Assembly: GCA_019058245.1 (NCBI GenBank)
Contig: JAHPZJ010000030.1
Location: 160,001-224,000 of the forward strand
Direction of reading: 5' to 3'
DNA from: Promethearchaeota archaeon
Lineage (GTDB): Archaea > Asgardarchaeota > Lokiarchaeia > Sigyniarchaeales > SOKP01
Length of the DNA: 64,000 nt
The number at the start of each line of letters is the position of its first letter. The stretch's first letter is position 1. Positions 1-64,000 of the stretch are shown one piece after another. A model generated the notes under the pieces. The model saw only the letters and a list, made by a program, of their open reading frames with translations. It was not told where the DNA came from and did no database searches. A program made the position numbers and the translations under genes.

Positions 1-125
1 ATAAATTTATTTATTTTAGTATATAATTTTCAGAGATAATGTAATTCATAAATCGCTTGCTCCTTTTTGAATTATTGAACAGAGATTTTTTGATTATAAA
101 ATAAAAGGAATAATTATAAGAAAAA

Positions 126-962
126 CTAACTCCGGATGAAATCTAGAATTTTTGAAGCTACAAACTCAGGAGCATCATGAGTAATCCAATGAGTAGATTT
201 TTCATGTTTTTCTATTCGCAAATCCTTGACATAATCAGATAATCCTTCCAATAATTGTGGTCTTAGCGCTAGATCCTTCATACCCCAGAGAACTAAGGTT
301 GGAACTTCAATTATTCCAGTCCAATCACTATAATCATTTTTTGCTCTATAATAATTCACCCCTCCTAATATTGCCCCCGGTTGAGACCATGCTTCAATAT
401 ATTTCTTCTTATCTAATTCACTAAAATTATCATTGAAGACTACACTTTTCAATGCTTTATAGTTATTTTCTATTAAATACTTCTCACCATTTAGTTGTTG
501 AAATCTTAAAATATAAGAACTTGCTTTTTGTTGCTCTTTACTTGTTCTTAGAATTTGTGCGAATATTTTATTGTGTGGAGCATTTAATATAATTAATTTT
601 TCTAAAAGTTCTGGATATTTTTCAGCAAATAACCAAGATATTACTCCTCCCCAATCATGTCCTGCTAATGAAAATTTTCCTAATTTTAACTTTTCGCTTA
701 AACCTTTAATGTCCTCTAATATAATTTCTGTTTTATAATTTTCAGCACCCTCTGGTTTATCAGACAAATTATATCCTCTCATATCAGGGATTACTAATTT
801 AAAGTTGTCCTTAAGGAGAGGAATAATTCTTGACCAACAATACCAGAATTCTGGAAATCCATGTAATAAGATCAGCGGCTTTCTAGATCCAGCAATTATA
901 GTATGAAGTTTTATCCCATTAGTTTCAATATATTTCTCTTCTATTCCATTTAGGATTGTCAT
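126..962 (-). CDS. Alpha/beta-fold hydrolase, epoxide hydrolase-like
   Basis: HGFPE oxyanion motif, PDMRGY, GHDWGG nucleophile (Asp) motif, C-terminal His (THW). Confidence 0.92.
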   Translation of the reverse strand: MTILNGIEEKYIETNGIKLHTIIAGSRKPLILLHGFPEFWYCWSRIIPLLKDNFKLVIPDMRGYNLSDKPEGAENYKTEIILEDIKGLSEKLKLGKFSLAGHDWGGVISWLFAEKYPELLEKLIILNAPHNKIFAQILRTSKEQQKASSYILRFQQLNGEKYLIENNYKALKSVVFNDNFSELDKKKYIEAWSQPGAILGGVNYYRAKNDYSDWTGIIEVPTLVLWGMKDLALRPQLLEGLSDYVKDLRIEKHEKSTHWITHDAPEFVASKILDFIRS

Positions 963-1076
963 AGTTGTTAAAATGTAAACAATTATTAAATATTTAATGA
1001 AATAGGATTAAGTTAAGGATAAATAAATTGAAAATAAGAGAAGAGTTAGAAATTCTAATCAATAAATATATTGATT

Positions 1077-1292
1077 TTAGAATTCGAAATAATTCAAAAA
1101 TGATTCTTTAAAATCCTTTATATATGAATTGTCAATTTCACCGAATTTATAGTGTCCATGTGGTAATTTAACCTTTCCTGAAAGGTATTTTTTTAAGGCA
1201 AGTTCATAATCATTAATCGCTAAACTATTTTGTTCAGCGAACTTGATTTCACCAAAATATTTTATTAAGAAATCTGGTTCAAATATAATCAC
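1077..1292 (-). CDS. Small hypothetical protein, possibly a truncated gene remnant
   Basis: 71-aa ORF with GTG start; TTTATATA-like box on the minus strand near 1375-1382; no recognisable motif. Confidence 0.35.
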   Translation of the reverse strand: MIIFEPDFLIKYFGEIKFAEQNSLAINDYELALKKYLSGKVKLPHGHYKFGEIDNSYIKDFKESFLNYFEF

Positions 1293-1420
1293 TTTAGCAA
1301 GTTCACCATTATTAAGTATTATTCAAATGTTTTTTTAATTAAATAGTTATTTCGATTATTAAAGATAGGTAAGTATATAAATCTTTTCCTACACTTACAA
1401 TGGATAAAGTTACTTAGTTT

Positions 1421-1457
1421 TCACCGAATCCTCATTCACTGAATGAACGTTCATTTA
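1421..1457. promoter_or_regulatory. Putative TetR/FadR-type operator (palindrome TGAATGAACGTTCATTTA plus an adjacent TCATTCA half-site)
   Basis: Perfect 14-bp palindrome AATGAACGTTCATT at 1442-1455 and overlapping TCATTCA-C-TGAATGA at 1432-1446, in the divergent region upstream of a TetR gene. Confidence 0.6.
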
Positions 1458-1780
1458 TTAAGTTCTTATCTTTATTATACAAGAAAATAATAGAAAAAGA
1501 TAAGATTTTAATACTATTTTAATAATTTGATACATTGAATAAATTTCTAAAATAGTTTCTTTTTATTAATTCCTTATTTTATTTTTATGATTTTACGTCT
1601 TAGGGGTAATATTCAATAAATAAAGAAAAAAAAACTCCAGAACTCTAAGATGCGTGATAGAACAATTTAAATTGAAAATTAAAAAGTAATAAATTATAAC
1701 ATAATTTCTTAAAATGTAATAATAATTTTAATGAATTTTGATATAATATAAACTATTTATTATTTTTGAGTTGACTAGAA

Positions 1781-2395
1781 TTGTCGGTGAGGGCTAGAAA
1801 ATCTGAAATTATTAAAAAAGAAAAACGCAATTTGTTTATTATATCTTCTCTCTCAGTTTTTGAAGAGAAAGGATTTAATAACGCTCGTATAAAAGATATC
1901 ACAAAAAAGGCAGGAACGTCTGTAGGGAACTTCTATAATTATTTTAAAAGTAAAGAGGATGTTATCGAAGTTATAATTAGTGGACTAACTGAGCTTATGG
2001 TTAATAAATTTAAAAGATTATTTATTTATTTTCAGGAAAATAGATTTCCCCCTATTTCTGCGGTCAAGAATCTTTTTCGAGGATATGCTAAAATGTTTAA
2101 AGAAAAAAAAGAAAGTTTTTTAATTTTCTTTGAGCAGATGGGAGGAATGGATCAGAAATATCGAGACAAAAGAAATGAGATTCTTGACAATTTTACAAAT
2201 GAAGTAGAAAAACTTATCTTGAGACTTATAGAATTTGGAGCTCGTAATCAAAATCCTAAAATAACGGCAAGAATCTGGACCTCTACGGTACTTGGAGTTT
2301 TTATTTGGTGGATTCGGAGTGATTTTGAAATTGAAGAAGAAGAACTTATAGAAAATTTAACAGAAGTACTTGTTAAAGGGACTATGTCAAATTAA
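1781..2395 (+). CDS. TetR/AcrR family transcriptional regulator
   Basis: N-terminal HTH: F..KGF...I.DI...AG.S.GNFYNYFKSKE. Confidence 0.92.
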   Translation: MSVRARKSEIIKKEKRNLFIISSLSVFEEKGFNNARIKDITKKAGTSVGNFYNYFKSKEDVIEVIISGLTELMVNKFKRLFIYFQENRFPPISAVKNLFRGYAKMFKEKKESFLIFFEQMGGMDQKYRDKRNEILDNFTNEVEKLILRLIEFGARNQNPKITARIWTSTVLGVFIWWIRSDFEIEEEELIENLTEVLVKGTMSN

Positions 2396-2569
2396 TTATT
2401 TTCAAGATATTCTTTTTTTTGATTTAAAATATTTATTTTGGATATTTTTATATTTTTAGTAGGAGTCTTAATATTCTAAAAATAGTCTTACAATAGTTAT
2501 AATTATAAACAATAAATTTAATTAATACTTGGAGAATTCACATTTTAAAATTATAGGGCTTAAAATTAA

Positions 2570-3517
2570 ATGAATAGAGAAATTGATGATAGAACTTACT
2601 TGAATTTTCTTTTACAATCTTTAAATGTTGATGATTTGAAACAAATTTGCCGAGATTTTGAGATAAAAGGATTTTCAAAATTCAAGAAATCTGAGTTAAT
2701 TGATTATATACTTGATTCATTAGCAGAAGAAGAGTTTAAAGATCTTATACAAAAAAAAGAACTTGAAATTGTAACTGAAGGAATCAATTTAGCTTTTAAA
2801 AAGATTAATGGGGAAGATAGAGAAAGTATTTTAGAAATTAAAATTGTAAATCCTGATAAACATGAAATAGAATTGTTGTTTAAAGGTTTTAGTTGGGAAG
2901 TTCAATCATACTTATCTATTACTCCAAAAAATATTCAAAATCCTGAACGTGATTGTGATTGTCGAATAGGGGCAAATATGGGATTCTGCAGTCATTTTTG
3001 GATAGGTTTTATCTATTCATTAAAACAGAAATGGTTTAGACTAAAAGATTGGTCTCTAACAGCTCTACCTAATGATTTTGAAGAAAAAATTACGTCAATT
3101 AAATTAGCTGAAAGTCATATAGGCGAAAAAGGAGATAAAATAAAGGAATCAGTAATATTAATCGATGAATCCTCATCAAGAGTGGAACTCATGAGTTATT
3201 TAAACACATCAATAACTGTATATGAATGCGAAATAACAGATATTCTTGAAAGAGAATCTGACTTTCAGGGGAATATCACGAAGTTTTTTATAGTTTCGCT
3301 TAAAGATTTGAATATTGGTCCAAAATTGAAAAAAAAAAGCGATTTCACTGAAAAAGATATTAAGAATGTTGAAAATTTGAAAGTGAGAATATCTGAAAAA
3401 ATTCAATATGAAAATAATTTAATAAACGGAGATAAGATTAATTTCAGTGGAAAGTTAGTAAAAGATAATTATTTAGGGTTTATAATCAAGAATGTTCGAA
3501 AGGTTTCGAGGATATAA
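2570..3517 (+). CDS. Putative nucleic-acid-binding protein: Rho-N/SAP-like helical N-terminus, SWIM-type Zn finger, possible C-terminal OB fold
   Basis: LNVDDLKQICRDFEIKGFSKFKKSELID; CDC-x9-CSH; beta-rich C-terminus. Confidence 0.6.
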   Translation: MNREIDDRTYLNFLLQSLNVDDLKQICRDFEIKGFSKFKKSELIDYILDSLAEEEFKDLIQKKELEIVTEGINLAFKKINGEDRESILEIKIVNPDKHEIELLFKGFSWEVQSYLSITPKNIQNPERDCDCRIGANMGFCSHFWIGFIYSLKQKWFRLKDWSLTALPNDFEEKITSIKLAESHIGEKGDKIKESVILIDESSSRVELMSYLNTSITVYECEITDILERESDFQGNITKFFIVSLKDLNIGPKLKKKSDFTEKDIKNVENLKVRISEKIQYENNLINGDKINFSGKLVKDNYLGFIIKNVRKVSRI

Positions 3518-3675
3518 TTTATTATTAAATATTTTTTTAATATATTTAGCTATAAAATTGCCCTCCTTAGGAGATTATTAATATAGGAAGTAGATTTTAT
3601 TAATACTAATTTATTCTCTTATATAAACTCCTTCTATGAAATAAGAGTTTAATATTTAGCTGTGGGATATCAATA

Positions 3676-4557
3676 ATGACTAAAACTATGAAATATAAAC
3701 CTAAAATCATGAAAGAAAAGATCTGTATGATTACAGGAGCTAATTCGGGCATTGGTAAAGCAACTGCTATTGAATTAGCACATCTAGGAGCTACATTAAT
3801 TTTAGTATGTCGTAGTCAAATCCGCGCAGAAAAATCTATAAATGAAATAAAAAAGAAAACTGGGAATGAATCAATTGATTTAATATTAGCTGACTTATCT
3901 TCTCAGAGAGAGATACATAATCTTGTATCAGAATTTAAAAGTAGATATAATAAATTACATGTGCTAATTAATAATGCTGGAGTAAATCTAAGCAAACGGA
4001 TAATGACTATAGATGGGATTGAAGCCACCTTTGCTGTAAACTATTTATCTCAATATATTTTATGTAATTTATTGTTTAATACTTTAAAAAATAGTGCTCC
4101 AGCTAGAATAATAAATGTAGCGTCAAGTTATCAAGCTAAAGCTATTAATTTTGAAGATTTAAATGGAGAAAAACATTATAAACAAATGAAAGCATATATG
4201 CAATCCAAATTGGCAGTTGTTCTTTTTACTTATGAATTTGCTAGAAGAATTAGGGAAAGTGGAGTTTCAGTGAATTGCTTACATCCTGGAATTATAAAAA
4301 CAAATATAGTACGTAATTTTCGACCTTTCGTTAAATATTTTTACCCTTTGATTGGTTTATTTATGAAAAGTCCTAAGCGTGGAGCTAAAACTTCGGTTTA
4401 TTTAGCATCTAATCCTGAAGTTGATGGAATAACTGGACAATACTTTAAAAGAAGAAAAAAAGCAAAATCTGTTAAAATTTCATATGATGTAGCGTTAGCA
4501 GAACAGTTATGGGATGTTAGCGTTCAATTAACTAATGTGGATCTCAAAAATAACTAA
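3676..4557 (+). CDS. Short-chain dehydrogenase/reductase (retinol dehydrogenase-like)
   Basis: TGANSGIG, NNAG, YxxSK (YMQSK), LHPG. Confidence 0.93.
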   Translation: MTKTMKYKPKIMKEKICMITGANSGIGKATAIELAHLGATLILVCRSQIRAEKSINEIKKKTGNESIDLILADLSSQREIHNLVSEFKSRYNKLHVLINNAGVNLSKRIMTIDGIEATFAVNYLSQYILCNLLFNTLKNSAPARIINVASSYQAKAINFEDLNGEKHYKQMKAYMQSKLAVVLFTYEFARRIRESGVSVNCLHPGIIKTNIVRNFRPFVKYFYPLIGLFMKSPKRGAKTSVYLASNPEVDGITGQYFKRRKKAKSVKISYDVALAEQLWDVSVQLTNVDLKNN

Positions 4558-4574
4558 TTTAAATAAAAAAGGGA

Positions 4575-5960
4575 TTATTTGTTAATATAATTCATTTTTA
4601 GTGTATCTGTAAGCTGTTGCAGTTTTTTTGAAACCTTTACATTAGGAACCACAATTTTTTCTAACTTTTTATAAAAATCAGGTAGTTTCTTAATATTATC
4701 TAAATAGAAGTTTTGGATTTCATTGATATTCGGTATTTTCGATAAAATTTTACCATTTTTCATAACTGGAATTAATAATGGTTCAGCATTAGGAGGAATA
4801 AGTTCATTTTCAAGTGATAGTAAATCCTCTTTGAACATTCCATTTTTATCATAAATTCTATATACTTGTTTTTTCCCAGGATAGGTAATTTTTTCTTCAC
4901 TAAACTTTATTTTAGGGATATTATTATATTCTATTATTTTATATACACCAGAGATAGTTGGATCATCTCTAGAGGTAGCTAATTCCGTTCCTACACCAAA
5001 AGCATCGATAGGGGTGTTTTTATCAATCATTTCTTTAATCTTATATTCATTTAAATCTGAACTTGCTACAATTATTACTTTATCACATCCATTTTTATCC
5101 AAAATCTCTCGAACCCTCTTAGCATGTTCAATGAGATCTCCTGAATCAATTCTAACTCCTTTAATATTATTTCCAAATTTGCACGATTTTTTCGCTCCAA
5201 TTTCAGTATCATATGTATCTATGAGAAGTATTGAATCCTTATCATATATTTTATAATATGAATTAAAACTCTCTAACTCATCATCGAATTTTTGTACAAA
5301 GCTATGAGCCATAGTACCTGTAGAATTAATTGCTAATTCTAGATCTGCAATAACATTGCTAGTTCCATTAAATCCAGCAATATAGCTTGCTCTTGCGGCA
5401 TAGACTCCCGCAAGAGGGCTGTGAGACCGTCTCGTACCAAATTCAAGAAGAACTTTATTAAGAGCAACATTTTTAATTCGTGACGCTTTGGATGCAACAA
5501 GAGTTTGAAAATTAATTACATTAAGTAAATATGTTTCTGCAATCTGAGCATGGAAAATAGGACCTTGTATTCTCACTATTGGTTCATTTGGGAAGAAAAA
5601 GTTTCCTTCTTTCATCGCCCATACATCCACATCAAATTTAAATTTTGGTAGGTACTCATCAAAAAAACTCGAATCAATATTTTTAAATACTGGTTTTTTT
5701 CTCAAAAACTCGATCGTTCGTTCTGAAAATTTAGCATTCTGTAAAAAATGTAGAACCTGTTCTAATCCCGCAAATATTAAATAATTACGATTTCTTGGAA
5801 ATTTTCTGATAAATAGTTCAAAAGTAGCTATATCATTCTCATTTTCTGTCTTATTATCAAGATAATACTGATAGTATGCCGCACCCATTGTTAATTGATA
5901 GAAATCTGTGGCTAAAATCATATTACTATCATTAACAAACCCTGAGTTAAAATCATTCAT
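4575..5960 (-). CDS. pncB: Nicotinate phosphoribosyltransferase
   Basis: TDFYQLTM, EFGTRR, GTMAHS, LIDTYD, RIDSGD, FGVGT, K.T.PGKK motifs. Confidence 0.95.
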   Translation of the reverse strand: MNDFNSGFVNDSNMILATDFYQLTMGAAYYQYYLDNKTENENDIATFELFIRKFPRNRNYLIFAGLEQVLHFLQNAKFSERTIEFLRKKPVFKNIDSSFFDEYLPKFKFDVDVWAMKEGNFFFPNEPIVRIQGPIFHAQIAETYLLNVINFQTLVASKASRIKNVALNKVLLEFGTRRSHSPLAGVYAARASYIAGFNGTSNVIADLELAINSTGTMAHSFVQKFDDELESFNSYYKIYDKDSILLIDTYDTEIGAKKSCKFGNNIKGVRIDSGDLIEHAKRVREILDKNGCDKVIIVASSDLNEYKIKEMIDKNTPIDAFGVGTELATSRDDPTISGVYKIIEYNNIPKIKFSEEKITYPGKKQVYRIYDKNGMFKEDLLSLENELIPPNAEPLLIPVMKNGKILSKIPNINEIQNFYLDNIKKLPDFYKKLEKIVVPNVKVSKKLQQLTDTLKMNYINK

Positions 5961-7741
5961 TATTTAAAACCATAAACTTTACCTATATGTACTATCCATT
6001 CTTTCGCCATCTTTTCTTTATTCAAATTTGGTAAATTAAACCAATCTAAACTTTTTATCCCCCAAAGATTCTGAAAGTTCCAATCCTTTCTAATTTCTTT
6101 TCCAACCACGGACTTTGAAAGATCTCTTCTGAATTCATAGATTTTTGGTACTTTATAAGTTGCCAAATTTTTGCTACAAAAGTTTTTTATTTTGGTTTTT
6201 ATTTCTTCTGTTACTTTAAAACCATATTTTAATAGAATAAAAGCTTTAACTTCCTCACTTCCGAGTTCTTCAGGATCAGGATTACCAATAACAGCTGCTT
6301 TTTCAATAATTTCATTTTTTAATAATAAATCTTCAACTTCTCGTGGAAATACTTTATATCCATTCATATTAATTATATAATTCTTCCTCTCTATGATGTG
6401 AAAATATCCTTCCTCATCCATTGTTGCGATATCACCAGTAAGAAGCCATCCATCTTTCAATTGATTAGCGTTAGCCTCAAGATTATTCCAGTACCCTTTA
6501 AAAACCTGAGGACCTTTAATCATTATTTCACCATATTCACCTTGAGGTACAATTTTTGTATGATCATCAACATCAACTAATTTTACTTCAGTATTGGGAT
6601 ATGGCAGTCCTACAGATCCAATCTTTCTTTTTCCCGCAATAGGATTACTCATTACTAATGCTGAGGTTTCTGTCATTCCATATCCCTCTAATAATATAGA
6701 TCCTGTCCTTTTCTCAAATTCTTTAAAAACCTCTAAAGGTATTGCAGCTGCTCCTGTATTGCAAACCTTTAAAGATTTAAGATCATTTAAAAAACCTTCA
6801 AGGTTCTCTCGATCTATTAAACGCATAAACATTGAAGGTACACCAGGGAAAAACGTAGGATGAGTTTCTTTAAATGTTGCAAATAATATTCTTTCATTCC
6901 CAGGTTCGAGGAGCATAGCTATTGTTGAACCATTATATATATGTAGATTCATACAAACTATTTGGGCATATATGTGATCTAAAGGTAAACAAGTGAGAAT
7001 AGTTTCTTTACCTTTTCTCATTCCTGAACCTAACCACTTTTTAATTGCTATAACATTTGATGCAATATTGTAATGAGTAAGCATTGCACCTTTAGGTTTT
7101 CCAGTAGTACCTGGTGTGTATTGAAGGCAAACTAAATCTTCCTTTGCTTTTGTTTCAAATTTAGGAGGATTTGGTTTAGTGTTATTAATCAAATTAAGAA
7201 ATTGAAAACTTTTTGCAATTTTAGGAGGATCACTATTCCCCAATGGATTAGCTTTAGAAGCAAAATCAAATAGATTTGTAAAAATTATTTGATTAAGACA
7301 TGTTCTTTCTACTATGTTATCTATTCTATTTATGTATTTATCCCAAGCAATTAATATTTTGGCTCCAGCATCATTTAATTGATAAGTTAATTCACGTTCA
7401 GTGGAAAGAATACTAAGTGATGTAACAATACCTCCAGCTTTCAAGATACCAAAATAACTGATTATATATTGCGGAAAATTTGGTATCATAATGGCAATAA
7501 CATCTCCTTTTTTAACCCCTATATTTACTAGGGCTGTAGCAAGCCTATCAGTAAAATTTTTTAATTTTTCATAGGAAATTTTCTCTGTTATAAACCAAAT
7601 AGCTGTTCTGTCTCCAAATTCTTTTGCTGAATTATCCAGAAACTCATAAATATTCATTTCGGGATAATTAATAGTAGCAGGAAGGCCCTCATCATAATAA
7701 CTTAACCAAGGCTTTAGCGTGTATGGATCCTTTTCGCTCAT
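5960..7741 (-). CDS. Long-chain-fatty-acid--CoA ligase (AMP-binding family), divergent paralog with C-terminal extension
   Basis: YTPGTTGKPKG, EGYGMTET, TGD, GKEIRK; stop overlaps the pncB start codon. Confidence 0.9.
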   Translation of the reverse strand: MSEKDPYTLKPWLSYYDEGLPATINYPEMNIYEFLDNSAKEFGDRTAIWFITEKISYEKLKNFTDRLATALVNIGVKKGDVIAIMIPNFPQYIISYFGILKAGGIVTSLSILSTERELTYQLNDAGAKILIAWDKYINRIDNIVERTCLNQIIFTNLFDFASKANPLGNSDPPKIAKSFQFLNLINNTKPNPPKFETKAKEDLVCLQYTPGTTGKPKGAMLTHYNIASNVIAIKKWLGSGMRKGKETILTCLPLDHIYAQIVCMNLHIYNGSTIAMLLEPGNERILFATFKETHPTFFPGVPSMFMRLIDRENLEGFLNDLKSLKVCNTGAAAIPLEVFKEFEKRTGSILLEGYGMTETSALVMSNPIAGKRKIGSVGLPYPNTEVKLVDVDDHTKIVPQGEYGEIMIKGPQVFKGYWNNLEANANQLKDGWLLTGDIATMDEEGYFHIIERKNYIINMNGYKVFPREVEDLLLKNEIIEKAAVIGNPDPEELGSEEVKAFILLKYGFKVTEEIKTKIKNFCSKNLATYKVPKIYEFRRDLSKSVVGKEIRKDWNFQNLWGIKSLDWFNLPNLNKEKMAKEWIVHIGKVYGFK

Positions 7742-8111
7742 TTTTTAATATAATCCTAATTGTTTTGTACTGATGTTAAATTTAAAAGTTTTAATATTTA
7801 ATATATTGGGTAATTTATATAATAACTTAAACTACTAGGAATTCGAGATTAACTTGAATCCAATTAGAAAGAATACTTCTCTCCGCATTAATCGTCCTAA
7901 TTATGAAAAGAAACTTTCTTTCTACGTTATTATCTAATTCAAGTAATAATTCTATAATATATAGAGCTTTTAGTAGCATTAAATATCTACTTTTGATTTT
8001 ATTAACAAATAATATTATCAAAAGTAGGAAAAGTAGAATAATGTTTAAAAATCATTAAAGTAATTTTTGTATAAATGATCTTTTAACTAAATTTTATAAA
8101 AAAGTGATAAT

Positions 8112-9851
8112 ATGTACCATTTAGATGATGATGAATATTTAAACGTTCCATACTATAGAAAGACTCGGAGTATTTGCCCAGAATGTTTAGAACCAATTGG
8201 TGCTGAAGTCTATGAGGAAAATGATGAGATTTGGATGAGAAAAACATGCGAAGAACATGGTGATTTCAAAGATAAAATTAGTAGTTCTGCTAAGTATTAT
8301 AAATGGACCCATTGGGCAATAAAAGATAAAGATGGGAAGGTTGTATGGCAATTTGAAAAAAATGGAGAAGCTAATCCTCCAGATTGCGCAATTGAAGACC
8401 CGAGAGGGTGTCCCTATAACTGTGGTTTATGTCCAGAACATTTGTCAACTTGCTCACTGGCTCTAATAGATCTAACAAACCGCTGCAATTTTAATTGTAA
8501 CTTCTGTTATGCGAATGTACAAAAATCTGGCTATTTAATTGAACCTTCTCTTGAAGAAATTGATCGAATTATGAAGCATTTCAGAAGTAAACCAATCCCT
8601 GCTATTGCAATCATGTTTACAGGTGGAGAACCAACAGTAAGAAAAGATTTTCCCGAAATTTGTAAAATGGCAAAAGATAATGGATTTAAAGAAGTCATAG
8701 TTGCAACAAATGGTTATGGATTCCAAAAGAAAACTGGAGGCCTTGAATGGACTAAAAAAGTAAAAGAAGCTGGCTTGGATACCTTATATTTCCAATTTGA
8801 TGGTATTAATAATACAACTTATGAGAAAACTCGGGGAATCAAAAATCTTATGTCATATAAACAAAGAGTAATAGAAAATTGTCGTAAAGCAAAACTTGAT
8901 TCAATTGTTTTAGTAGCAACGATTGCGAAGGGAGTTACTGATATTGAAGTTGGTAATATTATTCAATATGCTATTGATAATGTTGACGTGGTTCGGGGAA
9001 TTACTTTTCAACCAGTATCTCTATGTGGTCGAATAGCATTTGAAGAACGACAAGACTTAAGAATCACTAATGCAGATGTGCTCAAGATTATAGAAGAACA
9101 AACAAAAGGTAAAATTAGCATGGAAAATGCCTGGTATCCTTTGAGTACCATCGTAGAATTTGGCAGAGTTATTGCATATTTATCAGATGTTGAGCCTATA
9201 GAATTTACTTGCCATCCCGACTGTGGTTTTGCAAGTTATATGGTAATTGATCCTGATAGTGGTGAAATGATGCCCATTATGGACTATTTTGACCCTCTAA
9301 AAGTTATAGATTTTGCTAACCGCTTTTGGGAGAAAATCAAACATAAAGAAAAGAAACAACTTAGATTATTCGAAGATTTATTAGGAGATTTTGGTAAAAC
9401 ACTTGATAAAGGATTAAACTTTTTAGATAAAACACAATTACGTGCTAGGTTCCTATTGGGCGTATTGCAGTATATGAAAAAGCCAGGAAAGCTTATGGAG
9501 ATGTTTTCAAGACTTTTGATGCAAGGAGATTGGGAAAGTGTTAGTTCCTTTAGTTATGGGGCGCTTTTACTATCTAGTATGCATTTTCAAGATGCTTATA
9601 ACATGGATATTGAAAGAACAAAAAGATGTATTGTACACTTTGGTGTTGCAATGCCTGATGGTAGTGTAAAGGAATGCTCTTTTTGCACTATGAACACACT
9701 TCATAGACCTCATATTGAGAAGCAAGTCGCTAAAAAACTTACCGCTAAGGTAAAGAATGAATTTGACACAACCACTGGTCAACCTGCAGAACAAATTCAA
9801 CAAGTAGTAGCTCATAATGGGGGTATTAAAAAAGAGGAGGAAGAATCATAA
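8112..9851 (+). CDS. tes: Tetraether lipid synthase (GDGT-macrocyclic archaeol synthase, MJ0619-family radical SAM)
   Basis: N-terminal CPEC...KTCEEHG, CPYNCGLCPEH, CNFNCNFC, GGEPT, FQPVS..GR, CHPDCG, MHFQDAYN, RCIVH...FC. Confidence 0.88.
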   Translation: MYHLDDDEYLNVPYYRKTRSICPECLEPIGAEVYEENDEIWMRKTCEEHGDFKDKISSSAKYYKWTHWAIKDKDGKVVWQFEKNGEANPPDCAIEDPRGCPYNCGLCPEHLSTCSLALIDLTNRCNFNCNFCYANVQKSGYLIEPSLEEIDRIMKHFRSKPIPAIAIMFTGGEPTVRKDFPEICKMAKDNGFKEVIVATNGYGFQKKTGGLEWTKKVKEAGLDTLYFQFDGINNTTYEKTRGIKNLMSYKQRVIENCRKAKLDSIVLVATIAKGVTDIEVGNIIQYAIDNVDVVRGITFQPVSLCGRIAFEERQDLRITNADVLKIIEEQTKGKISMENAWYPLSTIVEFGRVIAYLSDVEPIEFTCHPDCGFASYMVIDPDSGEMMPIMDYFDPLKVIDFANRFWEKIKHKEKKQLRLFEDLLGDFGKTLDKGLNFLDKTQLRARFLLGVLQYMKKPGKLMEMFSRLLMQGDWESVSSFSYGALLLSSMHFQDAYNMDIERTKRCIVHFGVAMPDGSVKECSFCTMNTLHRPHIEKQVAKKLTAKVKNEFDTTTGQPAEQIQQVVAHNGGIKKEEEES

Positions 9852-10139
9852 ATGCCTGAAGAATACGTTGAAGATAAAGATGGAATGAAAATTCGTAAAC
9901 TGACAGAGCTAAAAACAGTTACAGATAAGGACTATGAAGACGCTATGCTTAGACGCGTAGAAGAATTCAAAACCACCAAAGGAAAAGATTCTCAATTTAA
10001 CGACGTTCTTCAAAATACGGTGTTTAAAGCACTAAGCTCTGCCTTAGATTTAAAAGTCCAGGTCGATAAAGCTCTAGGTAAAGATAATTTAAAAAAACTA
10101 CATAAAGCGATTGATGATATCCTTCTATTAGGATTATAA
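9852..10139 (+). CDS. Hypothetical protein directly abutting tes
   Basis: ATG immediately after the tes stop, GAGGAGG upstream, poly-T tract after the stop. Confidence 0.8.
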   Translation: MPEEYVEDKDGMKIRKLTELKTVTDKDYEDAMLRRVEEFKTTKGKDSQFNDVLQNTVFKALSSALDLKVQVDKALGKDNLKKLHKAIDDILLLGL

Positions 10140-10223
10140 TTATATTTTTCTTTTTAATTTTAGAATTTACTAAGTAATTTTACATAACTTATTTTTTAAT
10201 TCATTATTTAGTTTAGTTATACT

Positions 10224-11309
10224 ATGGTTTATAATGCCTTCACCATACCAGTTATGATTTTTTATATTGGGAACGGATTGGCACATTTATATTTTGCTAT
10301 TAAGTTAAAACAAAAATTTGCCCTAGAGCATAATTTTACTAATTCTTTTTTGATATCTCTATTATGGATTATTGCTGGTGTTTTATATCCCTTTTTTTTT
10401 ATAAGAGATACGAATCAAACAAGATTTTTTCAAGGATTGGCCCTTCAAATTATATGTATATACGCCCCATTGTTAATATTTTTTATTTTATACTACCAAT
10501 CTCAATTTGTATTAAAAAGAGACCCCCAAATAAGAGAAACTCGTACAATTGAAAAGTTTACAAAACAATTTACTTTGATGGATACGAAAAATCTCGATAA
10601 TAGAAAAGCTGCTTTAAGAACTGATATTCATCGGAAAGCATTTCATTTATTGCCTGCTATAATAATTATTTTATTATGGCTTTTTGCAGTTTATATTTGG
10701 GATAATATATGGCAAGCTGATGAATTTTGGGGAATTTCAGGAAAGGAGTACGGCATCTTTTTAATATTAACAGTTGGTTATACAGGTGTCATCATATTTG
10801 CTGCTTTAGATTATATTCGGTTATCCCATATATTCAATAGAGGAAATATTTTTCATTTACTTCCGACATGTATTTTCAATACATTGGGCAAAACTTTAAA
10901 AAAAAATGAGATCTATGAATTCACTCGACCCGTAGCATTAATATTATCTCTTGTACCTACGCTTTTCCTACCATTTGGACTATTTACAGCCACCGCATTA
11001 ATCGCTACTCTAGGTGATGGCGCAGCGTCAATATTTGGACTCAAATTCGGAAAGATCCATATACCAAAATCTTCAAACAAGACCTTAATTGGGTATATTT
11101 CTGGATTTATGGTTTCTTTTTTGATCAGTTTTTTAGTTTTATGGCTTTTTGAACAAAAAACTTATAATATTTCACAAATCGTCGTTATTGGATTTATTGG
11201 AGCACTAACCTTTTTAATTATAGATATTCTAAATCTTAAAATAGATGATAATATTTTAAATCCTATATTTTGTGGATATTTAATGTTCTTGATAACGTTA
11301 ATAATATAA
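10224..11309 (+). CDS. CTP-dependent dolichol/phytol/diacylglycerol kinase-like membrane protein
   Basis: RKAFH, LGDGAASIFG, KT..G, IDDN motifs; multiple TM segments. Confidence 0.8.
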   Translation: MVYNAFTIPVMIFYIGNGLAHLYFAIKLKQKFALEHNFTNSFLISLLWIIAGVLYPFFFIRDTNQTRFFQGLALQIICIYAPLLIFFILYYQSQFVLKRDPQIRETRTIEKFTKQFTLMDTKNLDNRKAALRTDIHRKAFHLLPAIIIILLWLFAVYIWDNIWQADEFWGISGKEYGIFLILTVGYTGVIIFAALDYIRLSHIFNRGNIFHLLPTCIFNTLGKTLKKNEIYEFTRPVALILSLVPTLFLPFGLFTATALIATLGDGAASIFGLKFGKIHIPKSSNKTLIGYISGFMVSFLISFLVLWLFEQKTYNISQIVVIGFIGALTFLIIDILNLKIDDNILNPIFCGYLMFLITLII

Positions 11310-11885
11310 ATGTGTGAATATGTGTTTGGAATGAGTGAAATTCGAATAAGGCCTCCAGAAGAAGTTGCAAAGAGAGTAGTAGTATTATTAGGGATATTTC
11401 AAGCTGCTACCGGTAGAGAAAAAAAAGAAATTATAGAAATTTTAAAGGGTAATAATTTATGGGAAAAAACTTCTGAGATTGAAAAAAAATTTTTGTTAAG
11501 TCATAGTGAAGACACAAAATTCGAGGCCATACAATTTGGTTGGCGTTCTGAGACTGTTTTTATATTATTGTGGGCTCTTAAATTAGTTGAGCAAGAAGAA
11601 ATCCCTGTAGATGAGACAAATTTAGATTTGATTATTGATCTTTTGAAGGATAGTGAATATTACAAAAAAATAGATATAAAAAATGCTCAATTAAGAAATA
11701 GCGATGAAATTTTAAGATTATTAGATCAAATTCAAATCATTAACTCGGAATTGAGAGATGCTTCAATTAATAACAAGAAACCACCATATAACTATCATCC
11801 TTCCATTATATACGAATGGAACTATGCTCTAAATTGGTTGGTAAGAATCAATGAAAGCTGGGACTATATAACGACAGATTCATAG
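11310..11885 (+). CDS. DUF4272-like protein
   Basis: W..E....LLWAL, E...ALNWL, WD.I.TDS pattern; true start may be the second Met (MSEIRIR). Confidence 0.7.
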   Translation: MCEYVFGMSEIRIRPPEEVAKRVVVLLGIFQAATGREKKEIIEILKGNNLWEKTSEIEKKFLLSHSEDTKFEAIQFGWRSETVFILLWALKLVEQEEIPVDETNLDLIIDLLKDSEYYKKIDIKNAQLRNSDEILRLLDQIQIINSELRDASINNKKPPYNYHPSIIYEWNYALNWLVRINESWDYITTDS

Positions 11886-12103
11886 AAAATTGAAATGAAA
11901 TTATGTAAGATTTTCAATAAAATAAAAAATTATGGGACTGTTATTTTAGTTTTTAATGAAAAATTCTAAATGAGGAAATTTAATGGCATTCCTAATATTA
12001 ATACTCTAACTTCAGAAATAGATGATTTAATGCTCTTAAATTAAGCATTTTTTCTCATTTATAAAGAATTTTTTTAATAATCAAGTAGGAATAAATCTCA
12101 TCC

Positions 12104-13054
12104 TTATATATTCTTTGTAAAATTTTTATGGAGATTGTTTTTTCCCACTATATAAATAATACTCAATATCATAATACTAAATATTAACAGCAAAAGGCCA
12201 AGATTTATTCCAGGTATTCTTGGAGTTTCATCTTCACTATGTCTGTTTTCATTTCCACAAACCCAAAGCATCTCGTTAAATTCAAAATTAATAGCTTTTT
12301 CTGTAATTGGTAAATTAGTTTGATTAATTTCACTGTAGAGATTAAAGTGCAAGTTATCTCCATAATCTAAACCTACTATCGCTTGATTACTAGATATACT
12401 AAGCACATCTTTATATTGAAATTTGATATCACCAGCGCCAGAGTGAAAAAATAGAATTGCCTCAAAAGATCCTACATATGATGGTCTTGACTTATTATAG
12501 GTATATACATCTTTATATTCAATTATTAAGCGATTCGGTGATGTAAAAAATTCATAATATACTGTTCCACCTCCTCCTAAACTCTCTGAAGTTGTTAAGT
12601 TATCTACAAATAAAGCTATAGTAGGAGAAATATGAAAGTCTAATGAAGGTATATGCACGCTCATCGAAGTTATGTTTCTACTAGGAAACACCAAATAACC
12701 ATTACTTACTACAGTACAGCTGCTATAGTCTCTATCATATATTCTATAATCCCAAGGAAAGAGTAGACTTTGATAATTGAAAGACGTATCTGAGATTTTC
12801 TCTAAAATTGTTCCTGTCTCATTAATCTCAATCCATGAATAAATAGCTTCAGTATCCATAAGATATCCCGCACCACATGAAGAAGAAGCGTTAATTTTTT
12901 CTTTTTCAATTAAAAACTCATCTTCAAATGATTTATTGATATAAAGTAAATATGAGAAATTAATTGAGAAAATCAGAAAAATAAATACTGTAAATATAAT
13001 ATTGTTTTTTTTCAAAGATATACCAAGAAATTTGAAATTATTATAATCTACCAA
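12104..13054 (-). CDS. Cell-surface protein: N-terminal TM, nidogen-like extracellular region, C-terminal IPG-TM-basic sorting signal (Loki-CTERM-like)
   Basis: SNGYLVF..IALFVDNL..GTVYY..FEAILF..GDIKFQY; C-terminus IPGINLGLLLLIFSIMILSIIYIVGKNNLHK. Confidence 0.65.
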   Translation of the reverse strand: MVDYNNFKFLGISLKKNNIIFTVFIFLIFSINFSYLLYINKSFEDEFLIEKEKINASSSCGAGYLMDTEAIYSWIEINETGTILEKISDTSFNYQSLLFPWDYRIYDRDYSSCTVVSNGYLVFPSRNITSMSVHIPSLDFHISPTIALFVDNLTTSESLGGGGTVYYEFFTSPNRLIIEYKDVYTYNKSRPSYVGSFEAILFFHSGAGDIKFQYKDVLSISSNQAIVGLDYGDNLHFNLYSEINQTNLPITEKAINFEFNEMLWVCGNENRHSEDETPRIPGINLGLLLLIFSIMILSIIYIVGKNNLHKNFTKNI

Positions 13055-13271
13055 TCAGATTTAGTATATAAATAAACCTTTTTTAAAAATTAAGTCAATA
13101 GTTTTTATGTGTGAGTTATTTGCTATTGAATTTTGACAAGGATTAATTTTTAATTTTGAAAAGTATCTAAATGAGTTAAAAAAAATATTTTTGGCCTTTA
13201 TTTTAATACAATAAAAATTTAAGTAATAACTATTTTATCTTTTAATGAAAGAATATACATGAGGAAATTTA

Positions 13272-13763
13272 ATGGCTCAATCAGAAGATGATAAAAATTT
13301 CTGTTGTCCCAAGTGCGGTAAAATTGGTACCATTACCTTTTTAAAAGCAAATGGGGATAAAATTATGGTAAAACAAAAATGTTCACAACATGGAATAAAA
13401 AGTTTTAAGGTGCCTCTATTACAAAAAGATAGTTTTATTCCTCATTTTCGCAAAGGAGTTTTTCGTTGCCCTGAATGTGGACAAAATACTATAGTGGAAA
13501 GCGCCAAAATGTCAGGACCTTGGATGATTGTAAAAAGTGCTTGTCCAACTCATGGTAATAATTTACCAGAACAAAGAATTTGGAGTACCTTATATGTTGA
13601 TATTTCTAACTATACAGATATATTCAAGAAAGAAATTTCAAAAAAACAAACAGACCAACCCCAACCTACTCTTAGTGATGAAAAAAAGTTTTGTCCTAAT
13701 TGCGGAACACCACTAAAAGAAGGTGGTGAATTTTGTGATACATGCGGGGCTAAAATCGTTTAG
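13272..13763 (+). CDS. Multi-metal-binding protein: two CPxCG-x~20-CxxHG modules plus a C-terminal zinc ribbon
   Basis: CPKCG...KQKCSQHG; CPECG...KSACPTHG; FCPNCG...FCDTCG; GAGG RBS. Confidence 0.85.
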   Translation: MAQSEDDKNFCCPKCGKIGTITFLKANGDKIMVKQKCSQHGIKSFKVPLLQKDSFIPHFRKGVFRCPECGQNTIVESAKMSGPWMIVKSACPTHGNNLPEQRIWSTLYVDISNYTDIFKKEISKKQTDQPQPTLSDEKKFCPNCGTPLKEGGEFCDTCGAKIV

Positions 13764-13873
13764 ATAAATAATTTTTATGTTCACCTTTCTTTTTTCAAAG
13801 TATAATAAGAATTATTCAAAACAAAAGATTGATATGATTTTTTACTTTCATTTCAAGGAATTAATATTTATCA

Positions 13874-16789
13874 TTAAAAAAACGCATCCATTTTTTTAAT
13901 ACCTTTTATCTCTTCATATGTTATACCTAGAGCATCTAAAACCTGTTCTAACGCTGAAATTAGAAGATCTTTGTATTTTTTAGTATCTATATCTTGGAGT
14001 TTAGCTAAGTCAATAGCTTTTGTTCCAATTGATCCCTTACTTTTAATAAAACTTATGGTTTCTCCTTTTTGAAATTCTTTTCCAGTTGCCGCTTTTAATT
14101 CTAATGCTGCTCTTACATGTTGAGGAATAACTTTTGTATAACTCTTAAGATCTTTTTGCAAAGCAATGTTTATAACATAATCTTCTAACTTGAAAGCATC
14201 TGGTTTTCCTATCTTTTTTAGATTGTTCCTTACAATTTCTTTAATCCTATCTTTAGCTTTCAAAAATTCATCATTAGTGGTGATCTGCTTCAATATTTCG
14301 ATCATTTCACTAAAAGCTTTTTTAATAAAGTTAGGTGTGTTTTTCTTCTTAGCAACAAGACCTTTTATATCTACATATTTAGTATTTTTATAAATTCCAA
14401 TATAGTTTTTCTTTCTATCAGAAAGTGCAAGAAACTGATAGGTCTTTTCCTCTTCTAAGTCAAGATCTAATTCTTTTCTGCTCCATTCTGATATTATTTT
14501 CATCTGATCATTAGTTGGATTTAAAAGAAAAACGCTATCAGTATCCCCATAGAGAACTTTCACACCTATATCTTCCGACTTCTTAATGGTTTGTTTTATT
14601 GAATATTGACCTATTGAAGTAGTACTTTCTGCAACAGGAAGACAAAATAGAGGAAAATTCTGAGAGCCAAAAACACCATAACTTCCATTAATAAAAACTT
14701 TAAGAGCTTGCTGAATCGTATGATAATAACTTCTTTGTTTTTCTGTTAAATTTTTATCGGTTGATTTGGGTTTAAAATATTTAACTCTGATATCTCTAAA
14801 AAAGCCTACAACATAAGCAAAGATTCCCATTTTTTTAGTACATATATGATAAGGGGTTCCTTTTACAAGATTATCTTCATCTTCTTTATGAGGACATAAT
14901 ACTGTTTCGTATGATAAGTTATATTCTTTGATAATAGAAGGGTAAAGTGAAGCAAAATCCATCACTACGACGTCAAAATGAATTCCAGGAACAGGTGGGA
15001 TAACATAAGCCCCTGCAAATGTTTTTCCTTCAATAACCGCTTTTGAATAGCCTCCAGTTTTTAATTCAGCGATTTCTGATCTACGAGGTATTAAATAATT
15101 TTTTCTTCTATGTTCAAAATAAAAAATATTTTGAATCCATGTTGATATTTGGCGCCTTACTGTTTCATGAATAGGCATTTTGGTAATTCGACATAATAAT
15201 ACAATTAAATTCCAGACAAGTGAGTTATTAAATTTTGTTAATTCTAATGTAAGTATTGAATCTTTTAAATTATACCACGTTAGAACATCATATTCCATTT
15301 CATGTATTTCTTCTTCATGCGCATATTTCATTTCTCCCAATAATGCATCGCTAATCGCGTTTAATGAACTACTTTCATATGCACCTCCAAAAGCATATCC
15401 AGAAATACTTCGATTAAAGAAAAAATTAAATAGGTCAATATGGATTCCCTTTCTCAAGTCACAATCAGATCTTGATAAGAACCCAAAACCTCTCTTAATA
15501 TGGATAGGATTTAAATCTTTATCAATTTTCAATTTATTTGCTCTATGAAACATATAAGTTAGATCAAAATTATCTCCGTTGAAGGTAATAACTACAGGAT
15601 ATTCCCATAATAAACGAAAAGTCTCTATTAATAATTCTTTTTCACTTTTAAAGAAAACTAATTTGGCGTCTGACGGAAATCTCTTATGTAGTCCATGAAA
15701 AAGGAATCCTTCTCTTTCTAAAACATATACTAATTTTAATCCATCTGATGCTACAAAAGAAATGCTAATAATTGCTTGTTTTGCCTGACGAGGATCTGGG
15801 ATAACAAAATCTTCTGATCCTAAATTTACTTCGATATCCATAGCTATCCGTTTTACATCTGGAATCGGTGTAAGAAATATATCTAAAAACTTTTCCGAAA
15901 ACTCTTGAAGTTCTGACGATTCATTTTTGAACAGATTCCGTAATTCTTTTGCCATATTTTTAGATTCTTCTGAATCCTCTTCAAAACTCAACTTTTTGAT
16001 TTGACCACCTTCAATAGAATATATTAATCCAGGAATTAGTTGTCTATCGAAAATATAGTTCAAATGATATCTAATATCTGCTTCCCATGCTTTTTTATTG
16101 TTTTTACTTAAAATATTTCTAATATTTGTACCAGAACCACCAATATCTGACGGTGTTTTACCATATATTTTTGTCATCGATATTTCTGTATCTTTTAGCA
16201 GATCAATTCTCTTAATTTCTTCAAATCTAGTAAAACCTTCATAATCTGTTAATTCTATAATATTCTGTAAATCTGCTATTGATTCCTTACTTAAGCAATA
16301 AGGTTCATGATCAGTAGTATCAATCCATATTCTTATATCATCAGTTTTAAGATCATAAAATTTACAGTATGCTTTATTTTGACTTCCATCATAATCAACA
16401 TCAAGCAATATACCTCTTTCCATATCTTCAACGATTTCTCCTTTTTCAATAAGATAACGAATATATTTTGAAGAAAAATTTTCTCTTAAAACTTTTGGTA
16501 ATTTAATATTTCCTTCTTTTAAGCCAAATTGTTTGTCATTCCCTTCAAAAAATAAGTTTGAAGGAATCTCCTCTGAAATAGGCTCTAATTGAGGCTTTGA
16601 TTCTTTAGCTTTATGTTCTTTTATAGCTTTCGGTTTATCTTTTGGGCTTTTTTCTGGAGTTTTATCAATTTTTGGTTTCTTTTCTGATTCTGACTTCTTT
16701 TTTTTCTTTTTTGTATCTTTATCATCAACAAATGAAAATAATGATGTTTGGGATTTATCATCGGGTTTCTTCTTTTTTGAAGGTGGCAT
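13874..16789 (-). CDS. polB1: Family B DNA polymerase, PolB1-type
   Basis: ExoI DIE, ExoII FNGDNFD, ExoIII YNLKD, DFASLYPS, K...N.SYG, YGDTDS, KKNY. Confidence 0.9.
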   Translation of the reverse strand: MPPSKKKKPDDKSQTSLFSFVDDKDTKKKKKKSESEKKPKIDKTPEKSPKDKPKAIKEHKAKESKPQLEPISEEIPSNLFFEGNDKQFGLKEGNIKLPKVLRENFSSKYIRYLIEKGEIVEDMERGILLDVDYDGSQNKAYCKFYDLKTDDIRIWIDTTDHEPYCLSKESIADLQNIIELTDYEGFTRFEEIKRIDLLKDTEISMTKIYGKTPSDIGGSGTNIRNILSKNNKKAWEADIRYHLNYIFDRQLIPGLIYSIEGGQIKKLSFEEDSEESKNMAKELRNLFKNESSELQEFSEKFLDIFLTPIPDVKRIAMDIEVNLGSEDFVIPDPRQAKQAIISISFVASDGLKLVYVLEREGFLFHGLHKRFPSDAKLVFFKSEKELLIETFRLLWEYPVVITFNGDNFDLTYMFHRANKLKIDKDLNPIHIKRGFGFLSRSDCDLRKGIHIDLFNFFFNRSISGYAFGGAYESSSLNAISDALLGEMKYAHEEEIHEMEYDVLTWYNLKDSILTLELTKFNNSLVWNLIVLLCRITKMPIHETVRRQISTWIQNIFYFEHRRKNYLIPRRSEIAELKTGGYSKAVIEGKTFAGAYVIPPVPGIHFDVVVMDFASLYPSIIKEYNLSYETVLCPHKEDEDNLVKGTPYHICTKKMGIFAYVVGFFRDIRVKYFKPKSTDKNLTEKQRSYYHTIQQALKVFINGSYGVFGSQNFPLFCLPVAESTTSIGQYSIKQTIKKSEDIGVKVLYGDTDSVFLLNPTNDQMKIISEWSRKELDLDLEEEKTYQFLALSDRKKNYIGIYKNTKYVDIKGLVAKKKNTPNFIKKAFSEMIEILKQITTNDEFLKAKDRIKEIVRNNLKKIGKPDAFKLEDYVINIALQKDLKSYTKVIPQHVRAALELKAATGKEFQKGETISFIKSKGSIGTKAIDLAKLQDIDTKKYKDLLISALEQVLDALGITYEEIKGIKKMDAFF

Positions 16790-16955
16790 AACAAACCAAT
16801 AAAGTATAATATTTTAATTTCTAATATAAATAATTATTGTCTTATTTATTTTAATACTCTCTAATCATTCTTTAATATTTAATTTGAAACTCTGGAGTAA
16901 AGATACTCTGCAAAGAAAGAAGTTCTAGTAATTAGATAAATATAAAAATTCGATA

Positions 16956-17303
16956 CTAATTTCTATTACTTATGATATTCTTTATTTCTTCCAAAAGAAG
17001 GTGCTTTTCAGCGATATACCAATTTATCTGACTTCTACTAGGATTTTCATGATATATTATCTCAGCGACTTTCTTAATTTCATTTTTCGAAGGAGGAATT
17101 AGTTGCCCATTAACATCATCTCTTAATAATAAGATAAGATTATCTGTTTCTAATGGTTTAATATCAAATCCATCCTTGATGTTATTATTAATTGTCACGC
17201 AAAGTTCTGCGAGCCTCCAGACGCTTTTTTCAACGCTTTGGTTCTCTTTATAAATTTTGAATGCTAATTTTGTTACATCTTCTTTTGTAAACATTTTGTT
17301 CAT
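16956..17303 (-). CDS. Hypothetical protein with an internal duplication (DUF2934-like W..AE repeats)
   Basis: EDVTKLAFKIYKENQSVEKSVWRLAE vs NEIKKVAEIIYHENPSRSQINWYIAE. Confidence 0.7.
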   Translation of the reverse strand: MNKMFTKEDVTKLAFKIYKENQSVEKSVWRLAELCVTINNNIKDGFDIKPLETDNLILLLRDDVNGQLIPPSKNEIKKVAEIIYHENPSRSQINWYIAEKHLLLEEIKNIISNRN

Positions 17304-17460
17304 TCAGAAACCTTATTTACACTAGAATTATTAATATGTTAATTAATCAACAAAAAGATAAATAACCTTTTAATTATTACGATTGGTTATTTCACTGGTC
17401 TAAAACCACAAAATTAAAAATTTATAATAGTTTCATATAAAATAATAATTATTAAAAAAT

Positions 17461-17564
17461 GCCTCCGTGGCTTAGTGGTAGAGCAGCAGACAGGGGTTCA
17501 TTATTCAACCAACCCTGCATTTGTAATCTGCCGGTCGTGGGTTCAAGTCCCACCGGGGGCTCCA
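17461..17564 (+). tRNA. tRNA-Thr(UGU) with a 29-nt intron (17492-17520) at position 32/33; CCA encoded
   Basis: Acceptor GCCTCCG/CGGGGGC, D arm GCTT/GAGC, anticodon stem GCAGA/TCTGC, spliced loop CTTGTAA, T arm GTGGG-TTCAAGT-CCCAC, TCCA end; BHB motif at the exon-intron junctions. Confidence 0.93.
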
Positions 17565-17679
17565 TTATTAGTTATTCAATTATAATTCGTCCTATTCTCG
17601 ATTTACTAATTATTAATAGAACTGCACCTCTACCTATTCAGAAATAAAAATAAAAAAATAGTTTTTGGTTTGATTTATA

Positions 17680-18219
17680 TTAAATAACTATTATAACTGA
17701 AGATTCAAAATCAGTTGAAATCATACAATTTACTAATAAAAGACAGTTATAAATTTCTCCATCGCATTCTCTCAGAGTTTGAACAGTAACAGTATGAGAT
17801 CCTGTGGATAATGAATAATCCGCATATTGTAATGCTACTGAATAAATAAGAGAATTAGCAGAGGAACTTGTTGCTCCTACAGTAGTACTAGCATTATCAT
17901 ATGGAACACTATCAATTACTAGACGAAAATGCATATAAGCAACTGAACTAACTGGAACTACATCTGCTGTACATGTGAATAGAAAATATACGCTTTCTCC
18001 CTCTTTTACATCAAAATTAATACTTATACCAGTGATGGTGTACCATGCATCTTCTGCTGTAGATGTGAAATCCGCTTCTCTAAAATCCGTATAGGTTCGC
18101 TTGACTGCTGAACTTGAATCTGAATCTGGACTGAATGTGATAAATGTGAAAACACCAAGACCTATTGCACCAACAGCTACTATTAAAGCAAGAATACCTA
18201 TTCCTGATCCTTTTCCCAT
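17680..18219 (-). CDS. Membrane-anchored hypothetical protein (N-terminal TM, beta-rich extracellular domain)
   Basis: MGKGSGIGILALIVAVGAIGLGVFTF anchor, Ser/Thr-rich beta-strand pattern, AAGGA RBS. Confidence 0.75.
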   Translation of the reverse strand: MGKGSGIGILALIVAVGAIGLGVFTFITFSPDSDSSSAVKRTYTDFREADFTSTAEDAWYTITGISINFDVKEGESVYFLFTCTADVVPVSSVAYMHFRLVIDSVPYDNASTTVGATSSSANSLIYSVALQYADYSLSTGSHTVTVQTLRECDGEIYNCLLLVNCMISTDFESSVIIVI

Positions 18220-18512
18220 ATTAAATCCTTTCTTTTTATAATTAGATTCTATTTATCTAAAAAAAATTATTAGTTTAATGGTCATTTATAGATATAAATA
18301 TAAGTAATTTCACTAAACAAAATTGTAAAAAGTTTAAAAAAATTAAATAACAAATTATCCAAATTGATGCTGATGAATTCAGAATTCCTAAATTTGTTAT
18401 TTACCTAATTTTAAATCTAATAGATTAAGACAATTTAATTTAACTTAAATATTCTATTTATTATATTCGAAGAATAAATAAATATAACCTAAATTATGTA
18501 TGATGAAGATTA

Positions 18513-20087
18513 ATGAATAAGATCAATAGGATTATTCTTTGTATCATTGATGATGTTAGGGCTGGGCATTTTTTTGATTTTATTAATAGGGGTTTACTTC
18601 CTAATATAAAGAAATTGATGGAAAATGGAATTTATTCAGAGAATTGCATTACCGATTTTCCTCCTATTACCTATCCTACCCAAGTTTCGTTGTTAACGGG
18701 AACTTACACAGGTAATTATAAAAAGGAATTATGTCATGGGGTTCCTCTCCTTAATTGGATGGATCGTGACATAGTACCACCAATATTGCGAGAATATGCC
18801 GCTTTAGATTTACAAATATATAAAATCAATGATGATATTGGAAATAACTGTCAAACAATTCTAGAAATGATTGGAGATGAGAATACAGCGAGTATCGCAC
18901 AGTTTATTAATAGAGGTTCCAATTATATTTTTCCTAATAGAAAAACGAAACTTGCAATGTTCTACCTTCTATTAAAATATTATCCTAGTGTTAAGAAAAG
19001 ATTTATTAGAGCCAATTCTGTAATTGCCCAGAAATTAATTGAAGTTTTTAAAACACCAAAAAAATTCTTTGATAATGCAGAGCCTCCTATCGCTTCTTTG
19101 ATATGGTTTATGTCCTCTGATCTCATAATGCATAAGTATGGATTCGATTCAAATATATATAAATTGAATTTACTTCACATTGATAAGGTTATTGGAGTTG
19201 TAATTAAAAGTTTAGAGAAAATGGGTTATTTGGAAGAGACAGCAATAGCAATTACTTCAGACCATGGAAATTATAAAGCTAAACAAAGAAGTAGTCTAAA
19301 TGATTTTTTAAAACAAAATAGGTTAACCAATTATCATCCTCTCAAAAATTTAAAAGGGAATATGGATCTTGCTTATTATTCTGGAGTAGGTTTTTTTTAT
19401 TTTAAAGGGAAGAACAATTCAAATAGTATAAATAAGTGGATTCGTCCTACTATTGAAGAACTTAAGAAGTATGGGCCCAAGAGTAAAAATCTATTGGAAG
19501 AACTTTTTAAAATTCAGGGAAGTCATTTAATGTATTATAGAGACGATAATAACACATATAATAAAGGAGTAATTCATCTTAAAAGAAAGATTGAATCTAC
19601 AGGCAAAATTATAACAGGAAGGATTGAATATGAAGGAAAAGGGATTGATTATAAAACACGTTATATTTTAGATAATGATAATAAGGATATATTTGATTTT
19701 ATCAATGATAAGCAAGCAAGTAAGTTATTAGATAATAAATTTCACTCACCTCAAGAATGGTTAGAAGCAACTTATCATTTGGATTACCCTATCTATCCCG
19801 ATTTAATACCAAGACACTTTAAAAATCCTAGAAGTGCAGATATTATCCTTAGTAATAATGAATCTGTAAAATTTGGAATACATCATGGAAAGCATAAAAG
19901 CAAAAGCTTGTATGATCACGATATAGGTTTTCGAAAATGTATGGTTGTTCCTTTAATTATAGGTGGTTCGTTAGAAATTCCTCATGAGCACATTCAATAT
20001 TGTAAAATAACAGATATTGTTCCTACGTTATTAAAACTTATTGGAAAAAAACCTCACAACAGTGTAATTGGTTCAAGTTTAGTATAA
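18513..20087 (+). CDS. Alkaline phosphatase superfamily enzyme (nucleotide pyrophosphatase/phosphodiesterase type)
   Basis: IIDD, FPPITYP (Thr nucleophile), D...H, TSDHG, DH, DIVPT. Confidence 0.88.
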   Translation: MNKINRIILCIIDDVRAGHFFDFINRGLLPNIKKLMENGIYSENCITDFPPITYPTQVSLLTGTYTGNYKKELCHGVPLLNWMDRDIVPPILREYAALDLQIYKINDDIGNNCQTILEMIGDENTASIAQFINRGSNYIFPNRKTKLAMFYLLLKYYPSVKKRFIRANSVIAQKLIEVFKTPKKFFDNAEPPIASLIWFMSSDLIMHKYGFDSNIYKLNLLHIDKVIGVVIKSLEKMGYLEETAIAITSDHGNYKAKQRSSLNDFLKQNRLTNYHPLKNLKGNMDLAYYSGVGFFYFKGKNNSNSINKWIRPTIEELKKYGPKSKNLLEELFKIQGSHLMYYRDDNNTYNKGVIHLKRKIESTGKIITGRIEYEGKGIDYKTRYILDNDNKDIFDFINDKQASKLLDNKFHSPQEWLEATYHLDYPIYPDLIPRHFKNPRSADIILSNNESVKFGIHHGKHKSKSLYDHDIGFRKCMVVPLIIGGSLEIPHEHIQYCKITDIVPTLLKLIGKKPHNSVIGSSLV

Positions 20088-20133
20088 ATTATTTAAAACT
20101 AAACCTTTACCTTCTTTTATTTAAAAATAGCAT

Positions 20134-20160
20134 CTATATAGAATATATAAGATATATAGA
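20134..20160 (+). promoter_or_regulatory. Putative phosphate-regulon box (ATATAR x3, 9-bp period)
   Basis: ATATAGAATATATAAGATATATAG, near-identical to the motif at 32172-32195. Confidence 0.5.
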
Positions 20161-20270
20161 GATGTTAGTCAGATTTTATTAAATAAATATAATAAATAGA
20201 AGATTATATTTTATCACAAACTATAATTTAATTTAGTTTTGATTCATTTACAAAAGAGTAAGGCAATTCT

Positions 20271-20369
20271 ATGGAAAGAAAACTACTATATATTATCGCT
20301 TTGTCAATTGGTTTATTATGTGGTATAATTTTAGCTTTTATTGATCATTTTATTAGATCTTTCATATAG
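20271..20369 (+). CDS. Small single-TM protein (32 aa), not in the ORF track
   Basis: MERKLLYIIALSIGLLCGIILAFIDHFIRSFI*, 27 bp before the SBP gene on the same strand. Confidence 0.5.
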   Translation: MERKLLYIIALSIGLLCGIILAFIDHFIRSFI

Positions 20370-20396
20370 ATAAAATCTTATTAAAATCTGTTAATT

Positions 20397-21521
20397 ATGA
20401 AACACACACGTAAAGTAAAAAGAGATAGTAAATTTGGAGTTATTTCTGTATTTATAATAGGATTTCTAATAGGGACATTTTCTACTAATTTTGTACTTCA
20501 AAGCAGAGGGGAAAGAACACATATAACAATAATTTATAGTTCTGAAAAGGCAAGTTGGATGACAGTTGCTTATTCTGATTTTATGGATGAGTGGCAAAAT
20601 ATTCATCCTGATGAACCAATCAGTATTGATATGCATCCTTATGGCTCTTCAAATTCAATCATTAGTATTCTTAATAGAGAAATTTATCCTACTATATGGA
20701 GTCCTGCAAGTTCTCTTTGGATGCCATTTTTAAACTCTAAATGGGCAGATTTAACAAATAGAAACGATCCAATAGTAAATATTAGTGCAGCAGTTAAAAT
20801 AATATATTCTCCCATAGTAATTGCTACTTGGGAATCGTTTAATAATACCTATAATATTAAGGGATTTAATGATGTACATAATCTGACAATAGATCCAGAT
20901 GTGAACATTAGAATGGCTCACACGGATCCCCGTTTGTCAAATTCAGGATTTATGACGGTGATTATGGCATTATCAGCAGCCTCTGGTATCTCTTCGGAGA
21001 ATTTATCAATGTCTGATCTACAAGATTTAACTAATCAAAAATGGCTCAGAGAATTTGAATCCAGCGCTGTGGTATATGGGACTTCTACTGGTTTCTTAGC
21101 GCGTTATATGAAAAATGAGGGACCAACTGCTTTAAATATTGCTTTTTTATATGAAAATTTAATAAGAGATATTTCCAGTACTGCTACAGGAGGAAAAATT
21201 ATTGCTGTTTATCCAGAGGAAGGAACATTATATAGCGACCATCCTTTTTGTATATTAAATGCTGATTGGATAACTGATCAGCAGAGAGTCGTAGCTGAAG
21301 CATTCCTTAATTTTTTAAATGAGAATGAAACAGTTTATTCTGCAATGGAATATGGATTTAGACCAATTAATCCTTCAATTGCATTAGATCCTGAAGTTTT
21401 TAATTATGAAACTAATGGAATTGCCTATGATCTTAATGTTCCTGAGTTACATATACCATTAGATGAACAAGTATTAATCAAAATCCCTGATTTATGGCAA
21501 TTGTGTAAAGCTACAGCATAA
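20397..21521 (+). CDS. ABC transporter substrate-binding protein, membrane-anchored
   Basis: N-terminal TM; SSEK..W, WSPASS, SPIVIA, TDP..SNSG, STGFL, YEN, YP.EGT..SDHPF, GFRP. Confidence 0.85.
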   Translation: MKHTRKVKRDSKFGVISVFIIGFLIGTFSTNFVLQSRGERTHITIIYSSEKASWMTVAYSDFMDEWQNIHPDEPISIDMHPYGSSNSIISILNREIYPTIWSPASSLWMPFLNSKWADLTNRNDPIVNISAAVKIIYSPIVIATWESFNNTYNIKGFNDVHNLTIDPDVNIRMAHTDPRLSNSGFMTVIMALSAASGISSENLSMSDLQDLTNQKWLREFESSAVVYGTSTGFLARYMKNEGPTALNIAFLYENLIRDISSTATGGKIIAVYPEEGTLYSDHPFCILNADWITDQQRVVAEAFLNFLNENETVYSAMEYGFRPINPSIALDPEVFNYETNGIAYDLNVPELHIPLDEQVLIKIPDLWQLCKATA

Positions 21522-21539
21522 AAAGAAATAATAATTAAA

Positions 21540-23216
21540 ATGATAAAGAAAAATTATAAAAGAAATCAATATTTGAAAGAAAGTTCTCAAGAAGAAGAGT
21601 TGAATTTACCTTTAAGTTTAAAATTAGATAGATTCTTTTCTAAGTCAATATACAGAAAAAGTCTAGATTCTATAGTAATTCTCTTTTTTATTTTGGTTAT
21701 TATAGGTCCGATAATCAACATTTTTTCAACGATTTTTCTAAATATTCCTGCTATAAATAAAGATGTTTTTAACGACCCATTGTTGGGAGATTTACAATGG
21801 CATAATATGTTGAGAGCTTTAGGATCCTCCTTTTCAATTGCATCAATAGCCGTAGGGGTCGATATTATTATTGCTTTTCCCATATCAATCATATTAACGA
21901 GATATAATTTTAGAGGTAAAAAAATACTTGATGCATTGGTAGATCTGCCAATGGCTGTACCTACTAGTGCATTAGGTTTTTCTATAATGTTATTTTGGGG
22001 AATATTTGGAATATATCCGGGATTTACATTGATTGTGCTTGGACACATAGTATTCACATTCCCATATATCGTGCGAAACATGAAGATTGTATTAGAAAAA
22101 TCCGCTGTTCTATATGAAGATGCCGCTCAAACCCTAGGAGCACCAGGATTCACAGTATTTCGAACTATTACGCTTCCATTGATGAAGGAGGGATTAATAG
22201 CTGGGGCTATCCTTGCATTTACGAGAAGTTTAGGTGAAACTGGTGCAACAATTATACTTTCAGGTTTAATAGAAACAGCCCCAATTCTGATTGTGGGATA
22301 TAGAAGGCAATTAGATTTACCCTCTGCTTCTCTATTAGCTGGAATACTAATAGTAATTTCTCTTTTACTACTCTTTTCAATTAAATTTATAACTCGGAAA
22401 ATAGGATTTCCAGTTAGTTCAGTATGGCCTAGAATAGAAAGATTTTTAAGTAAAAAGAATCTAAGACATATAAGAGATTTTTTAGCTTTAGGAATCCTTT
22501 TTGTTGTAATTCTTATCCCTGCTTTTTATATTATAGTAGAAATAATTGGTGCAAATTTTGTAGAGGAAGTTTTCTTAGGAAAAGATTATAAGTGGGCATT
22601 TTTATATACGAGTTTTATTTACTCAATTGAAATAGGAGCTTTAGCTGTTTTTATAAATTTAATTTTTGGAATACCTTTTGCATTTATAATTACAAAACGA
22701 AAGTGGGGAAAAGTAATCACCATTTTAGATACTATTTTAGATATCCCGATTGCAATTCCTTCAGCAGCTTTAGGATTTGCAACATTTTTATTTTGGGGTC
22801 CATCAGGCCTTGGTTTGTTTCAATCTGGATTTTTTATGATATTATTTGTACATATTGCTTTTACATTTCCATATATGGTTCGTCCAATTATTGGAGTTTT
22901 AGAATCTTCAAATAAGGGAGTTGAAGAAGCTGCTCGAACTTTAGGTGCTTCGAATATGACCGTTTTTAGGAAAATTACTCTTCCCAACATAAAGCAAGGG
23001 ATTATTGCAGGATGTATAATGACTTTCACTCGCTCATTAGGAGAGACAGGTGCAACTATTGTTGTAATGGGGGGTATAAGAACCATTCCTGTGCTTATCG
23101 TAGATTTTGTTGAGGCAAATGCCTATGCCTCAGCAATATTTGCGAGTGTAATTATTATGATTTTTAGTGCATTCTTAATTTTTGCATTACGAACAGTATC
23201 AAAAAAAAGAGGATAG
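21540..23216 (+). CDS. ABC permease with two fused TM domains (ModB/CysT/WtpB/FbpB-like)
   Basis: Two EAA loops (YEDAAQTLGA, VEEAARTLGA) and two FTRSLGETGAT motifs. Confidence 0.9.
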   Translation: MIKKNYKRNQYLKESSQEEELNLPLSLKLDRFFSKSIYRKSLDSIVILFFILVIIGPIINIFSTIFLNIPAINKDVFNDPLLGDLQWHNMLRALGSSFSIASIAVGVDIIIAFPISIILTRYNFRGKKILDALVDLPMAVPTSALGFSIMLFWGIFGIYPGFTLIVLGHIVFTFPYIVRNMKIVLEKSAVLYEDAAQTLGAPGFTVFRTITLPLMKEGLIAGAILAFTRSLGETGATIILSGLIETAPILIVGYRRQLDLPSASLLAGILIVISLLLLFSIKFITRKIGFPVSSVWPRIERFLSKKNLRHIRDFLALGILFVVILIPAFYIIVEIIGANFVEEVFLGKDYKWAFLYTSFIYSIEIGALAVFINLIFGIPFAFIITKRKWGKVITILDTILDIPIAIPSAALGFATFLFWGPSGLGLFQSGFFMILFVHIAFTFPYMVRPIIGVLESSNKGVEEAARTLGASNMTVFRKITLPNIKQGIIAGCIMTFTRSLGETGATIVVMGGIRTIPVLIVDFVEANAYASAIFASVIIMIFSAFLIFALRTVSKKRG

Positions 23217-24366
23217 TCTATTGCCAACTATAGAACTAATAAACGTTACAAAAACTTTTAATGAAGGTAAGGTTCTAGCTGTTGATAATATCTCTGTGAA
23301 AATTGAGCATGGGGAATATGTTTTTTTGATAGGACCTACTGGATGTGGGAAAACCACAACACTTAGAATGATTGCGGGACTTGAAGATCCTACTAAAGGT
23401 AAATTTTTGATTGATGGAAAAGACGTTAAAGGCATCCCACCAGAAGATAGAGATATGGGTTTTATTTTTCAACATTTTGAAATTTTTGATCATTTGACTA
23501 TATGGGAAAATGTAACCTTTGGTTTAGAAATGCGAGGTTATAACGATAATTATATTATTAAGGAAGCTGAGAAAGCTCTCAAAACAGTTGATTTATTACA
23601 ATATGCTGATGAATATCCATCAATTTTTGGAAATCCAGGTTTACAAAAATTAGGAATAGCAAGAGCAATAGCAACAGGTGCTAAAATTTTGATTATGGAT
23701 GAGCCATTAGGATCTTTAGATCCTAAAGTATCCAAAGTTTTTCGTCATGAATTAAGAAATTTAGTAAAAGATTTAGGTCTCACAGCTATACATGTCACTC
23801 ATAATCAAGAAGAAGCGATGGCTATAGCCGATAAAATTATAATTATGAGAGGAGGAAAATTACTTCAGATGGGATCTCCTTATGAGTTATATGAAAATCC
23901 AAATAGTATATTTGTTGCAAATTTTTTAGGAGAAACTAATTTTCTTCAAGGATTTGTTTTAAAATTACTTGAAAATGAAGAAATGGAGATTAGAATACGT
24001 TTAGGAGGTCCAAAATTAAAAACGCATAATTTTGGTAACAAATTTGATTTAGATGATAATATAGTAATCGCTTATCGATTTGAAGATGTATATTTATTTC
24101 CAGAAGACTATAATTTTAAAAATAGTCAATATGATTGGTCTCAAATGGAATTATTTGAAGTAATTTTAGAAACATCAAGATTTATTGGGGCAACAAAAAG
24201 ATTTTACTTAACATTGGATAACAATGAGAAGTTTATTTCGGTAAAACCAGGAAATTTTGAGGAAAATTTCATCTCTGGAAAAAAATTGATAGTTGGAATT
24301 CACAAAGATGATATTCATGTATTTAAAGCCCCTGATAACTTATTATCTGAACTTTCTTTATCGTAG
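23182..24366 (+). CDS. ABC ATP-binding subunit A with a degenerate signature; likely start TTG at 23221
   Basis: GPTGCGKT, Q-loop FQ, IMDEP, VTHNQ; signature FGNPG in place of LSGGQ; C-terminal TOBE-like region. Confidence 0.9.
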   Translation: MHYEQYQKKEDSLLPTIELINVTKTFNEGKVLAVDNISVKIEHGEYVFLIGPTGCGKTTTLRMIAGLEDPTKGKFLIDGKDVKGIPPEDRDMGFIFQHFEIFDHLTIWENVTFGLEMRGYNDNYIIKEAEKALKTVDLLQYADEYPSIFGNPGLQKLGIARAIATGAKILIMDEPLGSLDPKVSKVFRHELRNLVKDLGLTAIHVTHNQEEAMAIADKIIIMRGGKLLQMGSPYELYENPNSIFVANFLGETNFLQGFVLKLLENEEMEIRIRLGGPKLKTHNFGNKFDLDDNIVIAYRFEDVYLFPEDYNFKNSQYDWSQMELFEVILETSRFIGATKRFYLTLDNNEKFISVKPGNFEENFISGKKLIVGIHKDDIHVFKAPDNLLSELSLS

Positions 24367-24377
24367 GTGAGAAACTA

Positions 24378-25601
24378 TTGGTAAATATTAAACTTAAATG
24401 CATCTTTAAAAAGTTTAGAAATTTCACAGCTTTAGAAAATATTTCACTAGAGATAAAAGATAAAGAATATTTTATTATTTTAGGCCCTACTGGTGCTGGT
24501 AAAACTACTTTACTTAAACTTATTGCTGGTCTTCTTAAGCCTGATTCGGGAAAGATATTTTTCGATGAGCAGGATGTTACTAAGAAATCACCTGGAGAAA
24601 GAAATATAGGTTTTATGTTTGAAAACTATGCATTATTTCCTCATATGAATGTTGTCGAAAACATTTCTTACAGTGGAAGAGTTCATGCTAGAGATTCTCA
24701 AACAACCAAATCATTAGTTGAACAAGTATTAATGATGACTTTATTAACAAGAAGAGACGATGCATACCCAGATGAGCTTAGTGGGGGAATGAAACAGAGA
24801 GTTGCATTATGTCGGTCTTTACTCAATCTAGAACAAACTAAATTATTGATATTAGATGAACCTCTAAAAGCACTTGATGCCGGACTTAGAATGAGTTTAA
24901 GAAGAGAATTACTTTTAATGGCAAAATCTAAAGAATTAGGATTAACAGTAATTCATGTTACCAATGACGAAAGAGAGGCCATGATGGTAGCTGATAGAAT
25001 AGCTGTAATTAATGAAGGAAAACTTATTCAAGTAGGAAGTCCTCATGAGATATATTACCATCCAATTAATCTTTTTGTCGCAAACTTTATGAGTGAAATC
25101 AATTATTTTGATGGAATTTGTGTTAAAAATAAAAAGCTAGAATGGGATATTCACAGTAAATCTAAACAGGGGGATAAATTCTTCAATGAGATTCAAGAAG
25201 AATCTGTTCCAATGCCAATAGATATTGGTTTTGAAAATACTTTCGCAGGTTATTTAAAAGAATCATTGTATAATAAAATTCAAGATAATGATAAAGTATT
25301 ATTAGTTGTTCGAACTAACCACATGAAAATTCGATTGGGTAATCGCGTCAGTGAAAAAAGAAATGCAATACTGGGAACAATACTCCGTCGTAAATTTATG
25401 GGAGTATTTTACCGATTCGAAATACTTGCAAAGGTAGATCATAAAGATAAAGTGATTATTGTTACTAGATCAGCCACTTATGAAATCCATAATGCATTTT
25501 TAGAGAATTCTGAGGTAACCGTATATTTTCCTAAAGAATTGGGAATAATATTTGAGCACCCAGGTGATGAAATAATAAGAGAAGTATTAAAATTAGAATA
25601 A
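24378..25601 (+). CDS. ABC ATP-binding subunit B with degenerate Q-loop and H-switch
   Basis: GPTGAGKT, LSGGMKQR, LILDEP; FE in place of FQ, VTND in place of VTHD; GGTGA RBS. Confidence 0.9.
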   Translation: MVNIKLKCIFKKFRNFTALENISLEIKDKEYFIILGPTGAGKTTLLKLIAGLLKPDSGKIFFDEQDVTKKSPGERNIGFMFENYALFPHMNVVENISYSGRVHARDSQTTKSLVEQVLMMTLLTRRDDAYPDELSGGMKQRVALCRSLLNLEQTKLLILDEPLKALDAGLRMSLRRELLLMAKSKELGLTVIHVTNDEREAMMVADRIAVINEGKLIQVGSPHEIYYHPINLFVANFMSEINYFDGICVKNKKLEWDIHSKSKQGDKFFNEIQEESVPMPIDIGFENTFAGYLKESLYNKIQDNDKVLLVVRTNHMKIRLGNRVSEKRNAILGTILRRKFMGVFYRFEILAKVDHKDKVIIVTRSATYEIHNAFLENSEVTVYFPKELGIIFEHPGDEIIREVLKLE

Positions 25602-25653
25602 AAATATTAAATAATATTGAAATAAATAAGAAATTTAAAAAAAAAGAGTTCTC

Positions 25654-26337
25654 ATGAGTTCTTTAATGGAATGGTTTAAATCGCGTAATGAAGAAAACGC
25701 AATGAATTTAACATTAGTTCATACTCAGAAAGTACTTGAATGTATTGTCGAATTTGATAAAGGATTATCCTTCTTACTTGAAGAAAAAAACATAGACCTC
25801 GCATTAAAGGTTTTTTTTAGAGTCGATGAATTAGAACATCAGGCAGATGGGATTCGAAGAAATATTCTTAACATGTTATCACAGGCAGAACTTCCATCTA
25901 AAATTCGAGAGAATTTAACGCATCTTGTTAAAAGAATTGATGATATTGCAAATGCAGCCAACACGAGTTCAAGAATTCTTATCTCTATGAATCATAAGGA
26001 TTTTATGAATTTAGGAGAGGTTATCCATAAAAATATCTTAGAAATTTCAAAAATTTCGGTAGAAGCTATTAAAAAAGTAAATCTTATGGTAAATGAACTT
26101 TTAAAAGCAGAAGAAGAAAAAACACAACAGCTAGGGCAAGAAGTTAACCTTTTAGAACACCAATGTGATGAAAAACATTACGCAATCAGTCGAAGTTTGG
26201 TATCAAATAATCTTGATATAAATCCATTTAGTGCAATAGTGATTTATAATTGTATATCAGCTATGGAAGCTATTAGTGACAATGCTGAAGACGTTGCGGA
26301 TTATATCATTATGTTGACAGTAGCAAAAAAAATGTAA
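25654..26337 (+). CDS. DUF47 / PhoU-like phosphate transport regulator
   Basis: LEHQADGIRR, IDDIAN, LEHQCDE, EAISDNAEDVAD. Confidence 0.88.
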   Translation: MSSLMEWFKSRNEENAMNLTLVHTQKVLECIVEFDKGLSFLLEEKNIDLALKVFFRVDELEHQADGIRRNILNMLSQAELPSKIRENLTHLVKRIDDIANAANTSSRILISMNHKDFMNLGEVIHKNILEISKISVEAIKKVNLMVNELLKAEEEKTQQLGQEVNLLEHQCDEKHYAISRSLVSNNLDINPFSAIVIYNCISAMEAISDNAEDVADYIIMLTVAKKM

Positions 26338-26344
26338 TTCTAGT

Positions 26345-26953
26345 TTACATGTTTTTTTGCTTTTTTACATTATCCTTTAGAAGAATAATCGATTCCTCTC
26401 TCGCTTTCAGAAGAGATCTCTCTTTAATTCCTGCCATTTCTTTAGAGGGTAAGATTTTTTCCTTAATTACTTTTTTAAGAAGTAGATACTCATCTTTTCT
26501 GCTAATAAAAGGATCTACTTTTTCCTCATGAATAAGTTCTTCAATAGTTGTATTTTTTCCATTACAATTGCCTTCTGTTAGATCAAATCTAAAATTATTA
26601 TATACCAAAAAGCAATGTACCATTGGTACATAAGGAATATTATATTTTTTTAAAATTTCATTAGTTCCATTTGAGATTTCTTCCGTAAATTTGTAAACCC
26701 CTACATGCTTATAGAGGGGAATGTCAAGTTCTTCAGCCAAACCTGCAATTATTGCATGCTTAGTTGTACAAGTACCTATATTTTCTTTAAACAAAATCAT
26801 CCTATCCTCATAATCGGTATTATATCCATATTCAATATTATGGACAAAATCACAGGCTTCTCTAAATGATTTAATTCCAAGATCTATAAATTTTTTTGAT
26901 ATTTGTCCAATAGGTTTAATTTGAACATCAGGTAAATTAGAATATGTGTCCAT
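26345..26953 (-). CDS. Hypothetical protein, transglutaminase-like Cys-His-Asp pattern
   Basis: GTCTTKH, VHCFL, FDLT. Confidence 0.6.
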   Translation of the reverse strand: MDTYSNLPDVQIKPIGQISKKFIDLGIKSFREACDFVHNIEYGYNTDYEDRMILFKENIGTCTTKHAIIAGLAEELDIPLYKHVGVYKFTEEISNGTNEILKKYNIPYVPMVHCFLVYNNFRFDLTEGNCNGKNTTIEELIHEEKVDPFISRKDEYLLLKKVIKEKILPSKEMAGIKERSLLKAREESIILLKDNVKKQKNM

Positions 26954-27096
26954 TATAATCTGATTGATTATTTAAATAACTTTTATTCTTATCACTTAAT
27001 TATTATTTATTAAATTAATTCCTAAAAAATATAAGTAAAATTTAAGGAGTAATTTTTTACAAATCTAGATTTTACTCACTAGAGAGAAAAAAAAAA

Positions 27097-27750
27097 TTAA
27101 GAAATCTCTTTATGTTCTCCAGTTACCATGTAATGAACTTTCTCAGCAATTTTACATGCATGATCAGCACTCCTTTCTAAAAATCGTGCAATCATACCAA
27201 AAAAGGCACAAGATGTTATTGTTTTAGGATCTTCCATCATATATGTTAAACATTCTCTGAATATTGACCATCTCATTTTATCGATTTCATTATCCCTCTC
27301 CTCAAATTTATCGATGTATTTAATATCCGACTCATCAAAAGCTTTAAGTGCATCTTCAATCATTAGTTTTGTATGTTCCCACATATGCTGTAAATTTACA
27401 AATGGGGCAGGATAAGGTTGTTTTTTTGAAATTTCCTCCACAACTGATGCAATATCTTTTCCATATCTCCCTATCCTTGCAAGATAAGTAATCATTTTTA
27501 ATATTGTTGCTAACCTTCTGAGATCTATTGCCATGGGTTGATAAAGAGCTATTAATTTCAAAGCCTTCGCTTCAATATTAGCATCCATCTCTCTTATCTT
27601 ATGTTTTCTTTTCTCTGTAATTTTAGCTAATTCTATATCCTGAGTAGATAACGCCTTCATTGAATCATCTAACATTCCTAAAGCTAAATTACCCATATCA
27701 AGAACTTCTTTTTTTAATTCAAAAATTTCTCTATGTAATTCTTTAGCCAT
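27097..27750 (-). CDS. phoU: Phosphate signalling complex protein PhoU
   Basis: QPMAIDLR, RIG, D.EID, LERSADHA..IAE; downstream of pstB. Confidence 0.93.
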   Translation of the reverse strand: MAKELHREIFELKKEVLDMGNLALGMLDDSMKALSTQDIELAKITEKRKHKIREMDANIEAKALKLIALYQPMAIDLRRLATILKMITYLARIGRYGKDIASVVEEISKKQPYPAPFVNLQHMWEHTKLMIEDALKAFDESDIKYIDKFEERDNEIDKMRWSIFRECLTYMMEDPKTITSCAFFGMIARFLERSADHACKIAEKVHYMVTGEHKEIS

Positions 27751-27760
27751 AATAATTCAC

Positions 27761-28594
27761 CTAACCAAATCTTCCAGTTATATAATTTTCTGTTAATTGA
27801 TTGTTTGGATTTTCGAAAATTTGCTCAGTATTTCCAAATTCTATCAATTTTCCTAAATACATAAAACCTGTATAATCACTGATTCTTGCTGCTTGTTGCA
27901 TATTATGAGTTACAATTATCATTGTCCATTGTTTCTTCAACTCAAGTATTAATTCTTCTATCTTTTGTGTTGCGATTGGATCAAGTGAAGCAGTTGGTTC
28001 GTCCATTAAAAGAATTTCAGGTTCAACTGCTAAAGCTCTTGCGATACATAATCTTTGTTGCTGACCTCCTGATAATCCCATCGCAGATTCATCTAATCTA
28101 TCCCGAACCTCATCCCATAAGACGGCTCTCCTAAGGTTTTTCTCTGTAATTTCAGTTAAGATTTTATCGTCAATGATTTTATGAATTTTTGGACCATATG
28201 TAATATTATCATATACAGACATTGGAAACGGATTAGGTTTTTGAAAGATCATTCCGATTTTTTTCCTATTCAACCTTATGTCTGCATTTTTCGAATATAG
28301 ATTCTCTCCTTGAAATAAGACTTCACCCTCAATTCTGCATCCCTCAATTACATCATTCATGCGATTTAGGCAACGTAGTAAGGTACTTTTTCCGCATCCC
28401 GATGGTCCAATGATTGCTGTAACTTCATTCCGTTTGAATTTCATATTTATATCCATTAAGGCTTGAGATTCTTCATACCATAGATTCAAATTTCTGCATT
28501 CAATTACAGTATCATCTTGGTACATATTTGAATCATTTAAATTGTTCTTGTGTTCAATTTCTAACTTATTTTTATTTTTACTTTTAAAGACCAA
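27761..28594 (-). CDS. pstB: Phosphate ABC transporter ATP-binding protein
   Basis: [51 protein letters not shown]. Confidence 0.96.
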
Positions 28595-28600
28595 AACAAA

Positions 28601-30736
28601 TCACCATTGTTTTCTTTTTTCATATCTAGATCTTATAACAAATGCTACTCCATATAATATTAATACTAGTAATAATAATGTCAAGGCTGTACCAGCAGCT
28701 TCTTCTACAGAGAATAATGCTTCAGTGAGTAATCTATATAAATGGTAAGTTAGAGCCATTACTGGTTGAAAAATAGACAAGGTAATAATATATCTAGAAG
28801 TTGTTCTAACAGCCGTAAACATAATTGGAGCCGTTTCTCCTGCACTTCTTCCCATTCCTAAGACGGCACCTGTAACAATTCCTGGTAATGCAGCAGGTAA
28901 TACAATTTTACTTATTCCCTGCCATTTACTTGATCCTAAAGCTAAACTTCCTTCTCTAAACGACGGGGGAATTGCTTTAACTGCTTCTTCTGTAGTTCTT
29001 ATTATTGTAGGAAGAATCATTAGACCTAAAGTTAACATTCCTGCTATTAGTGACTTTTGTAGTCCAAAAACTACTAGAAAGAGCACAACTCCAAATAAAG
29101 CAAATACTATTGAAGGGGTACCATTTAAATTATCAATTCCAGAACGTATAATTTTTGTAACTTTGTTATCCCTTGCATATTCAGAAAGATAAATCCCAGC
29201 ACACATACCAAGGGGTAAAGCAAAAGCAATAGATCCTAAGGTAAGTTGAATAGTACCTGTGATTGCTGGGAGTATTCCTCCTTCCATTGAACTAGCCGTA
29301 AGAAAATTAGGTCGATATGAGTCTTCCATTCCAGGAATTCTTATTAATACAGGAATACCGTTAGCGATAATATAATACAAGAGTGTTCCTACAGCAATTA
29401 CAGCAAATGAAGAACATAAATATACAATTATAAACCAAAATTTTTCTTGACCAACAGTAGAAATTCTTTTAAATATAAGCCTAGTTCCAATAATTAATGC
29501 AATTACAATAACAGTTAGAAATATTCCAATCCAAGTACTAAGTACCCATCCTGCAAATAACAAAATTACTCCATATAGTATCCATTTCTTTTGATTTTTT
29601 GGTACTATAGTATACATTTGGAAAGTTAACCCTAATCCTATACAAATTATTGCTCCGACAACTTTAGAAATCATATCAGGTAATATGATAGCTATAAAGA
29701 CAGAGATAATTAAAGCTATTAGCAAAATTCTATATTTTAAAACTTGACTATATATCTTAGATTCTTTAAGATTCACATGTTTTTCTTTTACTTTTTCTCC
29801 TGTAAATTTTCTCTGAATTCTATTTAAAATAACATTTGCAATTGTATTTACCATCAATGTCATTATAAATAATGTTATTCCTAATGCAAAATAACTCCTC
29901 CATTCTATGCTACCAGTCTCAGTTGGTCCCAAACCTAATCCAATAGTTGAAGTAATTACCGCCACACATGAGAACATGTTTGTTAATGGTTCAGGGAAAA
30001 CTTTACAATTACCGATTACTAACATCATTGCCATAGTTTCACCTAAAGCTCTACCGATACCTAAAACTAGGGCAGCTGTAATACCAGACATACCTGCAGG
30101 TATCACTACCTTACGAATAGTTTGCCATTTTGTTGCTCCCATAGCATATGAAGCCTCTCTATAATAATCTGGAACTGCCCTGATTGAATCTTCACAGACC
30201 GATACAATTGTAGGTAAAGCCATTATTGCTAATATTAAAGATCCTGATAACCATGTATTTCCATGATGTAAACCAAATAAATCTCTTATTATTATATTCA
30301 AGACCACAAGACCAAAGAAACCAAAGACAATTGAAGGAATACCAGCAAGAATTTCTATGGTAAATTTAAGAACTTTCCTAAGTTTTGGTGGAGCTAACTC
30401 AGCAAGAAATATGGCAGTCATTAATCCCAGGGGTAATGCGATGATTATAGCTCCGAAAGTAACTAAAAGAGTATCAACAATGATAGGTAAAGCACCAAAA
30501 TCTCCATGCGAAGGAAGCCAATTTGTCCCTAAAAGAAATTCTGTGAGAGATACTTCAGTAAAGAAAGGGCCTCCAATCACAAATAAAAAAATTATTATTA
30601 AAAAAACAAAAATAGTTGCAATGGAGGCAATGAAAAATAGAATTATCTTGATAAGTTTATCTCTGTCTTTTTTTAAATAAGAATAATCTTCATCCTCTAT
30701 AAACACCTCATTTTCGAAAGTAGTTTCTGTGGACAT
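28601..30736 (-). CDS. pstCA: Fused phosphate ABC permease PstC-PstA
   Basis: N-half LAGIPSIVFG...GRALGETMA (PstC); C-half GTPSIVFALFG...GRSAGETAP (PstA); no intervening stop. Confidence 0.92.
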   Translation of the reverse strand: MSTETTFENEVFIEDEDYSYLKKDRDKLIKIILFFIASIATIFVFLIIIFLFVIGGPFFTEVSLTEFLLGTNWLPSHGDFGALPIIVDTLLVTFGAIIIALPLGLMTAIFLAELAPPKLRKVLKFTIEILAGIPSIVFGFFGLVVLNIIIRDLFGLHHGNTWLSGSLILAIMALPTIVSVCEDSIRAVPDYYREASYAMGATKWQTIRKVVIPAGMSGITAALVLGIGRALGETMAMMLVIGNCKVFPEPLTNMFSCVAVITSTIGLGLGPTETGSIEWRSYFALGITLFIMTLMVNTIANVILNRIQRKFTGEKVKEKHVNLKESKIYSQVLKYRILLIALIISVFIAIILPDMISKVVGAIICIGLGLTFQMYTIVPKNQKKWILYGVILLFAGWVLSTWIGIFLTVIVIALIIGTRLIFKRISTVGQEKFWFIIVYLCSSFAVIAVGTLLYYIIANGIPVLIRIPGMEDSYRPNFLTASSMEGGILPAITGTIQLTLGSIAFALPLGMCAGIYLSEYARDNKVTKIIRSGIDNLNGTPSIVFALFGVVLFLVVFGLQKSLIAGMLTLGLMILPTIIRTTEEAVKAIPPSFREGSLALGSSKWQGISKIVLPAALPGIVTGAVLGMGRSAGETAPIMFTAVRTTSRYIITLSIFQPVMALTYHLYRLLTEALFSVEEAAGTALTLLLLVLILYGVAFVIRSRYEKRKQW

Positions 30737-30985
30737 AGATTTGCGAAATTCTCATTTCTAGTATTTAATTTTTATAGAAGTGAAATTTAGACTTAATATA
30801 TTGATAATCCTCATAGAATATATTCGAATATTTACTCTATATAAAATATATAGTATTTTACAAATGGGACAAAATATCTATTTAGTGATTTATAGAATTA
30901 AGCCTAAATTGTGTAAAAAACAAATTATCTAAAAAAAATAATAAAAAAAATAAAGAATTAAGACCTTCTTATTTAAAATGCGATT

Positions 30986-31885
30986 TTATTTCCAAATTCG
31001 GATAAACCCTTCGGCTGCTACTTCTGCTTGTCCATGTGGACCATAAACAAAATCGATAAAAGCTTTAACCCATCCAGAAGCTGGTCCATTTGTGGTCAGA
31101 TGTAGAGATCTTGAAATTGGATAAGAACCATCCAATATAGTAGTTTCACTAGATGCAACTCCATTTATAGGAACTGCTATTACACTAGAATCAACATAAC
31201 CTAACCCACAATATCCAAAACCATATTGATTTGCCGCAACAGTTGTGACCATAACAATATTAGAAGCTACTTCTGTAAATCCAATAACTGAACTTTCATA
31301 TCCAGCATCATCTCCTAATTCTACATCAGTATCAGATAAAACTAATTCTTCAAATGTTGCTCTTGTTCCAGAACCATCAGCTCGGGTATGAACATCAATT
31401 GTCTCAGATGATAAAGAAACATCAATATCATTCCATGTATCATAAGTACCATTGTAGATTAAAAAGACCTGTTGCATAGTAAGACCATTTGTTTGTAACC
31501 ATAGAGCATCTGGATTACTAGCGTCTATAATCACTGCAATACCATCTTTCGCAAACTTATAATCTGTTAAATCATTACCTGCAGTTGTATTTTCGCTCGG
31601 TTTTATATTACGGGATGACATACCAATGTCATTTTGCCCGTCAATTGTGTCAGAGATACCATCTCCAGATCCTGTACCTGAAACAGAAATATCAACATTA
31701 GAATTTATCTCCATAAAATCGGCAGCACATGCAGTTATTATAGGCTCACATGTAGTGGAACCCGTGATAATGATCGATGATGTTCCTGCTCCAGAAGGAG
31801 TGACAAGGCTAGTAACTCCCCAACCGACGAAAAACATGGCAATCATACCAACAACAGCAATAATCCATATACCATTTTTTTCCAT
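30986..31885 (-). CDS. pstS: Phosphate ABC transporter substrate-binding protein
   Basis: GSTT, GSGDG, GMSSR, R..GSGTR..F, YPISR; N-terminal TM anchor. Confidence 0.94.
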   Translation of the reverse strand: MEKNGIWIIAVVGMIAMFFVGWGVTSLVTPSGAGTSSIIITGSTTCEPIITACAADFMEINSNVDISVSGTGSGDGISDTIDGQNDIGMSSRNIKPSENTTAGNDLTDYKFAKDGIAVIIDASNPDALWLQTNGLTMQQVFLIYNGTYDTWNDIDVSLSSETIDVHTRADGSGTRATFEELVLSDTDVELGDDAGYESSVIGFTEVASNIVMVTTVAANQYGFGYCGLGYVDSSVIAVPINGVASSETTILDGSYPISRSLHLTTNGPASGWVKAFIDFVYGPHGQAEVAAEGFIRIWK

Positions 31886-31994
31886 TTAATTTCACAAATT
31901 TTTATTTAAAGACTTTTTTTTTAAATTGTTTAATTAGAGGTATTACTGGGAAAATATAAGAAATCACGACATAGATTATGTAGCATTATTTACC

Positions 31995-32009
31995 CTATAT
32001 ATTCTATAG
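31995..32009 (-). promoter_or_regulatory. Putative phosphate-regulon box upstream of pstS
   Basis: Reverse complement reads CTATAGAATATATAG. Confidence 0.45.
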
Positions 32010-32160
32010 AGAAATTCTTTATTTGGAATCTTATTCTCGACAAATAATTATTATGAGATTAATAACCATTTTAGTCTAAATCAAAAATTCTAACTATATA
32101 GATTAAGAGAAATACAATTTTACTTTTTTGTCAATCTTTCTACTAATTAATAAAACATAA

Positions 32161-32195
32161 ATATAGATATAATATAGAATATATAGAGTATATAG
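32161..32195 (+). promoter_or_regulatory. Putative phosphate-regulon box upstream of the AbrB-PhoU regulator
   Basis: ATATAG at 32161, 32172, 32181 and 32190; the last three have a 9-bp period. Confidence 0.5.
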
Positions 32196-32297
32196 TTGAA
32201 ATATAAAATTGATTAATTATTTATTCTATATAATTATTTTGCAGAAATAAAGACATTTATTAATCTATATAGATAAATTAAGAGATAAGGGAAATTT

Positions 32298-33302
32298 ATG
32301 TCATTTCATATAGAAACAAGAAAAGTACAAAAAACAGGAGGATCTTCCTATATTATATCTCTACCTAAAGTATGGATTGACAAACATGGGGTAGAAAAAA
32401 ATGATACTTTAGGAATATTATCACAACCAGATGGAAATTTGTTGATAACTCCTCAGATTGAAAATGAAAAAGGTATTAAGACAAAAGAGATCGTTGTTGA
32501 TGATTATAAGGATGAAAATTTTTTATTCCGGGTATTAATTGGAGCATATATTATGGGATTTTCTAGAATTGTATTAAAATCTAGTAAGAAATTTGAACCT
32601 TTAATGAGAGATACTATAACCAATTTCACTCAAATCGCAATAGGGCCAGAAATTATTGAAGAATCTAATAATTTCATTATGATTAAAGATTTACTAAATC
32701 CTAAAGAAATGCCTTTTGAAAAAACAATAAAAAGAATGTATATTCTTGTACAGGATATGCATGAGGATGCAATCGATGCTCTAGAAACAGGGAAAAGCGA
32801 ATTGGCTGAAGAAGTAATCAAAAGAGACGATGATGTTGACAGATTACATTGGTTGATTAGTCGTCAATCCCATATTGTATTGAGAGATATAATTCTTTGC
32901 CAGAAAATGGGGATAACTTTAGAACAAGCGAGTCATTATCAACAAATGAGTAGATTCCTTGAAAGAATTGGGGATCATGCTTCAAAGATAGCTAAAAATG
33001 TCTTAATTCTTTTAAAACAAAAAATTGATGATAAGTTAAAGGATGAACTAAAAGAAGTAAGTAAATTGTCACTAGATTTATTGAATAAAAGTCTTGATGC
33101 TTGGCTTCAGAAAAGTATTAGTTTAGCGAATGAAAATATTGAAGAGATAAAAATATTAATCTCAATCACAGAGAAGATAAGTCTTAATACAAATGTAAAT
33201 GTGCAAGTTTCAATGGCGATAGGATATATTATTGAAAGTATAAGAAGAACGGCAGAATACTCTGGAGATATTTCTGAAATAATAATTAATAATCTAGTAT
33301 AA
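32298..33302 (+). CDS. Archaeal phosphate uptake regulator (AbrB-type N-terminal DNA-binding domain plus PhoU domains)
   Basis: ETRKVQKTGGSSYIISLPKVW; RDDDVDRL; LERIGDHA; divergent from pstS. Confidence 0.92.
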   Translation: MSFHIETRKVQKTGGSSYIISLPKVWIDKHGVEKNDTLGILSQPDGNLLITPQIENEKGIKTKEIVVDDYKDENFLFRVLIGAYIMGFSRIVLKSSKKFEPLMRDTITNFTQIAIGPEIIEESNNFIMIKDLLNPKEMPFEKTIKRMYILVQDMHEDAIDALETGKSELAEEVIKRDDDVDRLHWLISRQSHIVLRDIILCQKMGITLEQASHYQQMSRFLERIGDHASKIAKNVLILLKQKIDDKLKDELKEVSKLSLDLLNKSLDAWLQKSISLANENIEEIKILISITEKISLNTNVNVQVSMAIGYIIESIRRTAEYSGDISEIIINNLV

Positions 33303-33493
33303 TTCCATAGTATTTATCTATATTAATCTTTACATAATTACTTCTGAATATATACTACGTGGAGTTGATTTATTATCTATTTTTTTTAATCCGTAGTAAA
33401 TTTCATAAATCCTTAGGGCTCTTTTGATTTTTTAAGTAAATAATCTTAAGCACAAAATAATATAAGAATATAGGTTTAAGGAGAATAAATTAT

Positions 33494-33667
33494 ATGTTAA
33501 ATCAAGTCCAACATAGAATAAGTAAATTAGAGCTCTCAATCAATCTTTTAGAAGAGCACTTGCGCAAATTTGGTCAACAAATAAAACCAGGACCTTTTAA
33601 ATTTATAAAATATCAAATTGAAAACATGAAACGTGAAATCCAGATAAGGCGAGATTATCCTATATAA
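33494..33667 (+). CDS. Small hypothetical protein (57 aa), not in the ORF track
   Basis: AGGAGA RBS; MLNQVQHRISKLELSINLLEEHLRKFGQQIKPGPFKFIKYQIENMKREIQIRRDYPI*; poly-T tract downstream. Confidence 0.65.
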   Translation: MLNQVQHRISKLELSINLLEEHLRKFGQQIKPGPFKFIKYQIENMKREIQIRRDYPI

Positions 33668-33842
33668 TATAAGAGTAGTTTTTTTCTATTTATTTCAATG
33701 TATAATTAAATTCCTAAAATTTCATATTTACTTCAACTATATATTAGTTCTTTTTTGATGAATTTATCGTTCGAATTATATATATAATAATATAAATAAT
33801 TATAACTCCAAATCTAAATTTATTAGAAAACTATTTTGTTTT

Positions 33843-35153
33843 TTGGTAGCTCTTATGGAAAATAATACAATAGAACTAAAAAAGTTCTATATTGGAATAT
33901 TTTCACTAACTTATTTCACTCAAGGTATTACACAGTCATTTTTTACCACAATTATACCAATTTATTTATTACAATTAATTACAACATTAGATGCTGGTAA
34001 GGTTTCTTCAGTTATGTCAATGATACTTCTTCCTTTTGGAGTGAAATTTATCTATGGGATACTTTCAGATAAATTTGGTTTAAAAAAAAGGGGAAGGAGA
34101 AAACCTTGGATAATTTTTCCTTCAATTATATCTGGTTTACTATGGATAATTCTTCCCTTTGTATTAACACCTAGTAATGCTATGTTAATGGTAACATTTC
34201 TGGGAGTTTTAATTGTTATTGGAGTGGCAATAGTAGACACTGCAATTGATGGTTTTATTCTCGATCTTTATCCTAAAGAAAGACTTGGACGAGTTCAAGG
34301 AATATGTTGGGGATTTAGATCTTTAGGAATTATTGCTGGTGGACCATTACTAATAGTACTTTTTTTAGGTTTGAGAAGTGTTGTAGAATTTTCTTTTATA
34401 ATATTAGGATTTGCAATGATTGTCTTTCCTTTTTTAGTTTTAATTATAAGAGAAACAAAAAAGCCATTATCCATAAATGCATTTAAAAATCTGAAAGAAA
34501 TTTTTTATGCGCGTAAAAATTGGAAAGTATTTGGTTTTTCATTATTTAATGCAATTAGTGATGGGGTAATTTTTGTAATTCTACCACTTTTTGTTCTCAT
34601 TCAATGGGGGTTAGTTGGAGCTACAGGATCTGAAATTGTTCTTATTGAAAATTTTAATTTATATGCTCCGAACGCTCTAGTTGCTTTGATTATTGGTTTA
34701 GGTATTATTATTGGATCTTTAATTGGAGGAAGAATTGCAGATCTAAAATCTCGAAAACGTAGTGTTTATTATTCTATCATTATTGAAACAGTCTGTTTTC
34801 TACTTTTTCTAATTCCAGTGCCCTGGTATATTTTATTGATATTTTCATTATTTATAGGAATTGCCTCTGGTTGGAAATATTCCGCATATTCAGCTGTAAT
34901 TGGTCAGGAATCACAACTTTATCCTGAAATGGACAGTTCCTATTATGCAACCTGTAGTTCTTTTACTAATTTAGGTACTACATTAGGATTACAACTCACA
35001 AGTATTTTATTCTTAAGTTTCGCTGGTCTCTCGGTATTTGTAACTTATGCGTTTATTTTTTTAATAATGGGAATCTTAATTAATGTAGATCTGCTTCCCT
35101 TTAATTTCATGGATCCTAAGGAATATGAGATAAATAGAGCGTTAATTGAATAA
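33843..35153 (+). CDS. MFS transporter (AmpG/BT1-like); start probably ATG at 33855
   Basis: About 12 TM segments; K..YG..SDKF...GRRKPW; D.AIDG; GGRIAD. Confidence 0.88.
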   Translation: MVALMENNTIELKKFYIGIFSLTYFTQGITQSFFTTIIPIYLLQLITTLDAGKVSSVMSMILLPFGVKFIYGILSDKFGLKKRGRRKPWIIFPSIISGLLWIILPFVLTPSNAMLMVTFLGVLIVIGVAIVDTAIDGFILDLYPKERLGRVQGICWGFRSLGIIAGGPLLIVLFLGLRSVVEFSFIILGFAMIVFPFLVLIIRETKKPLSINAFKNLKEIFYARKNWKVFGFSLFNAISDGVIFVILPLFVLIQWGLVGATGSEIVLIENFNLYAPNALVALIIGLGIIIGSLIGGRIADLKSRKRSVYYSIIIETVCFLLFLIPVPWYILLIFSLFIGIASGWKYSAYSAVIGQESQLYPEMDSSYYATCSSFTNLGTTLGLQLTSILFLSFAGLSVFVTYAFIFLIMGILINVDLLPFNFMDPKEYEINRALIE

Positions 35154-35283
35154 AGAAATTGATTTTCAAAATTTTTTTAATTTTTTCTATCATTAATTAA
35201 ATTTGTGTTCCTTTTTCGTAATGTTTTTATTATTTAGATTATGATTATTCTAATACATTTCTTAACCCAATTTTAAAAAGTAG

Positions 35284-36474
35284 GTGTTTTCAATTAAATT
35301 AGAATATTCTGAAAGATATAAAAGACTTCCAACCTATATTTTTGTTGAGATAGAACAATTACTTTCAGAAAAAAGAAAAAAAGGGGTTGATATTATTCCT
35401 TTGGGAATAGGAGATCCTGATATTCCGACTCCTAATTTAATTATCAATGAATTAATAGATCAAGTGAAGAAACCAGAGAATCACCAATATCCCTCAAGCA
35501 TGGGAGAAGAAGATTTTAGAGAGGGCGTTGCTAACTGGTATAAGACTAGATTTCATGTTGATTTAGATCCAAAAGAAGAGATTTCAAATATAATTGGAGG
35601 AAAAGAAGGCGTAGCTAACATTGCTAGAGCATTTGTGAATCCAGGAGATATAGTTCTCTGTCCTAATCCCGGATATCCTGTTTATGAGAACGGAGCAACA
35701 AAATTATGTGATGCCTATCCACATTCAATGCCACTTTTAAAAGAGAACGATTTTTTGCCGGACTTAGATATTATTGATACAAAAATTCTTAAAAAAGCAA
35801 AATTAATGTATTTGAACTATCCTAATAATCCTACTGGTGCGATTGCACCAAAAGAATACCTAAAAAAAGTGGTTGATTATGCTCAAGATTATAACTTTTT
35901 TATAGTTCATGATAATCCTTATTCAGAATTTACATTTGATGATTATATAGCACCTTCAATTTTACAAATAGATCAGAATCATGTTGAAATCAATAGTGCA
36001 TCTAAAATGTTTAATATGACAGGATTTCGATGTGGATGGATTGCTGGAAATAAAGAAATAATACAAGGAATAAGAAAGATTAAATCTCAAATTGATTCAG
36101 GATGCCCTACTTTTATCCAGAGAGCCGTACTTAAAGGATTAAATGAGTATAACTCTCAAAAAAAACCAGAAATAGTTGAGAAAACAGTAAAAATATATGA
36201 AAAACGCAGAGATACTATGATTAAAGGATTAAATAATATTGGTTGGTTAACAAATACACCTCAAGCAACGTTTTACGTCTGGATTCAAATACCTGATAAA
36301 TATCTTAATAAAGGTTGTATGAATTTTGTAAAATCTTTAATAGAAGTTGGAGTTGTTCTCACTCCAGGGATTGGATTTGGTCAATATGGGGAGGGTTTTG
36401 TTAGAATAGCTTTAACACAGTCAGAACACCGTATAAAAGAAGCAATAGAACGAATTGATAAAGTGATAAATTAA
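35284..36474 (+). CDS. dapL: PLP-dependent class I/II aminotransferase, LL-diaminopimelate aminotransferase-like
   Basis: LGIGDPD.PTP, GGKEG, PGYPVY, NYPNNPTG, D..Y, S.SK.FNMTG.R.G. Confidence 0.72.
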   Translation: MFSIKLEYSERYKRLPTYIFVEIEQLLSEKRKKGVDIIPLGIGDPDIPTPNLIINELIDQVKKPENHQYPSSMGEEDFREGVANWYKTRFHVDLDPKEEISNIIGGKEGVANIARAFVNPGDIVLCPNPGYPVYENGATKLCDAYPHSMPLLKENDFLPDLDIIDTKILKKAKLMYLNYPNNPTGAIAPKEYLKKVVDYAQDYNFFIVHDNPYSEFTFDDYIAPSILQIDQNHVEINSASKMFNMTGFRCGWIAGNKEIIQGIRKIKSQIDSGCPTFIQRAVLKGLNEYNSQKKPEIVEKTVKIYEKRRDTMIKGLNNIGWLTNTPQATFYVWIQIPDKYLNKGCMNFVKSLIEVGVVLTPGIGFGQYGEGFVRIALTQSEHRIKEAIERIDKVIN

Positions 36475-36521
36475 TTAATTTAAAAAAAGTTAATAAAATA
36501 TTAAGGAATCTTATTTTTTTT

Positions 36522-36701
36522 TTAGTCCAGTCTTTTTTTCATTTTTAGTCTCAAGGCTTCTAGTCTTCTCTCATCTTTTGCCTCAAGACTTTCTGAAAAA
36601 TCATTAGGAATGTCAATAGACATCATGACTGGAGCTTTATAAGAATCCCAATCTTTATAATAATCCAATATTAGATCAATTTCACTTGATTCTTCCTCCA
36701 A
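36522..36701 (-). CDS. Small protein (59 aa, TTG start), not in the ORF track
   Basis: GGAGGTGA RBS at 36708-36715; MEEESSEIDLILDYYKDWDSYKAPVMMSIDIPNDFSESLEAKDERRLEALRLKMKKRLD*. Confidence 0.7.
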   Translation of the reverse strand: MEEESSEIDLILDYYKDWDSYKAPVMMSIDIPNDFSESLEAKDERRLEALRLKMKKRLD

Positions 36702-36733
36702 GAATTTTCACCTCCATTTTTTATTGAAGCCTT

Positions 36734-36893
36734 CACAAGGAGAATTAAATCTACAATTGACCAATTTCAAATAAATTTCATTGAGTTGTAGTTATAAAAG
36801 AGAACAAATCAGGAAAAATTATAAGAAAGAGGTCAAGAGTTTTGATTTATTCTCTCTTAATACCACGGATTACCGGTAATACCTTACCTTGTG
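36734..36893 (-). ncRNA. Candidate structured 5' leader (multi-stem junction) of the small ORF
   Basis: Closing helix CACAAGG/CCTTGTG enclosing three hairpins; TTTATATA box at 36957-36964 on the minus strand. Confidence 0.4.
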
Positions 36894-37136
36894 TCTTACA
36901 CCAATAATCCATAGTATAATGTGAAAAACTCATTATTTAAAATAAGTTTGAATAGCTATATAAATCTTCCCATTCCAATCCCATTTATCAAATTATTTTT
37001 AATTTCAATAATTTTTCTCAAGGAATTAAGGAAAGAATAATTATAATGACCTTGTTTTATAGCAAATAAACTAATGATAAATTTATTAACATATATTTTT
37101 ATTATCTTCAAAATAAATTAAAAGATTTATTGGGCG

Positions 37137-40100
37137 ATGAACTCCGAAAATAAAAATTATTCACAAGAAAAAATTAAAAAGGCTACGGAATTTCTTCAGA
37201 AGTCATGGTGGTTTTGTTTTTACTTAGTTATTGCTCCATTGATTATTGCTTTTTTAATAATAGTTATTTTTATTCAATCTGGAGTAAATATTTATATCTC
37301 ATTAGCATTTTCTGTTTTAAGTTTTATTTTTACACTACTTTTCTTTTTTAAAGTATATGATAAATACAGAAGAAAGCCATTTTTTCTAAATAAAGAGAAT
37401 AACCCTACAGCCAGAATTCATAGTTTGTTCTTAATTTCTATATTTTCTTTGATAATAACACCAATATTTTACTTAATTTCACTTATGAATATCCCATTTA
37501 CTTTACTTCCTCTAATTAGTTATGCTATTCTTTATAATATCATCTATTATTATTATTATCTTCAACCATTAGATTATTTCAACTTAGAAGAGAAGGAGTT
37601 TAAACATACTGAGAATATCAAGTTAATGTTTATACAACCGTATAACTTTATAATATTTCTTAATTATTTAATCCATATCATTTTCTTAGGAATTACAGCA
37701 TCTACAGAATTTTCTTGGCTTTTCAGTTTAATTTCAGATATAGCAGTCTATATACTCACTTTAGTATCAACTAAAGATCAAATTAGGAAGATTAAGGAAC
37801 TTATTGCTGAGAATAAGTCAATTGTAAAAGATTTAATTGTTTTTAAAAAGAAATTTGTAGTTTGTATAGTTAATCTTCTTTTTATCTTATTAATTCAAAT
37901 GCCTTTTGTCAGTATCATTATGTTCAGTCTTAGAGGTGTTCTATATTCAAGTTTAGAACTTATAAGTTATGCATTTTTAACAGTAATTTTCATCTTGTTC
38001 TATTTTAAATCTAGGTACTATATTAGTGTGTACTATAACACAAGACTTAAATTGTATATAGTATCTGATAATATCAATATTTCAAAAGAAAGTACGTTTA
38101 TAGAATATTTCAAGTATCAAAAACATAATTCTTATTTATCCGGAGTGTTAATTCTATTAATTACTATATTCTCTTTTTTAATTGAAATTCCTCTTTTAAA
38201 TGTAATTATTCTTCCTTTCATTTTTATTCTTCTTTATTATGAACAAAAATCAGATCTCTGTCCTAAAAAATATAGCAGATTTGTAGCTTTATTAAATTCA
38301 ATTTCAATATTGGCTTCTATCGCTTTTGGTTTAATACCATTGATATCTGAGATGCCCTTATTAAACTTTTTAATTTTTTGTCTTTCATTGTATTTTGTAT
38401 TACAAATTTTTGCTAGATATAAATATTTCATTAAGGATGATATTCTTTTATACCAAAATCTACTTGCTATAGCAAGTTTTATATTATTATTTTACTCATT
38501 CTTTCCGATAGCTATTATCGAATATACAACCTTTACATCAAACCCAATAATAATTCTTATTTCAAATATACTTTTACATTCATTGATTATTTTAGTAACC
38601 TTCTTAATTTCATTATATATTCTAGGGGTTCGATATTTTTATGCTAAGACCCCGAAATCATTTAAGACCTATATTATCATAATAAGTTTTTTAATTGAAC
38701 TTGTTATTTTTGCACTCATCAATTTTAGGAACTTTTTAGTATTGGGATTTATCAATTTTTTATATTCACTTTGCATCTCATCAATTTTATTCCCAATTGT
38801 TTTCATAGTTTTCCTTTTTGTAAATTATAGTCTAAATGCATTCAAATTAGAATATTTCTTAACCTTATGTTATTATATTTTTTGGATTTTTATTGTTGAT
38901 TTCTTCATTTCTCTGCTGATTATCTCTTTACTCAATATTTACATCATTGTTCTAATATTAGATTGTTTAATTTCATCCATTTTTTATTATTTTATATTGA
39001 AATTTGGTATGGAATTAGAAAAAATAAATGAATCCAAATTTAATACAAATAATAAAATCAATTCCTATTTAATTGGTATTGAGCTTTTATCATTATTTTT
39101 TACTATTTTTTTTATAGCTTTTCAATCTATCTCCTTAGCAGAAAATTTAATCTATTCATTATATTTATCATTACTAATCGTCGGTGGATTAGTCAATCTA
39201 TTTTCAAAAATAGAAATTTTTTCGGAAGACCTCATTCTTAGAATAAATGCATTTATTCTATTATATAGCTCATTAATAGCTTTTTACTTCATTTTATTAC
39301 TTACTTTTAATACAACTTATGTTTATATAGTTCCTCTACTGGTCTTTTCTACAATTTTTTACTTACCGCTTTTATTTTTGAAGAAGAAAAGCATATTCAA
39401 AAACTTTATATCTAAGTTATTAAAAGTAAATAGTCTGCTATTTTCAGCAACATTATCCTTAATTCCCATTATTATAGGTTTGGAAATGTTCAATTTAGGA
39501 TTATATTTTGATTTAATTTTTTTAATATTTTCTGTAATCAATTTTAGCTTATATATTGTATTCGCTCTTCTTGGTATTTACTATTTCTTATTGAAGAAAA
39601 TCAAGGTTGATGAAAATCGAGTTAATCTGATTCTTAAATTACATATATTAATAGCAGTAATTATTGGAATTACAACGATATTTTATTATCCATTTTTTCT
39701 ATTAACCGGGACATTCTATTGCATAGTATTACCATTGATTTTTATGTTCTGCTTCTTTTATATACCTCTTTTTTACTCTTACAAGAAACAGTTGTTTAAT
39801 GTTAAACTAGTTAAATTAGAAATAGTTTTAATTACTATAGCTTTAACAGGTTTATTTACTTCAATACCTTCAATAGTTAGTTTAGATTTAATAAATAAAA
39901 GTTTGATATTTTATTCTAAGGTTTTACCTGTAAATATTATAAACTTTTCCTTCTACATTTTCTTTATTTTTTTATTAATTCTTAGTAGTCTATTTAAAAA
40001 ATTAGAATTAAAAAGCAAATTTATTTTAAATTTAGGTAGATTACAATTCTTTACCATATTTTGTATTTCTATTACTACACTATTTTTCTACCCATTTTCA

Positions 40101-43100
40101 TTGTTAAGTGGATTTTTTTATAAAATCCTTATTTCTTTCATTGCTTTATTGTCTTCTTGGTTTTTTATTTTCTATTATGCTTATAGAAAAGAATATTTCA
40201 ATCTAGTATTAGTAAGACTATTAACAATCTATAATTTTACTGTATTATCGTGCTTAATTATTTCGTTACCATTTATAATTGGATTAGAAGTATTTGGATT
40301 CGCAGCTAATTTCATCCTAATAATAACCCTAACACTATTAATTCTATTTGTTTTTCTTAATATTTTTGAGATTATCGCAAATAAAATTAAGTTAAAAGAA
40401 AGATATATAAAATATTCTAAATTGCTTAAACCAATTCTCTTTTTTCTATTATCATTATTTTTGTCTTATTATATATCTACGATTTTTATTATTAGACTTA
40501 CACTAACTCCTATAACTTTTCTAGTGTTAAGTTGTAGCTTTTTAGTTTTTTTCTTATTAAGTATGTATACCCTGGAACTTACATTTTCCTATGATCCCAA
40601 ATTATTGACATTAAAAAAGTATAAAGATATTATCATTTATGGAATCATTCTTTCATTATCATCAATTTTTACTTTTTTAAGCATATCAACAAATATTCTT
40701 TCATCTTTTTTTCTAACTTCAATAATATTTAATTCATCTATTATAATTGGTGTTTTTACTTCATTATTTCTTTTATTTTTGATTCTGGGTGACAATTTAA
40801 TAGAATTGAAATTACCGCAGGTAAAAATAATCTGCGAATTAATTGCATGGGTAATTATAAAGGTAATATTATGCATTTTAACATTTTTTCTTATTGACGT
40901 TTTTGCGTATCAATTCTTTATTGTAAATAAAATATTGCTAGTTTCATTAATTTTTACCGTTCTTACACCCTTAAGTCTTCATATATTAAAAAATCTGAGT
41001 TTAGTATCATCTAAAAATAAATTACTAATAAAAAAACTAACTGAAATTGTATTTATTATTTCTTTATTAGGAATTTATACTGAAATTTCTTACAATTTAT
41101 TAAATTTAATACCACTATTTTATCAGAACTCACTTTTGAAAATAGTATCTCTCACTATTAATCTGATTTTAATTTTATATTATTTTTCTATAAAGTATAA
41201 TAGAGTACTAGAAGAACATTCTTCACTCAATATTTACAGCTTTTATTTAACATCCTTCTTATTATTTTTCAGCTTTCTTTATTTTAATACTAATCTTTCA
41301 GTTTTCCTTATATTACTATCGTATGTATTAATTCTTTCTAAGAGGAGCATAATTTCTATTTTTCGGTTTTTATCATATTTCTTACTAAGTTATTATACTT
41401 TTACTACGATTCTAGTAATTATAAATTTCTATGGGGTTACAATAGCGTTTAATTTAACAAATCTAAGTATATTCATCAATCTATATCTCTTAACGACAAT
41501 TTTCGTTTTGGTTTTCTCTATTATTCTAAATATAAAGAAAAATAATACCCAAGAAAAATTTACATTATATTCTCTAATTTCTATACTCTCTTATGTTTCT
41601 CTCATGAACTTTACAAATATTTTATCAATTTATAACATTACAATTTCACTTTTCATATTCTTATTCTTTATGGGAATTTACTTTCATCATCAAAAAGATG
41701 AACGTTATAAATGGTTTATTAAGCCTTGTTTAATTTTGTTTATCTTTGACTTTATTAGCTTTCTATCATATTCATGGTTCTTTAATAATCAGATTTATGA
41801 TACTTACAATCCAATTTTAACTTTCACTCTTACTCTTAGTATAACAGGTTTTGGATTCGTTTTATTGTATAATGAGGCTCCAAGAAAATTTCGAAAGAAA
41901 TTCTTCTATATTATACTAGCATCAATAGTTATTGCTTTTCCAATCTTTATCTATTTTTTAATGATTGCGTCTTTATCAATGCCATTATTATCTATAGTTC
42001 CATTAATAGTCGCAATAGATTTTGGTGTTTTTCTTTTTTATCTTTGTATTGCAATATATCACTGGAGGATTTCATGGGCAATTTGGAAATCTGGATGGTA
42101 TGTGTGGAATATTCTACCTTTTGTTAACTTCTTTATTATATATCAAAGTTTTACTGGAATTGATGTATTCACTGACTCATTGCAATTTGGATTAATTCAA
42201 GTAGAAGGTTCATTAATAATTTCAATGATAATATGTTCTTTATTTTTCTTGCCAGTATTGTATACAAAAATTAAAAAATATTTTTTTTATATAATATTTA
42301 TTATATGGGGTGAAAGTCTATTTTTACTCTATTGGGTTAACTCAAATTTATTTGTCAGTGATCTAGTATTAAGAAATTTATCTTTTGTTTTATTTTCAGT
42401 TATACTATTAATGCCTTTATTCGCGGGATTTAAATATTGGAAAATGGTGTCGATATTTTGGCTTTTATTAACTATAATTAATAGTTTATTTTTATTGGGC
42501 TATTTAGTTTCTATTGGGGTCAATTTAGAAATGGTAATTTCAATTGACATTTTAGTTTTTGGGTTATTTTTTATTGTTTATTCATTTTTTCCAAATATAA
42601 GATCCTATGGAGTTATATTAATAAGTGCCTATCTTATTACACTTTCAGGTATTTTCTCCACAGTTTTATTCATTTTTTATTTATTATTATTAGATCCCAT
42701 ATTTTCTGTGAACATTAGTTTTATCATAGTTGGTTTAAGTCTTTTTTCCTCAAAATATTTAAAATTATCGAATAGAATTATAGATCATAGTCTCTCTTGG
42801 GTATTAATATTCAACTTAGCATGGTTAACTTTCAATACTTTCAATCTATTTCCAGGATTTGTTGTGTTTGCATTCTCTTTAGCACTAACTGTTTTTGGAT
42901 TTTCATTTTTCATCTTTAATCACTACAAAATGAAAATGCCTATTAGAATTATAATTCCAAGTTCAATTATCACGATTGGGGCTTCTCTTTCAGTCACCTC
43001 TTTTATATCTTTAATTTTTAAAGCATCCCCCGGGATATTAATCTCTACGTTTTCTTCAGTATTTATAGTATTCTTATATTTTTTAATTAAAGAATATCGA

Positions 43101-45737
43101 TATTTGCTTTGGTTTGGTTTTCCTATTCCTATAACTACTCCGATATTAGAAGCAATGTTAATATTCGACGTTATTAAACCGTTTTGGTTGTTAACTTGGT
43201 CAATGTTATATCTCATTTCTTTCCAAATTATTATAAATTTTTTCAAAAGGTCAATACAAAAAGAAACCCATAAAATACAAGAAGAGGCGCAAGAAATAAA
43301 AAATAGCATCTTTGCGATTTATAAAGATAAAAATCAGTTAAAATGGTTTAATTTTATATGCTTTCTATTAAATTCAATTTGTATTTCTTTATTCGTAGGA
43401 ATAATTTTACCAAATTTAATTAAAAATATATTATTTACCCAAATTTTAATTGTCTACCAAATTTGCGATTTTTTACTTTTATGGTCATTGCTCTTTTTAC
43501 TATGTATGAAATATATTGAAAAGTCAGGTTTAGATGTGAAAATTAAAGATATTTCACCATTTTTTAATAAATTAAGTCTTATTTTGTATATTTTTATTTC
43601 ATTTGCTTCAGGAGTGAATCTTTTACTTTATCTTTTACTTATTAACCAGAATTTGGTTGTTGTTACACTTTCATTTTTGTTATTAGTTAGTGGAATTGCT
43701 TTTTTAGAAGGATTCTTGTTAGATAGACTTTATTTTCACTTTTTGTTTAAATCGATCCGAAATTTGTTTAGTATATGTTCATGGTTGCTTTTTAGTACTT
43801 TATTAGCATTAGATTTAATTTTTATTTTCCAAATCTTAGATTATTTGAATTTCCTTATAGTTAATGTAATTATATTTCTGGAAGTATGCTTATTGTTTAA
43901 TACGATAAAAATTTATAATAATATGTTACCTGATCAAAAACATCCGAATTTTTTGGAAAAGATGCATTCAATTCTATTTTTACTTTTATATCTTGAAATT
44001 AGTTTAATTATACTTGGATTATTGCTCAATTATTTAGGATTATTTGAGAGTATCCTCTCTTCTTTATTAATATTATTCATTTTAACGATATTAGAGATTC
44101 ATTCGATAAAAAAAATAACAAGATCTTATGCTACATTTGTTCATTCAATCAGCTTTATACTTATTTCAATAATGCTACTTATGATTTTAAATCAATATAT
44201 CTCTCAATATTCTATCTTATTGAGTATAGAGTTTTTTATATTTGTTATAATGCAGTTTTATTCGAATTTCTCTCTTATGAAATCATTAAAATTATTATTC
44301 CCTCAGAATGAAATTGAATTCAAGAAGCTTGAAAATTCTATTCAACATATATTAGGTTGGTTGTTTTATGGATTATTTTGTTTTTGTCTATTGCAATTAT
44401 TAATTTTACAAAGAATTGAATTCCAATTGATTTTATTAATTTTAAGTAGTACAATCCATATCTTAATGATTATTGATATAAAAGTATTAAAATTTTTAGA
44501 AAAAAGTGCTTCTTATATTAAGTTAATATCTTGGGGTTTTATTATGACCTTTTCCTCATTCTATTTAATTTGGGTTTATAATACTTTTTTTATTAGCGTA
44601 TTTTTTACTGTTATACCCCTCATTGTTTTAATCCTTATCATTGAATTTGCCTATCTTTTCAAATTATTGTCTATTTGGGAAGTAATTGCTTTAAATAAAG
44701 AGAAAATTAGATTTTTACTAGTTATAATTACATATATTAATTTCATTACTTGGCCTTTTTATTTTTTTAGTTTAGATCCCTTTTTGAATTTTAATTTGAT
44801 ACTTATCGCGATTTTAATTATGTTATTAATAACTTTAATTGATGCAGTTTTGAAAGAAAAATTGCGAAATTTATTGAAACTAAGCTCATTTATGATATTT
44901 GGAGCATTATTATCTACTGATCTATATTTACTATTAAACAGTATTCCAAATTTTGATATTATATTAAACCTAAGCATTTCATCTTTGATTTTTGTACTAT
45001 TTTTAGTAATACTTGTTAATCCTTTTAAAAAACATTGGCATATAGCACTGCCTTTTTGGTTGGTAATATTTTTCTTATTAAGTACTATTATCAATCAAAT
45101 TTCAATATCATCTATTTATAGTATTGTTTTCTTTGTGATAATGCTTCTATTATTCCCATTTATTTTCTTATTAGAACAGTTAAAAGAACTTTTTAATTGG
45201 CTTGTTGATACAATTTTAAAAATTTTTAAAAATCTCAAAATAATGATCAAGAATTTTCTTTTAAAAATTAGCCATTTTATAAAGATTCACTATAAGACTA
45301 TTTGGATAATTACTAATATATTTATCTCAGTTTTTTTTGGTATTCTTTTCTCAGAGATAATATTGGGGCTTTTAAATCCTATTCATGCAACTCTTCTAAT
45401 ATTTCCTATTTTTGGTTTACTTTATTCATTTATACCTTCTAAAAAATCTGATGATGTTGATATAAGATTTCAACGGAGAATGATTCGTATAATCATTAGT
45501 TGGATTAGTGTTATTATAGTTTTAATCATTTTTATCACACCCCTTTGGCATATTTTCATTATTTGGATATCAATTTGGATTGCAGGGGCAATTTTATTAC
45601 CTTTAATGATTTTTTATGAAAGAAAAGAAAAAATATCTATTAAATGGCGATTTTATACGCTTATTTCTTTAATTATTTTGCTTATAATTTTTGGAATAAT
45701 CTTTAGCTTACAGGTTTTAGGTGTTTTAGTACTTTAA
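37137..45737 (+). CDS. Giant polytopic membrane protein of unknown function (2866 aa)
   Basis: Uninterrupted 8.6-kb ORF in AT-rich DNA; roughly 85-90 hydrophobic segments counted by eye, with short K/R-rich loops. Confidence 0.9.
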   Translation: MNSENKNYSQEKIKKATEFLQKSWWFCFYLVIAPLIIAFLIIVIFIQSGVNIYISLAFSVLSFIFTLLFFFKVYDKYRRKPFFLNKENNPTARIHSLFLISIFSLIITPIFYLISLMNIPFTLLPLISYAILYNIIYYYYYLQPLDYFNLEEKEFKHTENIKLMFIQPYNFIIFLNYLIHIIFLGITASTEFSWLFSLISDIAVYILTLVSTKDQIRKIKELIAENKSIVKDLIVFKKKFVVCIVNLLFILLIQMPFVSIIMFSLRGVLYSSLELISYAFLTVIFILFYFKSRYYISVYYNTRLKLYIVSDNINISKESTFIEYFKYQKHNSYLSGVLILLITIFSFLIEIPLLNVIILPFIFILLYYEQKSDLCPKKYSRFVALLNSISILASIAFGLIPLISEMPLLNFLIFCLSLYFVLQIFARYKYFIKDDILLYQNLLAIASFILLFYSFFPIAIIEYTTFTSNPIIILISNILLHSLIILVTFLISLYILGVRYFYAKTPKSFKTYIIIISFLIELVIFALINFRNFLVLGFINFLYSLCISSILFPIVFIVFLFVNYSLNAFKLEYFLTLCYYIFWIFIVDFFISLLIISLLNIYIIVLILDCLISSIFYYFILKFGMELEKINESKFNTNNKINSYLIGIELLSLFFTIFFIAFQSISLAENLIYSLYLSLLIVGGLVNLFSKIEIFSEDLILRINAFILLYSSLIAFYFILLLTFNTTYVYIVPLLVFSTIFYLPLLFLKKKSIFKNFISKLLKVNSLLFSATLSLIPIIIGLEMFNLGLYFDLIFLIFSVINFSLYIVFALLGIYYFLLKKIKVDENRVNLILKLHILIAVIIGITTIFYYPFFLLTGTFYCIVLPLIFMFCFFYIPLFYSYKKQLFNVKLVKLEIVLITIALTGLFTSIPSIVSLDLINKSLIFYSKVLPVNIINFSFYIFFIFLLILSSLFKKLELKSKFILNLGRLQFFTIFCISITTLFFYPFSLLSGFFYKILISFIALLSSWFFIFYYAYRKEYFNLVLVRLLTIYNFTVLSCLIISLPFIIGLEVFGFAANFILIITLTLLILFVFLNIFEIIANKIKLKERYIKYSKLLKPILFFLLSLFLSYYISTIFIIRLTLTPITFLVLSCSFLVFFLLSMYTLELTFSYDPKLLTLKKYKDIIIYGIILSLSSIFTFLSISTNILSSFFLTSIIFNSSIIIGVFTSLFLLFLILGDNLIELKLPQVKIICELIAWVIIKVILCILTFFLIDVFAYQFFIVNKILLVSLIFTVLTPLSLHILKNLSLVSSKNKLLIKKLTEIVFIISLLGIYTEISYNLLNLIPLFYQNSLLKIVSLTINLILILYYFSIKYNRVLEEHSSLNIYSFYLTSFLLFFSFLYFNTNLSVFLILLSYVLILSKRSIISIFRFLSYFLLSYYTFTTILVIINFYGVTIAFNLTNLSIFINLYLLTTIFVLVFSIILNIKKNNTQEKFTLYSLISILSYVSLMNFTNILSIYNITISLFIFLFFMGIYFHHQKDERYKWFIKPCLILFIFDFISFLSYSWFFNNQIYDTYNPILTFTLTLSITGFGFVLLYNEAPRKFRKKFFYIILASIVIAFPIFIYFLMIASLSMPLLSIVPLIVAIDFGVFLFYLCIAIYHWRISWAIWKSGWYVWNILPFVNFFIIYQSFTGIDVFTDSLQFGLIQVEGSLIISMIICSLFFLPVLYTKIKKYFFYIIFIIWGESLFLLYWVNSNLFVSDLVLRNLSFVLFSVILLMPLFAGFKYWKMVSIFWLLLTIINSLFLLGYLVSIGVNLEMVISIDILVFGLFFIVYSFFPNIRSYGVILISAYLITLSGIFSTVLFIFYLLLLDPIFSVNISFIIVGLSLFSSKYLKLSNRIIDHSLSWVLIFNLAWLTFNTFNLFPGFVVFAFSLALTVFGFSFFIFNHYKMKMPIRIIIPSSIITIGASLSVTSFISLIFKASPGILISTFSSVFIVFLYFLIKEYRYLLWFGFPIPITTPILEAMLIFDVIKPFWLLTWSMLYLISFQIIINFFKRSIQKETHKIQEEAQEIKNSIFAIYKDKNQLKWFNFICFLLNSICISLFVGIILPNLIKNILFTQILIVYQICDFLLLWSLLFLLCMKYIEKSGLDVKIKDISPFFNKLSLILYIFISFASGVNLLLYLLLINQNLVVVTLSFLLLVSGIAFLEGFLLDRLYFHFLFKSIRNLFSICSWLLFSTLLALDLIFIFQILDYLNFLIVNVIIFLEVCLLFNTIKIYNNMLPDQKHPNFLEKMHSILFLLLYLEISLIILGLLLNYLGLFESILSSLLILFILTILEIHSIKKITRSYATFVHSISFILISIMLLMILNQYISQYSILLSIEFFIFVIMQFYSNFSLMKSLKLLFPQNEIEFKKLENSIQHILGWLFYGLFCFCLLQLLILQRIEFQLILLILSSTIHILMIIDIKVLKFLEKSASYIKLISWGFIMTFSSFYLIWVYNTFFISVFFTVIPLIVLILIIEFAYLFKLLSIWEVIALNKEKIRFLLVIITYINFITWPFYFFSLDPFLNFNLILIAILIMLLITLIDAVLKEKLRNLLKLSSFMIFGALLSTDLYLLLNSIPNFDIILNLSISSLIFVLFLVILVNPFKKHWHIALPFWLVIFFLLSTIINQISISSIYSIVFFVIMLLLFPFIFLLEQLKELFNWLVDTILKIFKNLKIMIKNFLLKISHFIKIHYKTIWIITNIFISVFFGILFSEIILGLLNPIHATLLIFPIFGLLYSFIPSKKSDDVDIRFQRRMIRIIISWISVIIVLIIFITPLWHIFIIWISIWIAGAILLPLMIFYERKEKISIKWRFYTLISLIILLIIFGIIFSLQVLGVLVL

Positions 45738-45909
45738 TAGATGTAGAGTATTTATAGACGGGAAAAAAGACCCCTTTCCTCAAATTTCAATGGTTATTAA
45801 TATTAAATGTCTACTATAAAAATTTGATAACTTTTAAATATATGTTTAAATGAACTATTACTTGTTAAAATCTAATTATAAATATTAAAAAAAAAAAATA
45901 AATTTTGAA

Positions 45910-47334
45910 GTGATCCAAAAAATGGAAAGTGGAACTAAACGAATAGTAGCAATTGTTCTTATTGTGGTTATAATTGTTGGTGTCGGTTTAGGGGTGTGGT
46001 TTATCTTAATACAACCAACATCCCATGGCTGGACAACCCCAGGAATCTCAGGTATACCAGAAGAACGATGGATCAAGATCGGAATGATGGGTGATAGAGG
46101 TGAACTTGAAGGTGATCAAAATTGGATGGGTGGTTACCTATCAGCGAGGAAAATAAATGAAGCTGGTGGTGTTACCATTAATGGTAGCCAATGGGCTATT
46201 GCCCTTTCATGGGAAGATACGGACGAATCAGCTTCGGATTTCTCTACATCAAGAGCTGTTGCCGCAGCAGAGAGAATGGTATACAAGCAAGAGTGTGATT
46301 TTGCTGTTGGTGGCTTCAGAACAGAATCCTTACTAGCCTACCGGGAACCTTTCATGACCAATAAAATACCCTTTTTGATTACAGGAGCAATGACAGACAT
46401 TTTTTGCACAGATGTCGAAGATAATTATAACACTTATAAATATACTTTTAGAATCAGTCCTTACAACTCATCACATTCGTCTTCGGCTTTTGTAACAGCA
46501 GTACTTTATATGTATGGATATCTCCGAGCCGTATATGGAAGTGATGATGTTAACCATATGGGTATATTAGCAGAAAATCTCGCTTGGACAGAGGGTATAC
46601 GAACTGTCGTCGCTGCTTATATAGATGGAACGTATGGCGCGGGAACTGTACCCTCAGATGGAGTTATTGCTTTTGATCCAGAGGTTACTCCAACAATTAT
46701 GAATAGCAACTTAGAACAATTAGAAGATGGTGGATGTGATGTAGTACTTATAGCAATTTCGCTAGGTGCTGGACTTACAATGACCCAACAATGGGCACAA
46801 CATCAACGAAAATTCTTATTATTTGGTTCTAATGTTCAAGCCCAAACAGCAGGATACTGGGATAAAACTAATGGAGCTTGTAATTATGAAATAGGATCAA
46901 CGACAGCCACAAGATGCAATAAAACCCCAAAGACTATCGAAGCTTATGATGATTTTATTGATACCTTTGATGAACATCCTATTTATATAGGATTTGGTGC
47001 TTATGATGCTGTAAGTCTTATTGCAGAAATATGCGAAGAAACGAATTCAATTAGTGCAAATGATTTTATAGCAAAAATGGAAACATTTACTATAGATAAT
47101 CCTAGACATGGTGGTGCTGGTGGTGACCCCACCGCTTGGTGGCCCACTACTCATGACCTTGTTGCTGGGTATCAAGGAGGAACCCTTTTCGCATATGGTA
47201 TCTGGTTTCAGTGGCAAAACGGTACTAAAACACTCATTCCCTCATTCACAAGCCCACCACAATACCCAAGTACTCTATCACCAATGGGCACATTGAAAAT
47301 ACCTGATTATTTTGGTTGGGATTATGGAGCATAG
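45910..47334 (+). CDS. Liv-type (branched-chain amino acid family) ABC substrate-binding protein
   Basis: N-terminal TM; KIG, A..INEAGGV, VGGFRTE, Y.FR, AYDAV. Confidence 0.88.
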   Translation: MIQKMESGTKRIVAIVLIVVIIVGVGLGVWFILIQPTSHGWTTPGISGIPEERWIKIGMMGDRGELEGDQNWMGGYLSARKINEAGGVTINGSQWAIALSWEDTDESASDFSTSRAVAAAERMVYKQECDFAVGGFRTESLLAYREPFMTNKIPFLITGAMTDIFCTDVEDNYNTYKYTFRISPYNSSHSSSAFVTAVLYMYGYLRAVYGSDDVNHMGILAENLAWTEGIRTVVAAYIDGTYGAGTVPSDGVIAFDPEVTPTIMNSNLEQLEDGGCDVVLIAISLGAGLTMTQQWAQHQRKFLLFGSNVQAQTAGYWDKTNGACNYEIGSTTATRCNKTPKTIEAYDDFIDTFDEHPIYIGFGAYDAVSLIAEICEETNSISANDFIAKMETFTIDNPRHGGAGGDPTAWWPTTHDLVAGYQGGTLFAYGIWFQWQNGTKTLIPSFTSPPQYPSTLSPMGTLKIPDYFGWDYGA

Positions 47335-48260
47335 GCTACAAAACATCAAATAATAATACAACTAAATATTTTACAAAATATCTTTTTTTTTATTTATTTT
47401 CTTTTGGTTGTTAAATCAAGATTATTTTAAAATTATTCAATCATATCTCAATATTTTTTGTCTAATAGAAGGAATATTTCTTTCTTTCACAAAAAAGGAT
47501 ATTAAAGAATCGAATTAGTGAAAAATAAAAAGTTTATATAATCAAATTAAATAATAAAATCATATTCTTATAAAAAGGAATACCATTTCACTGGTTTTTT
47601 ATAGTTTTTATTCTTTATGGTAATGTTTTTGCTTAAATTTTAATCAATAACAATCCAATTATTTATAAATATTCTTAGCTTTTTGGAAAATTCATAATTC
47701 ATATTCTAAATATCGATCTTTCCTTGAGAGATAGAATTAGCCCTATAGTTGTCAGATTGTTGGATTATCGCATAATTTAATAGCTACTCATTATTTACTA
47801 TTTTTCCGATATTTCCAATTTGTTAATGGACGATAGCCATCAATCTTTAAAAGTAGATACTTTTTAATAGAAAATCTAACCTTTTTCAAATAAATTACAA
47901 TATCTTTGATTTATGAGAGTAGTTATTTTTAATTAATGAGAAACATCTCATAATTTTATAAATCCTCTGAGAGTTTTCTTAAATGTTAATATTAAAAGAG
48001 AAACATAAAAATGGAAAAGTAAATTTCAAGAAATTATAACATTATTTTAAAAATGAGGTTTGAATTCAATAGAACTTGGAGATTCACCTAAATTGATATC
48101 ATTTAATTGAAAATTGCGCTAAACAACTTTAATTTCACAATATTATCTTTATTACAATTCTGTAAATTACTTCACTCCGAAAAAAAATTTAAATGGAGCA
48201 GAAGATTTATAAAAGATGTAAGAGAAATATTATTATTAAAAAACTTTGGAGTAGATTATT

Positions 48261-49154
48261 TTGTTTGCTAGTGATTTATTAGAAATGCTATATGTAGGTT
48301 CTGCTGATGGTGCCATTACAGCATTAGTAGCCATTGGTTTTTCATTAGTTTATGGTGTTGGAGGTGTAACGAACCTAGCTCATGGGGCATATTTTATGCT
48401 AGCGGGATATATGTTATTATGGATTTTAACATGGGGTCCTATTTTTTCAGAACTTATATGGTTATCAGTGGTTATAGTATTAGTAATTATTGCATTTATA
48501 GGAGCTTTATCTTACCTTGTTCTTATAAAACCTTTACAAAATTCTCATATAAATATGATATTAATAACTTTTGCGTTTGCTTTTTTCTTAGAACTGATAG
48601 TAAAAGAGATCTCAGGTACTCAACCTGAACCTATAGATCAATACAAATTATCGGATATAATTGTTGTGATTGGAGGTGTTTCAATGGAGGTTCGAGTTCT
48701 TTTACAAATAATTATAGGTTTAATTACTGTTGCGATATTTGGATTATTTATTAATAAATCAAAACTTGGAAAATCTATTCGTGCTGTTTCTCAAGATAAG
48801 GAAGCTGCGACACTAATGGGTATAAATTCTGATAGAATTCTTTTATATACTTTCATAATCGCATCATTTTTAGCAGGATTTGCAGCTTATTTAGCGATCC
48901 CAGGTGCTAATTTAATGGGCCCTTCAATGGGATGGAATTATTTAACAAATTCGATGGCAGTAGTCATTCTTGGAGGATTGGGAAGTCTTACAGGAAGCGT
49001 GGTAGCGGCATTTATTCTTAATTATGCAATGAGTTTTACTCTTGTTTTTATACCTAAAGGTGAAATTTGGACGGCTATAGTACCTATGGTGGTTATTGTT
49101 GTAATGCTTTTAGTTAGACCCCGTGGAATATTTGGCAAAAAAGAGTTAAAATAA
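48261..49154 (+). CDS. livH: Liv-type ABC permease
   Basis: ALVAIGFSLVYGV..VTNLAHG, GKSIRAVSQDKEAA.LMGIN, ILGGLGS, RPRGIFG. Confidence 0.9.
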   Translation: MFASDLLEMLYVGSADGAITALVAIGFSLVYGVGGVTNLAHGAYFMLAGYMLLWILTWGPIFSELIWLSVVIVLVIIAFIGALSYLVLIKPLQNSHINMILITFAFAFFLELIVKEISGTQPEPIDQYKLSDIIVVIGGVSMEVRVLLQIIIGLITVAIFGLFINKSKLGKSIRAVSQDKEAATLMGINSDRILLYTFIIASFLAGFAAYLAIPGANLMGPSMGWNYLTNSMAVVILGGLGSLTGSVVAAFILNYAMSFTLVFIPKGEIWTAIVPMVVIVVMLLVRPRGIFGKKELK

Positions 49155-49187
49155 AATATTAATATCTTAAAAATAGGTGAAGTAAAA

Positions 49188-50228
49188 ATGGAAGTAAAAA
49201 TGATATCGAAAAAAAGTATAAAAAATAAAGTATCTGGAACACAGAATTATTTGACAACTTGGATTAAATCTTTTTCTGGTTCTTTAACTATATTTTGTCT
49301 GATAATACTCTCTTTTCTACCCTTTTTTTCTCAAGATCGGGCTTATGTTTCTTATTTTATACCTCAATTTACATTCTTTTTTATTTACGCGATATTTGCA
49401 GCAAGTTGGGATATAGCTACTGGACTTGCAGGACAAGCTAATTTTGGACAGTCTATTTTTTTTGGTTTGGCCGGATATATAGGCGGTGCCCTTATTATTG
49501 AAATGGGCGTTCCTTCTTGGATAGCAATAATAATCGCTGTAATAGGAGCAACATTTATAGGATTTCTTGTAGGAATTCCTGCATTAAAAATAAAGGGTCC
49601 ATATTTAATGTTAGTAACTTTAGTCCTCAGTTTTATAATACTGCGGGTTCTAGCAACAAGCCATTCAGGACCACCACTTTATGGGTATGAAGGAATATCA
49701 GGACTTCCAAAATTGAACCCTAACCCAATAATAGAATATTTCATATTGTTTATTTCCTTAATAGTTTGTTTTATAATTATGATGTCGATATCTAAATCAA
49801 AATTAGGAACTATCCTAAGATCAATTCGTGATGATGAAATAGGATCAGAGGCTTCAGGAATTAACACCATGAAATATAAACTTATTGCATTTATGCTATG
49901 TGCGTTATTCTCGGGACTTGCTGGGATTTATTTCGGTTTACATTATCAAACTGTAAATCCTGCTGGAAATTTAAGTATGACTATCTCTTTTCTCGCTATT
50001 ATCATGGCAGCTTTAGGGGGAATTGGAACAATCAGAGGATCGCTGGTAGGGGCATTTTTTTATGTTTTTCTTGAATTTGTTCTTGTCGAAATTGGATTAG
50101 ATATGGATGTTGTACATATAGTTTTTTCAATTATTTTATTACTAGTTATAAGATTTGCTAGTCGTGGTCTTTTAGCACCTCTTTTAGATCGTTTAAGAGA
50201 TCTATGGGATGTTTTGTTAGGAAGATAA
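49188..50228 (+). CDS. livM: Liv-type ABC permease
   Basis: GLAGQANFGQ, GPYL..VTL, SIRDDE.G.EASGIN, LGGIGT..G. Confidence 0.9.
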   Translation: MEVKMISKKSIKNKVSGTQNYLTTWIKSFSGSLTIFCLIILSFLPFFSQDRAYVSYFIPQFTFFFIYAIFAASWDIATGLAGQANFGQSIFFGLAGYIGGALIIEMGVPSWIAIIIAVIGATFIGFLVGIPALKIKGPYLMLVTLVLSFIILRVLATSHSGPPLYGYEGISGLPKLNPNPIIEYFILFISLIVCFIIMMSISKSKLGTILRSIRDDEIGSEASGINTMKYKLIAFMLCALFSGLAGIYFGLHYQTVNPAGNLSMTISFLAIIMAALGGIGTIRGSLVGAFFYVFLEFVLVEIGLDMDVVHIVFSIILLLVIRFASRGLLAPLLDRLRDLWDVLLGR

Positions 50229-50271
50229 AAAATTAAATATATTAAAATTTTAAAAAAAGGGAGTAAAACAA

Positions 50272-51012
50272 ATGGGGGTTCTCTTAGAGGTTAAAAATCT
50301 CACAAAAAAGTTCGGTGGATTAACAGCGGTTAATGATTTCAGTTTTGAAATAAACCGTGGAGAATTTATCGGATTGATCGGACCAAATGGAGCTGGAAAA
50401 ACAACTATATTCAACCTTATTAGCGGAATGGAGAAACCAACCTCAGGGTCAATTCATTTTGATGGTATTGATATTTCTGGTAAATTACCTTTTAGGATTG
50501 TGAATTTAGGAATTGCTAGAACATTTCAATTAGTTAGATCATTTAAATTTCTAAGTCTATTGGATAATGTTCAAGTCTCATGTCTTTCAAAAAGAGGTAA
50601 GGCTGCTTCAAAAACAATAGGCACAGAAGCATATGCAAGTTCAATTCTTCGTTCAGTTGGTCTTATAGATAAAGCTTCAGTTCCTCCTATAGTATTACCT
50701 CATGGTGATTTAAGGAAATTACAGATTGCTAAGGCGATTGGAAGTAATCCAGAATTACTTCTTCTTGATGAGCCATTTAGTGGTCTTTCTTATGAAGAAC
50801 AAGTAGGTATAACTGATTTGATTAAAAAATTACATAGCGAAGGTGTAACAATTTTTATGACTGGACACGTTTTACGAGAACTTATGGCATTAGTTCCGAG
50901 AGTTATTGCTATGCACCAAGGTAAATTTATTGCTGATGGTCCTCCAAGTGAGGTTGCAAATAATAAAATTGTACTCGAAGCATATTTAGGAAAAGGTGAA
51001 GGATTTGCTTGA
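50272..51012 (+). CDS. livG: Liv-type ABC ATP-binding protein
   Basis: FGGLTAV, GPNGAGKTT, GIARTFQ, LLLDEP, EAYLG. Confidence 0.92.
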   Translation: MGVLLEVKNLTKKFGGLTAVNDFSFEINRGEFIGLIGPNGAGKTTIFNLISGMEKPTSGSIHFDGIDISGKLPFRIVNLGIARTFQLVRSFKFLSLLDNVQVSCLSKRGKAASKTIGTEAYASSILRSVGLIDKASVPPIVLPHGDLRKLQIAKAIGSNPELLLLDEPFSGLSYEEQVGITDLIKKLHSEGVTIFMTGHVLRELMALVPRVIAMHQGKFIADGPPSEVANNKIVLEAYLGKGEGFA

Positions 51013-51709
51013 AATAAAAAGAATTTATCATTATTATGGGAGCGCAAAAGCGCTTGAAGAAGTAAATTTAAAAATTGACGAAAAGTCATTAGATGCTGTT
51101 ATTGGTCCAAACGGAGCTGGAAAATCTACTCTCCTTAGAGTTATATCTGGTTTGGAGGAACCTTACAGAGGAAAAATAGAATTCCAAAATGAAAGAATAG
51201 ATGGTTTAAAAGCATATACAATCGCACAAAAAGGAATTTCGCATTGCCCAGAACGACGTAGATTGTTTTATGATATGAATGTTGAAGATAATATTAAGAT
51301 GGGGGCATATCTATTAAAAGATAAGGTTAGATACAAAAAGATGAAAAATTTTATTTATGAATTATTTCCTCGGTTAAAGGAGAGAAGAAAACAAAGGGCT
51401 GGAACATTAAGTGGTGGTGAACAACAAATGTTAGCAATAGCACGGGCAATTATATCAAATCCAAAATTACTTCTATTGGATGAACCTTCACTAGGCTTGG
51501 CTCCAAAAATTAAGGAAAGTATTTTTGTAGCTATTAAAAAAATAAAAGAAGAAGGAACAACAACTTTATTAGTCGAGCAAGATGCTACTTTAGCTATGGA
51601 CGTTGCAGAGAATATTCATATCCTTGAAGAAGGAAAAATTGAAATGAGTGGCACAAAAGAAGAATTAATGAAAGAACCTCGAGTTAAAGAAGCATATTTA
51701 GGTATTTAG
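50996..51709 (+). CDS. livF: Liv-type ABC ATP-binding protein
   Basis: GPNGAGKST, AGTLSGGEQQMLAIARA, LDEPSLGLAP, LVEQ, EAYLG. Confidence 0.93.
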   Translation: MKDLLEIKRIYHYYGSAKALEEVNLKIDEKSLDAVIGPNGAGKSTLLRVISGLEEPYRGKIEFQNERIDGLKAYTIAQKGISHCPERRRLFYDMNVEDNIKMGAYLLKDKVRYKKMKNFIYELFPRLKERRKQRAGTLSGGEQQMLAIARAIISNPKLLLLDEPSLGLAPKIKESIFVAIKKIKEEGTTTLLVEQDATLAMDVAENIHILEEGKIEMSGTKEELMKEPRVKEAYLGI

Positions 51710-51720
51710 GTGATGAAAAA

Positions 51721-53154
51721 ATGTCTGAACCATCATTAGAAAATTTGTTAAGGGATGCCAGAGTTGATCTGGTATTATCTAGAATAGAGAGTAATCCATC
51801 TGTAATTAGTGAAGTTATTAAATATTTGGATAGTTCAATAAGATCTATAAAATTCAATTCAATTAACGTTTTAGGGCAAGTAGGAGACAAATCCAAAACC
51901 GCTGTTCCTAAGTTAATAAAACTTTTAGAGGATGAGGATTGGAGTATTTGTCGAGAAACTGTACGTTCTTTGGGAAATATTGGAGAGCTTGCAAAAGATG
52001 CAATACCCAATCTATCGAAATTGCTTAATAGTAAAGAAATATCTATTCGCAAAGAAGCCGCAATAAGTCTTGGTAAAATAGGAAATCCAACTAAAGATTC
52101 AATTTCAGGTTTAGTTAAGGCATGTAATGATGATAGTGAGGAAGTTCGAACTGAAGCAGCAAGAAGCATTGGAGAACTAGGGCCAGAAGCTCAAGGATCT
52201 ATACCACAATTAATGAAGTGTCTTAAAGATGCAGATTGGGCGGTTAGAACAGCTTCTGCTCAATCAATTAGTAAGATTGGAAAAGGATCTACAATAGCCA
52301 TTCCTCAACTGATTCAATCATTAGAAGACAAAGATTGGAGAGTACAATACAGAGTAATAAATACATTGGCGGATATTGGTCGAGAAGCTGTTCAAAGCCT
52401 TTTAGAAGTATTAAACCATAAGAAAAAAAATGTCAGAATTGGAGCAATTGATGCTTTAAGTGAAATGAAAATAAGTGATCCAGAAGTTATAAATAGGTTA
52501 GCTATTCTATTAAAAGATAAAAAAGAAGCTGTACGAGGAAAAGCCGCATATGCTCTTCGAAATATTGGAAAAGATAGCATTCCAGCCTTAGTTAAAGCAC
52601 TTGATACAGCTAATAAAAAAATGCAGATCGTAATTCTTACAGCAATAGGAGGAATTGGTAAGGATGCAGCAGAGGTAATCCCCACTATTATAAATTTTCT
52701 AAAGCATCCTGAACAAGATAATGAACTTCCACTCTCACAGTCGTTCTTTGGAAGAATAGGACAAGCATTTTCAACATTTTTTACTGATCCAACCTCAACA
52801 AAAAGTAAAATTCGTGTTGAAGCAGCAAGAACTCTCGGTAGAATTGGACCAGAATCGGAAAATGTTATAAAAGCCCTTGAAATAGCATTAAGAGATCCAA
52901 AGAAGAATGTTCGTCGGGAAGCCGCTCTTGCGTTAGGTAAATTTGGATCATTATCAAAAATGAGTATTCCATCTTTGATCAATGCATTAAATGATAGAAG
53001 TCCAGATGTAAGATGGAGAATTTCTGAAGCGTTGGGTAAGATAGGTGAAAAAACAACAGAAGTTGTTTCAATCCTAAATGAATTAATACATGATAAATGT
53101 GATTATGTATGTGAATCAGCTTATAATGCTCTTGATGAATTAACTGGTGAATAA
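51721..53154 (+). CDS. HEAT/PBS-lyase-like repeat protein
   Basis: Tandem ~31-33-aa repeats of the type IP.L...L.D....VR..AA.ALG.IG. Confidence 0.92.
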   Translation: MSEPSLENLLRDARVDLVLSRIESNPSVISEVIKYLDSSIRSIKFNSINVLGQVGDKSKTAVPKLIKLLEDEDWSICRETVRSLGNIGELAKDAIPNLSKLLNSKEISIRKEAAISLGKIGNPTKDSISGLVKACNDDSEEVRTEAARSIGELGPEAQGSIPQLMKCLKDADWAVRTASAQSISKIGKGSTIAIPQLIQSLEDKDWRVQYRVINTLADIGREAVQSLLEVLNHKKKNVRIGAIDALSEMKISDPEVINRLAILLKDKKEAVRGKAAYALRNIGKDSIPALVKALDTANKKMQIVILTAIGGIGKDAAEVIPTIINFLKHPEQDNELPLSQSFFGRIGQAFSTFFTDPTSTKSKIRVEAARTLGRIGPESENVIKALEIALRDPKKNVRREAALALGKFGSLSKMSIPSLINALNDRSPDVRWRISEALGKIGEKTTEVVSILNELIHDKCDYVCESAYNALDELTGE

Positions 53155-53428
53155 AGAAGATCTTAAGATAAAATTTTAACAATTTATTTAAAAACTTTTT
53201 AACAATTTAGAGAATTTAAAAAATAACTTATTGAATCTTAAATTCAATTTTTATTAACAAAAATCCAAAATTAATTGATTTTTTACAAAGAATATCGTCT
53301 TTATATTTTCTAACTATTTCTTAGTAAAATTGAATTAAAGATCAGCCATAACCTTATTATTGGATCGAAATTTTTATTAATATTATAAATGTAAATTTAA
53401 AAATTATACAATAGATGGTTTTAAGAAA

Positions 53429-55129
53429 ATGAGTGAAACTAATCCCTATGCAAGTAAACCTTGGTTAAAACATTATGATGAAGGAGTTCCAGCTAGTATT
53501 GATTATCCTGAAATTAATATTAGTAAATTTTTAGATGATTCAGCAAAGGAGTTTGGAAGTCGATCAGCTATTTGGTTTTTGAAAGAGAAAATCTCTTATA
53601 AAAAGTTAAAAGATTTCACTGATAGGCTTGCTACAGCATTAGTAGACTTAGGAGCTAAAAAAGGTGATGTTGTTGCTCTAATGATGCCAAATTTTCCTCA
53701 ATTTATAATAGGTTATTATGGTATTTTGAAAGCAGGAGGTATTGTTACTTCAGTAAATCCTCTATATACAGAACATGAATTAGCATACCAATTAAATGAT
53801 GCAGGAGCAGAAATAATAATTGTCTGGGATAACCAATTAGATAAAGTATTAAAAGTAAAAGAAAGAACTCGTCTCAGATATATAATCATTTCCAATGTCT
53901 TTGATTTTGCTCCAAACGCTAATCCTCTCGGTAAAAGAGAACCTCCTGAAATCGCTGGAACATTGCAACTATTAAATCTGATAAATAAAACCAAACCTAA
54001 ACCTCCTAAATTTGAAACAAATGCAAAAGAAGATCTAGTATGCCTTCAATATACCGCAGGTACTACAGGATTACCCAAGGGGGCAATGCTAACACATTAT
54101 AATATTACATCGAACGTTTATATGGCTGCAGAATGGGTTAAGAATGTACTAACAAGGGGGAAGGAAACTACTCTTACCAGTATGCCTTTAGTTCACATTT
54201 ATGCCCAAACAGTCTGTATGAATTTGGGTATATATCAAGGATCAACTCTCGCTTTACATCCTGATGCCAGAGATCAAAGAGCTTTATTTGAAATAGTAAA
54301 AGCAACTCATCCTACTGCTTTTCCTGGTGTACCGACGTTTTATATGCGATTATTAGAACGCGATGATCTTGAAGATTACGTTAAAGATCTTAAATCACTA
54401 AAAGTTTGCAATACTGGTGCTGCTCCAATGCCTCCAGAAGTTCTAAATGAATTTGAAGAAAGAACCGGAGCTGTTATTTTAGAAGGATATGGAATGACTG
54501 AAACTTCACCATCAACAATTTCCAATCCATTCGGAGGACAAAGAAAAATTGGTTCTGTTGGACTCCCATTTCCTGATACTGAAGTTAAGTTAGTTAATAT
54601 TGAAGATTATAACCAGATCGTACCTCAAGGGGAATCAGGTGAGATAATGATAAAAGGACCTCAAGTTTTTAAGGGTTATCTTAATAAACCCGAAGCCACC
54701 GCGAATCAATTAAAAGATGGATGGGTTCTTACAGGTGATATCGCAGTAATGGATGAAGATGGCTACTTTTTTATCGTAGATAGAAAGAAAGATATGATTA
54801 ATGTAAGTGGATTTAAAGTATTTCCAAGAGAAGTTGAAGATCTATTATTTGAACATGAAAAGATAGAAAAGTGTGCTGTTATTGGGGTTCCTGATACTCT
54901 AAAGCCTGGAAGTGAGAAAGTAAAAGCTTACATTGTATTAAAAGATGATTTTGCAGAATCACCAGAAATAGAAGCTGAAATAAAAGAATATTGTAGAAAA
55001 AATTTGTCTCCTTATAAAGTACCAAAATTTTTTGAATTTAGAAAAGAACTTCCAGAATCTTTTACAGGAAAAGTTCTTAGGAAAGATCTAAAAGAAATTG
55101 AGGCATCGAGAAGAGGAGAAGAAATCTAG
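53429..55129 (+). CDS. Long-chain-fatty-acid--CoA ligase
   Basis: YTAGTTGLPKG, EGYGMTET, TGD, DRKKDMI, GKVLRK. Confidence 0.93.
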   Translation: MSETNPYASKPWLKHYDEGVPASIDYPEINISKFLDDSAKEFGSRSAIWFLKEKISYKKLKDFTDRLATALVDLGAKKGDVVALMMPNFPQFIIGYYGILKAGGIVTSVNPLYTEHELAYQLNDAGAEIIIVWDNQLDKVLKVKERTRLRYIIISNVFDFAPNANPLGKREPPEIAGTLQLLNLINKTKPKPPKFETNAKEDLVCLQYTAGTTGLPKGAMLTHYNITSNVYMAAEWVKNVLTRGKETTLTSMPLVHIYAQTVCMNLGIYQGSTLALHPDARDQRALFEIVKATHPTAFPGVPTFYMRLLERDDLEDYVKDLKSLKVCNTGAAPMPPEVLNEFEERTGAVILEGYGMTETSPSTISNPFGGQRKIGSVGLPFPDTEVKLVNIEDYNQIVPQGESGEIMIKGPQVFKGYLNKPEATANQLKDGWVLTGDIAVMDEDGYFFIVDRKKDMINVSGFKVFPREVEDLLFEHEKIEKCAVIGVPDTLKPGSEKVKAYIVLKDDFAESPEIEAEIKEYCRKNLSPYKVPKFFEFRKELPESFTGKVLRKDLKEIEASRRGEEI

Positions 55130-55160
55130 AATAATTTTCAGCGTTTTTTAAAAATATTCT

Positions 55161-55319
55161 TTAAGTAAAATTTTTTTCTTTCCATTTTTTTATAAAATCT
55201 TTAAAGCTGTTTTCAGGGATACCAAGAGAATTTGCTATTTTATGATTTAATAACTTATTTGATTTAGATTTATCTCCAAAAGACTGTTGCCAATCATAAT
55301 AGCTTATTGCTTTAGACAT
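55161..55319 (-). CDS. Possible small ORF or gene remnant with an HTH-like C-terminus (52 aa)
   Basis: MSKAISYYDWQQSFGDKSKSNKLLNHKIANSLGIPENSFKDFIKKWKEKNFT*; no clear RBS. Confidence 0.3.
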   Translation of the reverse strand: MSKAISYYDWQQSFGDKSKSNKLLNHKIANSLGIPENSFKDFIKKWKEKNFT

Positions 55320-55713
55320 AATAATAATATTAAAATTTACTTAAATAAACCAAGATAGTGTATCAGTTTTCTAATAATCTATATGATAAATATAATCTAT
55401 CATATCATAATTACAAATTTGTATATTTAGGTTTAAGTCTTACAATCTATTAGTCGTGCCAAAAGGACAAAAAAATGAAATAAGCAAAGATATATAATAG
55501 AAAAAGTTCATATACTACGTATTAGAAATATATCCGACAAAAATTATCGATTTCTAATTTTCTATTATAGAATATATTTTTTTAGGTCGTCCTGCTTGTT
55601 CTCCTTTTATAATTTTTTCTTCTTTTTTTTTACAATATCCTAATCTTTATATCTTTGTGAATAATTAGTATAAGATAATTAAGAATAAGAGTAATATAAT
55701 TGGTTGAGAGAAA

Positions 55714-56589
55714 ATGATACCTAAGCTGGAATTTGGAAAAACTGGACATTTGAGTACACGAATTATTTTTGGAGCTGCTGCTCTTAGTAATGTTACTCAA
55801 GCTGAAGCGGATCAAACCTTCGAAGTCCTTCTTAAATATGGAATAAATCATATTGATACAGCTGCAGGTTACGGTGAATCAGAATTACGTATTGGCCCAT
55901 GGATGGAGAAACATCGTAATAAATTCTTCCTTGCTACAAAGGTATTTAGACGGTCGTATAAAGATGCCCTTAATCAGATAAATAGTTCACTTGAAAGATT
56001 GCGAGCAACTTCAATAGATCTAATTCAATTCCATAATTTAACGTCTAAAGACAGCTGGAAAAAAGTAATGGGGTCTGATGGGGCATTGAAAGCTGCTATT
56101 GAAGCCCGTGAACAAGGATTGGTTAAATATATCGGGGTAACTGGACATGGATATACGGTAGCTGCTATGCACCAGAGAAGTTTAGAACAATTTGAGTTTG
56201 ATTCAGTTCTTTTACCCTATAACTATGTTATGATGCAAAATTCAGAATATGCAGCAGATTTTGATAATCTCTTGGAAATATGTAAAGAGCGAAACGTAGC
56301 AGTACAAACAATAAAATCTTTAGCACGTGGTCCATGGGGGAAAAAGAAAAGGATACGATCTACCTGGTACGAACTATTTAAAGATCAAGCTGATATTGAC
56401 CGTGCTGTTCATTGGGTTTTAGGAAGAGAAGGTATTTTCCTGAACTCTAGCGCCGATATTCATATTTTGCCCAAAATACTTGATGCTGCTATACGTTTCA
56501 AGAAAGGTCCTCCAGAAGAAGAAATGCAAGGAAAAGTTATTCAGTTAGGAATGAAACCTATATTTGATGGGAGATCTTTAGTCTTGTAA
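55714..56589 (+). CDS. Aldo/keto reductase
   Basis: [28 protein letters not shown]....IDL.QFH, IGVTGH. Confidence 0.93.
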
Positions 56590-56648
56590 TTTTGAATTTT
56601 AACTAAAATTTTAAAAAAGAAACATTTATATTTTTTATCATTATTATA

Positions 56649-56678
56649 TCAGTCACTGGTAGTCCAGTAACTGGTAGT
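56649..56678. promoter_or_regulatory. Putative PadR operator: tandem 15-bp repeat, each unit with a CAGT-N-ACTG palindrome
   Basis: TCAGTCACTGGTAGT CCAGTAACTGGTAGT, 60-90 bp upstream of the PadR start. Confidence 0.65.
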
Positions 56679-56737
56679 TTTTATAATAAGTAAAATTTTT
56701 AGTCATAAATACAATTGTCTATGATTTTTAGTTAACT

Positions 56738-57319
56738 ATGGTTGAAAATTATCATAAGAATTTTGAAAAAGTAGTAAAAAAAAATTTCATTAATATCTTT
56801 ATCCTTAGTATTCTTGAGAAAGGTCCTTCTCATGGTTATAAAATCGGACGTGAAATAGAAAAGCGTACTCTAGGGATATGGGAACCAAGAGCATCAACGC
56901 TATATTGGATACTTAATAATCACAGGGAAAAAGGATTTATAAAACTCATTGAAGATGATAAAAATAGAAAAGTTTACAAGATTACTGATAAAGGTAGAGA
57001 AACTTTAAAATTAATGAAACAAACTCAGCGAAACATACGTAAAGCTTATCGTCATTTTTTAACATCTTCAATTATAAACGATGGTTCTATTGATATAGAA
57101 GAACTCGAGCACTTTAGTGAAGTTCCAAATATCCAGATGTTACCAATTGCATTAAAGGCAGATAAGTTTAATGGGAAATTAACTCTAAATGAAAGACTCC
57201 AGATTTTAGAAAAGATGAAAGCCTCAATTATAGAAAATCGAGATCGCTTGAATAAATATATTACTGATTTTGATAATACAATCTCACAAATTAAAAATGA
57301 ATTGGATAAAGAAAATTGA
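56738..57319 (+). CDS. PadR family transcriptional regulator
   Basis: ILSIL..GPSHGY.I, STLY..L, RKVYKITDKG; coiled-coil C-terminus. Confidence 0.92.
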   Translation: MVENYHKNFEKVVKKNFINIFILSILEKGPSHGYKIGREIEKRTLGIWEPRASTLYWILNNHREKGFIKLIEDDKNRKVYKITDKGRETLKLMKQTQRNIRKAYRHFLTSSIINDGSIDIEELEHFSEVPNIQMLPIALKADKFNGKLTLNERLQILEKMKASIIENRDRLNKYITDFDNTISQIKNELDKEN

Positions 57320-57369
57320 TATAAAACAATTAAGTAAAAAAAAATAAAAAATAGAGTTGAAATAATTAA

Positions 57370-58341
57370 ATGAGTGAAGATATAATTAAAAAAAAAATTA
57401 CTTTCCTTACTTTTCTTATATCATATAGATGTACAAATGAATGCAAGCATTATGCATTACAAGCTTCTCCAAAACAAGACAACATTTCAATAGAATTAGA
57501 AGATGTAAAAAGATACATGAAAGATATTACTTCTAATTATGATATAGGGGAAGTAGGTTTTTTTGGAGGAGAACCATTTCTATATTTTGACTTGTTGGTT
57601 AGTCTCGTTGAGGAAGCGAAAAAATATGATATTCCAAAGATTGGATTACCAACAAATGGATTTTGGGGAAAAAATAGTTCAATAGCCAAGGATTATGCCT
57701 TAAAATTAAAAGAAGCAGGTTTAAATCACATTGGCTTTAGTATTGATGCTTTTCATCAAGAATTTATTTCACTTGATGTCGTTAAGCGTGCGATAAAAGC
57801 AACTTATGATGCTGGAATTGAATGGATACATTTGATTGCTCATACTGTAGGATCTAAAAATGAGAAAAATTCTTTTAACGAACAAACAAAGAAAATTATT
57901 GATGTTCTTTCAAAAGAATTTGAGTCTTTAGAAACCATCACTACTGATCTACAAGTAAAAGGTAGAGCTGCTAGAGAACTTGAAAGAAACTACACAATGA
58001 CGACGAAACTCTTTGATAGATGTCTTTACTTTAAGACACCAATGTTTATGATAGATCCTTATGGATGGGTTTTTCATCAATCATGTCTGGGAATTTGTAT
58101 AGGGAATGCTAAGAAAAAATCTTTATCTGAAATAATAGAGAATTTTAACTACAGAAAACATCCAATAATAGGAAAGTTAGTTGCTAAGGGAGGGCCTCAA
58201 AATCTTCTTGAAATGGCAATAGAAAAAGGATATAAACCGCAGGATGGATACGCCGATAAATGTCACCTCTGTTTTAGTGCATTGAATTATCTCCGCCCTT
58301 ATTATCCTAATATCATCGAACCTTCTAATTTGTATTTCTAA
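57370..58341 (+). CDS. Radical SAM protein with an incomplete CxxxCxxC motif
   Basis: YRCTNECKHY, GGEPF, TNGFW, SIDAFH, GRA, C-terminal CHLC. Confidence 0.85.
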   Translation: MSEDIIKKKITFLTFLISYRCTNECKHYALQASPKQDNISIELEDVKRYMKDITSNYDIGEVGFFGGEPFLYFDLLVSLVEEAKKYDIPKIGLPTNGFWGKNSSIAKDYALKLKEAGLNHIGFSIDAFHQEFISLDVVKRAIKATYDAGIEWIHLIAHTVGSKNEKNSFNEQTKKIIDVLSKEFESLETITTDLQVKGRAARELERNYTMTTKLFDRCLYFKTPMFMIDPYGWVFHQSCLGICIGNAKKKSLSEIIENFNYRKHPIIGKLVAKGGPQNLLEMAIEKGYKPQDGYADKCHLCFSALNYLRPYYPNIIEPSNLYF

Positions 58342-58454
58342 GTATTTTCAAAACCAAGCCATTTTGGGAAAATTAATCATTTTTCTTTTTTTTTAATTCC
58401 GAACTTGAAATATTGGTTAAACTTATTTTGTCTTATTTAATTTAAAATCATAGT

Positions 58455-61043
58455 ATGTTTATTTATTTAGAGAATTTAGAAGAAACGGAAAATGATAATA
58501 AAGAATTACTTTTAATTCCAAAACCTCGCTATTTTAGATTGAAAAATGTTAAAAAATGGAAAATTACAGAAAATTCAATACTATATACGGATTTGGATCG
58601 TGAATATTTCTTTATTATTGAGCAATTCCAAGAAAAGTTGAATTTTTTTGGATTTAGAAAAGAGTTAGAAATCAATCATGTAAATAATTTTAATCAATTA
58701 CCAAAAATCAAATCAATTAAAGATACAGTTTATTCCAATTTTCCTGATGGTTTTTATAACAAAATCTTAGATGAAAAAAATTATATAGAACAAGGTTATA
58801 TCTTAATTTCCAATAATTCTACAATCTATATAGAAGCACCATCTTATCAAGGAATATTCTATGGATTCCAAACTTTGATGCAGTCATTAAATTCAAGTCA
58901 AAATAAATTATCCATAGCTGAAATCAATATAATTGATTTTCCTCTATTAAAGATTAGAGGGATCTCTGATGATATTTCAAGAGGTCAATCACCTACAATT
59001 GATAATTTAAAAAAGTTCATCAAAGAATTAAGCTATTATAAAATAAATCAATATTATTTAGCCTTCATAAATGATATGTTTAAATTTTCAAATTATCCTG
59101 AAATTGGGATAAACATAGGTAGATACTCAAAAGAGGATATATTAGAATTGCAGGAGTTTGCTAATAAATGTTTTATACAGTTGATTCCTATTTTTCAGAC
59201 TGTAAGTAATTGGGATAACATTTTACATCATCCTGATTATTGGAAATATGGAGAATTTCCTGGTTCGGATAGTTTAAATTTAAGTAATGATAAGATCTAT
59301 GAACTTTTGGATGGAATGATTGGGGAGTTAAGTACAACCTTTAAATCAGAATATTTTCATATTGGAGGAGATGAAAGTTTAGATGTTGGAAAATTAGCTT
59401 CAAATAATTTAATAAAAATAATAGGTATTGGGCAAGTATATCTAAATCACTATAAAAAAGTATATGAAATTGTGAAAAAACATGGATATAAAAAGGTGAT
59501 TATCTATCATGATACTCTCTATAAATATAAAGAACTTATTGAAGGTTTGCCAAAGGACATAATAATAAATTATTACAATTACAAATTTAAAAATGAGTAT
59601 CCAGAATTAAAGAAAATTAAGAATTATGGTTTTCCAATAATAGTGAGCCCCTCTATCATCGATTATAATCGAATATTTCCCACTATTGATAAATATGAGA
59701 AAAATATAGTTAATTTAATTAAAAGTGGTTATGATAATGGAGCAATTGGGGAAATTACATCGAGTTGGGGTGATTATCGGAATAAGGAGATTAGAGAAAA
59801 CCGATTTTATGGTTTTATATATTCTGCGATGGTGGGATGGGATCCAGTAAAAGAAATTAATATTCTATATTTTTGGAAGAGTTTATTTTTACATTTTTTT
59901 GGAATATTCGACCCTAAATTAATTAAGGTTTTTAGTATTTTTCGCTCAATACAAGAAAAGCGTCAATTACATATTCGTCCTACTACTTATTATAATCATT
60001 TTTTTGCCCACCCTTTTTCAAAGAATACTACAAGGCATTATAGAAGGATAAAAACTACAAAATTTGAAAAATTAATATCAAATTTGAACGATATTATTAA
60101 AATTTGTGAAGAGCTAGAGGACAAAGTCCTTAAAAATAAAATTAACATCCGAAATTTAGCATTTGTTTTAAAACACATTGTCATCTTCTGTGAAAAAAGA
60201 TTAAGTACAAAACTTTTTATAAAGTTGAAATTTTTTAGTGAGAAAAACAAAAAACAAAAAATCATTGATATTAATGAATTTATTACTAAATTGAATTTAT
60301 TGATAAATGAATATGAGTGCTTATGGTTATCATGTGCAAAAAAGGAAGGTTTGGAACCTGTAAAAACTTTATATTGGTGGTTAATAAAATTTTATGAAGA
60401 TAAAATTAAAGATATACAAAATAGTAAAATTTGGATAGATCCTAATATCCCAAGTGAGTCAATATATTTAGATAAGGAAACTCTACATAGTGCTCATACT
60501 ACTTATTATACGAAAACAGTAAATATTGAAGGAGAGATAAAGAATGCATATTTACAAGTAATTGCGGGTACATATGCTAAAATTTTCGTAAATGAAACCT
60601 ATATTGGTCATATAATTACGAGACATTCACTTAATGTTGTTGTGAATGATAAAAATATTCAAATTTTTGATATAAAGAAATACCTTAATCGAGGGAAAAA
60701 TGAAATTAAGATTGAAAATTCTGATTTTATAGGAGGGATTGGCCCTATTAATGTTTATGGTGAAATTGAATTAGTAGATAACCAGAGGATTAAATTAAAA
60801 ACGGATAAATCATGGTTGGCTAAGAGAGAAGAAAGTGAAGATTGGAGGAATGTAAAGAGCCTCGGTAGACCTCCTAAAATTACAGGAGGATTATATTATC
60901 CTGATTTTAAAAACTCTCTGCCATCGAGAGAAAATCATGTTTTAGCAAATTTCAATTCACTTGTAAGTAGAAAATCGAAAAAATCATTTTGGTTACTAAA
61001 ATTAGTATTTAAACTATTCAATCGATATAGTATTATAGAATAG
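58455..61043 (+). CDS. Glycoside hydrolase family 20 (beta-N-acetylhexosaminidase-like) with a C-terminal beta-sandwich
   Basis: LIPKPR, G.FYG.QTL, I.DFP....RG...DISRG, FHIGGDE, WGD. Confidence 0.88.
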
Positions 61044-61122
61044 GTATGGACATGTAAGTTCCAATTATAATATTAAAGTTTATATAATTTTATCTAATAG
61101 TTATTTTAATAACTAATAATTA

Positions 61123-61683
61123 ATGGATCAAAAAATGAGTAATCAAGGACAAGAAAAAATTAATGTAAGAGATTGGATTACCCTAAGCACCGTAATGATA
61201 GGAGCAGTATTAACAATCCTAGCTTTAATTTGGCAAGTACCACCTCCTACGGGTAATGGAATAGTTACTAGTACCTTTTTATTAATGGTATCATTCATTT
61301 TTTTTGTAAACTCTGTATCTACAAATTCTAAAGCTCAATTTGAAGTTAATCAAGGAAAATCCTCTGAAGAACGTATTCAACGTTTTGTAACTTTTGCTGA
61401 ATACTCTTTTGGCTTAGGATTCACTCTTGTCATTACGGGTTTTGCAATTCTTGGCTATGAATATTTGTTAGGCTATGTTGGTCGTGAATTGGCCACATTA
61501 TTACTCCCAATTACGTTTTTAGTAACAACTTGGGCAATTATATTTATATATAATCTAATAAATTATTTTGGTAAACCCCTTGGAGCATTAAGAAGCTTAA
61601 AGCGCAATCTCTGGATGTTTTTAGAACTATTTTGCTTGGTAATTATTATATCAGACTTCTTTGAGGTTCTCTTAATTCCATAA
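61123..61683 (+). CDS. Hypothetical membrane protein (about 5 TM)
   Basis: Hydrophobic segments; no recognisable motif. Confidence 0.75.
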   Translation: MDQKMSNQGQEKINVRDWITLSTVMIGAVLTILALIWQVPPPTGNGIVTSTFLLMVSFIFFVNSVSTNSKAQFEVNQGKSSEERIQRFVTFAEYSFGLGFTLVITGFAILGYEYLLGYVGRELATLLLPITFLVTTWAIIFIYNLINYFGKPLGALRSLKRNLWMFLELFCLVIIISDFFEVLLIP

Positions 61684-61696
61684 ACCTTCTTTTTTT

Positions 61697-64000
61697 TTAA
61701 ATAAAGCATGACATATCTTTCTGAATAGACTTCTTATTATAATCAGGTGTCAGTAATTCCTCAAGTTCAGGAAACTCAAAAGGGAACATGTTTTCAAAAG
61801 CTCTTTTCAATAGTTCGACATATTTCTTTCTATCATATTCATGCTTTTTATCGTCGTAGAGATCTGAAAGGATAACTTTTTTTTCAGGAAAATTTGGATT
61901 AGCATCAGCGTTAAGAATTATATATCTCACATTTATTCCTGCAGATGCTACTACACCTGATCTTTCTAGTTGTCTGGCAGCAACAGCTTGGAAGCTATTT
62001 ACTTTATATTGATTTGGACTTCGAGAGATTTTCTGCTTAATCGTTAACTCATCACGAGATACTTTCCCGGAGTACACTCTCTCCACATATTCGTAAAGTT
62101 TTTTTTTGGCTTTTGGAATCCTTTCAATAAACTGAGCAACAGTATGTGAACCTTGAAATATATTAATAAATGCATATTGTGCATCTTTCACTATTTTTGG
62201 CATATCTCTCCGCCTTACTTCGATGCCTCTCACCTTTATTTCACCATCACTTTTTATCCCCCAATAATGACTAAGGGCTGGAACATCTGGTTCTGCTCGG
62301 GAAGGTAGGAAAGTGATAACATTATATCTTCCCTCCCAATGCATAGGAATACTAGTACTATCAGATATTTCATTTGCAATTTCCTTTGTTATTTTCTCAA
62401 ATTCTTCTGGAGTTCTTCCTTTTGTATCTTGAAGCCACATTGAATCAACAATTCCATGGATTACTTTACAACCATATTTTTTTGCAATCTCTGCCGATCT
62501 CAATAAAAACTCACGAGCAAAAGCACAAACTGTTTGATGTGCCTCAATCTTGCCAAAACGAGCATTCTTAAATCCTAAATATCCAAAGCTTACTACAAGC
62601 ACCCACTTTAATGCAATATCCGTGAATTTGTATCGAAGATCATCATGTGTCTTGTTATATTCTTTGCACTCTAAACGTTTTTTCAACGGTAGGCTAATTG
62701 ATTTTGAAATAATACCCTCACGTTTAGTACATATATGGAAATTGGTTCCTGGTACTTTAATTCCCGTACCATCATTTTTACAGCATTTACAGTTAATTGT
62801 CTCCGAAGAAATGTTAAAATTTGCCATTAATGAGGGATACATCGAAGAAAAATCTAATTCTACAACTTGATCAAAGACTCCGATTAATGGTTCAAATATA
62901 TGACCTCCTCGATCATTTGTAATTAAATCCATACCACTTCGAAAACCTTCGGGGCTCTTCTTGAAAGGTGGGATAAGATGATCGAGTTTATATGCATTAT
63001 AATATTGAATTGATTGCAAAGCACCCCCAATTGTTATTCTACATAATCTTTGCATTGGTACTCGAGACACTCTTGCAACTTCAATAACTCCAGGTATATT
63101 ACCCTCACTAAAATGTAGACTGCCATAGGTAGTAGTATCTAAATGAAAGCGTCCTGTAAAATAGACTTGTGTTTTAGAACGTCGCATTATTATTCCATAT
63201 GACATATAATGATCTGAATTTCCTGATAGATTAAAGATGCAGTTTTTTAGTGGTGTTTTTGTGCGAGAAAAATAGAGATCATTTGAAACTCGATTTACTG
63301 ATGCTCGAGCAGCTAAGTAAGGAAATAAAAATTCATCTCCTCCATGTGTTAATATGATATCAGGATCCAATCGCTCAATTACCTTACTAATAGTCTTGAT
63401 GGTTTCAGCTTCATCAGCTTTATCGATTAAAATCTTTTTTTTTCTCAACCCATCTGCTCTAGGGATGTTAGCATTTTCATCTTTTTCAATAATACTTACT
63501 TCTGCGTATGCCAGAGGGTCGTTATAATATGATCTCATTCCGCGCTGCTCTATTTTAATATCAAGCCATATAGCTTTTAAAGGAGGTAACTCATAAAACA
63601 ATTCTTCGTTGTTATCTTTTAACTCTAATGACTGTAGACGCATTGAGTAAAAGCCAGTTTTTTTATTATCCTCAAACTTGACCTTAAAATTGCAAAGAGA
63701 CATTGGAAATAGATCATTTATGTAAAAATACATCTGAGAGATTGGAAGATCCGTGTTATACAAAGTAAACAAGTCAATCTTTTCGATTTCTTCGATTGTC
63801 TTCTTAAATACAGATGGTTTTACTACAGAAACTCCAAAAATTTTTGTTTTTTCATGATCTTCGAGTTTCACATATTTTTCACAGATTCTAACAGACATCA
63901 CATTGTCATGTGATCTAAGAATTTGTTTGAATCTTTTGAAGTCTTTACCAACATGTTGTTTTGGAACTGCGAAAAATTCAGGATGAAAGTCATGGTAAAT
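61697..64000 (-). CDS. polB2: Family B DNA polymerase, PolB2-type; 5' end lies beyond the window
   Basis: DFSSMYPS, KW.LV.SFGYLG, HGIVDS in place of YGDTDS, KVRGIE.RR; frame is open from 63901 to the window end (IYHDFHPEFFAVP...). Confidence 0.88.
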   Translation of the reverse strand: MYHDFHPEFFAVPKQHVGKDFKRFKQILRSHDNVMSVRICEKYVKLEDHEKTKIFGVSVVKPSVFKKTIEEIEKIDLFTLYNTDLPISQMYFYINDLFPMSLCNFKVKFEDNKKTGFYSMRLQSLELKDNNEELFYELPPLKAIWLDIKIEQRGMRSYYNDPLAYAEVSIIEKDENANIPRADGLRKKKILIDKADEAETIKTISKVIERLDPDIILTHGGDEFLFPYLAARASVNRVSNDLYFSRTKTPLKNCIFNLSGNSDHYMSYGIIMRRSKTQVYFTGRFHLDTTTYGSLHFSEGNIPGVIEVARVSRVPMQRLCRITIGGALQSIQYYNAYKLDHLIPPFKKSPEGFRSGMDLITNDRGGHIFEPLIGVFDQVVELDFSSMYPSLMANFNISSETINCKCCKNDGTGIKVPGTNFHICTKREGIISKSISLPLKKRLECKEYNKTHDDLRYKFTDIALKWVLVVSFGYLGFKNARFGKIEAHQTVCAFAREFLLRSAEIAKKYGCKVIHGIVDSMWLQDTKGRTPEEFEKITKEIANEISDSTSIPMHWEGRYNVITFLPSRAEPDVPALSHYWGIKSDGEIKVRGIEVRRRDMPKIVKDAQYAFINIFQGSHTVAQFIERIPKAKKKLYEYVERVYSGKVSRDELTIKQKISRSPNQYKVNSFQAVAARQLERSGVVASAGINVRYIILNADANPNFPEKKVILSDLYDDKKHEYDRKKYVELLKRAFENMFPFEFPELEELLTPDYNKKSIQKDMSCFI

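Follow-up and report, generated by a model that had tools for sequence, protein, structure and literature searches.

The locus studied here raises the question of whether a chain of 2866 residues, consisting almost entirely of membrane-spanning helices, is a genuine protein and, if so, how it is built and what it might do in the membrane. It lies in the window (the whole stretch of DNA that was analysed, 64,000 nucleotides from a Promethearchaeota archaeon), where it is encoded as follows:

37137..45737, (+): giant gene, 2866 aa, about 89 transmembrane (TM) helices, 337 kDa, single copy in the genome of the window

The frame is the longest of its genome, in which the runner-up in helix number has 21, about one quarter of the number in the giant protein. 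Leu, Ile and Phe make up about half of the residues (L 18%, I 17%, F 12%, with S at 9%; GRAVY 1.19). Hydropathy windows yielded between 82 membrane segments under strict and 89 under relaxed settings, all loops being shorter than 55 aa. In the family-averaged profile, 45 inside segments rich in Lys and Arg were counted (the N-terminus and 44 loops, with a single helix after the last), giving about 89 helices with the N-terminus inside and the C-terminus outside, a count made on that profile and not with DeepTMHMM. When helix boundaries were taken from AlphaFold (53 helices), the mean number of Lys/Arg residues was 3.1 and 4.2 in inside loops and 0.31 and 0.11 in outside loops, and all of the 26 inside loops carried at least one, an asymmetry far from chance. 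The original prediction of about 85-90 TM helices in hairpins obeying the positive-inside rule, with short polar breaks only and with neither a soluble domain nor an enzyme motif or ATPase, was thus borne out: the alternation is strict, and the protein contains no nucleotide-binding or catalytic motif. Pfam and NCBIfam scans of the 2866-aa protein returned zero matches. Across the class, the family has no conserved His or Cys and few conserved charges within helices.

That the frame is an artefact, either of misassembly or of spurious hydrophobic reading through AT-rich DNA, has in its favour the GC content of the gene (22-25%) and the lack of firm expression evidence. Against it, sequencing run X1 gave a single contig across the whole gene with 0 differences, run X2, from a different study, gave two overlapping contigs with 4 substitutions and no gap (both runs being possible sources of the assembly), and run X5 gave the identical sequence in pieces; joints with sides of 20-34 letters were treated as noise in this comparison. 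The frame is therefore intact in contigs of two studies, which settles the misassembly check proposed with the original prediction. More than 100 intact homologues and three closed genomes speak for the gene as well, as do residues that are invariant even at 20% identity. The dN/dS ratio against three relatives was 0.22-0.31 and below 0.45 in every block; the gene is under purifying selection from end to end. The artefact reading is refuted on these grounds, its probability being practically nil. No credible paralogue was found in the gene's own genome, where tblastn matches obtained without composition correction were hydrophobic noise.

The gene belongs to an unannotated family, mostly single copy and 2,500-4,900 aa in length, of which no description was found in the literature. 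A protein search returned 85 homologues (1,626-3,754 aa), the named ones being hypothetical proteins of Promethearchaeota or of bins labelled as other Asgard archaea. With a profile of the conserved core, the protein was detected in 116-118 of the 400 Asgard genomes searched. The carriers are 101 of the 134 genomes in the query's taxonomic family and 15 of the 19 that belong to the order's three other families; in the sister order a single genome out of 7 carries it, as a protein of 2608 aa with 81-87 helices and an identical Trp motif. It was not found in the 83 and 87 genomes (170 in total) of two other classes, the second of which gave three short matches only (E 6e-4 or worse). When 1.84 billion representatives were searched exhaustively, 53 matches were obtained, and all of those examined were members of the giant family. 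The family is confined to the class Lokiarchaeia and is not pan-Asgard. The search for Asgard homologues suggested earlier was accordingly productive, and the description as an undescribed Asgard protein holds in that all homologues come from Lokiarchaeia or Promethearchaeota and none is annotated, whereas it has to be narrowed in view of the two classes in which the gene was not found. Since near-complete genomes without a match exist (the gene is present in one of 10 genomes of genus g27 and in 0 of 2 of g23), losses are likely, and the gene is probably dispensable in some lineages.

Orthologues are present in the cultured species P. syntrophicum MK-D1 (DSAG12_00898, QEE15075.1, 3940 aa), H. 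repetitus (K9W44_04180, 4296 aa) and L. ossiferum, which has two paralogues (NEF87_002906, 3146 aa, and a 4908-aa copy), and in Sigynarchaeum springense (2826 aa). These proteins show 81-139 segments and loops of at most about 140 aa by hydropathy, have a core identity to the query of about 20-25%, and are colinear with it from the N-module to the C-terminus; the helix number of relatives reaches roughly 130. One fragment, P0099, is labelled as an O-antigen polymerase; the label was rejected as spurious, the Wzy-type profile being unmatched in Pfam/NCBIfam scans of all members scanned, and the Pfam and NCBIfam profiles for SCO7613-CTERM and DUF2157 were unmatched by the family. At L033:5651-14626 a frame of 2991 aa is open, yet NCBI protein P0087, which comes from an equally long contig, has 1574 aa; public annotation may shorten some members.

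The chain consists of about 44 helical hairpins with the basic loops all on one side, and is divided into constant blocks and two arms that vary in steps of four helices:

37137..38066, (+): N-module, aa 1-310, 8 TM helices, fused here
38097..39236, (+): constant-length block, aa 321-700, about 12 TM helices; the large chain starts here in split forms
39240..40436, (+): repeat arm A, three tandem units of 133-134 aa with 4 TM helices each
40437..41483, (+): linker block, aa 1101-1449, about 11-12 TM helices
41484..43166, (+): conserved core, aa 1450-2010, about 20 TM helices
42054..42491, (+): signature site, aa 1640-1785, within the core
43479..45011, (+): repeat arm B, diverged units of 125-133 aa with 4 TM helices each
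45111..45287, (+): 59-residue helix, aa 2659-2717, a TM helix whose continuation on the inside face is basic and amphipathic
45288..45734, (+): C-terminal part, five TM helices with conserved E2828

In five checked loci the N-module is a separate gene of 306-317 aa that abuts or overlaps the giant gene (E 1e-66 to 1e-119 with the N-module profile). Such split forms are scattered among fused forms on the core tree, so fission probably occurred more than once at one boundary. A programmed frameshift at the junction was rejected because the junctions differ in frame (0, +1, +2); together with a GGAG(G)-type stretch preceding the second start in three of the five, this is better explained by independent gene fission with translational coupling. 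Insertions were observed in an inside loop of the N-module, namely 85 aa with two CxxC pairs (zinc ribbon) in a single clade (P0080, P0081 and P0083, aa 138-225, L051), and 137 aa at this place in P0082.

The repeats of arm A were recovered by HHalign with probabilities up to 99.8 at offsets of 133, 134 and 267, and homologues have 1 to about 6 units (block sizes 134, 264, 402, 537 and 775). The block of arm B spans 320-1238 aa in homologues, in steps of about 125/250 aa, and four 299-aa repeats occupy its position in the 4908-aa L. ossiferum paralogue. The core is near-constant in length (about 560 aa) across all homologues, without detected internal pseudo-symmetry, and the conservation peak lies there, mid-chain, not at the C-terminus. 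Its signature site reads W1650-x2-G-x3-W1657-x3-P1661-x2-N1664, D1676, G1691-S1692, P1706, W1724-x-E1726, W1733, N1737, P1760, W1768 and W1775; the first motif (W1650 to N1664) is present in 96 of 98 sequences, W1650, W1657, P1661, N1664, P1706 and W1724 are invariant down to 20% identity, and D1676, G1691, W1733, N1737, P1760, W1768 and W1775 are almost invariant. N1664, E1726 and N1782 sit mid-membrane, E1726 being substituted in some members. The 59-residue helix has a hydrophobic moment of 0.6 and a conserved P-F-x4-E at its bend (P[FY]-x4-[ED] in 72 of 98 sequences). A conserved E and R mark the C-terminus, where the last loop (about 17 aa, basic, inside) and the motif ISIKWRFY precede the last helix; no domain follows it, and the chain stops a few residues later. 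The internal repeats and the separable N-module had both been missed in the original prediction.

Two fragments were modelled with AlphaFold, as had been suggested. The models of aa 1090-2110 (pLDDT 80.9, pTM 0.54, about 34 membrane helices) and aa 2245-2866 (pLDDT 88.8, pTM 0.59, about 20 membrane helices) are all helical, and both are predicted hairpin arrays, in agreement with the earlier proposal of an intramembrane helical array. The signature site forms two broken helices in the lowest-confidence stretch of the core model. Foldseek and VIA searches with both models gave only background-level helical matches and no solved structure, the weak Foldseek rows being mostly soluble alpha-solenoids (karyopherins, separase and TPR proteins; E 0.05 or worse, TM about 0.1), and Piezo, DUF2339 and transporters were not among the matches listed. 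Sequence searches of the PDB with core and C-terminal profiles returned zero matches to E 10. Among the ten rows of an Atlas search with the core model, the first was held by a DUF2339 protein from a bacterium (TM by target 0.47, by query 0.25; 331 aligned, rmsd 6.4), a lead only, both structures being predictions; the same rows included SCO7613-type and DUF2157 proteins (TM 0.25 and 0.39 by target). Of the named families, DUF2339 alone also came up in both feature searches, with scores of 0.78 and 0.81 that are under 0.9 and hence leads only. From hairpin alternation and these models we strongly infer that the hairpins would line up next to one another as an extended intramembrane solenoid, which is very probably the shape of the protein, and not into a compact pore bundle.

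Other helix-rich proteins were encountered. A Lokiarchaeial 972-aa protein with 24-30 TM helices (L107:196-3114; G198:C198) aligns weakly with most of the DUF2339 profile (E 9.5e-6, below the cut-off) and matches a Hymenobacter DUF2339 protein at E 8e-12; it is not scored by the giant-family profiles and may be an archaeal relative of Arc3A, distinct from the giant family. Two helix-dense proteins of 856 and 885 aa (G000 C2:216-2786 and C6:33834-36491; about 22 TM helices, mutually similar spacing) were likewise unscored by these profiles. A 280-aa frame (G000 C27:22581-23423) matches 25 residues around the ISIKWRFY motif at E 8e-5, possibly by chance.

In the query's family the giant gene follows genes for an MFS transporter, an aminotransferase and often a GH4 protein, with polB nearby. 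This neighbourhood of housekeeping genes, for which the original prediction had recommended a search, is stable inside the family and different in other families. In distant relatives, too, a polB gene is found near the giant gene; the window itself holds two family B DNA polymerase genes (13874-16789 and 61697-63901; 971 and 734 aa). Between aminotransferase and giant gene, the window has an AT-rich gap of 660 nt (36475-37136) in which a 440-aa gene of relatives is missing; the gene in this position is GH4 in L048, L051 and L054. Downstream lies a Liv-type ABC operon (45910-53154; a binding protein, two permeases and two ATPases), and after it the gene of a HEAT-repeat protein of 477 aa; this order is conserved within the genus, and a functional link was rejected because the synteny goes no further. 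A flotillin/SPFH gene is directly upstream on the same strand in three genomes of Promethearchaeum, the genus of MK-D1 (L089:4207-5442, L091:12961-14202, L092:17966-19189), and not in other genera; a functional link was rejected here too, as one genus only is concerned. Of the two L. ossiferum paralogues, the one of 3146 aa is arranged head to head with a pair of PF01553 acyltransferase genes (L127:7918-9695), and a similar gene run in MK-D1 (DSAG12_00857-00866) contains no giant-gene label. No conserved transporter or glycosyl-transferase partner adjoins the giant gene in the loci examined, and the neighbourhood points to no particular function.

The MK-D1 orthologue has an RPKM of 152, but the values of that table vary little (109-375; PMC7015854), too little for this figure to be accepted as proof of expression. 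In the L. ossiferum proteome the giant protein is probably entry GNAMCCOK_02936, to judge from the accession offset and a 40.2-kDa neighbour that agree; this entry is not among the rows listed, which are the most abundant ones, down to log2 14.4 (10.1101/2025.11.30.690169). High abundance looks unlikely, and the apparently low abundance of orthologues argues against a bulk membrane coat as a form of the membrane-shaping role that the original prediction had put forward.

As to function, we infer weakly, giving it a little less than an even chance, that the giant protein is a housekeeping, low-copy, non-catalytic organiser of a membrane patch. The invariant Trp/Pro/Asn/Glu core would be a putative site for a specific lipid or partner protein, the arms an adjustable ruler or fence setting the size and stiffness of the patch, and the C-terminal amphipathic helix a tie between the array and the inner leaflet, with the N-module as an obligatory subunit that may work fused or in trans; that core, arms and C-terminal helix act jointly in this manner is held just as tentatively. 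Arms that lengthen or shorten by complete pairs of hairpins, with a Trp-rich, non-catalytic core that stays fixed, fit a solenoid acting by extent and binding; neither the 4-TM length steps nor the four 299-aa repeats would be needed for catalysis or for a pore. The organiser is further favoured by the hairpin alternation, by the lack of nucleotide-binding and catalytic motifs and of class-wide conserved His or Cys, by the scarcity of conserved charges in helices, by two confident all-helical models whose weak Foldseek neighbours are mostly alpha-solenoids, by nearest predicted shapes that are bacterial many-helix proteins (DUF2339, SCO7613-type, DUF2157), and by a mostly single-copy gene, widespread in the order, with a stable housekeeping neighbourhood and purifying selection in every block. 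Against it count the pTM values of 0.54 and 0.59, mid-membrane N1664, E1726 and N1782, which could line a transport path, the near-complete genomes of the family in which the gene was not found, and the weak expression evidence.

Those same residues and the broken helices of the core, together with its fixed length in all homologues, would suit a transporter, flippase, membrane-protein insertase or exporter of envelope polymers in which the 20-helix core works and the arms are accessory. This is quite unlikely, since no pseudo-symmetry was detected in the core, no sequence or fold match rose above background, E1726 is replaced in some members, and no transporter or glycosyl-transferase neighbour is conserved. 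A lipid guardian, whose helix array would sequester or move damaging lipids (lyso-lipids or partner-derived fatty acids) and so protect the membrane, is modelled on Arc3A (P. aeruginosa PA5114, DUF2339, PF10101), which has 35 predicted TM helices in a number that varies, lacks catalytic residues, works on its own, is weakly expressed unless induced, and protects against lysophospholipids (PMC8926400). The Atlas and feature searches point in this direction, the invariant Trp cluster suits lipid binding, and two acyltransferase genes face one L. ossiferum paralogue; however, these neighbours are not conserved, and PF10101 (cut-off 33.6 bits) was unmatched by every family member and above the cut-off in 0 of 400 Asgard genomes, while the control search gave matches in Bacteroides and Corynebacterium. 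Nor do the giant-family profiles score the Lokiarchaeial DUF2339-like protein, and archaeal ether lipids resist phospholipase A. The guardian reading is thus an unlikely one; the family is not a member of DUF2339 by sequence, distant kinship being possible. In the loci examined, no neighbour carried a Pfam label for Arc3B (PF13163), whose adjacency is not universal in the DUF2339 family.

The original prediction had also mentioned mechanosensing, which in the Piezo sense would mean that curved four-helix arms sense tension and, through the long amphipathic helix acting as a lever, gate a pore that the C-terminal helices form in an oligomer. Piezo1 and Piezo2 have 38 TM helices, 9 THUs, a beam, a cap and a CTD (PMC12377734). 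The 4-TM repeats, the long helix ahead of the final helices, the conserved C-terminal E and R, the low abundance and the flotillin gene directly upstream in Promethearchaeum would agree with such an analogue, but Pfam Piezo profiles were unmatched by the query and by the MK-D1 and L. ossiferum orthologues and shared by no members of the core and C-terminal alignments, a cap between the last two helices is missing, as is a C-terminal domain, conservation peaks mid-chain, and the flotillin linkage is limited to one genus. The Piezo motif PF-x2-E-x6-W occurs in 0 of 98 sequences. With three features of Piezo membership lacking, the mechanosensor is quite unlikely, and the giant protein is not a Piezo: it has no homology, cap, C-terminal domain or PFEW motif.

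A bolder reading than the patch organiser, which we regard as possible and on the unlikely side, is a new class of giant, length-tunable intramembrane solenoids (80-130 helices), unrelated to DUF2339 or Piezo, that would shape or sense the Lokiarchaeial membrane, which has no wall around it, for instance where actin-filled protrusions begin or at their tips; if so, and with the same reserve, it would be the most membrane-threaded kind of protein yet described. For either, the family is conserved without a Pfam/NCBIfam entry or a solved relative, and it raises the questions of how 90-130 helices are inserted by the translocon and folded, and which membrane job needs such a span. Three carriers (MK-D1, L. 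ossiferum and H. repetitus) are cultured, and L. ossiferum proteomes are public. Being limited to Lokiarchaeia, the family bears on Asgard cell biology and not directly on eukaryote origins.

The helix number is two- to four-fold above those of Piezo (38) and Arc3A (35), so that the remark in the original prediction that Piezo has far fewer helices (38 versus about 89) stands, with Arc3A/DUF2339 as the closer precedent. With Piezo the family shares very large size, 4-TM repeat units and, close to the end of the chain of helices, a long helix on the inside, but it has more than twice the helices, and its 4-TM repeats are restricted to two arms and variable in number. Soluble alpha-solenoids (karyopherins, TPR proteins and nucleoporin scaffolds) likewise stack helical hairpins and set their length by repeat number, an analogy of architecture only, as they are soluble. 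The uncharacterised bacterial SCO7613 C-terminal domain and DUF2157 proteins are many-helix hairpin arrays too, but much shorter, similar in TM-score by target only, and without a profile match. Arc3A/DUF2339 comes closest among named shapes to the core model, both being massive polytopic proteins of densely packed TM helices that vary in number and lack catalytic residues; it differs in being bacterial, in having 35 TM helices versus 80-130, in undetected sequence homology, and in the tandem 4-TM arms, Trp-rich core and separable N-module of the giant family. The Lokiarchaeia-specific family is real and undescribed, and bacteria offer a precedent for its architecture that is one third as large.
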